In this document: positions 1 through 64,000 of the stretch, in pieces
How positions within the stretch are numbered: the stretch's first letter is position 1
Layout of the letters: every line of letters starts with the position of its first letter
Assembly: GCA_000004985.1 (NCBI GenBank)
Contig: GG738920.1
Direction: 5' to 3' (one strand)
Source: Naegleria gruberi
Lineage: Eukaryota
DNA length: 64,000 nucleotides
Program-made: the position numbers and the translations under genes
The notes under the pieces: generated by a model
Databases searched by the model: none
What the model was told of the DNA's origin: nothing
Seen by the model: only the letters and a program-made list of their open reading frames with translations

Positions 1-3000
1 AAATTCAGTAGCACTTCTTCCAAATATTTCAGGAGTGTACATTTCTTCTGCCTTCACACCTGGGATAACAAATGAACCGATTGAGGTAGCTCTAGCAATG
101 TAGGTAAATTCGTGAGTGCCTTCCCATAACAATGAGCTAAATGCCTCAACTCTCTCATCTCTAATGTTGTGGTGTTCATACCAAATTGGATTAAACCACC
201 AACACCACCAACCGTTTGATCTACTATTGGTTCCACTTCCACTTACAGTAGCAATATCTGGAGTTCCTTTCAATTCTGGATTGATTGGTTCAAGACCAGC
301 AGGTAAAAAGTCAACTAATGCAACGTGATATCTACGACTGGTATTGGTCATGGTCAACTTGATACGAACCAATTCTCCAGCCTTAAATCTCCAAGTGTTT
401 CTTTCTCTATCAAATGTAACATGAGAAGAATCAGTCACGTGTTCATAAGTTCTTTGAACTTCAAATCCATAATCCAATGCATCAACAAGCAAGTTCTTTG
501 GAGCATATTCCATTCCAATTCTGTAATATAATCTTCCAGGTCCATGCTTGGAAATAGCAAGTGTCTTTTGACCATTCTCTAATAAACTCATTGGAATGCT
601 CAATTGGTTTTCATCCTTGGATCTTCCCTTGAAAACTTGCTCTCCACAATAATCTTCACCTAGCCACATGTTGGCAACAAAATCTGGTGTCACACCTTCG
701 AATACGTTAAAGTATGTATTAAGGGAAAGAAGGATGAAAACATTTTCTTGAGTATTTTCCCATCTACCTTTCTTTCTATGAGCCAGTAAGCCCTTGACAA
801 TCTTTGGAATAATATAATTTTGAGGAGTAATATTAATAAGAGCTTCTAAGCAAATACCATCAGTTCTACGATTGCTGTGCAACATGACATGTTTAGTGGC
901 CATTGCATCACCATAGCTTGTGATAAAGTTTGCTGTTTGAGCAGTTTCATTCACATGCTTATTCAAATGTTCAATGATTTGATTAACAGAAGTAGTGGCT
1001 CTCTTATTATTTGATAAATATATGGCAGTAGCCAACCAAGCTAAATGTTCAAAATTACCTGAAAGTTTGTAAGTTTGATAAAGTTTTTCAGCTAAATTCT
1101 TTGCCTCAGAATCATCTAACAATGCCAAAGCATAGTAGGCATATGCCTTGAGTGATTTGATAGTCTCCTCAGAGTAGTTCTCACAATAACTTTCAATACT
1201 TCTCAATACTGGAACCAATTTTGAGAGAGTGGATTCATTCACTGAATATCCTGCAAGCCTGGCTCTAGCAAGGGAATGACCGACGTGGCATGTAACGTAT
1301 GGACTGATACGATGATCCACTCCATTAAATGACCAGTAGCTGAATCCACCATTTGGATATTGTCTTGTTGATAATTGTCTGAGTCCTTGATTAATATTTT
1401 CATCAAGGTTTTCCTTTGTTGGAAGCTCTTGTAATTTGAAAGCAAGAAGAATATCTTTAAGAGCTAAAATTGATAATAATCTACTAGAAATTTGTTCAGA
1501 GCATGCGAAAGGATAATTGTACAAATAAAGGAAACTGTCAGTGAGTGAAGACAATGCAGTAGAGCTGGTTGAAATCTTGAGACCTCCAAATTGTGTGAAA
1601 ACATCTTGAGGAGCCTTTACAGGTTGGAACACTGAGCTATCACCATCCATTTCACCATAAGTTGCAAATGCTTCAGTTGTGGCTGGAGTAAATACTCTGA
1701 TTTCTTTTTCAACAGCATCAGAGAAGTTTACACCAGAAGTGGCGATAGAGACACCAACTTGGAATCTGGCCACACCCACCCTATCAGTAGTCATGGGGAA
1801 TCTCAATTCAGCCCTTCCTAAAGCTGGTATTCTAATCTTGAGTCCTTTCTTTGAGGTATCCAACAAGTTCAAATTGGTAAAGTTAATAGCAGCATGTACC
1901 TCCAAACTTAATTGGGTTTGATTTTGTAAAACACATGTAAATTCTGCTCTATCGCCAAAGTTCAAGAAACGAGGTAGGGATGGTCTGATTGACAATGGAA
2001 GTTGAGCAATCATAGATGATTCATGAATTCCAAAATTCCAATCTCCCTTAACAGCCACAGCTGTGATTCTGTACTTGGTAAGATTATCAGGAAGTTTAAA
2101 TTTAACAGAGGCCACTCCTTCAGAGTTTGTCTTGTTGGTTGGGCTAAAGATGGCAAGAGGATTGAAATTAGATCTCACTACAATCTTTGGTTGTTTGGAT
2201 AGTTTAGCTCCTCCTCCACCAAATCCACCTACACAACCATCACCACAACATGCACATTGGCAACAAAGGTCGTCACAACAACAGCATTCATTCATACAAT
2301 CTTCAAAACAACAATTAGCGCAAGAACTGCATGCTCTAGCAAAGCGACAACAGTTAGTAGGACTTCGCATTAACGGTAGTTCCTCTTGGAAAACAATACC
2401 ATCATAGCTCTTAACAAAAACATTATTTCTGATGGAATAAGTTTGATAATAGCTGCTGTATTCTCTAACAAATGTATCTAGAGGATTAGCAATGGTGTGG
2501 CCAGTTAATGACAATACAGCTTCATCCACAGCAATGATACAAACTTCACATCCTTCTAAAGGTTTACCAGTTATTGGATCCTTAACAATGACATCAATGC
2601 TAGTTTCGCTTCCAGGTGTCAAATATTCCCTTTCAGGCTTGGATTCAACAGATAAGGTTCTGGAAATCTTTGAAACCTTAATCATACATTCACCACTTGC
2701 AAAAGCAGGTTGTTTTGGTAAATCCTCAAGAACATTACCTATAGCATCAACCCTTGATTCGCAACCAGTAACTTCAGCACTGACGAAAATATTTGGAATA
2801 TGGTCAGAAGTAATGTCAAGTTCAAATTCAATATAGCCAGGCTCACCATCAATTTGAATAGGATGTTGGCTATGTATTCCATGAAGTCTTGTGAATAAAA
2901 CACCTTCACACCTTGTTTCAAAAGGAGATTGAATTAAAATCTTAGCCTTTTCTCCAATTTGATATTCAGTCTTGTCTGGAAGTAGAGTGAGTTGTTTCTT

Positions 3001-5913
3001 TGTAATATTCTTTCCAAGTTTTTGCTCCCTCACAGAAGCACCTGTAATGTACAAGCTTGTTGAAGAGTTATTAGTTTGGCCTGTTTCAGAATCAACAATA
3101 TCAACAGAGAAATAATAGATACCACCATTTCCAAACTTTAAAGGAACGTCAACAGCTTCCTTTCCTGAAGTGAAAACTTCATCAACAATTTCAATAGTTT
3201 CCGAAACAAATTTGTATCCCTTCTTTACCTGTACATTGGTGGTTACTTTCAATTTCATTGGAATACCAGAAACCAATTTTCCATCAATGTCAGAAACAAT
3301 TAGAGAAGCAGTTATTGGAATGTTTGGTTTGGCGAATTGTTTGCTCAACTTGATTCCACAATAATATTTACAAGGGTGAACAAGGAAGGAAGTAGATGAA
3401 GAAATGGTTTGTCTATTGATATCTTGTACAGTTGCCTCCACTGAGATGGTAACTGGTGTCTTTACCAAACGATCACTTTCATCAAAGGCAATAGCAACTT
3501 GATGCTCACCATTAACATCTGTAGTACCTTCAAAGCTTGTAACATCAAGAGCTGATCCACTTGGGAATAAATAATTTGCTACAGAGGAACCTCCAAAATT
3601 GTATGAGGATTGGTTTGGAGGAACATAACTACTACTGGTTTGTTTGATAGAATAAGAGCATTTAGCTCCTGAGATTCCTCCTCCACTATAGTAAGTAGCA
3701 TTAGTGGTACAAAGAGCAGAACCACCAACAATGTAGTTTCCAGCAGGTACTGAAGATTTAGATTTGAACTCTGGTGTTCTAAATTCTTGAACTTGGAATT
3801 GATGGAAGGCAGAGAACCCATCTAATGAGATGGAGTGACTTCCCAAGTTGGCATTATCAGGAACTTTGAATTGAATATCAAAAGTACCATCTTCACTCAG
3901 AGTTACATTACCAGAATGATACTTTTGACCTCTCGCATCCAAGACTGTGAAAGTAGAACTAGTTTTTGGTATTTCAATCTTTTCAACATTGTCAATCAAA
4001 TTGAAGTTTCTTACATAACCCTTGATGGAAACTGTTTCATTAGGCTTGTAAAGTCCTCTATCGTTGAACATGCAAGCAACAGTTTGTGGTTGATATGGAT
4101 TGTAATAGTGATAAATATCTGGAATGAAGCATGTATCTTGACCTTGAGTGGCAATAGCCTTCACATATGCTCCATATTGTTGTTCATGACCAATATTACG
4201 TATACAACCAATACCAGTTGATGAGTTAGGTGTATTTGGGGAATGATTGTTGAATTTGAAGGTTACATTATCCTTAATAATACTTCCATCCAACAATGAG
4301 TTAACCCAATAGTATACACTTGATGAACTTGTGTCAAAAACACAATCAACAGAAATTTTGGTTGCTTGAATCCAAGATGTGAAACCAGGTCTTTGATTCC
4401 ACTCACCCTTCCAGCTACTTTTTTCTGGCTCAACAATAACAAGCAATTGACCAATATTTTCAGATGGATACTGAAGATAGGAATGAAGATTGATTTCAGT
4501 CTCCACTGGTTCGTCAATTTCTCCCTTTGTTGAAATGACACTATCACAAACCAATTTACCAGGATATTGAATAGTTGAATAGGTGTTATGATGAAGAATA
4601 GATGAAGAATACATATTTGGTTGGACTTGATAAACACTCAAATGTACAGAATCCAAATTTACAGTAACAATTGGGTAGGTTGGAGTTGGATTCAAAGTTG
4701 GATCTAAAACAATCACACCAGTCTTGAATGCTTGGAGTGATTGACGTGCACTTTTAACAGTAAATTCTACAGTGGTGTCTGGAAGGATTTGACCCCAAAC
4801 ATCAACCAAATTCTTCAAGAAAACCTTATAAGTAGTTCTTCCTTTGATTTTACCAGAAACACTGATAGTGCATCCGTATGGATTTAATTCCATTCTTTCT
4901 ACTGGTGGTGAAACAGTTACCATACTTTCTGTTAATTTTTCCAAATCAATATTTGTTGTAAAATTCAATCCAAAAGCCTGCATTGGTAGCTCACCACCGT
5001 GTTTTCTTTCAAACTTGAAAGCTGGATAATTCTTGACTTGATTGCTTACATCCTTTTGTGTTGGTAATGGACCTTCTGACCCAGTAACTCCACTCTTGAC
5101 AACTACTTGAGAGGAGAGACCAAGTTTGTGACTAGTGGTAAACCACAAATGTCTTCCATCTGGAGCATGTTTGAGTTTTTGTTCGTAAAACGAATGAATG
5201 CTCCTATCTCTCTTCTCCAATTCATAATCTTTCAAAACTTTAACAATGTGCTCCTCAACGAGAGGATTCGAAGACTTTCCATCATGAATCAAATTGGCAC
5301 TTTGATTATCGATAGTAATAAATTTGATCACTTCACTTGGATTAATTTCTTGATCAAACTCACAATAGTAAATTGGTACTTCGTTGAGAGGATGAGCTTG
5401 TTGGTTTGGGAAAAATTGCTTTACATATAATCTTGGAGTTTCAAAACTAAATGTCAAATCTTCCTTCAAAGTTCCTCCAATTTCTGATTTGGTACCCTTC
5501 TTGACAGTAACTGTATACTTGGTAGACATGTCAAATCTGTAATTAGCTTCATAAATTAAAGTTTTTGTTCCCAACCACTTGAATTTTCCTCCCTTCTTTG
5601 GGAGTGGTGAAATTTCTACTGGAATATTATGACTTTCTACTTCTGCAACACCACTCACAGGAACCATTGGTTGAGAGAAGGTAATAGTCACAGATGGAAC
5701 TGATCTATCCAAAACACCTTCTGGTGAATAACGAAGCACACTCAAATCAGATCCTAACAACTTTGCCTCCTCTTCAATCAATTCCTTTGGTTTTTCCAAA
5801 CTTATTTCAGGTGGAAATGGAACACTATTAATCTCGGCAGTAATTGGTGCCTTCAATGATTTTTCTCTAATGAGAACAATAATTAGATAGAATTTTCCGA
5901 TTATTATTATCAT
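1..5913 (-). CDS. Alpha-2-macroglobulin-family thioester-containing protein. The N-terminal 1971 codons lie in the window and the gene continues past the 5' edge. It has a signal-peptide-like N-terminus (MIIIIGKFYLIIVLI...).
   Basis: Hand translation of the minus strand from the ATG at 5913..5911 is open to position 1. Both ends are in frame (5913 = 3 x 1971). It shows the A2M/bait-region signature (IVVRSNFNPLAIF...LPDNLTKYRITAVAV...PRFLNFGDRAEF). It has a thioester-like motif, PFACSEQ (Cys codon about 1501-1503), and a TED-like helical region. The C-terminus has a receptor-binding-like motif (LVDFLPAGLEPINPEL). The ORF track misses it because it runs off the window edge. Confidence 0.7.
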   Translation of the reverse strand, partial: MIIIIGKFYLIIVLIREKSLKAPITAEINSVPFPPEISLEKPKELIEEEAKLLGSDLSVLRYSPEGVLDRSVPSVTITFSQPMVPVSGVAEVESHNIPVEISPLPKKGGKFKWLGTKTLIYEANYRFDMSTKYTVTVKKGTKSEIGGTLKEDLTFSFETPRLYVKQFFPNQQAHPLNEVPIYYCEFDQEINPSEVIKFITIDNQSANLIHDGKSSNPLVEEHIVKVLKDYELEKRDRSIHSFYEQKLKHAPDGRHLWFTTSHKLGLSSQVVVKSGVTGSEGPLPTQKDVSNQVKNYPAFKFERKHGGELPMQAFGLNFTTNIDLEKLTESMVTVSPPVERMELNPYGCTISVSGKIKGRTTYKVFLKNLVDVWGQILPDTTVEFTVKSARQSLQAFKTGVIVLDPTLNPTPTYPIVTVNLDSVHLSVYQVQPNMYSSSILHHNTYSTIQYPGKLVCDSVISTKGEIDEPVETEINLHSYLQYPSENIGQLLVIVEPEKSSWKGEWNQRPGFTSWIQATKISVDCVFDTSSSSVYYWVNSLLDGSIIKDNVTFKFNNHSPNTPNSSTGIGCIRNIGHEQQYGAYVKAIATQGQDTCFIPDIYHYYNPYQPQTVACMFNDRGLYKPNETVSIKGYVRNFNLIDNVEKIEIPKTSSTFTVLDARGQKYHSGNVTLSEDGTFDIQFKVPDNANLGSHSISLDGFSAFHQFQVQEFRTPEFKSKSSVPAGNYIVGGSALCTTNATYYSGGGISGAKCSYSIKQTSSSYVPPNQSSYNFGGSSVANYLFPSGSALDVTSFEGTTDVNGEHQVAIAFDESDRLVKTPVTISVEATVQDINRQTISSSTSFLVHPCKYYCGIKLSKQFAKPNIPITASLIVSDIDGKLVSGIPMKLKVTTNVQVKKGYKFVSETIEIVDEVFTSGKEAVDVPLKFGNGGIYYFSVDIVDSETGQTNNSSTSLYITGASVREQKLGKNITKKQLTLLPDKTEYQIGEKAKILIQSPFETRCEGVLFTRLHGIHSQHPIQIDGEPGYIEFELDITSDHIPNIFVSAEVTGCESRVDAIGNVLEDLPKQPAFASGECMIKVSKISRTLSVESKPEREYLTPGSETSIDVIVKDPITGKPLEGCEVCIIAVDEAVLSLTGHTIANPLDTFVREYSSYYQTYSIRNNVFVKSYDGIVFQEELPLMRSPTNCCRFARACSSCANCCFEDCMNECCCCDDLCCQCACCGDGCVGGFGGGGAKLSKQPKIVVRSNFNPLAIFSPTNKTNSEGVASVKFKLPDNLTKYRITAVAVKGDWNFGIHESSMIAQLPLSIRPSLPRFLNFGDRAEFTCVLQNQTQLSLEVHAAINFTNLNLLDTSKKGLKIRIPALGRAELRFPMTTDRVGVARFQVGVSIATSGVNFSDAVEKEIRVFTPATTEAFATYGEMDGDSSVFQPVKAPQDVFTQFGGLKISTSSTALSSLTDSFLYLYNYPFACSEQISSRLLSILALKDILLAFKLQELPTKENLDENINQGLRQLSTRQYPNGGFSYWSFNGVDHRISPYVTCHVGHSLARARLAGYSVNESTLSKLVPVLRSIESYCENYSEETIKSLKAYAYYALALLDDSEAKNLAEKLYQTYKLSGNFEHLAWLATAIYLSNNKRATTSVNQIIEHLNKHVNETAQTANFITSYGDAMATKHVMLHSNRRTDGICLEALINITPQNYIIPKIVKGLLAHRKKGRWENTQENVFILLSLNTYFNVFEGVTPDFVANMWLGEDYCGEQVFKGRSKDENQLSIPMSLLENGQKTLAISKHGPGRLYYRIGMEYAPKNLLVDALDYGFEVQRTYEHVTDSSHVTFDRERNTWRFKAGELVRIKLTMTNTSRRYHVALVDFLPAGLEPINPELKGTPDIATVSGSGTNSRSNGWWCWWFNPIWYEHHNIRDERVEAFSSLLWEGTHEFTYIARATSIGSFVIPGVKAEEMYTPEIFGRSATEF

Positions 5914-5924
5914 GATGTTAATCG

Positions 5925-6218
5925 TCACACAAAATTTAAAAACACAAACCTCATGAAGAAATCCTTTTGATCACCACCTTCTGATTTTACATTCGGAAGT
6001 CTACTCAGTAATCTCTGAGTTTCCTCCTCTGACAAACCCTCAATGGTTGCCGATAAATTGCTACTTGATTCATTGCTACAACTCTTTCCTTCCATCATGA
6101 TCAATGATCGGGTTGTATCCTCTGCAGTAGGCTCTCTAACACTCAACTTTAATGCACCACCCAATGATGCACTTTCAAGTTCATTGTCAAGCAATTGCTC
6201 GAGATCATATCTAACCAT
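5925..6218 (-). CDS. Small acidic hypothetical ORF (97 aa) just upstream of the A2M gene. It may be spurious or part of a 5' leader.
   Basis: An ATG-initiated ORF in the track with low-complexity acidic/Ser-rich composition. I see no recognisable motif. Confidence 0.15.
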   Translation of the reverse strand: MVRYDLEQLLDNELESASLGGALKLSVREPTAEDTTRSLIMMEGKSCSNESSSNLSATIEGLSEEETQRLLSRLPNVKSEGGDQKDFFMRFVFLNFV

Positions 6219-6439
6219 TTTTTTCTGATGATTTTTGTTTAAAAAATTAAGCTAGCAGCTTTTTAACAATTTTCTTGCAAGATCTCTGAACTCATTGTTA
6301 CCAGAACTGTTGAGGGGTTCAACGAAAAGGAAGTGACGAAGCGTTGGCCAATATGATTGGATATTCCGATAATTTTGAGAGGTTACCTTTGGATACATGC
6401 TATGGTTGAAGGAAACACTGTTAAAAAAGTATGAATCAT

Positions 6440-7861
6440 CTATTTAATTGAGATATATAGGAGTGTGGTGAATGACAGCAAGATGAAAGCTAATCCAATT
6501 AATTTTCTCAATCCTTTTGTATTATCAAGAGAAGGTGTTGACAACTTGGTATTAGTTTCGGCTAATGGAGTAGTGGATACTTCTTTGATTTCCTTTGGAT
6601 GCTCCTCTTGTTCAATAATATTATTATCCCAAATTAGAAGATCCGTTAATTGTTTCATTTCTTTGATATATTTGGCTCCTTGGTTGCCAATAATATTAAC
6701 ACTAATATCAAGTGCGTTTAATTGTGACATTTCACTTATGTATTTGGCTCCTTTCTCATCAATGTGATTTTCACTTATATCGAGCTCAGTTAATTTCTCG
6801 AGTTTGGATATATATTTGGCTCCCTCTCCCCTAATATTATTTTTCCATAAAGTGAGAATTGTTAATTGTTTCATATTACCAATGTATTTGGCTCCTTCCT
6901 CTCCAATATTATTGTCACTAACATCAAGATTAGTTAATTGTTTCATCTCAGAAATGTATTTTGCTCCATTGTCACCAATATTATTGCTACTGATATCGAT
7001 TTCAGTTAGTTTATCAAGGCCAGTTAAGAATTTGACTCCTTCTGCTGTTAATTCATTCCTCCAAATGTTAATACCAGTCAATTGTTTCATTTTTCCTAAG
7101 AATTTGGCCCCCTCATCTCCTATATTATTGTCATGAATTCGTAGATAGGTTAATTGATTCATACCACTAATATATTTGGTACTATCATCATATAGCATAT
7201 TACTACTGATATTAAGATCAGTCAATTTATCCAGTTTGGAAATGTGTTTGATACCTTCTGAGCTAATACCACAATAAAAGATACAAAGATCTAACAATTG
7301 TGTCATTTCTCCTATGAGTTTGGCTCCCTCATCTCCAATACTATTTTGCCCAATATTAAGATGGGTCAATTGCTTCATTTCAACAATGTACTTTACCCCA
7401 TCCAATCCAATATTATTTTCACTAACATTAAGATGAGTCAATTGTTTCATTCCACTAATATATTTTACTCCTTCATTTCCAATATTATTACCCAACATAT
7501 TGAGAATAGCCAAATACTGCATTTCACTTATGTATTTAGCTCCCTCCTCATCGATATTATTTCCATCAATATCCAATTGAGTTAATTGTTTCAGCAAACC
7601 AAGTTTTTTACAATCAAAAAGAGGATCACTTTGCTCTACTTGTAGAGTTGTAACACGTTCCAATAATTGGCCTTGTATTTTCTGGTAACTTTTAATGGAT
7701 AGTGAAAGTTTTGATCTTTCCGATATGACCTTGAACCACTGTTTCGAAACCAATACACAATTGAGTACTATGGACATGTTTACAAATGTTAAATCTTCGT
7801 GAAGGAAAGAAAATATTTCCTCTAGAATGTCATCAGGAAAGTAGACTTGCAGTTTATTCAT
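6440..7861 (-). CDS. F-box-like protein with ribonuclease-inhibitor-type leucine-rich repeats (about 16 x 24-aa NNIGDEGAKYIxxMKQLT units) and a C-terminal hydrophobic anchor.
   Basis: The ORF at 6440..7954 uses a TTG as 'M'. The first ATG is at 7861 (MNKLQVYFPDDILEEIFSFL, F-box-like). There are regular 72-nt/24-aa LRR units. The C-terminus reads LIGLAFILLSFTTLLYISIK. Confidence 0.6.
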   Translation of the reverse strand: MNKLQVYFPDDILEEIFSFLHEDLTFVNMSIVLNCVLVSKQWFKVISERSKLSLSIKSYQKIQGQLLERVTTLQVEQSDPLFDCKKLGLLKQLTQLDIDGNNIDEEGAKYISEMQYLAILNMLGNNIGNEGVKYISGMKQLTHLNVSENNIGLDGVKYIVEMKQLTHLNIGQNSIGDEGAKLIGEMTQLLDLCIFYCGISSEGIKHISKLDKLTDLNISSNMLYDDSTKYISGMNQLTYLRIHDNNIGDEGAKFLGKMKQLTGINIWRNELTAEGVKFLTGLDKLTEIDISSNNIGDNGAKYISEMKQLTNLDVSDNNIGEEGAKYIGNMKQLTILTLWKNNIRGEGAKYISKLEKLTELDISENHIDEKGAKYISEMSQLNALDISVNIIGNQGAKYIKEMKQLTDLLIWDNNIIEQEEHPKEIKEVSTTPLAETNTKLSTPSLDNTKGLRKLIGLAFILLSFTTLLYISIK

Positions 7862-8000
7862 TTTTTTAATAATAAAATTAATAGTTTCTGTTAAATATAT
7901 AATCAAATTAGAATATGCACCGTTGTAATATATTGTTCTGCCAAATTCCACCAATGTTAAATAATTAATGAGTCAATTTCGATGGAATTGTTCTTAATTA

Positions 8001-8327
8001 CTAATCAAAAACTTGTCTAGAATTATAAAATCCATCTTTTGGATGATTTCTATGCCATTTCTTATGATTCGTATCCGTTGAGTTTCTCTTTCTAATATCC
8101 TTCATTTGATTCTTTAGTAGGGTTTCGTATTTAAGAGCAGAAATTAGCTCCAATCTTTGATATCGATCAGCATTATTGTAATTATCAAATTGTGACACTT
8201 TGGATTGTTCATTGGTGATTAGAAATTTGTGCTTTCCTCCCTTGTATTTGTGTTCAGTGTTGATTTTTTCAACTTTTGGAGTTGTGTGGTATCTGACCTT
8301 TCCTGTTCTAAAGTGTCTTTTTGGCAT
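8001..8327 (-). CDS. Small, highly basic hypothetical protein (108 aa, Lys/Arg/His-rich).
   Basis: An ATG-initiated ORF (ATG at 8327..8325). The basic composition suggests a nucleic-acid-binding or nucleolar protein. I recognise no family. Confidence 0.3.
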   Translation of the reverse strand: MPKRHFRTGKVRYHTTPKVEKINTEHKYKGGKHKFLITNEQSKVSQFDNYNNADRYQRLELISALKYETLLKNQMKDIRKRNSTDTNHKKWHRNHPKDGFYNSRQVFD

Positions 8328-8733
8328 TTTTTGAGTTTTAAAACAACAGTATTCGATAGTTCACTAAAATATTATTATAATAATATTTTAATAATAAGAG
8401 CAAGGAACTTGGAACTAGCTTTAATTTTATCAAAATCTAAATTAATTGTTGTTACTATTATGCTTCCATTTATTATTGTATCAACGTAGTTTTACTGACC
8501 TTTTTTGCAAGTTTCGTCTCACTAGAATCACGAGTAAGGACATTTTTCCATTCCCCAGTGATCATATGAATGGAATGTTATGACCTCTAAACTACCTTTA
8601 CATTATTGTAAAGAATATTAAGGCCATTTGACAAAGCTCCTTTTAGACAAAAGAAACTTCATTTTCCCTCCAAAAGTCTACAAATATTTGGCGCCAAAAT
8701 CAAAAAATTCAATCACAAAAAAATACATGAACT

Positions 8734-11127
8734 ATGAATGAGACACTTGATAGTAGCAGCAACAATCTCCTCTTTAATCGTGAATATACTTCGAGGTCAA
8801 ATGTTGGGAGGCCAACATTTAGTTTAAGGGACTCTATGAATAGGGAATGTCTAGGATCATCCAATGTTGTGCCAACAACTCAAAAACAAACATCTTCTTC
8901 CGAGAGAGTTTATGGAGCAACATTTACTCCCTTCCCAACAAGAGAAAATATTCCTCCACGTTCCGATGATGCTGTCCTTAGAAAGAGTTATACATTTGAT
9001 GACAAGATGAGTGGCTTCCGAGAAAAAATCGACAATAGTCACTATAGCACATCTTTGGGGTGGAAGAGAAGAGCCGAGAAGGATGCAGAATGTTGCAAGA
9101 ACTGTCATTTATGTACTCAAACTCTTACAACAGATAAATGGGCCTTAACCAAACAAGAACGACAACTAAGGCCAGACTCATCAACAAGAGAACCAATGGA
9201 AGGTTATTATCCAAGTAATGATGGAAAGCAATATAGACCATATTCTCCAGACACAAAGTCAATGATGCAGAAATTAGTTGGCTACAAGGAGAATCCACAA
9301 GATCCTTCATTACCAATGTATAAATCAGCTCATTCACATCAAACTCCATCTGTGGATTATTATATGAATCAACCAAAGATTGAAACAAACTCTAGGCAAT
9401 CACAACCTAACACATACCCTAAGAATCCAAGTAAGATGCAGCCTTATAATACAAATACGATCTATCTAAGTAACAACCCCATCTCAGTCAAAAGTGTGAC
9501 ACTAAATACCAGATACGATCCAGCCTCAAGGTATAATCAAAATCCAGATGAGCCAAATAATTTCTTTCAAAGAGTTAGAATGGGTAGAATGTATTCTGAT
9601 TCTACTCCTTGGGAATACTATTTACATTATAATGAAGACGATGATGAAAAGAAGGACATGTATGATATGATTAGACAAAGATGTGCAGAATATGCCAAAA
9701 ATCAAACCAAAAAGGAAGATAGAAAAAGTAGAATATGTATGGAAACTTCAGAATTTAAAAATATTGTGGAAAAGCTCACAAGAAAGGAAACTAGCTCAGT
9801 GGAGACACAGACAGCAATCGATGAAAATAATAAGGAAAATGAAAACGATTATTCTAGAAATGCAATACAATCGAATAATACATCTGATTCTACAAGAACT
9901 AAAAAGTCAGACAAACAATCAGTCAATCAACAATCAAACAATCAATCAAATGGTAATGAAGAAGCAAATATTTATCTTCAAAATTCATCTGAGCAAAAGA
10001 AAACAAAATCTAAGCCAACTAAAAAGAAAGTATCCAATAATTCTACGACTCTCTCAACAACCTCAACAACTTCATCCAAATCCTCTAATAGTAGTGGCAG
10101 TTCAACATCCAATAGAGTACTCTCCATAACAAATGGTCCTCCTAGCACCAACAATAGAGTTATTGACGGTCTACCTGTTAACAGTCCTGCCAAAAAGCAA
10201 GATACACCAAAAGGTGTACCTGGTTTTACGCCACCTAAAAAGTCAGAAGTTTTTAATAAGATTGTCACAAATATGACCTCCAATAATAAGAAAAAGGTGA
10301 ACTCAAAGAAGAAAAAGAAGTCTCTAAATATTGAACCAAGGAAGAGTGTCTCTCAAAATACTACCTCAACTTCATCCTTCATAATATCAGACAAGACCAA
10401 ATCAACAACAACCTCTCCCTCCATAATCAACAAACCTGACAAGAAATTTAAAAAGACAATGAAAAGAATGGAAGATACAAAGAAAAAGGCAGAGTGGCTG
10501 GATAAGTACATTGCCCTGCTTTCTAGTCCAGAAAAATCAAGTGTTAAGAAGCGATTGGAAAGCTCCAGCAGACACACCTCTCCAAAGAAATCTGAAAGCT
10601 CACAAATCACCTTGCAAACCTCTTCTGATTGTGAAGATAATTCTACTCCATACTCCATTGACTTTGATGATGTTTACACTGGGTTGCCATCAACAGTGTC
10701 AACAGCGATAGCAACCTCAAAGTCTGTGCAAAAATGCTTTGATTCTGTTCTGAATTACTTTGAAAAGTCTAAATACAAATCAGACTCGTCCACGGAAGAG
10801 GACAATTTGGATGAAGAATTGGATGATAATGTAAGCCTTTCATCAATGACATCTGAATTGGAAATATCTGTAAAATATAACATTGGCAGCTACTCGAGTG
10901 ATGAAGAGGATGAAGAACAACTTTCAAGTGACGATGAGGAATGTAGTTTATTGAATGAGTTTACTCCAAATACTTCTTACCTTGTTGATAATATGAACGA
11001 AACTTCAGCAAGCATTTCAATGGATACCTCGCTGAACACTGTTTCGATCGGTTCAGAACAAGAGTTTGAGTGTAGCTCTTTGGATGATATTTCACGAGAT
11101 TTTAACATTTCAAATATGTCAATATAA
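8734..11127 (+). CDS. Ser/Thr/Asn/Lys-rich low-complexity protein (797 aa), hypothetical.
   Basis: A long ORF starting at a true ATG at 8734. It has S/T-rich tracts (TTSSKSSNSSGSSTSN), K-rich tracts and an acidic C-terminus. Confidence 0.45.
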   Translation: MNETLDSSSNNLLFNREYTSRSNVGRPTFSLRDSMNRECLGSSNVVPTTQKQTSSSERVYGATFTPFPTRENIPPRSDDAVLRKSYTFDDKMSGFREKIDNSHYSTSLGWKRRAEKDAECCKNCHLCTQTLTTDKWALTKQERQLRPDSSTREPMEGYYPSNDGKQYRPYSPDTKSMMQKLVGYKENPQDPSLPMYKSAHSHQTPSVDYYMNQPKIETNSRQSQPNTYPKNPSKMQPYNTNTIYLSNNPISVKSVTLNTRYDPASRYNQNPDEPNNFFQRVRMGRMYSDSTPWEYYLHYNEDDDEKKDMYDMIRQRCAEYAKNQTKKEDRKSRICMETSEFKNIVEKLTRKETSSVETQTAIDENNKENENDYSRNAIQSNNTSDSTRTKKSDKQSVNQQSNNQSNGNEEANIYLQNSSEQKKTKSKPTKKKVSNNSTTLSTTSTTSSKSSNSSGSSTSNRVLSITNGPPSTNNRVIDGLPVNSPAKKQDTPKGVPGFTPPKKSEVFNKIVTNMTSNNKKKVNSKKKKKSLNIEPRKSVSQNTTSTSSFIISDKTKSTTTSPSIINKPDKKFKKTMKRMEDTKKKAEWLDKYIALLSSPEKSSVKKRLESSSRHTSPKKSESSQITLQTSSDCEDNSTPYSIDFDDVYTGLPSTVSTAIATSKSVQKCFDSVLNYFEKSKYKSDSSTEEDNLDEELDDNVSLSSMTSELEISVKYNIGSYSSDEEDEEQLSSDDEECSLLNEFTPNTSYLVDNMNETSASISMDTSLNTVSIGSEQEFECSSLDDISRDFNISNMSI

Positions 11128-11139
11128 ACATGATTATTT

Positions 11140-13911
11140 TTATTCTAAAATTTCAGAAGGAAGATTGTCTCCAACTCTAATTGAGAAGTTTTCAGAGCCA
11201 TGTTTAACACGATTTTCTTTTGCGCCATAGCTACTATCAGTTGCACTAAAGCTTGATGAAGCTGGTTGTTTGAATTCTACAATGAAATGGAAATCTCTTA
11301 CTTGGATATGGACATACTCAATAACATTTTGGTGAATATATTCTCGCATTGATATCTTAGTTTCATCACTCTTATTATTAATGTAGAGATAAACTTTTGG
11401 TGGAGTTCCTGCACTAAAAGCAAGATAAATGAGTATCTTGGTGAAAATCTTAAAATTGATATCACTAGAAAGTAAAGTACCAAAATCAGGCTTTGACAAC
11501 AGATACTTGAAGGTAGTGAAAATAATAAACTTGTAAAGTTCTTGTGATGACATTTGCTTTCCATGAATATTTTCATTATTATCATAGAATGGTTTCCACA
11601 ATTTTACACTAAATAACTCTTCATATCTGGCCATTTCTGAATCATACCATTCACGTGAGCAGAAAGGCATAGGTGTATGAATTAAAGATGAATCCTTATT
11701 TTCTGGGCTATAGATAGATGATGGGAAGACTGTTGTTTGCTTGAGATCTGTCAACTCACGCTTTGTTATAAGACAGTAATTAAGCACTTTAGGAGCATTA
11801 TGTAACAAGTAGTGGAATGACCTGATTAATTTCACATCATTCAATTCGACCTCCTTCTTTCTGATGACTGTTGCGTAATCACCAAGAATACCAACCTTTT
11901 GGAAATAGCTTTGCATATCCTTCAAACAGAGGTAATGTAATTTGACTTCCAATGATTCATCCTTAACAATGGTATTTGCAACAAGAGAGTTGATAAAGTT
12001 GGTCATTTCGTCATTAGGTGTCAAATTCTTTACAAGCTCAGAGGCAGCATGAGCTCTTCTATGTAATACCTTATCGAGTAATGTTGATTCGTTCTTGTCT
12101 GCAATGACAGTTGACAAATCATTAAAAGCTTGATAAAAATTACCAAGTTTGATTAAACAAAGAGCTCTATTTGATAACACTCTTGAATCATTTGGATAAC
12201 GTTTGGTTGCAGTATTGTAGCATTCGCGAGCTTCCTCGAATTTCTTTTCTCTGAAAAGGTCATTACCAGCTTCTGTGTACATATGGCCATAGTCCAATTC
12301 AACAAATTCATTACCATTAATGAAGAGGGTTACTGGTTTTTGGAGAGTAATTTTTTCAAAGATTGAAAGTTTTGTTGAAAGTGGAATAATTTTTTGTCTT
12401 TCTCCGAGTGTCTTTTTGAAACAGACTGTTGTGATAGGCATGGTGGAATGATCGGAAATTAATTCAATCAATCTCTTGAGGTCATATTTGGCTCCAACCT
12501 TGAATAGGCATTGCTTTGATGGTGGTTCTGTCTTACTTGTGTAGGAACTATTTTCATCGAAAGTCAGTGCTATTTGATAACTAGATACCTCACCAACATT
12601 CTTTGGGTTGATGCAAATCAAGTGTCTAAAGGCAATCTCTTCAGAAAAGAGTCTTGTTGTTTTGGTATTTACATGAGAGGAAGTGTTTTGTTCTGCTACT
12701 GATGCAACAGAATTACCAGTGTTGGTAGGGGAGGTTGGTTCACTAGTTGTTGTTGGTGCAGAATTTACACCTGGAACTTGTTGGAGTCTTTTGGAATTTT
12801 GGGAAGTAAGTGTTGGATGATCGGATGATTCACTTCCTTCAGTTGCACTTTGGATTGGCATTGTGTTCAATAAATTATTTTCTGATGATGTTTTTTGTTG
12901 TACTTGTTGCTGATCAAAAGCAGTAATATTATTATTATTAGATGATTGATCTGATAAATCAACAATGTCTTCTTCTTCGATAGAGATGGATCTCTTTTGT
13001 TTCCTTGAATCGTTAACAATTGGTGTCGAATTGCTTCTATCAAGCCAGTCAGTACTATTCGAGTCGCGACTATTTGTTATATCTTGCTGCTGCTCTGTTA
13101 GTGGTCGTTGTTCTTCTTCTCTACGAGTCTCTTTAGCTGCGTGGAGGTTATTCTTTTTGTTGGAATTATTTTTAAAATTATTTTTCTTCTTCTCATGTTC
13201 TTCATCACCAAAACAACTTGATGAATAATCATTCGAGTTCTTGGTTTCACTTTTGGGATAGAGAAGGGTCGAGTAACCTTCGGGATAGAGTTTGGTCGAT
13301 AAACCAGTTGGATAGTCATCGCGCATGGTGTGGGATGAAGAAGGTGTAATTTGAGAAGCAAGCTGGGCTGAAAATTCTTCCAAAGTGATTGTTGGTTGAT
13401 GAACTTCAGCTTGGAAGGCTCGTGGTACATCAGAGTTTAAATCATAATTTGTGCACATAACACTATCACCATCATTGAGAGAGTTTTGAAGGGCTCTTGC
13501 GTATTGTTCATCGAAATCATCCTGATTATTATATGCAAAAGTATGTTCTACTGAGACGAAAGGAGTATGCCAATCATGATCACGATCTTCTGGGCCAAAT
13601 ATGCTTGGAGAGAGAGGTCGCTTGTAGCGATTATTACCATTAATCCTGTCAGTATTATTGCTTGATGATGTTGATCCGTTATTATTGTGATGTTGATCAT
13701 CATTTGCATTGGTAAACTTTAACATTTCGGATGTGTAATTGATGTTCTGCTGTGATGATTCTGTTGTTGATAACAATTCATTGGATGTTTTAGCCTTTTT
13801 ACTAGCAGTACTATTATCATGATCCTCTTCGCAATCACTAATTCGTTCAGCGAGTTCACCTTCACAATAATCATATTTGCTTATGAAATCATATAGACTT
13901 CTCTTTGACAT
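11140..13911 (-). CDS. TPR-repeat-containing protein (923 aa).
   Basis: A long ORF with an ATG at 13911..13909. TPR-like repeats are present (EAGNDLFREKKFEEARECYNTATKRYPNDSRVLSNRALCLIKLGNFYQAFNDL). It is convergent with the previous gene, with only 12 nt between their stops. Confidence 0.5.
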   Translation of the reverse strand: MSKRSLYDFISKYDYCEGELAERISDCEEDHDNSTASKKAKTSNELLSTTESSQQNINYTSEMLKFTNANDDQHHNNNGSTSSSNNTDRINGNNRYKRPLSPSIFGPEDRDHDWHTPFVSVEHTFAYNNQDDFDEQYARALQNSLNDGDSVMCTNYDLNSDVPRAFQAEVHQPTITLEEFSAQLASQITPSSSHTMRDDYPTGLSTKLYPEGYSTLLYPKSETKNSNDYSSSCFGDEEHEKKKNNFKNNSNKKNNLHAAKETRREEEQRPLTEQQQDITNSRDSNSTDWLDRSNSTPIVNDSRKQKRSISIEEEDIVDLSDQSSNNNNITAFDQQQVQQKTSSENNLLNTMPIQSATEGSESSDHPTLTSQNSKRLQQVPGVNSAPTTTSEPTSPTNTGNSVASVAEQNTSSHVNTKTTRLFSEEIAFRHLICINPKNVGEVSSYQIALTFDENSSYTSKTEPPSKQCLFKVGAKYDLKRLIELISDHSTMPITTVCFKKTLGERQKIIPLSTKLSIFEKITLQKPVTLFINGNEFVELDYGHMYTEAGNDLFREKKFEEARECYNTATKRYPNDSRVLSNRALCLIKLGNFYQAFNDLSTVIADKNESTLLDKVLHRRAHAASELVKNLTPNDEMTNFINSLVANTIVKDESLEVKLHYLCLKDMQSYFQKVGILGDYATVIRKKEVELNDVKLIRSFHYLLHNAPKVLNYCLITKRELTDLKQTTVFPSSIYSPENKDSSLIHTPMPFCSREWYDSEMARYEELFSVKLWKPFYDNNENIHGKQMSSQELYKFIIFTTFKYLLSKPDFGTLLSSDINFKIFTKILIYLAFSAGTPPKVYLYINNKSDETKISMREYIHQNVIEYVHIQVRDFHFIVEFKQPASSSFSATDSSYGAKENRVKHGSENFSIRVGDNLPSEILE

Positions 13912-14155
13912 TGTTCTCGAGATAATACTTGATAATGATGATGTTGATGAGGTTGATCACAAAAGTTGTCTTCTATTTAGCTTGTTACTTCCAAGAGTTG
14001 TAACACATCCAAAGGCTTTGAGAATGGCTTTCTACAAAATCGTTCCGAAATTTAATTTTCTTCTCTGACGTTGTGGTTGGGAAGCAGAGGTGTAGTTAAT
14101 TTTTTTAAGATTGAAAAAGAAGTTTATTTTTACAATTCAAATAATTTACAGAATT

Positions 14156-17028
14156 TTAAAGCTCATTGTTTTCCTGTGGGTTGACTTCGTAAACTTCAGA
14201 TTGATTGGATATATTATTTGGTTGGGAAATAATGGGATATTGTACTGGGTTGTCATTATTTGTTACAGTTGAGGAGAGGGGAGGAAATGATGATTCACTC
14301 TCTGTCATTTCAACTGAAGGAGTAATTGGATCTTGCATATTTGTTGATGAATTATCAGTTCGAGTATTCAAGTAATAGCTTGGTATGGAAAAGTAGTCCT
14401 TTGGACAACGTTGGTTGAATTCTTCCTCAGCAACAATCTTTCTCACATTTTCCTTCAAATCGAATACATCAATCACACCATTCAATTGTTCACAAACTAC
14501 AATTGCTTCCAATCCCCATTTAAGGTATTGTCTAATTCTGTGGATGGTATGGTTTGGAACTTCTGAAAGTCCTAGAACAGATAAATCATCTACAGAAGAA
14601 CCAAATAAAGATTCTTGAGAGCCATACAATCCAAAAACTCCAGTCATTAGGGCAGTTGATTGTAAAGTTTCCAATTCTTCGAGCTGAATTTCTACAGCTT
14701 TAACAATGCACGGAAGGACCACTGGACCACTGAAATAGAAAGCATCATTTCTTGTTGCTTCAATGACAGAATAAGATGCTAATATTGAGGTTGGTGTGTT
14801 AATGTTTGGAAGTGTAGAATAATTTTCACTCGTTTTTGAGGAACACATATCATCTCCAACAATGGATAACTTTGATACAATAATACTGATAGTGTCAGCA
14901 ATCATCTGGGAGGTCAAGAGAGAAATATTAGCAGAGAGTGGAGGGATAAAATTTTTGAGTACTTGATTTCCATAATTGAGGAACTCTTTGGAAAGTTTCA
15001 TTCTTTCTAAACATTCATCGAAGGAGATTCCTTTCTGAGTGTTAGAGCAAGATATACTTGCACTTGGATGGGCACGAACCGATTTGCAAGGTATGGTCAG
15101 GTAGTTCTCAACCCAGAATGAAGTTTCATTTTCAATTTCTCTTATTCTTTGTTCATCTTCTTCATGAATGTGAAGGTAAGAGTATTCATAAAGAAGCTCA
15201 TCTGCTTGTGGGGATGGAGGTAATAATCTCTCGTTATTCTTCTTTTGTTTCAAAGTTTTGATTAAAAATTCGGTAGTTGTTGCCGATTCTTTTAAATTTT
15301 GAAGTTTTGAGAGAGTATTAAATTGAGAAACTATTGTAGATGAGTGTAATTCATTCAAGCAGACGAGAAATTCTTGAACTTGGGATGATGTTAACTTGTT
15401 CTTAATCTTTTTCGAGAAGAGTATAACTTGAACATGAGAGAGTAATAGATGAAGTAAATGATCTTCAATATCCAAGTCTTTGATAGTATTCCTATATTCT
15501 TTCCATCCATGTTGTGAGTGAATACTACTAGTGGTTGTATCATGTTTGGCTACTCTTGATTCCAAATACGATGATACCTTAGTTATGTACTTGGATGCTT
15601 CCTCTGGATGTCTATTAGCAACTAGAAGTGAAATGTAGGAAAAACATATTAATACTCGTATTAACGTTTCGTGATCGTGGGATTTAACATGCTTTTTAGC
15701 TTTTAAATGTAAATAGAAAGGTTCCAGATATGACTTTGCCTTATTGAGGAGAAATTCCGAGACTTGAGGGAGGCCTACTCTATCAAATGCTAAAGACTGG
15801 ATACATAGAAAGAGTGAATAGTCAACATGATCGATATCTGAGAGTTTTTGCTCTTTGGATCTTATGGCAATGTGATGAAAATTTGAAGAGTCGTGTCCTA
15901 TAAGATGAGCAAGTTCTGGGGTTGGAGTTGATAAAGAAAGAGGTGTCAAATCTATAGAGAAATCAAGGGATGATGGCAAATTTGTTGAAATGTGAAGAGA
16001 GCTAGGTTTTTTGTGATGATAGTAATGTTGATCGTGATGATTTTTGTGCTGTTCAGTAATATTATTATGATTAGGTTCATGAGTTTCCTCACAAAGACGG
16101 TACAGAATGGAGATGATGTATGTTTTCAAAATATTTTCACTTGTTGGTTCGTCATCCACTGTTCCTAATTCGTTTGTCATAAAGTGGAAAGATACTAATG
16201 AATCATACAAGCATAAATCTCTAACGAGCTCCAATTTCCGTTTTGCAATTGATGAAGGTTGAATTTGTGGTAGAACTTGCTCCACAAACATACTCAAAAT
16301 ATTCTCATAGGTTTCATATTTTGGATCATCAAATGGTGACTTGTCTATTTGTTGTAATAATTCAATCCTTTTGTGTGCAGGTTGATGTTCATCCCGATGT
16401 GGATGTAAAGTTGGAACACCAGAAACAATCACTGGCTCAGCTCCATCTTCCTCCTCACTTTTAGATATTTCCTCATCATGTACATGTTTTACACCATGTT
16501 TTTCCTTCTTGTTCTCCTTTTTGTGACTTTTTTCAGTTTTTTCCACAATGCTATCTCCTTCGTTTGTTGCAGTTGAAGGAGCGTTAGAGAGTGGCACCAA
16601 AGTCTTGGTTGGTGATTTTGCTTTTCTATTACGTTTAGCCTGTGGATAAACACAAACTTTGTCTTTCCTACGACAATTAGAACAAATTGGCAATGCTTTA
16701 TCACACTAGTAGCAGATGTGGTAAATAAAGAAATTAATCCATCCAATAATTAATTTTACAAAGATGATCAAAAAAACAATGATAAAAAGCATAGTAAACA
16801 AACCTTTCTATGTCCCTTTCTACATTCTCTACAGGCAATTGGAGAATAGGTTTGAAGTACTTCCACAAGAGGTTGATCGGAGGAGGTTGAATTTTGAAGA
16901 TCAACATTGTCTGTTGTTGCCCCATGATCAAATAATTCTTCTTCATCACTTTCATCTTCTAAATCTTCATCACTATTCACAATGACTTTGTTTTTCGTCG
17001 ATGATGATGTATTTCCTGTTGCAAACAT
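14156..17028 (-). CDS. Zn(II)2Cys6 binuclear-cluster transcription factor. Two exons: 17028..16804 and 16705..14156, with a 98-nt GTTTGT...TAG intron.
   Basis: Splicing exon 1 (...SPIACRECRKGHRK) to exon 2 (CDKALPICSNCRRKDKVCVYP...) gives a perfect CxxCx6Cx6CxxCx6C spacing. Both junctions are in phase 0. The long C-terminal region is typical of this family. Confidence 0.6.
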
Positions 17029-17292
17029 TTTTTTTTTGATTTTTAAAATTCCCCAAAAAAGGAACAGAAATTATTTTGAATTAATTGAGACAAGATGCGA
17101 AGAGTCATCTTGAAAAATTGAGATTTAAGCACATGATATTCCAAATATGAAACATGGGTTAGAGTTGATCAAATGGAAGAGCAAAATTTGAGACAGCATA
17201 GTGCACTAAATGAATTCACGTTTTTAGAAAAAAACACAATACCAGAAAGAAAAAAGTAAGCAGATTTGGGGAATTTTTTATGTTGAATGTAA

Positions 17293-17363
17293 TCGGGTGT
17301 GGTATAGTGGTAGCATTCCAGACTGTCACTCTGGCGACCCGGGTTCAATTCCCGGCACTCGAG
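17293..17363 (+). tRNA. tRNA-Asp (anticodon GTC).
   Basis: The sequence is TCGGGTGTGGTATAGTGGTAGCATTCCAGACTGTCACTCTGGCGACCCGGGTTCAATTCCCGGCACTCGAG. It has a 7-bp acceptor stem, anticodon loop CTGTCAC, T-loop GGTTCAATTCC, and a downstream TTTT run (17370-17373) as a Pol III terminator. Confidence 0.85.
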
Positions 17364-17693
17364 ATGAAGTTTTGACTTTATCTGATATGTTTGAGTTTTT
17401 ATTTTTCTATCACATGAGAAATGATATATAACCTACCCAACTTTCAATTTTTAAGGGTTCACCTTAAAACCATTTAGAAAATAATCAAAGATTAAACTAT
17501 TTCATTTTCTTAAAAATATTCCAAGATCGAACTAACTGCCTCTGTTAAACGATATGGTGCACCATATGAAGAAGGTCTGAATTGTCTTAAAAGATCTTTG
17601 ATTCAATGAGAAAAGACTGGTAAGAAATCACCTCTGAATAACATAAGAAAAACGTGAAAGGAAGAAGCAGAAAGATACCACAAGTTTTAATTA

Positions 17694-18437
17694 TTAAATT
17701 TTTGGTGGAATATAACCTGATGATTGATAATATTGAACTGGTTCAGGATCATTTTGGAATGGTTGTCTTGATTGTTCTTGTTGGACAAAGTTTGGATTGT
17801 AAGCAATTCCTGGTTGGTTTACGAATCCTATTTGTGGTTGTTGGTACATATTTGGTTGATAGTATGGTTGAGTTTGTTGAATTGGCACGAATTGATTTTG
17901 ACCTGGTTGTTGTCCGTATTGTGGTGGAACCTGTCCTGGTTGTACCATTGGTTGTTGACCGTAAATGTTTGGTTGAACTGGTTGAGTAAACATATTGGCT
18001 GGCATGTCCAATTGTTGCTCCGTAGTGTTAAAAGTCCTCCTGAAAGCATTAGATCCACTTGAACTGAATCCATAACCACTATTGAGATACATAGTTGGAT
18101 CCGTATTGTTATCAGTTTGCCCATCATTGAATGGCTGATATGACAATTGTTTGATGAATGTATAGTCCTGTGCGTCACATCTCTTATTGAACCAAATTGT
18201 ATAAATCCACCCAACGAAAAACAAGCAAAATGTCAAATACCAAAAAGGTGTGGCAATTCTAGGTGTTCTCAGATTTGGATTACAAGTCAGGTATTGACCT
18301 TGGAAGTTTGGAGTACCCCAATTTTCGAAATAATCCATATGTGTATCACGTCCTCTATTTGCAATATAGATGGCAATTCTCTCCTGATCCAAAATCTTTT
18401 TCGATTCGCCATCATTCACAAACACTTGTTGGGTCAT
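17694..18437 (-). CDS. Single-pass membrane protein with a Gln/Pro/Tyr-rich C-terminal tail (247 aa), hypothetical.
   Basis: ATG at 18437..18435. It has one strong TM segment (ATPFWYLTFCLFFVGWIYTIWF). The C-terminal half consists of QP/QQ/PQY repeats. Confidence 0.4.
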   Translation of the reverse strand: MTQQVFVNDGESKKILDQERIAIYIANRGRDTHMDYFENWGTPNFQGQYLTCNPNLRTPRIATPFWYLTFCLFFVGWIYTIWFNKRCDAQDYTFIKQLSYQPFNDGQTDNNTDPTMYLNSGYGFSSSGSNAFRRTFNTTEQQLDMPANMFTQPVQPNIYGQQPMVQPGQVPPQYGQQPGQNQFVPIQQTQPYYQPNMYQQPQIGFVNQPGIAYNPNFVQQEQSRQPFQNDPEPVQYYQSSGYIPPKI

Positions 18438-18474
18438 GTCTAATTTGATGAAAATCTTGTTGGTATTTTTGAAT

Positions 18475-19047
18475 CTATAGTTCAGTAAAAATTTTTAAAC
18501 TTGATTCAACACTGAAAAGTAAAGAAACATACGAAAATTGAGGTGAAAAATCTCTGTGAAATTCAAAAGGTAAAGTTCTCGATTCAGTGTGAGTCACCAC
18601 TCTCACTGTAGTAGTATGAGTTCTTGTATGTCCGTTGGCATCTCTGGTGGTATGAGTTCTTGTTTCATAGTGAAAACATTCAACAGTAAGCACAATTTCT
18701 GGTTTCTCCTTTTTAGTTTCTTCCACAATTTCCAATACTCTATTATTCATTTGAAAATTAATCAAATAGTGATAAGTAGGAGAAGCATAAATCCCAATAA
18801 TATAGAAAATCAACAAGGTCAACAGGATTGGATAAATAAAAGCTCTTGGAAATATCTTTCCAAACAAATCAGCTCCAGGATAAACAAACAATTCACAAAT
18901 AATTTGAGAGATTACAATGAGCATGCAAATAATACTCAAAATTGCTTGAACAACAATATTTCCAAAGGTTTTTTGAAGTATGAGCCGAGGAGATGACTTT
19001 TTAGTCCCAGAATATCCTTCACCACCACCACTGGATGTTTGTCCCAT
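18475..19047 (-). CDS. Small two-TM membrane protein with an N-myristoylation-type start (MGQTSSGG) and a Thr/His/Arg-rich segment, hypothetical.
   Basis: The ORF's listed start is a TTG. The first ATG is at 19047, giving MGQTSS. There are two hydrophobic helices. The HTRTHTTTVRVVTHTE segment is low complexity. Confidence 0.4.
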   Translation of the reverse strand: MGQTSSGGGEGYSGTKKSSPRLILQKTFGNIVVQAILSIICMLIVISQIICELFVYPGADLFGKIFPRAFIYPILLTLLIFYIIGIYASPTYHYLINFQMNNRVLEIVEETKKEKPEIVLTVECFHYETRTHTTRDANGHTRTHTTTVRVVTHTESRTLPFEFHRDFSPQFSYVSLLFSVESSLKIFTEL

Positions 19048-19451
19048 CAAATTTCTGCTTAACCATCACGTGATGATGATCAACTTTAAATATCAAACAA
19101 AATACTTACGGTGGTCCACCTGCATTATTCCTCAACATATCATACCCATTCACTCTAAAAGTAGGTCCTGTAAAAGCCACCCGAAACATTCTCCAATAAT
19201 AATAAATTTCAAAATTGATGAAGATGATTTTCCCGCGCTTTTCTGAAATCCTGCAATTGAAACAAGCAAATGAATGGTTCACAGAGAATCTGAAAAAATC
19301 AGCGAAGGCTTGTCGCGTTTTTTTTTCGTGTTGCTGGAATTTTTCCATCAATCCTTTGAAGAGATATTGATTGTAAAATATTGTTGAAAAACGCAATGTT
19401 TATCCAATCAAAATTGATTTTTTGGTGGTGGAATGTGTGATCCAAAAGGAT

Positions 19452-21201
19452 TTATCTGAGGGATAATTTCAATTTAAAACCTTCAACTGGAGCAAGGTTT
19501 GGCAAATGTTTGTTGAATTGCATTTCTTGATTTGGATGAGCTAGGTCAATTCTAAACTTTTGGAGAATGGAAATGATGAATGCTTTTTGTTCGAGTTTGG
19601 AAAAGTCGATTCCTGAACAAATTCTTGGTCCATTTCCGAAAGGAACAAAAGAATTTGGAACAATTGACTGCATGAATCTTTCTGGTTTGAATTCTTCTGC
19701 ATCTTGACCCCAGGCATCTCTATTTCTATGAAGTGCATAAATATTGAGAATGAGAAGGAAACCTTTTGGAATCTTGTATCCATCAATGACTTGTGGAGTG
19801 GCCAAACGACGAGGTGGAAGTTGTGGAATTGGTGGATAAATTCTCAAATTTTCCTTAATGACACAATCCAAATATTTCATACTTTGAATCTTTTCATAGT
19901 TTGATAAATCTTCATTACTTCCAAATGTTTCATTAATTTCATTAAGTAATTTTTCTTGAACGTGTGGATGTTTGGCTAGTGAATAAAAGAGGAAAGCTGA
20001 AATAGTTCAATAAGATGATGAACAATAGAAAATTCTATAACAACTTACCTAAAGCCACTGCCGTAGTTTCGTGTCCCGCAAGGAAAAACACAGCGGTGTT
20101 GTTCTTGATATCTTCATTGCTGAGTCCATTCCCTTCTTCATCCACAGAGTCTACCATCATTTTCAAAAGGGTATCTTCCATGGCAGGATCTTTAGATTTT
20201 CTACAATCTTCAATCATTTCACCAATGAACTTGTTAAATTCCTCAATGGACATGTCCATCTTTCTATTTTGTTCTAATGGCAACTTGGTAAAGGCCTTTC
20301 CCAAGAAGAGTCTAGCTGCATTTCCCATATTATTCATCACATAGTGATAGGCTGCAAGGGCTTTCAAATTCTTTTCCGAATCCTTATTTCCACGATTTGG
20401 TATTATTTGATTGAGATAGTCAAAATCAACTCCCAACATGCATAAACCCAAAACATCAAGAGCCATTCTAGTAGTCAAATCAGATGGTGAAATTTCAAAT
20501 TGACTCTTTCCACCAGATAATTCTTTCAATAAATCAACTGCCTTTTGAGAATTTCTCACAAAACAATCAGTAAATCTCTCAATCTTAAAGAAGGCAGGAT
20601 TAATAATTGTTCTATGCTTTCTCCAGACATCTCCATTTGCAAACACAACATTCACACCAAAAAACTTTTGCATATCCTCAGAGAATATCAATGAATCATC
20701 CTTCTCCACATCCTTCCACTTTAAAAAGATTGTTTTTGCAGCAGATGGCGTACTCACCATCATCACTGGAATATTCCCAATAAATCCAAAATGTGGTCTG
20801 AAATTATCAGATCTAATAGCCCTCTCATACGATTGCACCGTTCCATGATTTTGCTTGAACAAATTCACCCACAAACAATAAAAAGTATTAAAATGTTGCA
20901 ATTGATTCACTGGAATTGGCACTGGAGGTTTATAACTCTTCTTTGAATATTGTGGATGCTGTTGATCATGAGGAAGAACATCATCGGAATCATCAGAGGC
21001 TTGTTGCTTGACAATTTTAATCTTTTTCAAGATTGATTTTTCATTGAGGGTGACGAGAAGGTAGGGTATCCCGATTGAAGCTACTGCTATTGAGGAGTAG
21101 ACAGCCCACGGAGGTAAATTTGGTAAATTGTCGAGTTGTAATTGTTCTAACATTTTTTTTTGAATTTTTTTTGCATTTTTAGCTTTTGATGAAATTTTCA
21201 T
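19452..21201 (-). CDS. Cytochrome P450. Two exons: 21201..20049 and 19996..19452, with a 52-nt GTAAGT...CAG intron (20048..19997).
   Basis: The I-helix motif AGHETTA lies at the end of exon 1. After splicing, it has the EXXR/PERF motif (FKPERF) and the heme-binding motif FGNGPRICSG. The splice is in phase 1 and continues AVALAFLFYSLAKHP... Confidence 0.8.
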
Positions 21202-22114
21202 TAAATTGAAATTTTTGATTGGTTAGCGCTCAATTTCCTATTTGGGAAAAAGTGCAATAGCAGTGCTTTCTTTTGATTTAAATCAGCGTATCATCTAATG
21301 GTTCGTTTGTATCTAAGGAAAATGTGCTAAAGATTTTTAAAAATCTGATTGAAAATTTACCATTTTCTCATTGGACCTTTGTATTCTTTAGTAGGAAAAC
21401 AAGAAAAGTTTGTGGTAGGGATCGAATAAGCAACACGATAAAATTTGTAAATTTGCTCCTAGCCAAATTGGATTATCAATGCATTGATAAATATTCTGTG
21501 AAATAATGGGTCTTGACCATTGTTCGAAAGGGAAACATATTATTTCAATATTCTCATTGATTATGTGTTGGCACTTGATAAAGTTGTGTTTGGATTGTTT
21601 TTCAATTAATATTTCTTCTTACAATAACAATTTTCTATTTCGAAAGAAGAAACTTGAGGCCAAATAAGGCATTCAAAAAGGACAACCATCCATGTAATGA
21701 TGTTACTTATTTTAAATATATGTTTATTGATTATCATCATGTTCAAATGACAACAATCATCCAAACTAATATCATTAACATTACATAAATCTATTCTAAA
21801 CTCATTTCTAGCTCGATTAAAGACATTACTTTACCAAATCCCAATCCTATACAACCCAACTTCTTCACATGTATTATCAAAGTACTTTTTAATACCTCAA
21901 TTGTTTATTGTAAAGTTGAACCAAAGAAAGTTTTTAGGCCTAATTTGGAGTTTGCGATCCTAGTAAGGAAAAACATGATTTTCACACCAAGAAAGAAGTT
22001 TGACAGTGGTGCGAGTTGGGATACTTTCAGTGAGAAGGTGATTGTTAATGTTCCTCTTTAAATTGTTACAAAAAATTCTAACTAAAGCTAACGAAACTGA
22101 TCTCAACAGACGAA

Positions 22115-23962
22115 ATGGAGCTAGAGGATGAAGTTGTGTGTTTGGAAGCTAAGAATCCATTATCGGTCGCGTCTACTAACAAAATGTGGTATGATAAACT
22201 ACAACTGTTTACACACTTTACAGCACTTTCGAATGAAGATTCGGATTTATTTCTTCAAGCAAGTGTTGAACAATTAGGAAGAATTTTAAGAAAATACTAT
22301 CGTATAGGAATGGAATCATCAAATTCCTTTCCATCTACACCTTCAAATCCAGTCGATGGTCCATCAATCATCGAGCATGTCGTAAATCATTTACAATTCA
22401 AAAATAATTGCACTCTTGTACATTTGGCAGCTCGATATAACAATGTATTCGTTCTGAATTGGATGTTAACATGTTGCTGTGATGATAACTGTAAGCATGG
22501 AGAACATTCCTTAGAATGTCATGCCAGACAAGAGAAATTATGGTCGGCATGTGACAAGAATTTGTCAACACCCTTATTTTATGCAATTTCTACATCAAAA
22601 ACAAGCTCAGAACAAGCAAATACTGATTCAGATGAAAATTCAACACATCCTTCCCATGAATCAATTGTATTTTTACTAAGTCAACCAAGTGTTAAAACCA
22701 AACAGTTAAATCATCACACAGACACTCATGGAAACCTTCCAATTGTGGTAGCACTTCGAAGAAGAGACTATTCTCTAGCAGATTTACTAATCCTCTTTGG
22801 TGCAAAACTCAATATTACTGTTGGATTGGGACTCGGCACATCAGAGTCCATTCTTCACAGTGCATGCAGAGAACGAGATATGAAATTGCTGAAATTCATT
22901 GGACCTCGTTGTAATAAGGTCCTGTTGAAGAGGAATCAGAGAGATGAGAATTGCCTCTTTTCATGTTTGAAAGATTTCAGGTCGAATCAATTCCAGTCAA
23001 GTGCTAGAGCACATTCGAGCATTTCAATGCATTCGGATTTTTTAAGAGAATTTCTTAATATGGCAAGTTCATTGTTTGGAAGTGATACATTTGAGAAAGC
23101 ATTGATTTTGAAGAATTCATTTGGTAGAAATATTCTGTTGGAATCAGTTGCTTTGAATGATCACGAATCGATGAAAGTCATTTGTCAATTTTTATCAAAT
23201 TATCAGCAGCAACCAGATCGATTGAATGTCAGTGCTAGTAATTTATTATCAAACTCAGAATCAAGCTCGTCAGATTCTGATTTTTCACCTTCTACTTTGA
23301 CTAGTTCATTTTCTTCACCAATTTCTAGATCTAAATCTGCAAAAAGCTCAAATTCTTTATTGGAAACTATTGTATTCGATACTGACAAGCAAGGAAATAG
23401 TATTCTTCATATTATAGCAGGTGCAGTTATCAAGTCAATTGAAAATCTTGAGGATTTCATGTGGTTGTTCGATGGAATGAAATGGCTAATGATATGGATG
23501 GAAAATAATTTTAAACCTAGTTCAGGATTGGATTCTCCTCTTTCTCCTTTGATGCATTCGAATGCGCCAATTCAGTTATCTGTATTTACAAAAGCACACA
23601 AGAATTCTGAAGGATTGACAGTTTCAGATTTGATTTCTAATGCAAGGAGAAGTGACAAGACAGAATGGGCAGTCTCAGTAGTTTCAGAAAAGATGAAAGA
23701 AACCATTCGAAAGTGGAAAAAGCTCGACAATCATGACATTATCGGTGAAGATCACAATGATGATGCAGCAAGCGATTCAAGTTTGGTAATTGGAAGAAAA
23801 TCCAATGCTAGATTTTCCAAGTCTTTTCCAGCTGGTGCCTTAACCATGCTTTCTTCTAATCATACTGTTCAGATAACAATTAACAAGTCAGAAAATCAAC
23901 AACCAACTAGAAACAAACTTGGATTCTTGGCCAAGTTAAAACTTGGAAGAAAAAAGAAATAA
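22115..23962 (+). CDS. Ankyrin-repeat-containing protein (615 aa).
   Basis: Ankyrin-like units are present (CTLVHLAARYNNVFVLNWML; GNLPIVVALRRRDYSLADLLILFGAKLN; ESILHSACRERDMKLLKFI). The C-terminal half is Ser-rich. Confidence 0.55.
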   Translation: MELEDEVVCLEAKNPLSVASTNKMWYDKLQLFTHFTALSNEDSDLFLQASVEQLGRILRKYYRIGMESSNSFPSTPSNPVDGPSIIEHVVNHLQFKNNCTLVHLAARYNNVFVLNWMLTCCCDDNCKHGEHSLECHARQEKLWSACDKNLSTPLFYAISTSKTSSEQANTDSDENSTHPSHESIVFLLSQPSVKTKQLNHHTDTHGNLPIVVALRRRDYSLADLLILFGAKLNITVGLGLGTSESILHSACRERDMKLLKFIGPRCNKVLLKRNQRDENCLFSCLKDFRSNQFQSSARAHSSISMHSDFLREFLNMASSLFGSDTFEKALILKNSFGRNILLESVALNDHESMKVICQFLSNYQQQPDRLNVSASNLLSNSESSSSDSDFSPSTLTSSFSSPISRSKSAKSSNSLLETIVFDTDKQGNSILHIIAGAVIKSIENLEDFMWLFDGMKWLMIWMENNFKPSSGLDSPLSPLMHSNAPIQLSVFTKAHKNSEGLTVSDLISNARRSDKTEWAVSVVSEKMKETIRKWKKLDNHDIIGEDHNDDAASDSSLVIGRKSNARFSKSFPAGALTMLSSNHTVQITINKSENQQPTRNKLGFLAKLKLGRKKK

Positions 23963-23994
23963 AGTATTAGTGAGATACAAATAATATATAGTAT

Positions 23995-25721
23995 TTATTG
24001 GAAGAGAGAAGAGTGGATCTTTTCATTATTGAGATACCAAACTTGATCTGGAATGTTGGAAGCCATTTCTGCCTTCTTGAGTTCCATATATTTTCTTCCT
24101 TGTTCGGTAGATAATAATTCAATCATGCCCTTCATGTATGATAATTCAATTTGAGCATCTGTTGATTTGATATAATTTTGAACTTCAATGTTAGCTTTGG
24201 TTGTTTCATAAGTGACTTGAGAATCAATCTTGGCTTCTTCAACCTTTTCAACTTGCAAGTTTTCATTTTCAATACCGATGAGTTCTTCACGTAATTTTTG
24301 AATTTCAGCTTCTGCCTTAAGTTGTTCCTTTTGAGCTTCTCTGGAGGCTTCAGTTTCCATCTTGTTACAGACAATTCGCATATTAGATTTGATAGATTGG
24401 TTCAAGAGATCATTGATTTGGTTATTAACAGGTGAGATTGATTTAACGTCGATTTCAGAGACTAATAATTTGATTTCATCAAAATAAATACCAAGAACGG
24501 ACTTTTCTTCGTTTCCAACATTGACTTTGGATTCATTGAAAAGGTGCTTTCGAATTAATGATACAGTTCCGCTGTGGAATTCTTCGAATGTGAAAAGAGC
24601 AGCAAGTTCTCTAACTCTTGACATGAGGGTAGCACAAATATATCCAATAAAGTCAAGCATTCTGAACATGACATGTGAATCTGATTCATCAACCAAAAAT
24701 TCCCACTTGTAAGTTAACAAAATGCTGAGTTCAGCATTGTCCTTTGTACTGACACGGAAAGAATCAGAAACGAAATCTGGACCTCTCATAATTTTGGCGG
24801 CCTTAATTTGTTTGATTTGTTTTGGCTTACCAGCAGACAACCAGAGACACTTAACGTGTTCCTCAGGTGAGAGAATGTATGAGGTTGGTCCATTGATAAT
24901 TCTTTCATTTCTTTCAGCATCCAAAACACAAACTACTTGTTTCTTTTCAAGACGAATAACAGTAGCCATATAATCCGAGCTAGTAGGTAATCCAAGAGCA
25001 GTCTTTTCCATATCAGTGTATTGCTTATAGTACAATTCTTCAGTTGCTTTCAAAATATAACATGCAGGTCCCTTAACTAACTTCTTTTCGGAAGTTTCAG
25101 TATCTTGAACATAAATACCTTCATTTTCATTGATCATGATGGCATTAACAGTTTTCATAACTTCAGTATCCTTATCTGGAATAAATCTGGCTGGTCCTTT
25201 AATTTGATAAACATCACCGGCCTAATTTAACAATAAAATAAATTGCTCAAATGATTACTAAGAATACAAACCTTCAAATCAACTTCCTTTCCATCAATTT
25301 CTATCTTCTTATCAACCAAACATCTCAATCTCAAAGCTTGGTTTGGTTTCAAAATATGAACATCAGTAATAGCTTCAATGACTTCATTTCTATGCAATGC
25401 CAAAGCCTTTGGTCCTTCAATAACACGACGTTCACCCATCAAGTTTCTTTCTTCCTCATAATCATATGGATTTTTAATAATAACATATTGTCCTTCCTAT
25501 TATCAGTGTAATTATTTAACAACAGCGATGATAATACAATGATGATGATCAACATGTTGTATTGTTGTGTGGTCACTTACCTTGATGATTGACAAATTTT
25601 GTGTATTAATGATGGCTTCATTGGCTCTCAAAGCAATACGTTTTGGACCAATTTCAATCTTGACAACACCCGAATCATTATCAAGAATGTGTACATAAGT
25701 ATTTGGATTTAGAACGTTCAT
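23995..25721 (-). CDS. MVP: Major vault protein homologue, unusually short at about 530 aa. Three exons: 25721..25581, 25496..25272 and 25221..23995.
   Basis: Exon 1 (MNVLNPNTYVHILDNDSGVVKIEIGPK) matches the MVP N-terminus (YIHVLDQNSNVSRVEVGPK). Exon 2 carries NQALRLR and exon 3 carries ENEGIYVQD. The shoulder motif LSAGKPKQ...RGPDFVSD...LTYKWEF corresponds to LSAGRPKR...GPDFFTD...LAYNWHF. The introns are GTAAGT (84 nt) and GTTTGT (50 nt). All three junctions are in phase 0. Confidence 0.65.
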
Positions 25722-26155
25722 GATGATGATAATAGTACTTTGTTGTATGATACAAATTTAAAAAAGAATATATAACTGTGTTAGTGGCTATTGTCTTCCT
25801 GTTTTTTTCTCTAATGAAAAAACATTAATACTTGCAAGTGGCTTTTGATCAAAAAAAGTTCATAACAAGAAGAGATGTTCCGTGTGTTGGTTGTGTGGCA
25901 CAAATCTTCTTCACAGAGATGAACATATGAAAATATTTTTTTGGTCGGTACCTTTTTAGTACCTTACACAAAGATACAACAATGAACTTGTAAAGTTTTG
26001 CAAAACATGAAAGAGATCAAAATCATTTTGTTTTGGTTGAACAACATAGTAAGGTACCTACCAACACATTGAACTCTGTAAATTGATTGAATAATTGGGT
26101 GAGTATTACAATATGAGTTTACAAAGAGATATTTACTAATAATAACAAAAATAAA

Positions 26156-26968
26156 TTAAAGGGTGTCAAGAGCAACTCGTTCTTGTGTGAAACAGTCAAC
26201 TGGAGTGATAATGATTGGAGGAAGAAGTGATTTGATGGAAGAGTTAGAGCCTGCTTGGAAATCTTGTTGAGCAAGGTCTAATTGTTTGAGTTCTCGAAGA
26301 GAAGAACCTCTAATGAGATAGTCCTCTTTAGTGAGAGGTAGGGAATTTTGTTTTCTATAGTTGATGTAAGAGGTGAGAGCTTCCACTGATTTTACAAGTA
26401 ATTCCCTTCTCGAATCATACAAGACATATTCGTAATAATAACTAATTCCAAGAAGTTTGAGAGTATTTGGATCATTTGGTACATGTTTCAAATACGTTTC
26501 CAAATCCTTAATGCATCTATCGAGTCTCTTCAATTGATAATAGCACAATCCTCTATTGAAATAGCACTCGTAAAAATCTGGATGATTGGCTATTGCTTTA
26601 GAATAATCCTTGATAGCACTTGAATAATTGCTATCAAAGTAAAATAAATTTCCTCTCCTATAGAAAACCTCTGGATGGAATGGATTAATTTCCTTAGCTT
26701 TTTGCAAATCCTGATATGAATTGGTAATCACTCCTCTATAGATGAAGGACCATAGAATTTGCTTATCAATGGTAAATTCCTTGGTTGGTGGTTTTTTAGA
26801 AATTGCAATCACTTCCTTTCCCTTCTCTATAACTTTTGTGAAAAATTCTGTAGCTTCCTTGTACTTTTTCTGGTTGTATCCATCCACAGCAACATGAAAT
26901 ATCTTGGTTGTGTACAAGTGTTGATTGGAAAATACCTTCTCATGAATATCCGATAACAATCCATCCAC
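26156..26968 (-). CDS. TPR-repeat protein. Only the 3' exon is resolved, and the true start lies in unresolved upstream exon(s).
   Basis: TPR motifs are present (AIKDYSKAIANHPDFYECYFNRGLCYYQLKRLDRCIKDLETYLKHVPNDPNT). The listed 'M' is a GTG. The frame stays open upstream to a stop near 27149 with no in-frame ATG. That upstream stretch includes an HHHHHH run, so a spliced 5' exon is required. Confidence 0.4.
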   Translation of the reverse strand: MDGLLSDIHEKVFSNQHLYTTKIFHVAVDGYNQKKYKEATEFFTKVIEKGKEVIAISKKPPTKEFTIDKQILWSFIYRGVITNSYQDLQKAKEINPFHPEVFYRRGNLFYFDSNYSSAIKDYSKAIANHPDFYECYFNRGLCYYQLKRLDRCIKDLETYLKHVPNDPNTLKLLGISYYYEYVLYDSRRELLVKSVEALTSYINYRKQNSLPLTKEDYLIRGSSLRELKQLDLAQQDFQAGSNSSIKSLLPPIIITPVDCFTQERVALDTL

Positions 26969-27868
26969 CTTTTGTCCGTATCTCCGATATTGATTGCTAT
27001 TAATCCAACAATGATTAATAGTATTTACATTACATTTTACACTTTCTAATTGTGATAGACTATTCCGATGTTGTTGAATGGTGGAGTAATGATATGTACA
27101 ATGTAAATGATGATGATGATGAAGATTTTCCTTCAGGTTGTTGTTGTCCTATCAGTGTCCTATTATTATTCTTGTTGATGATAAAAGAACCAATGAAGTC
27201 TTTTATCCGAGGAGTAACAGCCGAAGAACAATGTTTTTGCATTTTTTTTTAATAATATTAAATTTTAGATTGTCATTTACAAACTTGGTCAACTCAACCA
27301 ATTATGATTATGGTCAAGGCTGAAAATTGAAAGTATACTCTGTGTCTATGATCTCCAGTTCGAATCTGTCCTATTAATCCAAAGTAAAAATTGGTATTTT
27401 TGAAGTAATTGAGCTTTTGAGTCAAATTCTGAGAATCAAAAGAAAGAAATTGGTTTCAAGTCAGATATAGAGTTATATATCTGTTTTTCTCAATCTATTT
27501 TGTCTGTTTTAGAATGTTGAAAAGGAATTTCTAACCAATTTTCTTGCACCAATTTTGAATTCTTAATAAAAGCTTCCAAGATGGAACTCATTTGAAGCCA
27601 ACAAATAACAATACATGGAACGTTCATACAGGTCACTATCCAGTATCCAACAACAGGTCCACAAATTAGAAAAACAATTCCACAGCAGCCCCTAAATCTT
27701 TCTTCCACTTTCCTTCCAATTAGAGTTGAAATCGAAGCTCAAACAAAGAAAAATTGTAAAAAAACTCCAAAAAATTTAAAAACAAAAAAAATTACATCGC
27801 GAAAATTCAAAATTTTTCTTCTTTTTTTGCTTCTAGTTGAGAATTGATCGGTCCGAGGCTTTTTTATA

Positions 27869-30800
27869 ATGTCGATGAATTATAATTCCTCCACTCCAAT
27901 GACGATTGGTAATGGTGAAGATCTTCAATTGTATCAATCAACATCGCCTATCGGTGCTGGTACAATGATGGCAAGTAATAGAAATTCCTATGTTGATGAT
28001 ACTTCGAGTCAAATTGCTATCAATGCCAATTTGCAACAAGATGTGCTTGCTGATAGAGTGAAAGTTAATATTCTTGTTAAAAGTAGAGCTATTGTACGTA
28101 TTTCATTACAAAAACCAATATTTACACTATTTAATAATACTATTTTACAATAATCTATTCCATCACAGTTATTGAAAACTCTTGCAGAAGAAAGACAAAG
28201 ATACTGTATTTGGATATTGATCATTGTCATGTCCATATTATTAACATTTGTTCCAAGTATTATTTCATTAATAATTACCTTGGTAACCATGGATCCAGAT
28301 GCAGGTCCAAAACTAATCAGAGTTGGACTTATTAATACTTATTCAAGAGATTCTATGTATGAAACAGCTTATACCAGTTTTTACAGTTCTTTACGTAAAG
28401 ACGGTTGCTGTAATAAGCGTGATGATTGGTCTGGTTATACTATAGAATGTCCAATTGCTGATTTTAATTTTCTATTGAGTTATCAACAGGGTACAAATGA
28501 AAATGTGTTGGGTTATGTTAATTTATATAATGAATCTGCAGGTTTACTTGATAGCGTTTATCATCCTTGTAAGTTTTTTAATTTTGAAAATTATTCAAGT
28601 ATTGATTGATTTACATTTTATTGATTTGATGTGATTAAATAGGTAATAGAGAAACACCTACTAGTTTATGTAAAACATCACCTACATTTATTAAGGATAA
28701 ATCAATTGATCCAAGTGAAATTTTAAAATCTAATTTCAAGTATAATGAAACTATTAAGAAATTTAATTCAATTATTAATGTAAAAAAGAGTGAAAATGTG
28801 AATTCTAATTTACAATTAAATTTAGAAATAACATCCTATTATAAGCAAGTTTATAATCAATTGATTTCATTAATTCTTAAAACAGTTATAGAATCATTGC
28901 CTGATAGTAATATAAATCCCATTACTCATACTACTTTAAGATTTAATAACGATCCTTCAACTAGTTCTCTTATGGCACTTGGTACTACTGACTTTATTCC
29001 ATTAATTACATTAGCCATTATTCCTATTTGCTTATCTTTATTATTCCCTGTTTTTATTGATAGTTTTGCACAGGATAGATCAGGTGGTATGATGGAAATT
29101 ATCGAATTGGTATGTTTACACATTCAAATTGTTATTTAATATTTAATTGTAAATTTAGTATGGTATTACAAGTACTTTACATGCAGTTGTTAAAACATGT
29201 TTCTTTTATGGTATTTATGTAATTTATGTTGTTGCTCAAATTGTAGTTGGTTTGGCATTCCAAAATCCCTTCTTTTTAAAGAATAAGTAAGTTGTTATTT
29301 CAATAATTTAAATTAATTGTTTTAATAATTAAATAGTGCAGGCATTTATATCACCGCATTACTAATTTGGGGTATTACCATCATTTCTATTGCTAATGTA
29401 ATCTCTGTATTTAAGGTTAAATCAGGATATTTTATTGGTTTTTGTTTGTTAATCTTTGGATTTTTAGGATCCATTGTTGCTATATTTGTATTCTCTAATG
29501 GAATAATGCCATATTATTTGTTATTAATTCCAAGTATTGCCTTTTTGAGAATCTTACTCTTGATGATTTTGCCAAGTATGTTAGTTCCTATTGAAGGAAA
29601 TTATGGTGAACAAGTGGTAATTGCCTATGCCTTCTTAATTGGAGTTACATTAATTATTGCATTGGCTGTACCAGTTGCAAATTTAGTAATCTTGTTATTT
29701 AAAAAATTATACAAATTATTGAAAGCTAAAAAATTATCACAAGAAACAATGAAATTGAAGGATAATTTCAATAAGAATTATTCCACAGATGCAGTAGCTA
29801 CACCACACGATGTTGATAAGGTTGCTGATGATACTGTTGAAAGAGAAGTTCAATACGTTTTAAACAATACAAATATGGAAAACAATGTCATTGAAGTTAG
29901 ACAATTGACTAAAAGATATGGATCAAAGGTTGCTGTCAACAATGTTACATTTTGTATCCCTAGAGGTATTTGCTTTGGTTTGTTGGGTAACAATGGTGCT
30001 GGTAAAACTACAACTGTTAATTGTATTCTTGGTTTGGAATTTCCATATGAAGGAATTTGTACTTGTATGTATATTTAATTATTTCCTAATTAATATTTAA
30101 TTTATAATAGTGTCTGGTAAAGATATTAACAGTACAGATAGCAATATTTTAGCTACCAGAATTGGGTGTGTTCATCAATTTGATAGATTTTTCGGTATTA
30201 CAGTTTTAGATCAATTGAAATTCTTTGCTGCTATTAAGGGAATTCCTAGAAAATTAATTGAAAAACATATTGATGAAATTTTGCAAGATGTTGGTTTGAC
30301 AGAAGCTAGAAGAAGAAATTGTAAAGATTTATCAGGTGGTATGCAAAGAAGATTATCTTTAGCTATTGCCATGATTGGTAAACCTGAATTATTAATTTTG
30401 GACGAAGTTACTGGTGGTATGTATTGAATAATATTATTGGAATATTTAACAATTTAAATTTAACTAATATAGGATTGGATCCATTGAGTGCACATGGTAT
30501 TCATATGATTTTAAAGAAATATATGGAAGATAAGAATAGAGCTATTTTGACATTGACTCACTCTATGGAAGAAACTGAAATTTTGTGTGATAAAGTTGGT
30601 ATTCTCGTTAATGGTGAAATGAAAACTATTGGAACACTTCACGAGTTAAAGACCAAGTATGGTAAAGGTTACAAGTTATACGTCCAAACATCAAGTACAG
30701 AATATAATGAAGTTGCTAGAAATTATGTTCAAACCTCATTGGTTGAAAATGGAATTCCACCTAATTTAATTTCACACAATGAAACTTTTGCAAACAGATT

Positions 30801-30987
30801 GGAATTTAGAATTGGTAATCATCAAAACGATAGCAAACAATTATTAGAAACTCTATTCAAAGTAATGACTAGAAAGGAAGCTAAGCATGCATTCATTGTC
30901 GATTGGACTTGTACAATGGCATCATTGGAAGAAGTTTTTATTAGAAAAGTTAAATGGCAATATGAAAATGATACTGTTCAACAATAA
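27869..30987 (+). CDS. ABCA-type ABC half transporter, about 919 aa. Seven exons: 27869..28093, 28169..28568, 28643..29109, 29159..29286, 29337..30064, 30111..30416 and 30473..30987.
   Basis: It has TM1, then a Cys-containing extracellular loop, then a TM bundle ([13 protein letters not shown]). The NBD has Walker [10 protein letters not shown], the signature [10 protein letters not shown] and Walker [11 protein letters not shown]|LDPLS. The introns are GTACGT, GTAAGT or GTATGT ... YAG (46-75 nt). Every splice was checked to restore the frame, for example ...EGICT|LSGKDI and TGG|LDPL. Confidence 0.7.
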
Positions 30988-31042
30988 ATTATTAAAATTA
31001 ATTGAACTCCACAAATCCAATATTATTTCTCAATTCAAAAGA

Positions 31043-31708
31043 TTATTCTGATTTTAATGATACAGTTTCTGGTTTCTTCAATAGTTTAATCAACAAGTAG
31101 ATTAAATAATGCAAAATTGATGCCAAAATGACAGCAAAAACACAGAAAATTCCAAATTCCAAGAATGACCAAGAAGCCATGAATGGATAAGGCCAATATC
31201 CCTTCATGTGTTTTGAAAGTCCAGTAAAACTGAGATAGGCCACTGGAATACACAATACCATATAGAATTTTCTCTTCCAAATTCCATGTAAAACATCACT
31301 TGTTGATCTAACAAGAATCAACTCTATCAACACCAAAATTCCAGGCACAGTATGATGTAAATGATTCAATCCATCAGGATAGTACATTCCCTTCGGAACC
31401 ATATTCTCAGGATCAAGCCAATAAATACTCCAAAACAAGGAAACTGTAGCGAGAGCCATCAATAAAGTCAAATGGAATAAATCATTTAATATACTATTTG
31501 ATGATCGTTGATTTTTTGTATTGCCACCAAACAAGCCTTCCAACAATGATAATCCGAAATAAATAACTTGAACACAACCAGTCCACAAGGTGAACATTTT
31601 CAAAATCATTGATAATGATAAAATTCCAATAAGATGCATCCAATAGAAGGCAGCTAATTGAGAGGAAATAGCCACGAAATGAAAAAGCAGGGTGAGTCCT
31701 TTAGCCAT
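31043..31708 (-). CDS. FAR-17a/AIG1 (androgen-induced gene 1 / ADTRP) family multi-pass membrane protein.
   Basis: Similarity to AIG1 is recalled from memory. FWSIYWLDPENMVPKGMYYPDGLNHLHHTVPGILVLIELILVRS corresponds to [52 protein letters not shown] corresponds to GMWVYPF. It has 5-6 TM helices. Confidence 0.5.
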   Translation of the reverse strand: MAKGLTLLFHFVAISSQLAAFYWMHLIGILSLSMILKMFTLWTGCVQVIYFGLSLLEGLFGGNTKNQRSSNSILNDLFHLTLLMALATVSLFWSIYWLDPENMVPKGMYYPDGLNHLHHTVPGILVLIELILVRSTSDVLHGIWKRKFYMVLCIPVAYLSFTGLSKHMKGYWPYPFMASWSFLEFGIFCVFAVILASILHYLIYLLIKLLKKPETVSLKSE

Positions 31709-31854
31709 TTTTTTATATTTGTTTTTCCGATCTCTTCCGACAAGAATTAGTGCGATTAATGCGATTCAAACTCCTTAATCAATATTCCCTTATTTATTGA
31801 TATGATGGATTAGTAGAGAATGGATGGTTTGCAGTATTTGAGTTATTAGAGGAA

Positions 31855-33536
31855 TTATTCTTCCTTCTTATCAGAAATTTCAGTAATTTCACTTGATGGA
31901 TTTACAGTTGAGTGTGGAAGCCAATCTGGAATTTTAACACCACCTTGTAATTGGATTCCTTCAAGCATTGGAGCAAAGGATTGAACCATCTTGATAATTG
32001 ATTGCATTGAGTCAGAATTCTTATCAGCATCACTTCCAGTATTCCAAATGTTGATTTTTGGATTAAGTCCCTTAACAGCTTCAGCACTTTGCTTGGCCAA
32101 TTCAGGATACAATCCACTATTCAAACCGAGGTAGAATTGAGTGAGAACTGGGTTTCTGCCACATGATTCGTAAATCATCTTGAGACCGTTGGCTTGAGCT
32201 TGCAAAGTGAGTTCAATAGCTTCGGCCTTCTTTCTTTCGGAATAGAAATGAGCATCGGCCATTCTTTCTTGAGCTTCAGCATCAACAATTGCCTTTGATA
32301 AACTTTCACTTCTCATAAATTCAAGTTGTTGTTCCTTCAATTTAGTATTGACAGATCTTTGCAATTCAGCTTGACGTTCCTTGGCAGCCATGTGAGATTC
32401 AATCTTGGCAATTTCTGACTTTCTAAGATTTTCAGCTTTAATAATTTCAAGTTCAGCATTAGAAATGGAGACTGATTTGGCATTTTCGTTTTCTGACAAT
32501 CTAGCCTCTTGTTCCAATTGAGCCATTCTAATTCTGGTATCTCTACGATTCAATTCCATTGTAACATCACCTTCCTTCTTGGCTTCACTGACATCGGCTT
32601 GTGATTGATAGTTGGCCTTTTCAATGGCAATTTGCTTTCTATATTCAAAGTACTTGTTTCTTTCGTCATAGTCAGACATTTCCTTAATGTTGGCATTGAA
32701 AATTGTCAAACCCAACAAGTTCAAATCCTTTTCAATAGAAGCAACAACTTCTTCCTTAAATCTTTCCTTTGAATTGAACATTTCTTCCACAGTTAATTTA
32801 GCAGTCAATCCTCTGGTTTCACCTTCAATAATACCAGCAATCCTATGATGAAAAATTTGATATTTCCAAAATTTAAAATTATTAAAACTTACAATGTTTC
32901 AATTTCCTTTGGAGTTGCTTCAGTAATCTTTTGACAATATTTGATAAATCCTTCCATTCCCTTATCAGTATTTGGATCGATAGGACCAATTGTGAAAGTA
33001 ACTAATTCCCAAAATTAATAATAATTAAAATAAGAGTTCAATGATCGAATCAACTCATTTTCACAATAGTTTAAACTACTTACCTGGCAAGTTGAATTCA
33101 ACCTTTTCCTTACTCATATTGTGCAAATTGAACTATTTCACAAAAAACACAATTTCTAATAAATTTTTCAAATATAATAACTTACAGTATAAGTCTTTGG
33201 ATTCATATTAACATATACATGCTTTTGCAATGGCCAAACAACAGCCTTCTTTGAAACACTCATATTTGTAATACCAATACCTGTTCTAACTAAATATTGA
33301 TTAGGCTGACAAATCTTATATCTAGAAACAGCCAATGCCAAAGCAGCAGCTCCTAACAAGACTGTAGTAATAGTCTTCTTTGGAATTCTACTATCGGATG
33401 ATGATCCATTATTATTACCATCTGATGATGATCCTCTGAAAGAATCATTTGAATTATTTAAAGCAGCATCTTGATTTTCATTATCATGATCGCCATAACT
33501 TGTTGGATCTCTCTGTGCTTTCTTCTTTCCGAACAT
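31855..33536 (-). CDS. Flotillin / SPFH (band-7) family protein. Four exons: 33536..33186, 33132..33084, 33001..32893 and 32842..31855.
   Basis: It has an N-terminal membrane anchor and an SPFH start (YLVRTGIGI). Exon 2 reads LHNMSKEKVEFNLP, matching flotillin LNVKSEKVYTRHGVP. Exon 4 reads LTAKLTVEEMFNSKERFKEEV, matching [20 protein letters not shown]. The E/A/Q-rich coiled-coil flotillin tail is present. The three GTAAGT introns (50-82 nt) connect phases 0, 1 and 2 correctly. Confidence 0.7.
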
Positions 33537-33863
33537 TTTTCAAAAAATTATTATTTTACAGCGAACGATGAAACTCTATTTTTTTTTGATTGGAAATTTG
33601 ATGATGACAATTATTTCAATCAATTTTTATTTGATTTTATTGTTCTGGTGAAGTTCATCTATTACAATTCAATCAAAGTTTAATTAAACTATTTTAATCG
33701 GATCTTGATGGAATCAATCTATTTGATCATGGTGTGTTTCATCATAAAGATCTTGACACTACTGACACAACCCATGTGAGATTACTTCATACTCGGAAGC
33801 AAACATGTCTCAGTCTCATTAGAAGCTTAATAATCTCCTGCTTCTTCTTACTTGCTGTTAATC

Positions 33864-34760
33864 ATGAATTTTGGAAAAAGTCCTTCGAAAATTCCTCCAA
33901 CAAGATTCCAATTCAACTCGAAAAACTCCTTAAAAAAAATGAGCAAACATTCCAACACTGAAAAATATCCGCTTCTCACAACTACTTCACAACATGCCTC
34001 CACACTTCGGAAATCGATTTACTACAAGCCAAGCTCAAAGGAGAGCAAATCTAATCGAAGGTCTTTATCAACAAGAGCAAAAAATTCAACACTGATTAGC
34101 AACACTAATTCATCAGATTTTCAAATTAGAAGAAATTCGAATGAAATGTTTTCTAATGATATTCTATGGGAAATTTTCTCATATCTTTCGATAGAGAGAA
34201 TTGAATTGCTGGATTCTATCGATTCTAAAGTGTTGGTTTCCAACTTGTCAGCTCTTGCCAAGTTGGGCTCTGCATGTCAACAATTCAGAAATGTCATGAA
34301 TGAGAGCAAATGTTGGGATGTGCTGTTCGAGCATTATGTATTTTTCTGCAGTGGAGAATATCATGGTTTGGCAAATCCAATGCTGTATTACAAGGCCCAG
34401 AGAAACAAGTTTGGAGATATGATATTGACATCCTGTCAAAAGAAACATTTCGTCATGTATGGAATTATGTTTGATTATATACGAAAGAGGCAATTATTTT
34501 CATCTCAATTCATGTCTGGATTAGTCAACAAGACCATCCATTCAATAGATTTCAAACACTACCCTCAGAGAAATATCATTCGAGCAACCAAATCAAGTAA
34601 CTCTCATATTGATCCATTATTTGCAAAGAGATGCCTTAGAAATCGAATAGAATCTCCAGAAAATAATAAGCAGAATCATGAAGTTTCACCAATTACTTCC
34701 TTCTCAATGAGGATTTTGTGTGGTTCAATATGTGGTGCGATTTTTTCTCCTTATGCTTAA
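33864..34760 (+). CDS. F-box-like domain protein (about 298 aa), hypothetical.
   Basis: An F-box-like motif is present (NDILWEIFSYLSIERIELLDSIDSKVLVSNLSALAKLGSACQQFRNVMNESKCWDVLF). The ORF's listed start is a TTG. The first ATG is at 33864. Confidence 0.45.
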   Translation: MNFGKSPSKIPPTRFQFNSKNSLKKMSKHSNTEKYPLLTTTSQHASTLRKSIYYKPSSKESKSNRRSLSTRAKNSTLISNTNSSDFQIRRNSNEMFSNDILWEIFSYLSIERIELLDSIDSKVLVSNLSALAKLGSACQQFRNVMNESKCWDVLFEHYVFFCSGEYHGLANPMLYYKAQRNKFGDMILTSCQKKHFVMYGIMFDYIRKRQLFSSQFMSGLVNKTIHSIDFKHYPQRNIIRATKSSNSHIDPLFAKRCLRNRIESPENNKQNHEVSPITSFSMRILCGSICGAIFSPYA

Positions 34761-34821
34761 TTCAAAAATTCCCGCCATTTTCCAAATCAAAACTTGTGCT
34801 TAAATTAATAAATCAAAAAAA

Positions 34822-36993
34822 ATGAAAAGAAACCATTCTGAAAGCATACCAACTGCAAAAAAGCAAAAAACTGGCGAGAATAAATTTATTGAGAATGTGC
34901 ACTTGTCAGTCTCATTGGAACTTATTTCCGAATTTTATAATGTTAGCGAAAAAACATTCAAACCCTCAAAGTCCAAACTCCGAGCCATCCTAAAAAAACA
35001 TCAAGTGGCAAACATTAAGGAAATCGAAAATCTAAAACTTCCAGCCCATTTTACTTTTACAACAAAGAGGATGGAAACTATTTTTAAATATACCTTGCAC
35101 GGATTTGGTATTACACTAAACAATTGCCAAACAAATCCTCTATTCGAAGAAAAGAAGGAAACCATCGAGAATATTCTAAGTTTATTACTCTCCTATCTTC
35201 AGAGCTCTGATATTGTGAGCCTTATTGACAAACTGAAAAAGGAAGGGCTAGTATTGAACAGGAAATATGAAGATTACAAATATAATGTTGAAATGCCTCT
35301 AAATAGTGATACCCTCAGACTAAAAACAATAGATAATTTAATTTTCAGCTCAATTATCCCTCCATTTCGAGATTCTATAGATACTACAAGCGAAATGGAA
35401 CTTTCTAGATTGTATTTCACACCAATGCTTAGCTTTACCTCTATTTTTTCTGATTGCTCTGGTGGATCGTAAGTTTTATATTCTGCATGCTAACAATATC
35501 AATCAGAAATTCCAGTATTAAGGATTTTGTTCATGTGGACAGTTTGGAAGCCAATCTACAGACCAGTATTCCAGATTTTAGACCTGATGATTTTACGCTT
35601 GTTAGTTTTGGAACTAGTTTTAAATGTATTCGAATAATAAGAGAAGATTCACCAGACACTTATGAAAACCATACTAGCCACAAGGACTTTATTGCCCTCG
35701 TATCTCAGATGAAAATGGCACTGTCGCAGGTTATGAGAAAATTGATCAAGAAAGACATTAAAGACTGGCACAAACAAATATTAGTCATGGGTATCACATC
35801 TGATAGTGTTGCTTCAAATTTATACACCTTACATTGTCAACCAAAGATGAGAGATGATGACACCATTCTACTTTCAAATTTTACTCTCTCATTCATTGGA
35901 TCGTATCAGCACAATGTCGTTAGTGATCGCATCCAGCTCATTTCTAGAATTATGACATCTCTTATTTATCCAAAGAATGAGGAAGTAAGGAACTATTTAA
36001 CGACACAGCACAGCCTTGTACAGTCTACAAAAAGGAATTATTTTTCATTTCCTGTATGGGATAGTTATTTCCAAAGAATCGAATATGATAAGGATTTTGA
36101 AATAATCCAAACTCGCTCAACCATCAAAAAAGGGAAAATTAACGGTTTTGAGTATTTCATTAAGTTTAACTCTAAGAATAACATTTATGAAAGTCCTCAT
36201 CATTATTCCTTTTTAACACTATATGCTCCAACACTTCAGACGTCTGAAGGTAACTGTTCACTTACACTTGCTGGAAAAAGCATGGCCAAACTCTTTGAAA
36301 AGATGAACGAGATTAATGTTATGGATTTTTTTATTGATATGCTAGTTCAGCTCTGTTATCTACAGGAAGGAAACTTTGTTCATAATGACATCAAGCCAGA
36401 AAATATTGTTCTCTATGACAATCATTGGTTTTTAATTGATTTTGAAATTGCAAAAAGGTATTCAGACTTTGACATTAACTCTGGAAAATGCCTTGGTAAT
36501 GATGATAAACCTATCACAACACAGAGTTTCTCAGAAGGTACGTTTTTAAATTCATTATATTCTTATCGTTTCAGGCTACAGATCTCCTGAGAGAGTTGAT
36601 TACAATCTAGTTTCCCCAAAGAGTGATATCTATGCGCTAGGTTTAGTAATATTAGAGATTATTCATAAGGAAAGATTAGAATCTTTAGAAGACAGAGAGG
36701 TTGTTTCCCAATATTTGGAAGAAGCTAGAACCAGTGTTTCAGATGAAACCACTAAAGATATTCTGTCAATTCTGAAAAAAAAGATACTCAGATCAGAGAA
36801 AAATAGACTTGATGCAATTAGTTTGTACCATCATCTTTTTGTTTCAACTGAGAAGAATGTTAATCCAAAACTGGGTCATTTCCGTGAACAGTGCAAGAAA
36901 GTGAAATCGTATTTTGGAAATAAGGAGTATTTCTCCTCTCGCACAACCAAAGAAAGAAAGGTTGTCAGGACCCTTAGTTTTTCAGAAATGTGA
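34822..36993 (+). CDS. Divergent protein kinase. Three exons: 34822..35468, 35507..36537 and 36575..36993, about 698 aa.
   Basis: It has a catalytic-loop HNDIKPENIVL, DFE in place of DFG (LIDFEIAK), then, after a 37-nt GTACGT...CAG intron, GYRSPE (APE-like) and SDIYALGLVILEI (subdomain IX). The first intron is GTAAGT...CAG. An alternative acceptor 9 nt downstream is equally in frame. Confidence 0.55.
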
Positions 36994-37025
36994 ATTCAGT
37001 GAGATTTCACTCAATATTTAATTTA

Positions 37026-38174
37026 TTATTTAAATATTTTTTCAAAGTACCTTTTGACAGTCTTATTTTGAAATATTACAACAGACTTGAATGCACTACC
37101 CTGCCTTAATATGTTTGATCTGTAAATCATTTTCTCTGTTTCCTCTGTAATATATTGGGGTAACGTGTGATTACCATTAGGGTCTTTGATTAGCTCAGCA
37201 GCTTTCGTCATAATTATTTCTCTAATTTTGTTGGGTAATAAAGCGATTGTTCGTGTAATTAACTGATCAATAATTGTTTCTAAACAACGAAAGTCCATTC
37301 GCCCACCATTAGATTTGAGACAGTAGCGAGCATAGCCCAAATAGACAGCCTTTGTTCCAGTAATATCTAAAACTCTTGTTATGGTATCATTATTTGTGAG
37401 ATTCAGCTTGTTAAGATACTTTACTCCAAATTCATGCGAGGGTTCTAAAAGTTCTGTTGTCCACAATCTGCCGCCTGCTGTATCTAGACCAGTATAATAA
37501 CCATCAGAAATGACTATTAGCAACCCGACTTGGCGTTCTGTGTTTTCTCTAACCATGTCAATAAATTGTTCAGTTATTTTCCTGTTTCTATTTGCATTAT
37601 CAATGATTAAAATTGGACATTGGCCTTTCTGATTCTGATGAGCCAAGGCAATGAACTGATTAATTGCTAGTTGGATATCTGACCACCTTGCTTCATCATC
37701 AACAACTAAATTCATGAGCTTGGCCAACTCCTTAATTGTTGTTGTTTTGGAGAGACTTACCAACAAGTAAGGAAATGGTTCAAGTAATCTCAAACTCTCC
37801 TTCAGCATTGTTGTTTTTCCAATCCCACTCTCTCCATAAAATCCTCTCATACTCAACTCACAACGTTGCATTGATTTCAATGTGTTGGTGAATAAATCAG
37901 AGAATTCATTTGTAACAATAAAAGGATTGCTTTGGATTTGGGAAGAGTAGAAACTCTGATTCAATCTAGCAACATTATCAACAATCGGACTAACAGTTTC
38001 AACTTTTTTCTCTCTGGAATAAATGTTCGAGTTTAAGCCATTCAGTACTGCAACAATAAGCGATACAACACCCACCACAACAATTCCAACCTCTTTGTAT
38101 TGTTTTATAAATTTCTCTTTTTGCCTTTCCTCTTGCTTGATTACTTGTTGATTATCAGCACGAACGGTGGACAT
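37026..38174 (-). CDS. Membrane-anchored P-loop NTPase (382 aa), hypothetical.
   Basis: It has an N-terminal TM (VGIVVVGVVSLIVAVLNGL), Walker A GESGIGKTT and a Walker-B-like ILIIDNAN. ATG at 38174..38172. It is convergent with the kinase gene, with 32 nt between their stops. Confidence 0.45.
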   Translation of the reverse strand: MSTVRADNQQVIKQEERQKEKFIKQYKEVGIVVVGVVSLIVAVLNGLNSNIYSREKKVETVSPIVDNVARLNQSFYSSQIQSNPFIVTNEFSDLFTNTLKSMQRCELSMRGFYGESGIGKTTMLKESLRLLEPFPYLLVSLSKTTTIKELAKLMNLVVDDEARWSDIQLAINQFIALAHQNQKGQCPILIIDNANRNRKITEQFIDMVRENTERQVGLLIVISDGYYTGLDTAGGRLWTTELLEPSHEFGVKYLNKLNLTNNDTITRVLDITGTKAVYLGYARYCLKSNGGRMDFRCLETIIDQLITRTIALLPNKIREIIMTKAAELIKDPNGNHTLPQYITEETEKMIYRSNILRQGSAFKSVVIFQNKTVKRYFEKIFK

Positions 38175-38372
38175 TAATGTAGTTAATTTTTTTTAAGGTT
38201 TTTCTTTATTATCACCAACATTATTTGTTGCTTATTTAATGCCGTTCATTGGTACTAAGTATATCAATGCTATTTTACTCAAATATAGTCGTTTTATTTT
38301 TAGATTGAGAAAAATCAAAAAAAATGATTCGTTCTGATCTTTATTCATTCTTCTTTCTATTTTTCTATTAAA

Positions 38373-38744
38373 ATGTATTTTCCGAAGGATTTAAAGAGAT
38401 TTCTGATCTATTTTATGCCTCCAATGGTATTACGGATGATCATAATGAAATTAATAAGAGAAGTGGGTATTTTCGTACAGTGGAATATAGTGAAATTTTC
38501 AAAGGGTGATGATAGTGTGGAAGTTGAAAAACAATTTTTAAATTTCACCGAGAAGGAAAAGAATTATAGACTTATCTTGTTTGTGATACATTCAACTTTT
38601 AAGGAAATGAACAACAAGATTGAAAAAACCATTGAAAATGTTATTGAGGAGGCTGGTTATGAGAAGGAGAATACCATGGTGGTTGTTCATTCAGATGAAA
38701 GTAATTTCTATCAGGGTTTGGAGTGGTTGTTCCAGAAGAAATGA
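38373..38744 (+). CDS. Small hypothetical protein (123 aa).
   Basis: An ATG-initiated ORF with no recognisable motif. Confidence 0.25.
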   Translation: MYFPKDLKRFLIYFMPPMVLRMIIMKLIREVGIFVQWNIVKFSKGDDSVEVEKQFLNFTEKEKNYRLILFVIHSTFKEMNNKIEKTIENVIEEAGYEKENTMVVVHSDESNFYQGLEWLFQKK

Positions 38745-38787
38745 ATTTATTTCATATAATCACATTAGATATAAGAGTTACATTATT

Positions 38788-40293
38788 TTAGCACTTTGCT
38801 CCATGGAACATGTATTCCATTCTTGCTTCATATAGGTCGTTTCTATATGTACATGTGTAGCCAGTTAGTTGAGCAACTTTTTTCGCAAATTCCTTATTAT
38901 CCATTTCTGCATTCCTAAGATCTAGCACATTATTGCTACTTATCCTGATTGCTTCCAATACAAAATCTTGAGAAAATCTCAATTCGTTTGTAATATATTT
39001 CAAAATTGGTTCAGTGGTTTCATTGATAATCTCAAACATGAATGGTGCACAACTTTTTAATTCATCAGGAACTCTAGTCAATTGTAATGCTGATTTTTTC
39101 ACAGCCTCTTTTACAACTTGTCTGTTCATCTCATGCTCAACAGGAATCCAATTCCCTCCCCTTATACTAATCAAAGCAAGTTCAACATCATTATTTCGTA
39201 AATCATCAGAAGCATACGAGTAAACAACGCTGTACTTCTCAATTGCTTTTTTCATAAAATCTCGATCACTTCTAATTCTCTCAGAAGCATAAGCAAGAGA
39301 GTGACAATGATTATTCAGTGCGCAAGTAACAATTTCGAAATCATCTCTGTATTCCTCATTGAGAAACTGAAGAGATAAACCATTCATCTTGACCATATGC
39401 ATAGCAATTTCTCTTTCGCTCATATGGTCCATCGAACTATCTTGTGCAATTTTACGAAACATTTTCATTATAAAAGAAGTATCATTCCTCAATCGTTCAG
39501 AAGCAAACATTAGAGCTGCCAAATCTGTTCGTGCAACAAGTTCAAATATATCCTCATCGTCCTGAAATGCATGTTCTAAATTTTCCAATATCCATGCATC
39601 ATTGCGTAATGCTGTGATTACTATCTCTCTATCATTCTGGAAATGATCAGGAGCTGCGAAAATGTCAACAGGACAAATCTCAACAGCTTTCAACACAAAA
39701 CTTCTGTCATTAATCAAAGATTTAGATAATCTACGCAATACTCCACCATCCTTTCCAATAAACTGCATATATTCAATTGCAAGATCCTCTCCAATATTTG
39801 CCAATCCTCCACAATCCTGAACTCTCTTTTTGATATCTTGATATTTTGAATTGGCGTAACTATTGATTGAATTAGTTTCTTTCTGGCAATTCTTAATATG
39901 ACATTGTAATTGTTCTCTAATGCCCAACCTAATCAGATCTGGATGAATTCGTGGTAATAGATATTCCAATGGGCTCACACCTCCAAATGAGCAAGTCGTT
40001 GTAATTAAATAACCATTGTTTACCAGTTTTGAAAACACTTTTTGAATAGTTTCTTCATCATTGGCATATTCAATAGGAAGATAGTACAAATCATGAACAA
40101 TAGTTTCCCTCCGAATCAGCCACTTTAACTTTCCCTCTTGTTGTGATGAGAATTTTTCTCTCAGCTTGTTCGATAGAAATAATAGTCGTACTAATGTTGT
40201 TGTTGTTGTTTTTGTTGTAGTAGATGAATGTTCATCATCATTATCATGAAAAGTAAAATGAACGAGAGATTTATCTGTAATGGTAATCATCAT
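38788..40293 (-). CDS. DUF4116-repeat protein (501 aa).
   Basis: There are five or more tandem DUF4116-like units (DREIVITALRNDAWILENLEHAFQDDEDIFELV, ...ASERLRNDTSFIMKMF..., ...YASERIRSDRDFMKKAIE..., ...YASDDLRNNDVELALISI...). ATG at 40293..40291. Confidence 0.5.
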   Translation of the reverse strand: MMITITDKSLVHFTFHDNDDEHSSTTTKTTTTTLVRLLFLSNKLREKFSSQQEGKLKWLIRRETIVHDLYYLPIEYANDEETIQKVFSKLVNNGYLITTTCSFGGVSPLEYLLPRIHPDLIRLGIREQLQCHIKNCQKETNSINSYANSKYQDIKKRVQDCGGLANIGEDLAIEYMQFIGKDGGVLRRLSKSLINDRSFVLKAVEICPVDIFAAPDHFQNDREIVITALRNDAWILENLEHAFQDDEDIFELVARTDLAALMFASERLRNDTSFIMKMFRKIAQDSSMDHMSEREIAMHMVKMNGLSLQFLNEEYRDDFEIVTCALNNHCHSLAYASERIRSDRDFMKKAIEKYSVVYSYASDDLRNNDVELALISIRGGNWIPVEHEMNRQVVKEAVKKSALQLTRVPDELKSCAPFMFEIINETTEPILKYITNELRFSQDFVLEAIRISSNNVLDLRNAEMDNKEFAKKVAQLTGYTCTYRNDLYEARMEYMFHGAKC

Positions 40294-40500
40294 GCGGTGT
40301 TGTTGAATTGTTTTCTTGTATTTTTGAAAAATGAGTTTTTTGAAAAGAAATATTTCCTACAAGAATTTGTGATTTTCCATCCACAAGATAAATAATCTAT
40401 TTAAGAGTCTACTTTTGAATTTGAAACTAAAGTTTTCTTCCAAAGTCTCAAAGTAAAATTGTTGTTTTAAAAATATACAAAGTGACTCACTTTCATACTT

Positions 40501-41110
40501 CTACTTATTAAGTGATGTCAATTGTTTCATATCACTTATTGATTTGACTCCTTCATCACCAATTTGATTGTAATTAATACTAAGTGATGTTAATTGTTTC
40601 ATTTCACTTATTGATTTGGCTCCTTCTGCACCAATTCGATTGTTTGAAATATTAAGTGATGTCAATTGTTTCAATTCACTTATTGATTTGACTCCTTCAT
40701 CACCAATTCCATTGTTTGAAATATTAAGTGATGTTAATTGTTTCATTTCGCTTATTAATTTGACTCCTTCATCACCAATTCCATTGTTTGAAATATTAAG
40801 TGATGTCAATTGTTTCAATTCACTTATTAATTTGACTCCTTCATCTCCAATTCGATTGTAATTAATATTAAGTGATGTTAATTGTTTCATTTCACTTATT
40901 GATTTGACTCCTTCTGCACCAATATCATTTAAACTTATATCAAGTGATGTCAATTGTTTCAATTCACTTATTAATTTGACTCCTTCGTCACCAATTCGAT
41001 TGTTTGACATATTAAGTGATGTCAATTGTTTCAATTCACTTATTAATTTGACTCCTTCATCACCAATTCCATTGTCAGAAATAATAAGCGATGTTAATTG
41101 TTTCATTTCA
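40501..41110. repeat. Tandem 72-bp repeat array (about 8.5 copies, roughly 90% identity) encoding the LRR units of the F-box/LRR gene.
   Basis: Repeated units ttaagtgatgtYaattgtttcaWttcacttattRatttgactccttcatcaccaattcSattgtttgaaata occur at 40507, 40579, 40651, 40723, 40795, 40867, 40939 and 41011. Confidence 0.8.
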
Positions 41111-41505
41111 CTTATGAATTTCGCTTTTTCTATCGAGCCAAACAACCATGCAGAAAATTTAACATTAACAATACTATTCATAAATTGACTGTTCATGAAT
41201 AATTCAATTCTTTTCTCTGTAAATTTCTTTTTAAATTGAATAACAAGTTTTGAACGTTCCTTGATCACATTAAAGAATTGTTTTGAAATCAAGGAACAAT
41301 TATTCAAAATAAACCACGAATCATCAATCATGGAAATTATTTCAAAACAAACATCATCTGAAAATATTTCCTGTTCGAGTTTCACAACTTTTTTTGCCTT
41401 CTCTTCCAAACTCTTATTATGATTATTAAAATCGATCGTGAGTAGTTGTTCCTCCGAATTAATTAATTGATAATTTTCCAAATCTTGTCTCTTTCGTTTG
41501 CTCAT
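40501..41505 (-). CDS. F-box-like protein with RI-type leucine-rich repeats (about 334 aa), a paralogue of the gene at 6440..7861.
   Basis: The first ATG at 41505 gives MSKRKRQDLENYQ...DDVCFEIISMIDD (F-box-like). The C-terminal region has about 8.5 near-identical 24-aa units (LTSLNISNNGIGDEGVKLISEMKQ). Confidence 0.55.
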   Translation of the reverse strand: MSKRKRQDLENYQLINSEEQLLTIDFNNHNKSLEEKAKKVVKLEQEIFSDDVCFEIISMIDDSWFILNNCSLISKQFFNVIKERSKLVIQFKKKFTEKRIELFMNSQFMNSIVNVKFSAWLFGSIEKAKFISEMKQLTSLIISDNGIGDEGVKLISELKQLTSLNMSNNRIGDEGVKLISELKQLTSLDISLNDIGAEGVKSISEMKQLTSLNINYNRIGDEGVKLISELKQLTSLNISNNGIGDEGVKLISEMKQLTSLNISNNGIGDEGVKSISELKQLTSLNISNNRIGAEGAKSISEMKQLTSLSINYNQIGDEGVKSISDMKQLTSLNK

Positions 41506-41667
41506 TTTTTTGATATCTCCAAAATCAAATATCAAGAAAGCGAGATGATGTTTTAGCTTGTTAATATCATGGAGATTGTTTTTGTTGAATCGGATGATGA
41601 ATTTGCAAATCAAGTTTCCTCTTTGTTTCAATTTACAATGAGCATTCTCTAAACAACTTTAAAAAAA

Positions 41668-43011
41668 ATGCATGAAAATCAACAAGCAACCTCTAATGGC
41701 AACTCAAAAGATGAAGCAACAATAAACAACTCATCGGGTTGTAGTAGTAATAGTAATAGTGGCAGCAACACCATCATCAGTAGGGAAGAAAATTCATCAG
41801 AAGAAACTAGAGAATTATTGCAACAATTTTGTGAGAAATACAACATTCCACTCAGTGAATATTATCCATCATCGGAACAAGACGATTTTATTGAAAAGAA
41901 CGAATCGATACGGTATATTAGATTATCGTCATGTTTAAATGATGAGGGAATTTTAAATTGTTTAAATTCAATTGAAAAACAATGTGGAGTCAAGCCTTTG
42001 AATATTCAAAATATGGAAAAGAATTATTATCAAATTTATACACTCCCAAAGACAATTAATATTTCAAATTTGGAGGAATATAAGAAGGGAAATGTTTTTG
42101 GTGTGGATATTAGTAGTATTTATTGTATCTTGTCGTTGGAGAAGATTTTCATGAATGATGATAACAATCAATCAAATAGTTTGAATATTTTGCCAAATGT
42201 TTTGGATGTTTGTACTGCTCCAGGGACTAAATCATGTCTGATTTATGACCTGTTTAAATGTAAAAATTCTAGAGTTAACACGATTACTGGAATTGATGTT
42301 TCATATCATAGAATAATGACATGCAAGAATATTTTTAAAAAGTATAATATTAATGATATTAGACTGATATATGCTGATGGTACACGTTATTCGAATGTGG
42401 AAAAACCAACAAGAATGAAAAGATTTAAATACATTGAAAAAGTTAAGGAATTACCAGATAATGGTATTTTAATTTATGAAAAATATGGAAATTCAAAGAG
42501 GAAAGATCTTAAGGAAGAGACCAAACAACCACCAAAGAATATTTTTGATACACTAGCTCCAAAGTATGACATTATTGTAGTTGATGCAGAATGTAGCACT
42601 GATGGAAGAGTTGAGCATTACCGCAGAAATTTCAAACAAATTGACTATACGTTGAATAATATGGACAACATTGTGGATTTACAAAAGAAATTACTGGAGA
42701 ATGCCTACATTAATTGTCTAGCTCCATATGATGGAATTTCTAATAAGCATGGAGTTGTTCTGTATTGTACATGCTCCTTCACTAGGGAGCAGAACGAAGA
42801 TGTAGTTCAATACATATTGGACAAGTATAGGGAAGATACCAATCAACAACCAGAACTTATTCATCCATTCATTGATAGTCCAGTTCTCCAACATTTAGAT
42901 ATTCCATATGTGGAATCTCAGGTGTTGCCAAAAACAATAAGAATTATTCCATCTAAATCTCAAAGCAATACTTGTCTTTATATTGCGCTCATTAGGAAAC
43001 ACAAGAGGTAA
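41668..43011 (+). CDS. NOL1/NOP2/Sun (NSUN) family RNA cytosine-C5 methyltransferase (447 aa).
   Basis: It has the SAM-binding motif DVCTAPGTKS (DxCAAPGGKT type), motif IV IIVVDAECSTDG and motif VI VVLYCTCSFTREQNEDVV (TCS catalytic Cys). Confidence 0.55.
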   Translation: MHENQQATSNGNSKDEATINNSSGCSSNSNSGSNTIISREENSSEETRELLQQFCEKYNIPLSEYYPSSEQDDFIEKNESIRYIRLSSCLNDEGILNCLNSIEKQCGVKPLNIQNMEKNYYQIYTLPKTINISNLEEYKKGNVFGVDISSIYCILSLEKIFMNDDNNQSNSLNILPNVLDVCTAPGTKSCLIYDLFKCKNSRVNTITGIDVSYHRIMTCKNIFKKYNINDIRLIYADGTRYSNVEKPTRMKRFKYIEKVKELPDNGILIYEKYGNSKRKDLKEETKQPPKNIFDTLAPKYDIIVVDAECSTDGRVEHYRRNFKQIDYTLNNMDNIVDLQKKLLENAYINCLAPYDGISNKHGVVLYCTCSFTREQNEDVVQYILDKYREDTNQQPELIHPFIDSPVLQHLDIPYVESQVLPKTIRIIPSKSQSNTCLYIALIRKHKR

Positions 43012-43019
43012 TAAAAGTA

Positions 43020-46000
43020 TTATTTCTTTTCAAAAGGTGTACAGAATGCAGTGTTTGTTGCAAAATGATGGAAGACTTCATGATTTTGTTTTTCAACTTG
43101 TGACATGACTCTCTTTCTAATAATCTTATCTTCATTGTGATGAATGAGATAGAGTAAGCAAACTAGCAGTACAAACACCACAATACTAATAATCAAATGT
43201 GGTAAGAATGCGGCTGTTGTATAAACTCTCAAACCAAAGAATACAATCAAAAACCAAGCTGACATGGAAAGTGCAATAATGAATACTTTCACAACGAGGA
43301 TAACTTTCTTCTGAATGGAAATGAAATCAATTCCCTTTGGTTTGTTATCAATTATGTCCAAATTATAACCAGCAGGAGCAGTGTAAATTTCTTGAAGTAA
43401 ATACCTGTCAATCCAATGTTTCATCATCATGTAGAATAATCCACATGGTAAAATAATTGGAATAAAAACTGAATAACACATGCACAAAGTGAAAACAGCC
43501 AAAATCTTTGCATAATTAGTATCAACAGAAAAATAGAATTGATCAGTGGCAGCTCTCAATTTCTCTAGAGGAGATTTTGCCTTTCTGTAAGGAGAAAGCT
43601 TTGTTTTCCAAATATACCAGAAAGCATCTTCAGTTCTAATCAAGTCATCCAAATTACCAATCAATGCATACTGAATAGCAGTCGATACCATCAATGCACC
43701 AGATGCTGGAAGGAAGATATTTGCAAGCATTTCTTGGAAATTCTCTTCAGTCTTGATATAATTGACAATACCATCCATAGAAGACAACCACAAGCTTGGC
43801 ATGACTAAAATGGTAAGAACCATGTAGAAATACTTTCTGAGAAGATAAATTCTCTTGTACTCTTGATTACTATCATATTTACCAAGCATGGTTACCTTAC
43901 TGATAACAAAACCAATTAATCTAGAAATCCAATAGAGGAAGAATGATGGCAAGAATTGGAAGAAAATACTTCCAACAATACCTGTGGCTCTTTGAATTTT
44001 TTGAATATCCATATCTACAACACCAACATTGAAAAGTGATTGAATAGCAGAGAGTATTGATGCAGGACTTGAGGCAACTATGAAGAATAGAACCAAGAAA
44101 AGATGGATCATTATATTGGTTGCAATTCCTTCATATCTTGAGCCTGTCAAACCAGAACTTCTGCAAACTGTGTACCAGTTAATATCAGTTGGTTCTTGAT
44201 CTAATGGGTGGATGGTAATCACATTATTTTGTAATCTAATTTCATTATTCAAATATCTTCCCAAAACATCTTTAACATGAGAGGTATTCTTGAAAATTAA
44301 ATAAGCAACTCCACTGCTGCTAATTCCTTCATTGTTTACGAAAATTGAAGATATTGGATCATTATTATTGGTTTCTTCAGCTTTAGTGTCCTCAATTTGA
44401 ATATCTTCCATAAAACTTGAATCATCAAAGCTGTCAATACTATTAACTTTTGGAATTTCTCTATTTTTGGTATGAAGTAACTGGTTGTATGAGGCATCCC
44501 ATTTACTGACCTCCTTACGGATCAGCCTTTTTCTCGTTTCTAAATGTTGAATAGCTTCCTCAGTATTCAACATGTTAATTTTCTTTCCGTGAGTATGTAC
44601 ACCAAAGCAGTGGGAAAGAACATTTTTGGAATCCACGACACCTTCATCAAAGATGACATGCTCCTTAAGGGAAAGTAATTCTTCTCCTCTTTCCAACTTC
44701 AAATGGATAAAGTGATCCAAATCTTCCTCAATATGTTTTAAAATTGCTGACATGGTTAATCTATTGATAAAGTCATAAATCAAAACTGATCTCAAAATTT
44801 TGCTGTCCTCATGATCTACTTTCAAATTGTCGTTAAAGTAAATCTCAACAAACGATTCAAAATCCTTCAAATTTGTCATTTCCCTTGGCAATCCTTTTAC
44901 AACGACAACATATGGAGAAATAATTTCTTTAGGATCAATAGATTTCTCCTTATTATGAATAGCAATAGAAGTGCTATCTGTTTCTTGGAATATTTCAAAT
45001 AGGCCATCCTTTTGTGATGAAATAATATTACTATCCTCTTGGTGTACTATTTCTTCTCTTGATTGATTCTCTACAACAACCTCATGAAAAACAAAGTGGA
45101 AAAAGAAGAAGAGTCCAACACAAATTGAAATTATACCAACAACTACGTGAGCATACAATGCAACAGGTGAGTCAATAACCATTTCAACAGTCGTTCTCAA
45201 TAATATATTGTCCTCTTGCGTTAAATTCTTGATTGGCTTAATACCTTTTTGCAAAACATCACTATTCGAATATAAAGAGATGTCATCAGAAGAAGGTAAA
45301 TAATTGAAACTACTACTACTATTATTCATAGAATACTCAAATATTGGAGGATTACCCGAAAGATGGATTGGTAACAATACCACACAAGCCAATATACTAC
45401 AAACCAACATGATATAAAGTATAATTTGTTGGAAATACAAGTAAATTACAATGTCCTTTCCATAGAGAGCCATCATTTTCTTTCTCTCCTGTTTTGCCTT
45501 CGAAGGAACAAAGAAGGACACAATTCCCTCCCTAAAGTGAGCAAGCATTGTTGGGAAGAACAAGATGGTAGAATTGAAAGCCTCCAAAATTACAATCTTC
45601 AATCTTCCTAACAAGTGCTTCTTCATCTCTGTTGGTTCGGAAGGAAGTTTTGGAATTTGATTAAAAGGATATTGATTAGAAACTTCTTGATAGGCACTCG
45701 TAATTTGATTAGTAATTGTACTGGCCGATGTATAATATTCATTATTACTATTTTCTACGTGTTGTTGTTGTTGTTGAGAATGATGGGATGAATCCTCTTC
45801 TTCATTAGCTTGCTGATGAGCCTTTTCCTCTTCCAAATCCCTCATGTATTCATCAAATAATTTCTTCTTTTTCCTCGGATTGAACAAAGACAATTGTCTA
45901 CAACATAAAAAGAATAATAACATATACAACAAGGCAATCAGAATATTGGCAACTAGAGTTGTCAACACTCCTCCTGCGCCTGCTATATTAAAATTAACTT

Positions 46001-46073
46001 GAATGGTACTATTGGGTGGTATAATGATAGGATCACCCTCTCCACCAAAGAGTGAAGAAGTGGTTAATGGCAT
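43020..46073 (-). CDS. OSCA/TMEM63/CSC1-like cation channel of the DUF221/RSN1_7TM family (1017 aa). These channels are described as calcium-permeable and gated by stress.
   Basis: It has N-terminal TM helices, a cytosolic RRM-like domain starting PYVVVVKGLPREM and ending GVAYLIFKNTSHVKD...PTDINWYTV (matching the AFVTF...APEPxDIiWeNL pattern), then a 7-TM C-terminal domain. Confidence 0.5.
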   Translation of the reverse strand: MPLTTSSLFGGEGDPIIIPPNSTIQVNFNIAGAGGVLTTLVANILIALLYMLLFFLCCRQLSLFNPRKKKKLFDEYMRDLEEEKAHQQANEEEDSSHHSQQQQQHVENSNNEYYTSASTITNQITSAYQEVSNQYPFNQIPKLPSEPTEMKKHLLGRLKIVILEAFNSTILFFPTMLAHFREGIVSFFVPSKAKQERKKMMALYGKDIVIYLYFQQIILYIMLVCSILACVVLLPIHLSGNPPIFEYSMNNSSSSFNYLPSSDDISLYSNSDVLQKGIKPIKNLTQEDNILLRTTVEMVIDSPVALYAHVVVGIISICVGLFFFFHFVFHEVVVENQSREEIVHQEDSNIISSQKDGLFEIFQETDSTSIAIHNKEKSIDPKEIISPYVVVVKGLPREMTNLKDFESFVEIYFNDNLKVDHEDSKILRSVLIYDFINRLTMSAILKHIEEDLDHFIHLKLERGEELLSLKEHVIFDEGVVDSKNVLSHCFGVHTHGKKINMLNTEEAIQHLETRKRLIRKEVSKWDASYNQLLHTKNREIPKVNSIDSFDDSSFMEDIQIEDTKAEETNNNDPISSIFVNNEGISSSGVAYLIFKNTSHVKDVLGRYLNNEIRLQNNVITIHPLDQEPTDINWYTVCRSSGLTGSRYEGIATNIMIHLFLVLFFIVASSPASILSAIQSLFNVGVVDMDIQKIQRATGIVGSIFFQFLPSFFLYWISRLIGFVISKVTMLGKYDSNQEYKRIYLLRKYFYMVLTILVMPSLWLSSMDGIVNYIKTEENFQEMLANIFLPASGALMVSTAIQYALIGNLDDLIRTEDAFWYIWKTKLSPYRKAKSPLEKLRAATDQFYFSVDTNYAKILAVFTLCMCYSVFIPIILPCGLFYMMMKHWIDRYLLQEIYTAPAGYNLDIIDNKPKGIDFISIQKKVILVVKVFIIALSMSAWFLIVFFGLRVYTTAAFLPHLIISIVVFVLLVCLLYLIHHNEDKIIRKRVMSQVEKQNHEVFHHFATNTAFCTPFEKK

Positions 46074-46361
46074 CTATCTGTTCTGAGTAAATAAATTGAA
46101 AATTTCTCGTGCGAATTGTTTAGGTAATTGTTGTGGCTTTTTTTTTAATTTTAGTTGGAATATTTATTTTTGAACAAGTATCTGATTTGGGATGACCTAG
46201 AAGAAAAGTAGAGCATTGTTAGAAGAATAATAGTAAGTATGATCAAACTTACAACTTCAAAGTTATTCTAAACTATTTAATGAGATGTAAGTTTCTTGGT
46301 TCCTATGCAACATCTAACCAATGATGAGAACGAAATTGTCTAAATCCTTAACAGTGTAATT

Positions 46362-49300
46362 TTATTGAGATTGTGGATTTTTTTGATCTGATCTTTGATA
46401 AACAACAACAATATCTTCAGAGTTTTCGTATGGATTGTAAACTGATGATGTTGGATTCACATGATAATTTCTTGTGTCAGACGAATTATCATAAATCAAA
46501 ATATTACTATGATTTTCCTCATTCGATACTGGAGGTGCGCTTGGTTGTTGATTATTATTGGTTGCTGATGTTGTTGAGTTATTACTGAATTCTGTCATTT
46601 CGACATGAGTAGCTTGATTTGGTTTTGGTGGTGGAAGTTTCACATCTGGTGGAATGTTAATAGTGCTACTGCTGGTGATTGGAGGAACAGGAGGAATTGT
46701 TGAGGATGTGTTGGTTGCGAATAATTGATTTCTGGCCTCTCGTTCTCTTCTTAAGCGTTCCTCTCTGTCTATTCTTTCCATTGCTTCTCTTTCTCTTCTG
46801 AGGTTCTCTTCTTGCATTCTTGAAACAGAATTATCAACTTGAATGGTGTGGTTTCGTCTATTTTCTTCACTATCTGTATCTGAATGAGGTGCAGTAGATG
46901 CGTTGGAATGAGTTGTTATATTATGGTGCTGTCTTGCTGATTTGGTAGCGAAAATGGATTTGAAAATCCACTGATCATTCACTGATTTCTTAATTAAATA
47001 GTCAGCAAGTGCAGTTCCAAGGAAAAGAACTGTCAGGAATAGGAAAATAGTTCCAAGAACTAATCCTGAAATACCCAATGCTTGAATCTGATCAAAGCTG
47101 GTATTCAAGAAGATTATTTCAGAATTTGGGCATCTTAACTTGGCTGTTGCAATGGATCCCATTGTAAAATTGTTCTTTGTGATACTTGGTTGATATAACA
47201 CACCATTAATTGTCATATTAGATGGATAAGTCGAACTGGAAGAGTACTTAATGCATGAAAGGGTTCTATCTTGTGTATCCATTATAGTGGCATAGGTAGT
47301 TATGGAACTAGGTGCTCTATATTTACAGCAGGTATAATAAGTAGCATTTCCCAATTGAGCGCCATTTGGAATAATGTCACTTTCGGTATTTGATAGTGTT
47401 GCTATTCCCACTCCCATAGAAATGAGCAATCCAACATAGAATGCAACACTACAGAATAAACAAACAAATCCAAGAATTAGGTTGGACACTATCGTATGGA
47501 CTTTCTTTTTGGTTAACTTTTCCAATATACTGGAAAGTGCTGGACCAAGCAATAATACTAAATCATAAAATACTGTCATTCCTGATCCTTTCTTGAATGC
47601 ATTCAACGAGGCATCATAATTGGCACTGATAGATGGATCTTTAAGTGCTCCATTATAGATCAAGAATAAACAAAGTACTAAATAAAGAACTGATACAATG
47701 AATAAACCTCCCATTACACCCAAGGTAATCAGAATTGGAAGAGTTTCAGGTTGCACTTGAGCATCCTCTTCCACAAAAACGTAGGCATAATTAGAGGTGT
47801 ATTTAGAATTGGTGGTTGATGGGAAAATCATACTAAAGAATAGGAAAGTCTTACTGTCGACCATCTCTTGTGTAATTTTCATTCTAGCATTCAACTTGGT
47901 GAAGGATTGTTGATACTTGTAATTGTAATAGGTTACATCGTAATAATTGAAGAGGGTCTTGTTCATTGGAATTAGTTCACTAGTAGTCCAATCGACCAAG
48001 AAGACGTTTTCGTCATTTGGGATTGCGTAACTAGTTGTGAATTCTACATTAATATACTTATCAATAGTGGATTGTGAAATGTTCAAACTACTTGCATTCA
48101 GATAGAGATTAGGATATTTCAAGTCAATAGCTGACTCTGAATTATATCTAACAGTGGGAGTATAGCTGTGTTCGAAATAGATGTTTGAACTTAAATAGCA
48201 AGAATATGCATTCGTAACAATAGAGCCAGGAATTTCTCTAAAGAAGAGATAGATTTGCTGTCCTATCATGTCCAATTTCGAAGGTGAAATTAGACGAAAG
48301 TTGGATTCTTGCAATGAAAATGTTCCTGTGTTTGAAAAAGAATACCTCAAAGAATAGACTTTCGAAGAATTTTTAAAGGATAGGTCAGATATTTTCATAT
48401 CATAATCTGTTGTGGTTGGTTTTTGGCCAATTTTAGCATAAACCTCATATGATCTATCAAATATTCCCAACCTACTATCCAAATTAATAGTTAAATCGCT
48501 AGAGATAAGGTAGGTTCTATCAACATTGAGGGTATAATAGAAATCACCAGACAATGTTGATAAGTAATTTTTAGCATTAGTTCCAAATACATTATTGGTA
48601 TAGTTTGCAGCATAATAATAAAATGTAATTTGAGAATATTGGAGAGATGGATCAATAAACAATCCAAATTTCCAAATGTTTCCCTTGATTCCTGTTGTTG
48701 GGGTGAGAAGTGAAATCTGTGCCTCGTACGGAGAAGCAATGTTTGAAGAGTTACAGTTCAAAGTTTGATTGTAAAGTTCGTTAGATTGAATTGTTCTGGT
48801 TGCTCCATTAGAATTCAATGAATTATCAATAAAATCCTGAGTACCAATAAGAGATAGTTTTGAAGGTTGATTATATCTTGGTAAACCTTTAACAGTTGCC
48901 CTAACAAATAACCTTACAGTGTCAGAAGTTACCTTACTAGTGTCAAGGAATAACCAGTGGACTCCATTAGATACAGATGCTTTTGCTTGATTTTGAGACC
49001 CTGCTACTTTTAAAGAAATAGTGGATGGATTTGAAAATAAAGTAGGATAAGAAAGAGTCAAATTAACAGTGCACAATTGACATCTTGTCTCAAAAAAATA
49101 AAGAAAATTCTTGGAAGAAAGTTGAGCATTCGGAAATTGATTCTTTGGGACAGAAGATCCCTTCATTTGACTCATTAACTCAATGCTTGGTGATTTTAAA
49201 GTGTTAAACGCAATAAATTTGTCTGTACTTGAATCATCATTGACAAAGGTCAAATTTGTCAACAATGGAATGGATTCCAATTTGTTAATTGTTGAAATGG

Positions 49301-50786
49301 TCAGTCCAAATGCTTCACCTATTTCATTCTTTTCTGTAAAAATTGAATTGATTGTCAAGCTGTCATCACTCAATGTTGAATAAAACTTTCGTGACAAGTA
49401 CAATCTGAATGTGGCAGAGGTTGCTTCAACTCTCAAATAAATGGCTGTGTTACTCGATCCTGTGCAGTCTAATTGCTCTGATGGAACAACCAAGAATAAT
49501 CGAGACCCAATAAAATCTTTGTCAATGAACGAAATCTTTTTTTGTTCCATTGTCTTGTTGGAGAGAATGAATAAACTTCCAGAAAATGCACTAGATGCAA
49601 TCAAGTTCACTTGAAGCCAACAATTGTTTGAATTGAATGGGCTTTGTGCTTCATGAATGAAATACGACAAATCTGAAACTTGACTCTTCACAACCATGGA
49701 TGGATTTGAGCTTATTTCTGAATTGGTTGAAACTTGCTTGGTTTGGAAAATTGAATATGAAAACGATTTTGAATTATCTGATGAATTCATTTCCTCAACA
49801 AAATCATTCGATGAATCAACTGATATGTCAATGGAAGAGGAAACAGATGTCTCACTTTTCGATCCATTCAATTTGAAATTTACATCAAATGTCAATGTTT
49901 CCAAATATGATAAATTGACATTATAAAGTGTGAATGTCATCTTTGAGGATGATACTGTGCTATTCTCAATTTCAGGATAAATGTCCACTATGTTGGAAGA
50001 AGAAATCTTTCTTATACTCTGCAATGAAACTAGTGATATTGATAATATTGAAGAACTTATGGTAATAGTGATATTGACAGCTGGATCAATGGCCTTATTA
50101 TTGACTACAATTGGAATATTGGCAGAATCTGTCATATTATTTACAAAAAGTCCATTGAATGGTTCAGATTTGACTTGATTATATGAAGAAGGAGTAAGAA
50201 AATTAATTGAACTGCTATTTGATGCTAACACCAAATCAACAATTGTTGTGTCATTTGTAACATAGCAAAAACCCAACTTGACTTGAGTCATAAAGAGTGA
50301 AACTGTTGGATTTGCATTTCGTGTTGTAATTTTGAAAGTATTGATATCACTTAAATTCAAATAAGATGTAATTGCTTGACTATTCAAATCTAAACTAAAG
50401 GTTGATCCGTTACAAAAGGAATAGGTTGGTAATGGAAGATTCATTATGAAAATATCATTGATTAAAACAGATGTTGTGTGTTGATATTGACTATTTGATG
50501 TTGGGGAGAAGACGTACTTGGCTGTTACTGTCAAACCACTTCCAAGAATGATCTTTCCTTTGGTTGTGTATGGAAATGTTGCAACAAGATCCAGTGTATT
50601 TAATACCTTATATGCAGAGGTTGAACATGTAAGATCAGAGGCCATATTTTTGCTATCAAAATACGAATCCATCACTATTGAATCGGTACACATCTTTTTT
50701 GCCATTATAACCGACTGTTGGCAACACAAACAGGTCAACAACAGTAGCGTAAACAGTTGGACGAAACTTGCTGAGTTTCCTTTCAT
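46362..50786 (-). CDS. Large Ser/Thr/Asn-rich secreted or membrane glycoprotein (1474 aa). It has a signal peptide, a long ectodomain, four predicted TM helices and an Arg/Glu- and Pro-rich cytoplasmic tail.
   Basis: The N-terminus is MKGNSASFVQLFTLLLLTCLCCQQSVIMA. It has many N-x-S/T sites. TM helices occur near residues 1010-1200. The tail contains RREREAMERIDREERLRREREARNQ and then PPVPPITSS...PPPKP. Confidence 0.5.
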   Translation of the reverse strand: MKGNSASFVQLFTLLLLTCLCCQQSVIMAKKMCTDSIVMDSYFDSKNMASDLTCSTSAYKVLNTLDLVATFPYTTKGKIILGSGLTVTAKYVFSPTSNSQYQHTTSVLINDIFIMNLPLPTYSFCNGSTFSLDLNSQAITSYLNLSDINTFKITTRNANPTVSLFMTQVKLGFCYVTNDTTIVDLVLASNSSSINFLTPSSYNQVKSEPFNGLFVNNMTDSANIPIVVNNKAIDPAVNITITISSSILSISLVSLQSIRKISSSNIVDIYPEIENSTVSSSKMTFTLYNVNLSYLETLTFDVNFKLNGSKSETSVSSSIDISVDSSNDFVEEMNSSDNSKSFSYSIFQTKQVSTNSEISSNPSMVVKSQVSDLSYFIHEAQSPFNSNNCWLQVNLIASSAFSGSLFILSNKTMEQKKISFIDKDFIGSRLFLVVPSEQLDCTGSSNTAIYLRVEATSATFRLYLSRKFYSTLSDDSLTINSIFTEKNEIGEAFGLTISTINKLESIPLLTNLTFVNDDSSTDKFIAFNTLKSPSIELMSQMKGSSVPKNQFPNAQLSSKNFLYFFETRCQLCTVNLTLSYPTLFSNPSTISLKVAGSQNQAKASVSNGVHWLFLDTSKVTSDTVRLFVRATVKGLPRYNQPSKLSLIGTQDFIDNSLNSNGATRTIQSNELYNQTLNCNSSNIASPYEAQISLLTPTTGIKGNIWKFGLFIDPSLQYSQITFYYYAANYTNNVFGTNAKNYLSTLSGDFYYTLNVDRTYLISSDLTINLDSRLGIFDRSYEVYAKIGQKPTTTDYDMKISDLSFKNSSKVYSLRYSFSNTGTFSLQESNFRLISPSKLDMIGQQIYLFFREIPGSIVTNAYSCYLSSNIYFEHSYTPTVRYNSESAIDLKYPNLYLNASSLNISQSTIDKYINVEFTTSYAIPNDENVFLVDWTTSELIPMNKTLFNYYDVTYYNYKYQQSFTKLNARMKITQEMVDSKTFLFFSMIFPSTTNSKYTSNYAYVFVEEDAQVQPETLPILITLGVMGGLFIVSVLYLVLCLFLIYNGALKDPSISANYDASLNAFKKGSGMTVFYDLVLLLGPALSSILEKLTKKKVHTIVSNLILGFVCLFCSVAFYVGLLISMGVGIATLSNTESDIIPNGAQLGNATYYTCCKYRAPSSITTYATIMDTQDRTLSCIKYSSSSTYPSNMTINGVLYQPSITKNNFTMGSIATAKLRCPNSEIIFLNTSFDQIQALGISGLVLGTIFLFLTVLFLGTALADYLIKKSVNDQWIFKSIFATKSARQHHNITTHSNASTAPHSDTDSEENRRNHTIQVDNSVSRMQEENLRREREAMERIDREERLRREREARNQLFATNTSSTIPPVPPITSSSTINIPPDVKLPPPKPNQATHVEMTEFSNNSTTSATNNNQQPSAPPVSNEENHSNILIYDNSSDTRNYHVNPTSSVYNPYENSEDIVVVYQRSDQKNPQSQ

Positions 50787-51009
50787 TTTTTTTGTTTTGA
50801 TTTCTTTTTAGTTCCCACCTGAACTTGATCGATTTGATATCCATTTGGTCTAGACCCAACCAGGTCACGATCGTACACTTCTATACAAAAACAGAGAGTT
50901 CTATTTTCATCATGTACTTGCAATTACTATTATTTAATAATATTGTAATCGTCTAAAATGTTAATTCACAAACTAATACAATAACAAACGTTTTGATTAA
51001 TTGTGCAAA

Positions 51010-52000
51010 TTATTTCTTGGCTTTGTCTGCTTCCATCTTTTCAGATAACCAAAGACCAAGTTTCGAAAAACATGGAGAATTGAAGAGGCATAGCTGATAA
51101 TCTCCAACTGAAGTGGTGTTAATGGCTTCCTCATTGCTCGTTACATTGTTAGTCTTTTGTAGACAATCTAAAATGTATCTTTTACAGTGTACAGTCATTA
51201 ATTGCATTGCCAAAACATGGAAAGATGGTGGTAATAGAACGATATTATCTCCATATCCAACGACTGTTTTCAGTGTTTTTTGCAGTTTAAGCTTTTCAAC
51301 AATTTCATCCATTTGATTTCTGTCTTTATCGGTAAATTCTATTTCGGTTTGATCTGAAGCATCTTCAAGATGAGCGTTTTGGTCATCCTTTAGAATAGTT
51401 AAGTAATGTTTAAACTTTTGCAATGATTCCTTCTGGTTACATAAATGTCTATAATCTTCAATAGAATTAGCATGATGTTGCAAATTTGGATCTGTAATTC
51501 CATCAAAAGTTGCCTTTCCACATGATCGTAAATCTTCCACTAATTTTCTTCTTTCCATGGCCGAAAATTTCTTTTCCAACAAATCAACTCCACTCCAATC
51601 CTTCATACATTCATAATTTCCACCAAGCATTGCTTGTCCTAAGAATTCCAAATTTTAATGTAAAATTATTTAAATTATGAATAATATTAAATCAAATTCA
51701 TGAATATTGATCGGATCAAAACCTACCCATAGCCACATTATTAAACAAAAATTCTGTGTCTGATAAAGAGTATTCTTCCTTCGGAACCAATTCATCAAAA
51801 TCTCTCAGCTTCAACTCTGTAGCCTTTGTTTGAATTCGTGTATGTGCGAGAGCAAAGAATGAAAAAACTTGTTCATTGTGATCAAGAATAGCATCATCAA
51901 ATTCTGGTTTTACCTTCTCTGGTATGGAAAAGGTATCAAAAGTGGTATCTGTTTTATATTCGTATGGCGGAGGTGGTGCTTGGCTTGCTTGTTGTCCCAT
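51010..52000 (-). CDS. Hypothetical protein with an N-myristoylation-type start (MGQQASQAPPPPYEY). Two exons: 52000..51738 and 51638..51010, with a 99-nt GTAGGT...TAG intron.
   Basis: The two track ORFs (51716..52102 and 51010..51651) join in frame as ...NNVAMG|QAMLGGNYECMKDW. The upstream part of the first ORF starts at a TTG. The first ATG is at 52000. Confidence 0.4.
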
Positions 52001-52113
52001 TTTTTTTGTTTTGTGATTGGTTTTTAATTTTGATTTGTAAAGAATCTTAATATATTGTAAAGATTTTAATGAGATTGATTTGTAAGAGAATGGGAATGGC
52101 AAAGCATATCAAG

Positions 52114-53703
52114 CTACTTTTTCTTTTTGTTAGGATAGGAGGAAGAAAAACTTCCTGATCTCTTTGGTTGGTGTGTAATTAGAGAAGATGAAGCTTGTGT
52201 TGGTTGCTGTTGAATGATGGGAGTGTTTGATAGTAAATTCTCCAAATAATTCAGGGCATCCTTAGTTTTGCTGCACTGTTCGTAAATGTTTAAACGAGGA
52301 TTAGAGATCTTTTGAATAATTACACTTGCAGTCCTCTGGTTCGTCTCGAAAGTAATATAAGAGAACAATCCAGTTACTGAATGTAGATTTGTTTCAATGT
52401 GAGATCGTAATAGTGGCATAGTTCTGTGTAGTTCATATTTCTTTGATGCTGGATTGCTGTTCTGGAGGAAATTATTAATATCTCTGCAATTTGAACAATT
52501 AGTTTCACATACAAAGGTTGGAAGTGACCAGTCCCTTACGTCAGCTTTTTCTTGAATATTGAGAATTGATTTAATAAGCTCAATACTACAGGTGACAAGT
52601 TGAGCAAATGCTTTAACATCAATGAATGCACTCTTACCATACGTAATCTCAATATATTTGATGAGAGGAATAAGTATTTTGGCAACTCCAACAAAATCTT
52701 TAATTTTTGAAGTGATTGCTGACGTAACTTCTGATAATTCATTTGGAAAATTGCAATAGCAGATAGCTGAAATAATGGCCTTGCAATTTTCCACACTAAT
52801 ATCATCCGTTATGAACTGATTAATTATCCTTTCTCTAAGTTTCAATAGCATGACATTGGCAACTTCATGATCACCAAGTCCATTCAAGTGAATGACAAAT
52901 TTAAGGGAAGTATTCAAATCCATTTCTGTTATAATACCTTCCAAAAAGTTTTTAACTTCCTCACAAAAGAAATATTTTAGATAGTAAATAATAACAGTAT
53001 AGTACCTTAAAAATTTTTCCTTATTTCCCAATAATAGATTCAATGCTGAAACCATATATGAATGATAATTCTCCAAGTATTTCAATATTAATGATAGTTC
53101 AGTTTGATCTACGACCATACAACGCTTAATCATATAGACAGAAGTACTCTCCATTAGAGGGACAGCACATAATTGCATGCAATTCAATATTCTTTCTACA
53201 GCATAGGGCGAAAGATATCCTGTGGTTGATAAATATTCAAATACATAGTCACACAGGTCTGATGTAAGAGTTGAGTTTTCCTGTAGTAAAATAGTCTCAA
53301 AAGCAAAATCAAATATCATTTTGCTACTGAGATTAGATGTTATAAATTTGAAGAATGGTTGTTTGAAACTATTCATAAATCCAAAGGTGCTTATTAGGTC
53401 TTGCCATGATTTTAAGCATAAATGTTTGTTTGAAAATTCAGTAGCTATTTCATCATTCTTCAATTTAAGTACAGCATTTAGAAGGGCACTTTCTTGCAAC
53501 CAATTAGTCTTCATCATTTCCAATATTTTATCTACATTCGCCTTGTTTGGATTTTCAAGTTGATCATCTACCAACATGTCAAAATATTTATGCTTGCAAT
53601 TACTGTCCAAAAAACGCAAAGCATTAACATAATTCTTCTTTGGAATAATTGCTAAGCAAGAACGAGAATGATATCTTGAAAGTTTGTTAGAAATTTCAAT
53701 CAT
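52114..53703 (-). CDS. Helical hypothetical protein (529 aa). It is probably the 3' part of the same gene as 53704..55290.
   Basis: The ORF starts at the ATG immediately after the TAG of the upstream ORF, in the same frame. It has a C-terminal KKKK. Confidence 0.4.
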   Translation of the reverse strand: MIEISNKLSRYHSRSCLAIIPKKNYVNALRFLDSNCKHKYFDMLVDDQLENPNKANVDKILEMMKTNWLQESALLNAVLKLKNDEIATEFSNKHLCLKSWQDLISTFGFMNSFKQPFFKFITSNLSSKMIFDFAFETILLQENSTLTSDLCDYVFEYLSTTGYLSPYAVERILNCMQLCAVPLMESTSVYMIKRCMVVDQTELSLILKYLENYHSYMVSALNLLLGNKEKFLRYYTVIIYYLKYFFCEEVKNFLEGIITEMDLNTSLKFVIHLNGLGDHEVANVMLLKLRERIINQFITDDISVENCKAIISAICYCNFPNELSEVTSAITSKIKDFVGVAKILIPLIKYIEITYGKSAFIDVKAFAQLVTCSIELIKSILNIQEKADVRDWSLPTFVCETNCSNCRDINNFLQNSNPASKKYELHRTMPLLRSHIETNLHSVTGLFSYITFETNQRTASVIIQKISNPRLNIYEQCSKTKDALNYLENLLSNTPIIQQQPTQASSSLITHQPKRSGSFSSSYPNKKKK

Positions 53704-55290
53704 CTACACATACCTAAAATTAGCTTTAACCAGGAACCTATCATCATGATAAACATGAAAACCATCATTCTCAAAATCGTTAATACGATCAAACGGAATT
53801 ATTATTGAAATATCTGAAACTTTGATCTCCTTAGAAAATATTTCATTTCCATTCTTCAAATATTCAATGGTATAAGTAGAATACGAGTTTTCCAAATCCT
53901 CACTGTCAACATCGTCGAGATCACTATTTTCATAATTTCTTCCTCCTTCATTTTGAAGACGTTTATGACGTTTCCACTCCTGCACACTCATACTTGTAAC
54001 ATCACCTGATTTAGATTTGTGCATATTACCCAAGCATAGGTAGAAATTATTATGTATAGAGTTGTAATTACGTAACCAGTCATAGATAACAGCATCGTTT
54101 TCTTTCAAATTACTACCATCACTCAATTCATGTCTCGAATATTGTTCATTCAAAATATAAATAATGTAGGGAGTTTCTGATTCCCACTCATTAAGTGTTT
54201 TGCTCAGGTAGTTCAGTGTCATTTCTGCAGCATTGGCAGCTGGCATTAGATAATATGGCCCATTGAAAATAACATTATACACCAAAGCCAATCTTAATCC
54301 ACTTGTCAAAACATTTACCTTAAAATCACTCTCATGATAGAAAGCAACGTAGGATGTGGAATAGTGAGATTTTGATGAGTTTGGATAGAAATTTTCATTT
54401 GATTTGTATTTCACACTCATCTCTCCACCTGTATAGACAGAAGGAAGATAGACAACTAGAGTGGCAAACATCTTGTCCTCCTTTTTGTGATCTGAATGAA
54501 AATCGTATTGTCTTTCTCCTTCGAATAACAATAATTTGCTGAGCTTGACTATTACTTCCTTACCTGCTCCAACTCCTAATCCTTGTTTGATTTCCTTTTG
54601 TAATAAATTATTAATCATATCATTCCAATTAGGATTGGTAATTTCAAATTGATTTAATTCCAATTGCCATGGTTTAGTTTCTTCATTCATTGTGGTGAGT
54701 TGAATAATGTCATTGGCTTGTTCCTTCGAAGCAAATGGAAGTGAAATATTCCTTCTCTCCACCACAACATTCGTGTCATTTGACACTAGTAATTGCAAAC
54801 CAATAGCTGGATAGATGTCAAACTCTCCTCCCACAGAAAAGTTTCCCTCTAAAACATCAGGTACCAGTTCTGACAATATCTTGTCCATTCGTTTTGTGGT
54901 TTTTGATGGATGATAGTCCTCTTCTTCATCAGAGGTGAGGAAATAAATTTCATCATCGGAATCGTCTTCACTATCAGCTTTATCATTGTGCATGATCTCC
55001 TCATCTTCATCCGATGAATTAATTTCCATCACATTTTCAAGATTAGTTACTTCTTGATCATTCTGTGAATCATCATCTTCGGTAATATCGATTACTTCAT
55101 GTCCTTTGATACTCTCTATTACTGATGAGGCAGCAGCTCCAGTAGCAGCATTACTCGAAACCTCTTTTAATTGAATTGTGTTGATGATCATGTCCTCTTG
55201 TTGATCAAAGCAAAAACTTTCAACATCTGAATTTCCTGATGATAAATCTTCATCTAATAGAGGAGAATTTGGTGTGGTTGCTACCAACAT
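53704..55290 (-). CDS. 2OG-Fe(II)-oxygenase-like protein (the N-terminal 528-aa ORF). It is probably the 5' part of a longer gene that continues into 52114..53703.
   Basis: The N-terminus is acidic and Ser-rich. The core is DFHSDHKKEDKMFATLVVYLPSVYTGGEMSV, which is HxD ... GG(E), followed by YHESD and GLRLAL, a P4H-type double-stranded beta-helix pattern. It terminates at a TAG directly abutting the next ATG, in the same frame. Confidence 0.4.
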   Translation of the reverse strand: MLVATTPNSPLLDEDLSSGNSDVESFCFDQQEDMIINTIQLKEVSSNAATGAAASSVIESIKGHEVIDITEDDDSQNDQEVTNLENVMEINSSDEDEEIMHNDKADSEDDSDDEIYFLTSDEEEDYHPSKTTKRMDKILSELVPDVLEGNFSVGGEFDIYPAIGLQLLVSNDTNVVVERRNISLPFASKEQANDIIQLTTMNEETKPWQLELNQFEITNPNWNDMINNLLQKEIKQGLGVGAGKEVIVKLSKLLLFEGERQYDFHSDHKKEDKMFATLVVYLPSVYTGGEMSVKYKSNENFYPNSSKSHYSTSYVAFYHESDFKVNVLTSGLRLALVYNVIFNGPYYLMPAANAAEMTLNYLSKTLNEWESETPYIIYILNEQYSRHELSDGSNLKENDAVIYDWLRNYNSIHNNFYLCLGNMHKSKSGDVTSMSVQEWKRHKRLQNEGGRNYENSDLDDVDSEDLENSYSTYTIEYLKNGNEIFSKEIKVSDISIIIPFDRINDFENDGFHVYHDDRFLVKANFRYV

Positions 55291-55488
55291 TCTCTGATCG
55301 CCAATACTAAACCCAACTTCAGGTGATGATGCAGAAGTTTCCTTGCTGGTTTTCCTTTTGCATTTTTTAAAAAAAGATTAAAAATTAAATTTGTTAAAAT
55401 GTAACGGTTAAATTTTAACAACAACAATTTTAGGTAAATGACATATCTGACTCATTCCAATTTTTAACAATTCTACTGTGAAATTGTT

Positions 55489-58023
55489 TTATTGCTTACA
55501 CCATTGATTAAAAGATTGCTCCTCCCTTCCGAATAATCCATGATCAAATCCATATTTGATAACTCTTTCAATTATTTCGGAAAATGTGCTGTCATCAGAG
55601 TAGTGCTCTAATTCACTCCATAACATTTCAAAGTTGTCCTTTCCAACGATGATTTGTTTCGATACAATGGGTATTAAATCTTTCATTTCGTGTTGGTGAG
55701 CTTTCTTGATGAGTGGAATTTGATGAATTGAGGGAACATAGTTCATGAATCCATAACAATATTGAATGAGATATTTCATCTCTGGACCATATTCTTCCAG
55801 TTCAATGGACCAATTTCCTTCGAATAGAGTTTCAAAGTAGACACTTCTCGAGATGAGAACTGTTTTGTGGCAATGAATTTTCTGATTTCCTACTAGGAAA
55901 CAAATATCACTGGTTGAGTGGTCATTGAATAGGTCCATTAGTGGTGATTTGGAAATATTGTTTGGCTTTTCTTCCCAAGTTACTGGTTTGATAGTTTTTC
56001 TCTTGATGATTAATCTCAAATACTTGTCAACTCTTTCATCAGTTTCAATAAAGAATTCGTATCCAGGTTCTGATGCCTGACTTCCCATGAAATCCAAACA
56101 ATAGTCCTTAATTTTCATCAAAGGAGAAGCTGCTGATGTTGATGAAAAGAATGAAGCATCTCTTGTGAGATAGCTTTCAATAGATTCCAGAATATCCAAA
56201 ACATTATCGAATCCAATTTTTGTAATCACTGATTGAATAATCATTGATTTCATGTAAATTAAATCTCCATGAGCTTGACCAAGTAAAAAGAGAATGCAAA
56301 GACTTTCGTCTGTATCCATATTCGATAATGTGGAATGTTTTTGATAGAGAATTTGATCCAAAATTCTCTGAACTATAGAGCATTCCTTCTCGTTCAAAGA
56401 GCTAATGAAATTATTATTCGAAATAACATTCTTATAGAAATTAGGAGTCATTCGTGCAAGAAGTGGTCTAAAGGCAATCAATCTATCAAATCTATCCATT
56501 TCAAGTTTCCGTACAGAAATATTATCTTCAAAGTGCCAATAATTTACTGCATCCGAAGCAAAATCTCTATTCATATGATCCACCAATGCCTGCTTTCTCA
56601 ATTCCTCCAAATCTATATTCTTCTTTTTGCAAATATTCAATATAATAGAGTCGACAGAAGCTTTGGCATGGAGCAGCAATTTGATAATGTTCCAATGCTC
56701 AAGAGTGCAAGCAATTAAAAGAGGTGTCTGTTATTATTGTGGTTGTTATGGTTGTGGTTGTTTGGAGAAGAGATGCAGTTGATGATGAAGACGGTTAATA
56801 GCGATGTTAAATTGTGTGGCAACTTACTTTCTGTGTTGTAGTGAGCTGTGCGTCAGTGTTGCTGAGATACTTACATACTGTGAAGTTGTGGAAATGTGTA
56901 AAAAGAACCAAATATTACAAATGCACTTACTATCTAAAAAAGTAAAGTCTAGACTGTTGGTGATGCGAAACTTACAAGCTGAAAAATGATAAGAACTTTA
57001 GTTTAGAGATTCCAAAGGAGCAACATACCATATTCATCTAAATTCCCAAAACCTTTTAACCATCAAACTTCATTGCTGGAATACTTACTGTCTGAGGCAA
57101 GTCAGTTAACACACAATATTTCAATATTGGTACTTACTTCCTATGTGTTGTGTAAGAATCTTTAAACTGTATCCAATACTTACATGCTGGCAAGAGTGTG
57201 AATTAATTGTTGCTCCAACCTGAATTACTACTTACCCACTATTAAAATAATGATTGATTATCCATTCGTTCCTAGCTGGTTAAAATAATCTACACTTACA
57301 TCGAACTATTCCATTTAGGATAAACTACATTAGTTATGGTGCCTACTTACAAACTGGAACAATGTGTGAAAATAATGGATTGGAATCTCTCTTAATACTT
57401 ACCCCTTGATTAACGTCTGTGCGATTACAATCTAACAACATTCTAACCAATTCTTCATTTCCTCTTTGACAAGAGACACATAGAGGTGTCTTTTCAAATG
57501 CGTTTGGAAATTTGATATCCAAAGTGTTTACTTACTTCCTATGAACGTGTCAATGAAATTTTAACTTCTGAATCACTTACTTCCTACAAGCACATAAGTG
57601 ACACAAGTGTTTCATCATGATCATCACAATAACTGATTAATAATTATGATTAGAATTAATTCACTTACCATCTAGATGATATTCAAGCTTTTACAACATT
57701 TTCGTTATCTAAATAACTTACAAACTATTTCAGAATGAGTTGACAAAATTCTTCTCAATACTACTTACTCCAATATTTGTATTTAAATGAGGAATCTTGA
57801 GTAAATTATCAACGAGTACTTCCTGTTCCTGTTCACAGGCCCAATATAATAATGTCTTATCCTGTAAATTCTTCAGTGGTTTATTAATCATCCATCTATC
57901 CTCCACAAGAGATGGCGGAAGTTTGCAATTCTCTAAAACCGATTCAATCATCATTAGACTATCTTCCCTCTGTGTCTCAGAAGCAGAAGTTGTGAACGTG
58001 GCCTGTAAAGTGGAGCTGTTCAT
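55489..58023 (-). CDS. Ankyrin-repeat plus BTB/POZ protein with an unusual architecture. Clear exons are 58023..57769 (exon 1), 57489..57403 (an ANK repeat) and 56727..55489 (BTB). Numerous candidate micro-exons lie between them.
   Basis: Exon 1 has the ATG at 58023 and reads ...TLLYWACEQEQEVLVDNLLKIPHLNTNIG. The 87-nt exon reads TPLCVSCQRGNEELVRMLLDCNRTDVNQG. The last exon begins TPLLIACTLEHWNIIKLLLHAKA and ends in a BTB domain (DICFLVGNQKIHCHKTVLISRSVYFETLFEGNW). All three exons are in phase 0. Between them there are 17 GTAAGT/GTATGT donors. Confidence 0.5.
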
Positions 58024-58460
58024 TTTGTTTTTTTGGAGCTTTAACGAGCGAGATGGCCACTTTCACTTTTTGTGGCGCGAGGAAAAAGATGAATTCAATG
58101 CCAACAACAGCAACCTTGAAGATGTGATAAGGGCGCTGTATATTGAGACAATTTCAAGTTGAGGAAATTTCCTTATGAAGAGGTGTGAATAATGGTCTGT
58201 TGGAATGAGGGTATGAACTCTCACAAAGTTTTCCTGACGTGGCAGTAAGCTGTGTGAAAAAAATGGTCTGATTAGAAGCCAGTAAACAGAATTAATTTTG
58301 CATTTTACTGTTTATTTTAGATACTGTTTAACTATTGACCTCTTCAATTAGCAAATGGTGTTGCTCCACTATCCAGAGTCAAAATATATTCTTCAGAATC
58401 AAGATGACTCAGAAATCAACGCACGAAAGTACAATCTCTACAAATATAAGCAAAATTATT

Positions 58461-58531
58461 TGCATTAGCCGGGAGTCGAACCCGGGTCACCAGCTTGGAA
58501 GGCTGGTATGATACCGTTACACTACTAATGC
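58461..58531 (-). tRNA. tRNA-Gly (anticodon TCC).
   Basis: The reverse complement reads GCATTAGTAGTGTAACGGTATCATACCAGCCTTCCAAGCTGGTGACCCGGGTTCGACTCCCGGCTAATGCA. It has a 7-bp acceptor stem, anticodon loop CTTCCAA, T-loop GGTTCGACTCC and a downstream T run. Confidence 0.85.
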
Positions 58532-58599
58532 TCGTTATTAAGCGTATTAAGGAATAATCATCTTTCCTTACACTACAATTAAGATATTATTGTTTTAAT

Positions 58600-61500
58600 T
58601 TATTGATTCAAATGCTTTAGTGCATCAAAGCCTATAACTGCAAGAAAACCAGAACCTACCAATGCTGGAATGACTGTATAAATATACATGTGATAATAGG
58701 CAATCACAAGTGGCCAACCAATCCATATAATAGTAATTGGCATTAGTATTAATTGTCCTAAAATTCCCAAATTTTTACAAAATCTTCCACAAGACTTGAG
58801 TAACCCAACGTAAATATCTGTTAAAATACTCATTCCTACTGAAGCATTGAAATAGGATCTGTATGCATGTATACTTTCCAGTGAAACAAAACCATACCAG
58901 AATACACAGTATCCCCAAGCAATAATAAATAACAAGATATTGATCCAATAGAATATTCCTGACTCTGCTATCAATACAAAAGACAATAACCAAAACACCC
59001 AACCTAACACAAAATCTTGAATGTAGAAGGTATAAACATGTAAAATAAATACATAGTAAAGAATTGGAGAGATGTTGTAAAGGTTACTAACAAGTGATGA
59101 AGACCACCCACCAATACTACCAATGCTCATTACAGTTTTACAAACAAGTACTCTTATATCAAAATAGAAAGGACTGAATGCAACTGAAAATCCATAGAGA
59201 ATTATTCCCACAGAGCTAAGAACAGAAGCAATACCAAGGAATACACTTGTTGCGTACTTCTTTCCATAAAAACTTCTATAGTTCCACAGTTGGAAGTCCC
59301 TATCACCCCACCATCTATACCCTAAGAATGGGAAAACATCCATTAGGTTGAAGAGTTTTTCAGTTAGGGAAACCAACAACATGAATAGGTTGATTGGAAT
59401 TAACAGTACCAAGAACTCAATTCTATCCCATGTCATATCACTTTCTATTCCTTCAACGTGTGAGAAGAGGCTAATGAGATAATAGAACGGATAAAGAACC
59501 AATCCCAAGAGCTTGTATCTAATGAAGAAAAGCTTGTAGATGTGTTCTATGACATGTTGTGTTTCAGCCTTGACAATATGATGGAAACCAGCTTTGTAGT
59601 CATCATTGACAGCATCCTCAAAAGTGTACTGCTTGTATGAGTAACGACTCTTTTTTTCTAGATATCTCTTGATATACTCATTTCTATTCTCAGAATCTGA
59701 AGCAGAGAAGGCCTTCTTGAAAACAGATGTGAAATCTTCATTCTTATATGATCCAATAGCACTGTAGTAAGCTTCATTCAAGTTGATATTATTGTAATAG
59801 TGGTAAGAGTTATAATTATTGGTATTGTTATACTTGGCTTGGAACTTTTTGTCAATCAAATTTGCCTTCTTATCAATATCGAGATACAATTGCCAAAGGA
59901 AGGAATCCTGTCTTGACAATTCGTGCCAATGTTTACAGACACGATCAAAGCTTGCTGCATTTTCTTCAGGGGTGAGGTAAGTCAAAATTTCAAAGAACAT
60001 ATCACTTGGTAATATCTCACCATTATCCTCACTTGTGTTTTTGGTTTTTGATTTGGTGGTTGAGAATGGTTTTGTTTTCATGAACGCCATTAAATGCTTA
60101 ATACATGCAACTGTGAAGAAATACAATCTCTTGACAGTGTAAGGGAATTGATAAACAAATGTAAGATTAATAAATAAAGCTGCAAGGCAAATGATATCCA
60201 AAATAGCACTCTTGAATTCAATCCACAATGTTCTTCTAACACCTTCCTTTAGCATCAAGTATCTGTACACAACGAATGGTATTCTCCAGAACATTACCAA
60301 TAGAGCAATACCAAATACAAGAGTCAGCAAATCAACAAGTGTCTTGGCAATTAAAACTCTAAGTTCTCTTCTTCTTTCTTCATCTCTGTTCTTCCACTGT
60401 TCATAGAGGAAAAGATATTTGAACATAAAGTAAACTCTATATGGAATAACAATACAAGTACATAGAGAAATTATAACAAGTGGAATATCAATGATTAATT
60501 GCAATGCCTGATCTCTAATAAATTCTCTATATCCTCTCTTAGATTTCTTCTTTGAAAGGAAGTGATAAAGCTCAACATTTCTGTAAACAGACAACACAAC
60601 TACCAATGTGAGTAGCATGTATGGTACATCAAGTATAATTTGACTAAGATGGTATCTAATAATTCCTCTTCTTCCCTTAGCTGTTTCTTCGATCCATGCT
60701 GATTTCAGTGCATTTGGAATTCTCCATAAAAGAAGTGGAATAAGAGCTATGTGAATTATGTCGAGAATGAGTTCGTAAAATTCCAAAAGAATGGAATAGT
60801 GAGCTTCTGATAGCTTTCCTGAAACATAAGCAGCAGTAATGATATTTACAACTCGCTTCGATCTCCAGGATACCAATAGCAAGGCTGAACATAAAATGCA
60901 AGGAATATCTAGGACCGTTAGGAAAGCGTTAGTTCCCAATAGGATTAATCGTTTCTTATAGTCTGTTTCGTTTGCTAAGGCTCTTAATATATGTTTGATT
61001 CTCCAAACAGTGAGGGATGAAAGAAGGAATAAAATAATTATAGGAATGTCTTTAACTAGATTCCAAAAAACGAGAGCTATTTGTTTGTGGACTTCCAATG
61101 CTTCTCTGATAGCAAATGTAGATTTGAAAACAGGATGTGTCTTGAGAACAGCAACTAAATCCTTGATTCTATAAACTGTGAGAACAATAATTGCAGAAAA
61201 TACAGTACAAATCAAATCCAAAGGAATTGATAAAGCTTGAGAAACAATTACCTTGGCGGCCAATTTCTTTGGTTCCTTCTGCCCAACAAGAGACTTCATA
61301 GTTGTGACAGTAATTGGAATACGGTAGACTGTGAATGTTACCAAATAAGTGCAGATAATTAATGGGATTTGGAGAGGAAGCAAATAAAGTTGCTTTAACA
61401 CCTTTCCTCTAAAGAAGGTGAATAATTCTCTCTGCTTACCCAACTCTTTTTCTTCCTTCTTTGCCTTTTTGTATTTTCTAAATAAGAGGAAGATAGTAAA

Positions 61501-63401
61501 GATGTGCATGATGGAGAGTATCATTAAAACTAGAGAAATAGTAAATGGGATATCTATCATGGCATCCAAAAATTGTTGAAGAGCTAATTTTCTTCTCTTT
61601 TCTGCAGTTTCATATTCTTCTTTATGGAATACCCAAATCTTGAGAATAATTACTGGTAAACGCCACATTGACAGCAAACCCAACAAAATAAAAGGTAAAT
61701 CTTTCAAGACTGCAAAAGCTTCAGAAATAATAATAAATTGATAGAGAGTGTCTTCTGTTCTTATTCTCTTAATAGTTGTACCTACTCTGTAAAGAGTTGG
61801 AACGACAAGGACTACCATTGCAGTTATTGCTACCACATCAAGAATACTTTGTACAAATTCTTCCATGGCCTTGTTTCTCATACTTCCCGCCTTTTCTTCA
61901 TTGGTAATGATGGTAAGATAGTGTAGAATAATTCTTGGAATTCTCCACAATGACATAATTCCTAAACAAATAAAAGCAATATCAATAATCCAATTTTTGA
62001 AAATATCCCTAATAAGTTCTCTTCTCTGAATAAAAATTTCATTTCCAACAACCTCTACCTTATCAAGTTCATCGCTATCACTATTTGAAAAGAATTTCTC
62101 ATCATAAAAGACATCAATAAATATGGAAGAGTAAAGATGGGAAGCTCTCCAAAAGGTAACAAATATTGGAACACATAAAACTATATGCATAAAATCCAAT
62201 ACCATTTGAGAGAACATGTACAAGCTAGTTGAATGGAAGTATAAGAAATTACCCTTCTCAAAGAGCTTCTTTTGTTCGGATCTAGTAATTTCCCATCTGT
62301 ATCTGGTTACAAATAATGTAATGAATGCCAATAATGAAGGCAAATCAAGGACCAGACAAATAAATTGTTCGAATGTGATTACTCTCATAGATTTAGTTCT
62401 CTTTTCATCTCTATATTGTTGAATTATTGGAATAAATCTATAAATGGTGATTGAAAGACAAAGACCTAGAGCAATAAATGGCATGTCAATAAGTACTTCT
62501 ACACAATGTGAGAAACAGTAAATAGCTCTGTCAAACCCTTCAGCTGGTTGTTCTTTGAATCCTTTGATAAATCCCTTAATTCTATAAAATCCAATAATAT
62601 TAAATAGAATACTCAAAGCATATGCTGGTATTTCCATAAGAATATAGCATCCATTTCTGAAAAATAGTTCGTGTGTCCATTTTTGGCTCCAAACATGAGG
62701 AATTCTCCACATGGTAACTGCAATCAATAACTGATAATTCAAGTTAAAATATTTAAAAGTCAAACAATAATACATACACAAAATGGCAAGCATAAATAAT
62801 CTAACACTGCTTTAACAGTATAATCAGCCATTAAATCAGTAAATGCAGATAATGTTTGAGATTTGTATCCTTGTTTTAAAAAGTATATGAATCTGACAGG
62901 ATTTACCAACATTACAATAGAAAATAAATGTTTAGGCAAACGTATTTGGAATTCACCCCAATCAGAGAAGATATCTACATTACTATTACGATAGCTTCTT
63001 CCAATCTTGTCATCCCACACAATGAAAGCTCTAATTGACATGGCCAACATGGACAAGAAGGTGACTGTCAATGAAATCATCATACTCCAAAAACCTGTAG
63101 AATTTTCCGAAATGTAAAGAGCATAAGTTTCATAGAATGCAAATATTGGATACAAAACAATGGATGGTACTGCAAGTGTAACGATCGGATACATGACTGG
63201 AAACATTAAATAATAGATCAACAATACACCATTATTAAAGTCTGAGTATAAACGCTTTCTACTTCCATAATTATGTGAAATATCCAATGCCAATGTGAGT
63301 AATAATAATGCTGGTGAATAAAAGAGGCATGATACAAAATCAATTACTATTAACCCCAATTTGAGGGCTATTCTCAGTAGAGTTACCACTAACAACTCCA
63401 T
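58600..63401 (-). CDS. Very large polytopic membrane protein (about 1584 aa) with an embedded F-box domain and about 12 internal helix-D[IL]P...[WY]R[IV]P repeats. Two exons: 63401..62778 and 62730..58600, with a 47-nt GTATGT...CAG intron.
   Basis: The two track ORFs are in different frames and join across a 47-nt intron as ...DYLCLPFC|LLIAVTMWRIPHVW. The F-box reads EILPSDMFFEILTYLTPEENAASFDRVCKHWHELSRQDSFLW. There are repeated TM-plus-WRIP motifs (LWRIPRIILHYL, MWRLPVIILKIW, LWRIPNALKSAW, FWRIPFVVYRYL ...). ATG at 63401. Confidence 0.55.
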
Positions 63402-63707
63402 TCCGATATGATGATGATGATGTTGTAAACAGTAATAAAAATAATCAGCTAATGATGGGTGCTGATTTAAAAGATACCAAGCATCTGTCTCTGATAATTT
63501 TTTTAAGTGGAAGAAAAGTTCATTCAGCTGTGGTAACCTTTTGGGAACACCAAAAACTAAAACGAACAGAGAACTAACACGTAAAAGAAGAACATTTAAA
63601 AAATTAAAAGATACAATACTAAGCGAAACTGCATTGAAAACATTGATCTATTTTCTTTCCATACACATGACGTCAATTACAAAGGAGAAAAGGAAGATTA
63701 ATTTACT

Positions 63708-63983
63708 TTACATGAAACTAGTTTCAGAATTATTCATAGCTGCTGATTGTTGTCTTTGTGTTAAAATACGCTTAAATCCTTCTATCAAGTTTGGATGTTC
63801 ACCTTTGAATATTATGTTAACATTATCTAGAGTTTGTTGGGCTGATTGTTGTTGATTGTTAAGCAGTTTGATTTGTTGTAAGAAATCAGCAAATTGTCTA
63901 TTTGTCAAAACTTCTTTAGCTTGCTTAAAGAATTCCTTGCCTTCCAAAGCTTGAGCTTGTTGTGATTGAGTTTGTTGTTGCAT
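63708..63983 (-). CDS. Small Gln-rich hypothetical protein (91 aa).
   Basis: An ATG-initiated ORF with an in-frame stop immediately upstream. It is Q-rich at both ends with no clear motif. Confidence 0.25.
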   Translation of the reverse strand: MQQQTQSQQAQALEGKEFFKQAKEVLTNRQFADFLQQIKLLNNQQQSAQQTLDNVNIIFKGEHPNLIEGFKRILTQRQQSAAMNNSETSFM

Positions 63984-64000
63984 TATTGATTGATTATTGA

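Follow-up and report, generated by a model that had tools for sequence, protein, structure and literature searches.

The canonical F-box proteins (Skp2, FBXW7, beta-TrCP, and FBXL17) are SCF substrate receptors and are soluble, carrying WD40, LRR, or other globular substrate-binding domains. Membrane-associated F-box proteins include yeast Mdm30/Mfb1 (mitochondria), Rcy1 (endosomes), and prenylated FBXL2, and some F-box proteins work with Skp1 outside SCF ligases, as do yeast Rcy1, the RAVE complex, and Ctf13. To our knowledge, no characterized F-box protein goes beyond being soluble or peripherally attached to a membrane. ER quality control also employs polytopic ligases, the RING E3s Hrd1 and Doa10/MARCH6.

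In a 64,000-nucleotide stretch of Naegleria gruberi DNA (the window), we found one real gene that encodes a very large, predicted integral membrane protein with an F-box, and we define here its gene structure, repeat anatomy, F-box identity, and conserved architecture. The protein shares with the canonical receptors the F-box itself and a large domain C-terminal to it. However, its F-box lies more than 1,100 residues into the chain, with about 22 predicted membrane helices before it and about 7 after, and no known substrate-binding domain was found in the protein. Mdm30/Mfb1, Rcy1, and FBXL2 resemble what we propose here in that F-box/Skp1 function takes place at a membrane surface, but they are peripheral or lipid anchored rather than polytopic and show no sequence kinship beyond the F-box. 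Under our proposed mechanism, Hrd1 and Doa10/MARCH6 would be alike in that a membrane domain of many helices picks out membrane substrates and a cytosolic module brings in the machinery for ubiquitination. Their ligase module is a RING instead of an F-box/SCF, and they resemble the protein neither in sequence nor in fold (Hrd1 appeared in Foldseek as a nonsignificant match, E = 9.7, TM-score 0.16). The blades of Piezo likewise contain very many transmembrane helices derived from a tandem membrane unit. An F-box within a protein that has about 29 predicted membrane helices, in an arrangement conserved across several eukaryotic supergroups, would mean that SCF-type ubiquitination can be hard-wired into a polytopic membrane scaffold.

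Gene structure and integrity

The gene occupies 63401..58600 on the minus strand and, with one intron of 47 nt, encodes a product of 1,584 aa, in line with the roughly 1,580 aa of the original prediction. Two ORFs on this strand, 63401..62760 and 62793..58600, are joined by the intron at 62777..62731 (GTATGT...TTAAC...CAG), which contains the in-frame TGA terminating the upstream ORF and whose removal gives a single frame. Exon 1 (62778..63401, minus strand; aa 1 to 208), delimited from the ORF list, splice reconstruction, and hydropathy peaks, holds the N-terminal hydrophobic block, a linker, and the beginning of repeat 1. The spliced junction reads ...LCLPFC/LLIAVTMWRIP... (slash, splice point) and aligns without gaps to IPFALLILVTMWRVP from N. 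lovaniensis and LPFLFIILVTTWRIP from Willaertia. The orthologues in N. lovaniensis (51.8% identical) and Willaertia magna (43.5% identical; 1,606 aa) are colinear with the product at the start codon, N terminus, splice junction, and C terminus.

The product has four parts in order: an N-terminal hydrophobic block, a repeat array, the F-box, and a C-terminal hydrophobic block. A single stop-free frame of 1,397 codons carries the array from repeat 2 to repeat 18 together with the F-box and the C-terminal block, and the same order of parts recurs in complete-ORF transcripts of other protists (P0003, P0004, P0020, P0033, and P0038). Thus, the F-box and the membrane blocks belong to one protein, as originally proposed. 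A fusion of two genes was ruled out by the unbroken ORF, the colinear orthologues, and the transcripts from other species. The public N. gruberi model, NAEGRDRAFT_59810, is clearly wrong, being a 2,590-aa chimera with neighboring genes, and this error could lend some color to the idea that the F-box comes from a separate gene or that the locus is a pseudogene. Set against that idea are the 1,397-codon frame, orthologues that are colinear over their full length, and the identical architecture in the protist transcripts, and we consider it extremely improbable.

Repeat array and membrane architecture

The repeat array spans aa 191 to 1078 (60121..62831, minus strand, interrupted by the intron) and was delimited by a repeat HMM, hydropathy, A/B typing, and the family consensus. 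Its repeats of about 47 aa consist of an amphipathic N-terminal part, Asp-x-Pro, about 14 all-apolar residues, Trp/Tyr-Arg, and a short amphipathic helix. An HMM trained on 7 strict copies recovered those 7 and found 9 more; together with 2 degenerate copies recognized by eye, this raises the count from the “about 12” first suggested to approximately 18. When a four-repeat query was iterated against relatives, domain E-values fell as low as 1e-64. The D-x-P ... W/Y-R repeat of the original prediction is therefore real and far beyond chance. It was also described as matching no recognized family, which agrees with our searches, as the repeats matched neither a Pfam family nor a solved structure. 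For this reason, we regard it as a membrane repeat of a new kind that merits a family of its own.

We modeled a four-repeat segment (aa 748 to 936; 60547..61113, minus strand) with AlphaFold2, which returned a pLDDT of 94.3 and a pTM of 0.74. Helices were placed at segment residues 2-32/36-48, 52-81/85-98, 101-141, and 145-174/176-188, with turns of 2 to 3 residues joining the repeats. In the model, a repeat is thus a single helix, straight or slightly kinked and about 45 residues long, in which the D-x-P motif lies within the helix and causes no break. Each repeat has one hydrophobic core, and the stretch ahead of D-x-P is amphipathic. Because each repeat is a single helix in the model, the unit first proposed, a transmembrane helix on either side of D-x-P, is wrong.

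Co-loss statistics over 1,121 nonredundant double repeats associated R32 with D65 (odds ratio 12.7, p = 1e-6) and R81 of one double repeat with D16 of the next (odds ratio 37.7, p = 8e-6), while Arg/Asp pairs within the same helix showed no association. This pattern of covariation indicates that the Arg of repeat i and the Asp of repeat i+1 probably link successive helices. The new repeat can be summarized as a helix of about 45 residues with Asp and Trp-Arg around an apolar center, which would be zipped to its neighbors by these pairs. Across 1,234 double repeats, the 14 columns that separate Asp from Trp-Arg were apolar on every helical face, and the flanks showed amphipathic periodicity. 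A soluble alpha-solenoid of the HEAT/ARM/TPR type was ruled out by these apolar centers, which leave no exposed polar face; Pfam solenoid models gave no match in the protein.

The N-terminal hydrophobic block (aa 1 to 130) has about 4 helices. The C-terminal block (aa 1252 to 1584; 58603..59601, minus strand) has about 7 hydrophobic segments as judged by alignment, HMM matches, and profile hydropathy, and the family hydropathy profile places 6 to 8 helices between the F-box and the C terminus. It opens with a conserved “junction” motif, G.xxI..E....I...Y/P.L...P.KLLG..L.P, and closes with G(E/Q)(I/L)(L/I)..P....W..WP; HMMs matched the junction in 82 and the C-terminal motif in 75 of 161 family proteins. 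Within its hydrophobic segments, polar or acidic residues are conserved, e.g., an N-E/N-D pair and the W..WP motif. Across the whole protein, 57 overlapping 19-residue windows with Kyte-Doolittle values of at least 1.6 merged into about 29 peaks. From these, we estimate about 29 hydrophobic helices, comprising about 4 N-terminal, 18 repeat, and about 7 C-terminal helices, and membrane insertion of the protein is predicted accordingly.

The charge of the inter-repeat loops was neutral to positive in all but one of 17, with no odd/even alternation. Since these charges do not alternate, the positive-inside rule is uninformative on orientation, and none was obtained from the 17 loops. The net positive loops, together with a strictly apolar stretch of a mere 14 or so residues, would also suit repeats that do not span the membrane. 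Such repeats would make up a hydrophobic solenoid that is monotopic or peripheral, all of its loops lying on one side and its apolar centers reaching into one leaflet or a lipid droplet. However, AlphaFold2 produced helices of about 45 residues with turns of 2 to 3 residues and no hairpins with an apolar apex, Arg-Asp pairs at both ends of the apolar center fit two interfaces, and the hydrophobic helices of both terminal blocks are of ordinary length. We therefore find a monotopic arrangement quite unlikely. The repeats fall into A and B types, for which HMM typing showed alternation as a tendency (676 alternating versus 290 same-type neighbors). An attempt to deduce the side of the F-box from repeat type was dropped since alternation is a tendency and a type A repeat before the F-box is contradicted by HMM typing, by which this repeat was B-like in 19 of 21 cases.

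The F-box and its protein family

The F-box covers aa 1115 to 1155 (59890..60012, minus strand; LPSDMFFEILTYLTPEENAASFDRVCKHWHELSRQDSFLWQ) and is conserved in N. lovaniensis and Willaertia. The string quoted in the original prediction is thus present, and it exceeds the Pfam threshold for F-box-like PF12937 (29.7 bits versus a gathering cutoff of 24.3, E = 5.3e-7); PF00646 scored 19.8 bits, slightly below its cutoff of 20.5. An isolated 205-aa segment gave the same F-box outcome in Pfam as the full protein. All signature residues (LP, EIL, L, VCKxW, and LW) are present, and ILPSDMFFEILTYL...RVCKHWHEL...FLW can be aligned, residue by residue, to the F-boxes of FBXW7 and FBXL17. The best PDB matches were the F-boxes of FBXW7, FBXL17, and Skp2, and the family profile matched only F-box proteins in PDB, over the F-box alone. 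AlphaFold2 run on aa 900 to 1584 with a 9-sequence alignment (pLDDT 52, pTM 0.26) placed helices across the F-box region, where pLDDT was 39 to 51, values too low to support a three-helix fold or exposure of the F-box. The F-box is followed by an Asn/Tyr/Lys-rich low-complexity linker (aa 1156 to 1251; 59602..59889, minus strand), identified by direct reading, that varies in length and sequence among relatives. From what F-boxes do, we would expect the F-box to sit in a cytosolic loop.

Our profile search retrieved 662 cluster representatives at E ≤ 1e-3, of which 78 also passed E ≤ 1e-30; family clusters, defined at 50% identity, number in the hundreds. Representatives with an organism name came from Heterolobosea, diplonemids, Metamonada, Amoebozoa, and Rhizaria, and no animal, fungal, or plant members were among the representatives checked. 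Judged by these matches, the family is ancient, with members in at least four eukaryotic supergroups and apparently none in animals, fungi, or plants. A literature search on a transmembrane or polytopic F-box family, or on F-box proteins in Naegleria, returned nothing relevant. The protein is thus a member of a large, widespread protist family for which we found no description.

Among 66 family representatives, 31 had an F-box at the same position (best E = 2.8e-15), and the family consensus reads IP.DVLGEILTFL....L..VCKKW..L..DD.LW. The orthologues and relatives with an F-box belong to Heterolobosea, Amoebozoa, Metamonada, and Euglenozoa. This shared position supports the F-box as a genuine, conserved part of an integral membrane protein. 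About half of the family, including dictyostelids and Plasmodiophora, lacks a recognizable F-box, and therefore the conserved core function is not strictly F-box dependent. RanBP2-type zinc fingers were found in relatives P0009 and P0013, and UIM-like tails, which are weak (E about 0.08), in P0005 and P0019. These domains mildly reinforce the link to ubiquitin made in the original prediction.

Proposed function and genomic context

As the best explanation, at about even chances, we propose that this protein is a membrane-embedded Skp1/SCF substrate receptor in an undescribed protist family. The protein's tandem helices (about 18, each about 45 residues long) would traverse the bilayer as a zig-zag ribbon, each with a 14-residue apolar center, Asp on its N-terminal side, and Trp-Arg on its C-terminal side. 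At the membrane interface, each helix would be joined to the following one by an Arg-Asp pair, with the Arg supplied by the earlier helix. The array would lead into an extramembrane loop that presents the canonical F-box, and the conserved C-terminal block, with about 7 helices, would come last. The F-box would dock Skp1, and via Skp1 Cul1-Rbx1, at the membrane. The transmembrane parts, chiefly the C-terminal block, would occupy the place that the WD40 or LRR substrate-binding domain has in soluble F-box proteins and would pick membrane-resident substrates for ubiquitination. Skp1 binding and ligase function are predictions. A broader version of this proposal, which we put forward only tentatively, would make the family an ancestral class of eukaryotic SCF receptors that read substrates inside the bilayer. 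Here, the Asp/Arg-bracketed ribbon and the conserved C-terminal domain would offer membrane proteins to Skp1-Cul1 in a quality-control or sorting route parallel to Hrd1/Doa10, which many protist lineages would have kept and which animals, fungi, and plants apparently lost.

Skp1 might also act here without a cullin, as a structural or regulatory subunit, with the helix array performing membrane shaping, scaffolding, or sorting. Rcy1, RAVE, and Ctf13 offer precedents, and the full membrane architecture without an F-box in about half of the family suggests an F-box-independent core. However, the RanBP2/NZF-type fingers and UIM-like motifs in relatives fit ubiquitin chemistry better, and we regard a non-SCF Skp1 complex as unlikely. 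The conserved polar and acidic residues of the C-terminal segments could instead be read as belonging to a transporter, channel, or scramblase-like membrane part whose F-box merely governs its own turnover. Similarity to a described transporter or channel was found neither in sequence nor in fold, which leaves the “transporter-like” suggestion of the original prediction without support from either, and we assign this reading a low probability.

The family occurs in relatives of pathogens, namely Naegleria, Balamuthia, and Plasmodiophora. Its size, these pathogen relatives, and its apparent absence from animals make it a cell-biological puzzle and a possible lineage-specific target. The idea of a lineage-specific expansion does not hold for this gene, which is apparently single copy in N. 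gruberi and belongs to a family spread over at least four supergroups. Three other F-box proteins had been proposed in the window, and this holds weakly, with F-box-like matches at three loci. One lies in the open frame 7972..6443 on the minus strand (E = 2e-5), which contains the LRR-bearing ORF 7954..6440, one in 41658..40504 on the minus strand together with LRR (E = 0.01), and one in 33834..34757 on the plus strand (E = 3e-4).

Gene structure and F-box

The gene studied here occupies positions 63401..58600 (−) as two overlapping minus-strand ORFs, 63401..62760 (213 aa) and 62793..58600 (1397 aa). They overlap around an apparent 47-nt intron, GTATGTATTATTGTTTGACTTTTAAATATTTTAACTTGAATTATCAG (62777..62731, −), whose removal leaves a single frame encoding a 1584-aa protein. 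The junction peptide (...LCLPFC/LLIAVTMWRIP..., with the slash marking the junction) aligned without gaps to the orthologues from N. lovaniensis (P0002; 51.8% identity to the studied protein) and Willaertia magna (P0162; 1606 aa, 43.5% identity), and the N-terminus (MELLVVTLLR...) and C-terminus were also colinear with both. The gene structure is established at this level. The window is Naegleria gruberi DNA, and the sole 100%-identical database protein was NAEGRDRAFT_59810 (P0001). This public model is a 2590-aa chimera spanning 52114-63983 (−). It begins in an upstream Gln-rich ORF (63708..63983, −), lacks the first ~424 aa of the studied protein, takes in aa ~425-1413, lacks the last ~170 residues, and past ~aa 1413 consists of downstream genes, including a BTB-domain gene (55489..56679, −). 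Since the public model is chimeric, the gene as modelled here is not correctly represented in the database.

The F-box quoted in the original prediction is present at aa 1115-1155, scoring 29.7 bits on Pfam F-box-like (cut-off, 24.3), and is the only Pfam match in the entire protein. In the PDB, its sequence matched the F-boxes of FBXW7, FBXL17, and Skp2, with which the LP, EIL, L, C-x-x-W, and L-W signature positions line up; by these sequence tests, the protein carries a genuine F-box. The core of the original observation was confirmed.

A widespread family with a recurring F-box

An initial homologue search returned P0002, the orthologue from N. lovaniensis, and P0003, a transcriptome protein of 2212 aa. 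With P0003 as the query, we recovered proteins of 1500 to 3000 aa from Acytostelium, Plasmodiophora, and several EukProt and metagenome sources. These share an N-terminal hydrophobic block, repeats (9 to 46 loose motif matches per protein), a “junction” motif, and a C-terminal block terminating in G(E/Q)(I/L)L..P....W..WP, in that order. A profile of the last repeats, F-box, and C-terminal block, searched exhaustively against 1.84 billion cluster representatives, gave 662 matches at E<=1e-3, of which 316 reached E<=1e-10 and 78 reached E<=1e-30. Members came from Heterolobosea (Willaertia magna), Amoebozoa (Pelomyxa schiedti, Balamuthia mandrillaris, Acytostelium, Cavenderia, Polysphondylium, Soliformovum, and Pyxidicula), Rhizaria (Plasmodiophora), Metamonada (Anaeramoeba flamelloides and Paratrimastix pyriformis), and Euglenozoa (Diplonema japonicum and Lacrimia lanifica). 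The family is large and ancient. Named members were annotated throughout as hypothetical or with obviously spurious names, and no animal, fungal, or plant protein was among the ~30 looked up, which are a sample rather than a census.

From 66 family representatives, we then took the 200 residues that precede the junction motif, the conserved start of the C-terminal block, and scanned them against Pfam. F-box-like matched in 31 (best E=2.8e-15) and Pfam F-box in 23, and full-length scans of the Balamuthia and Soliformovum members and of relatives P0004 and P0011 agreed. Dictyostelid and Plasmodiophora members had no F-box in Pfam scans. In this segment, the consensus across the family is that of a textbook F-box, and the place of the F-box in the architecture is conserved. 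Several family proteins are complete ORFs of transcriptome assemblies; in those species the F-box is co-transcribed with the membrane parts and does not form a separate transcript, the outcome that would have counted against the original prediction. A gene-model artefact behind the combination of F-box and membrane parts is extremely improbable.

RanBP2-type zinc fingers occur in the C-terminal region of relatives P0009 and P0013, and one P0009 finger shows the C-T-F signature typical of ubiquitin-binding NZF fingers. UIM-like C-terminal tails (LAIELSLAEE in relative P0005, similar in P0019) score no better than E~0.08, a consequence of the motif's very short length. Together, the fingers and tails lend mild, independent support to a ubiquitin connection and hint at a link between the family and ubiquitin that holds even for members without an F-box.

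Many family members, though not the Naegleria protein, also contain a conserved soluble domain of ~150 aa that has no Pfam match (...GGIxxxxxGxKPxxxxIxxAxLxxxGxxxWxxLxxxxG....LYPxxLxPxYxxxxD...F.....G....xxEYG...). Its position varies: it lies past the last TM helix in P0005, P0016, P0018-P0020, P0023, P0027, P0030, and P0031 and mid-protein in P0033, P0038-P0040, P0054, and P0010.

A single-helix repeat with bracketing charges

A hydropathy scan showed ~29 separate hydrophobic peaks: ~4 in aa 1-130, one per repeat over aa ~194-1072, and ~7 in aa 1280-1584. From the 7 strictest D-x-P...W/Y-R copies we built an HMM, which recovered all of them and 9 more, and two further degenerate copies were seen by eye. 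The array accordingly holds ~18 repeats, one every ~47 aa and each with a single hydrophobic core, rather than the ~12 repeats of two TM helices proposed originally. Run on all collected family proteins, a double-repeat HMM aligned 1234 double repeats with the consensus f...l.DlPf..l.l......WR.p.l...l..........rR......f...llD............t.wR.p.l. and the following conservation at the key positions (D16, 76%; R32, 86%; R52, 65%; D65, 84%; R81, 69%). Across this set, all 14 columns separating each Asp from the next Trp-Arg are apolar, and amphipathic-helix periodicity marks the ~12 residues before Asp and the ~9 after Arg.

AlphaFold2 modelled aa 900-1584 poorly from 9 sequences (pLDDT 52), so we used the repeats as their own homologues, aligning 54 four-repeat windows from the studied protein and relatives to aa 748-936. 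The resulting model (pLDDT 94.3; pTM 0.74) gave the repeat fold: one ~45-residue helix per repeat, broken or kinked just before Trp-Arg in 3 of 4 helices and at D-x-P in none. Turns of 2-3 residues connect successive helices, which makes neighbours antiparallel.

Co-loss of the conserved charges was tested on 1121 non-redundant double repeats. R32, the Arg ending one helix, was associated with D65, the Asp of the next (odds ratio 12.7, p=1e-6), as was R81(i) with D16(i+1) (odds ratio 37.7, p=8e-6); R52 was associated with D16 (odds ratio 9.7, p=1.5e-12). Asp and Arg within the same helix showed no association in this set (p=0.7). In an antiparallel hairpin, R32 and D65 are equidistant from the connecting turn. 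The simplest reading of the statistics and geometry is a helix ribbon in which Arg(i)-Asp(i+1) ion pairs, located at either end of the apolar centres, zip neighbouring helices together. As far as we searched, this Asp/Arg-bracketed single-helix repeat is undescribed.

Membrane placement, proposed function, and neighboring genes

The apolar centres measure ~14-16 residues, or ~22 counting the hydrophobic positions just before Asp. Apolar character on all faces argues against a soluble solenoid, as do the N- and C-terminal blocks with their ordinary hydrophobic helices. Searches assigned the protein to no known family of transporters, channels, or soluble solenoids. All inter-repeat loops are net positive with no odd/even alternation, so the positive-inside rule gives no orientation. 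A monotopic or peripheral solenoid would be compatible with this, but the model predicts long helices and tight turns instead of apolar-tipped hairpins, and we consider that arrangement unlikely. In 19 of 21 cases, the F-box is preceded by a B-like repeat; assigning the side of the F-box by A/B repeat parity was dropped, the alternation being too loose. Between the F-box and the C-terminus, the count of predicted helices ranges from 6 to 8.

The best-supported reading, to which we give about an even chance, is a membrane-embedded substrate receptor of a Skp1-Cul1-Rbx1-type (SCF) ubiquitin ligase; we infer membrane spanning, cytosolic F-box exposure, Skp1 binding, and ligase function. The F-box loop would dock Skp1-Cul1-Rbx1 at the membrane, where transmembrane domains would stand in for the customary WD40 or LRR domain in selecting membrane-resident substrates. 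For this selection, the C-terminal block is the strongest candidate: no other part of the family is as well conserved, and it occupies the position of the substrate-binding domain in soluble F-box proteins. Assembly into a Skp1 complex outside SCF is a distinctly less probable alternative, and a transporter-like core with a regulatory F-box is more doubtful still. The F-box is a known module, but an F-box inside a protein of ~29 membrane helices is, as far as searched, an undescribed architecture.

A family-derived F-box HMM run over the six-frame translation of the window found three other F-box-like segments, all weaker matches than the studied F-box. Those at 7972..6443 (−) (E=2e-5; Pfam E=4e-4, below threshold; the frame holds an LRR-bearing ORF, 7954..6440) and 41658..40504 (−) (E=0.01, LRRs in the same frame) lie at the N-termini of LRR_6-rich proteins, and the third lies in a 308-aa frame at 33834..34757 (+) (E=3e-4). 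The suggestion of several F-box genes here is reasonable, but the studied gene stands outside any Naegleria-specific expansion.

Adjoining the studied gene are large uncharacterised proteins: a 1474-aa ORF at 46362-50786 (−) with no Pfam match at E<=0.001 and, beside it, 529- and 528-aa ORFs within 52114-55290 (−), likewise unmatched. A 1017-aa ORF at 43020-46073 (−) carries RSN1_7TM (E=2.7e-23) and RSN1_TM domains and is a homologue of OSCA/TMEM63-type stress-gated channels, which are permeable to calcium. A 387-aa ORF at 23995-25158 (−) contains the shoulder domain of major vault protein (E=4e-35) plus a vault repeat domain and probably represents a single exon of a Naegleria MVP gene, and a 501-aa ORF at 38788-40293 (−) contains at least 6 DUF4116 repeats (E=8e-52).
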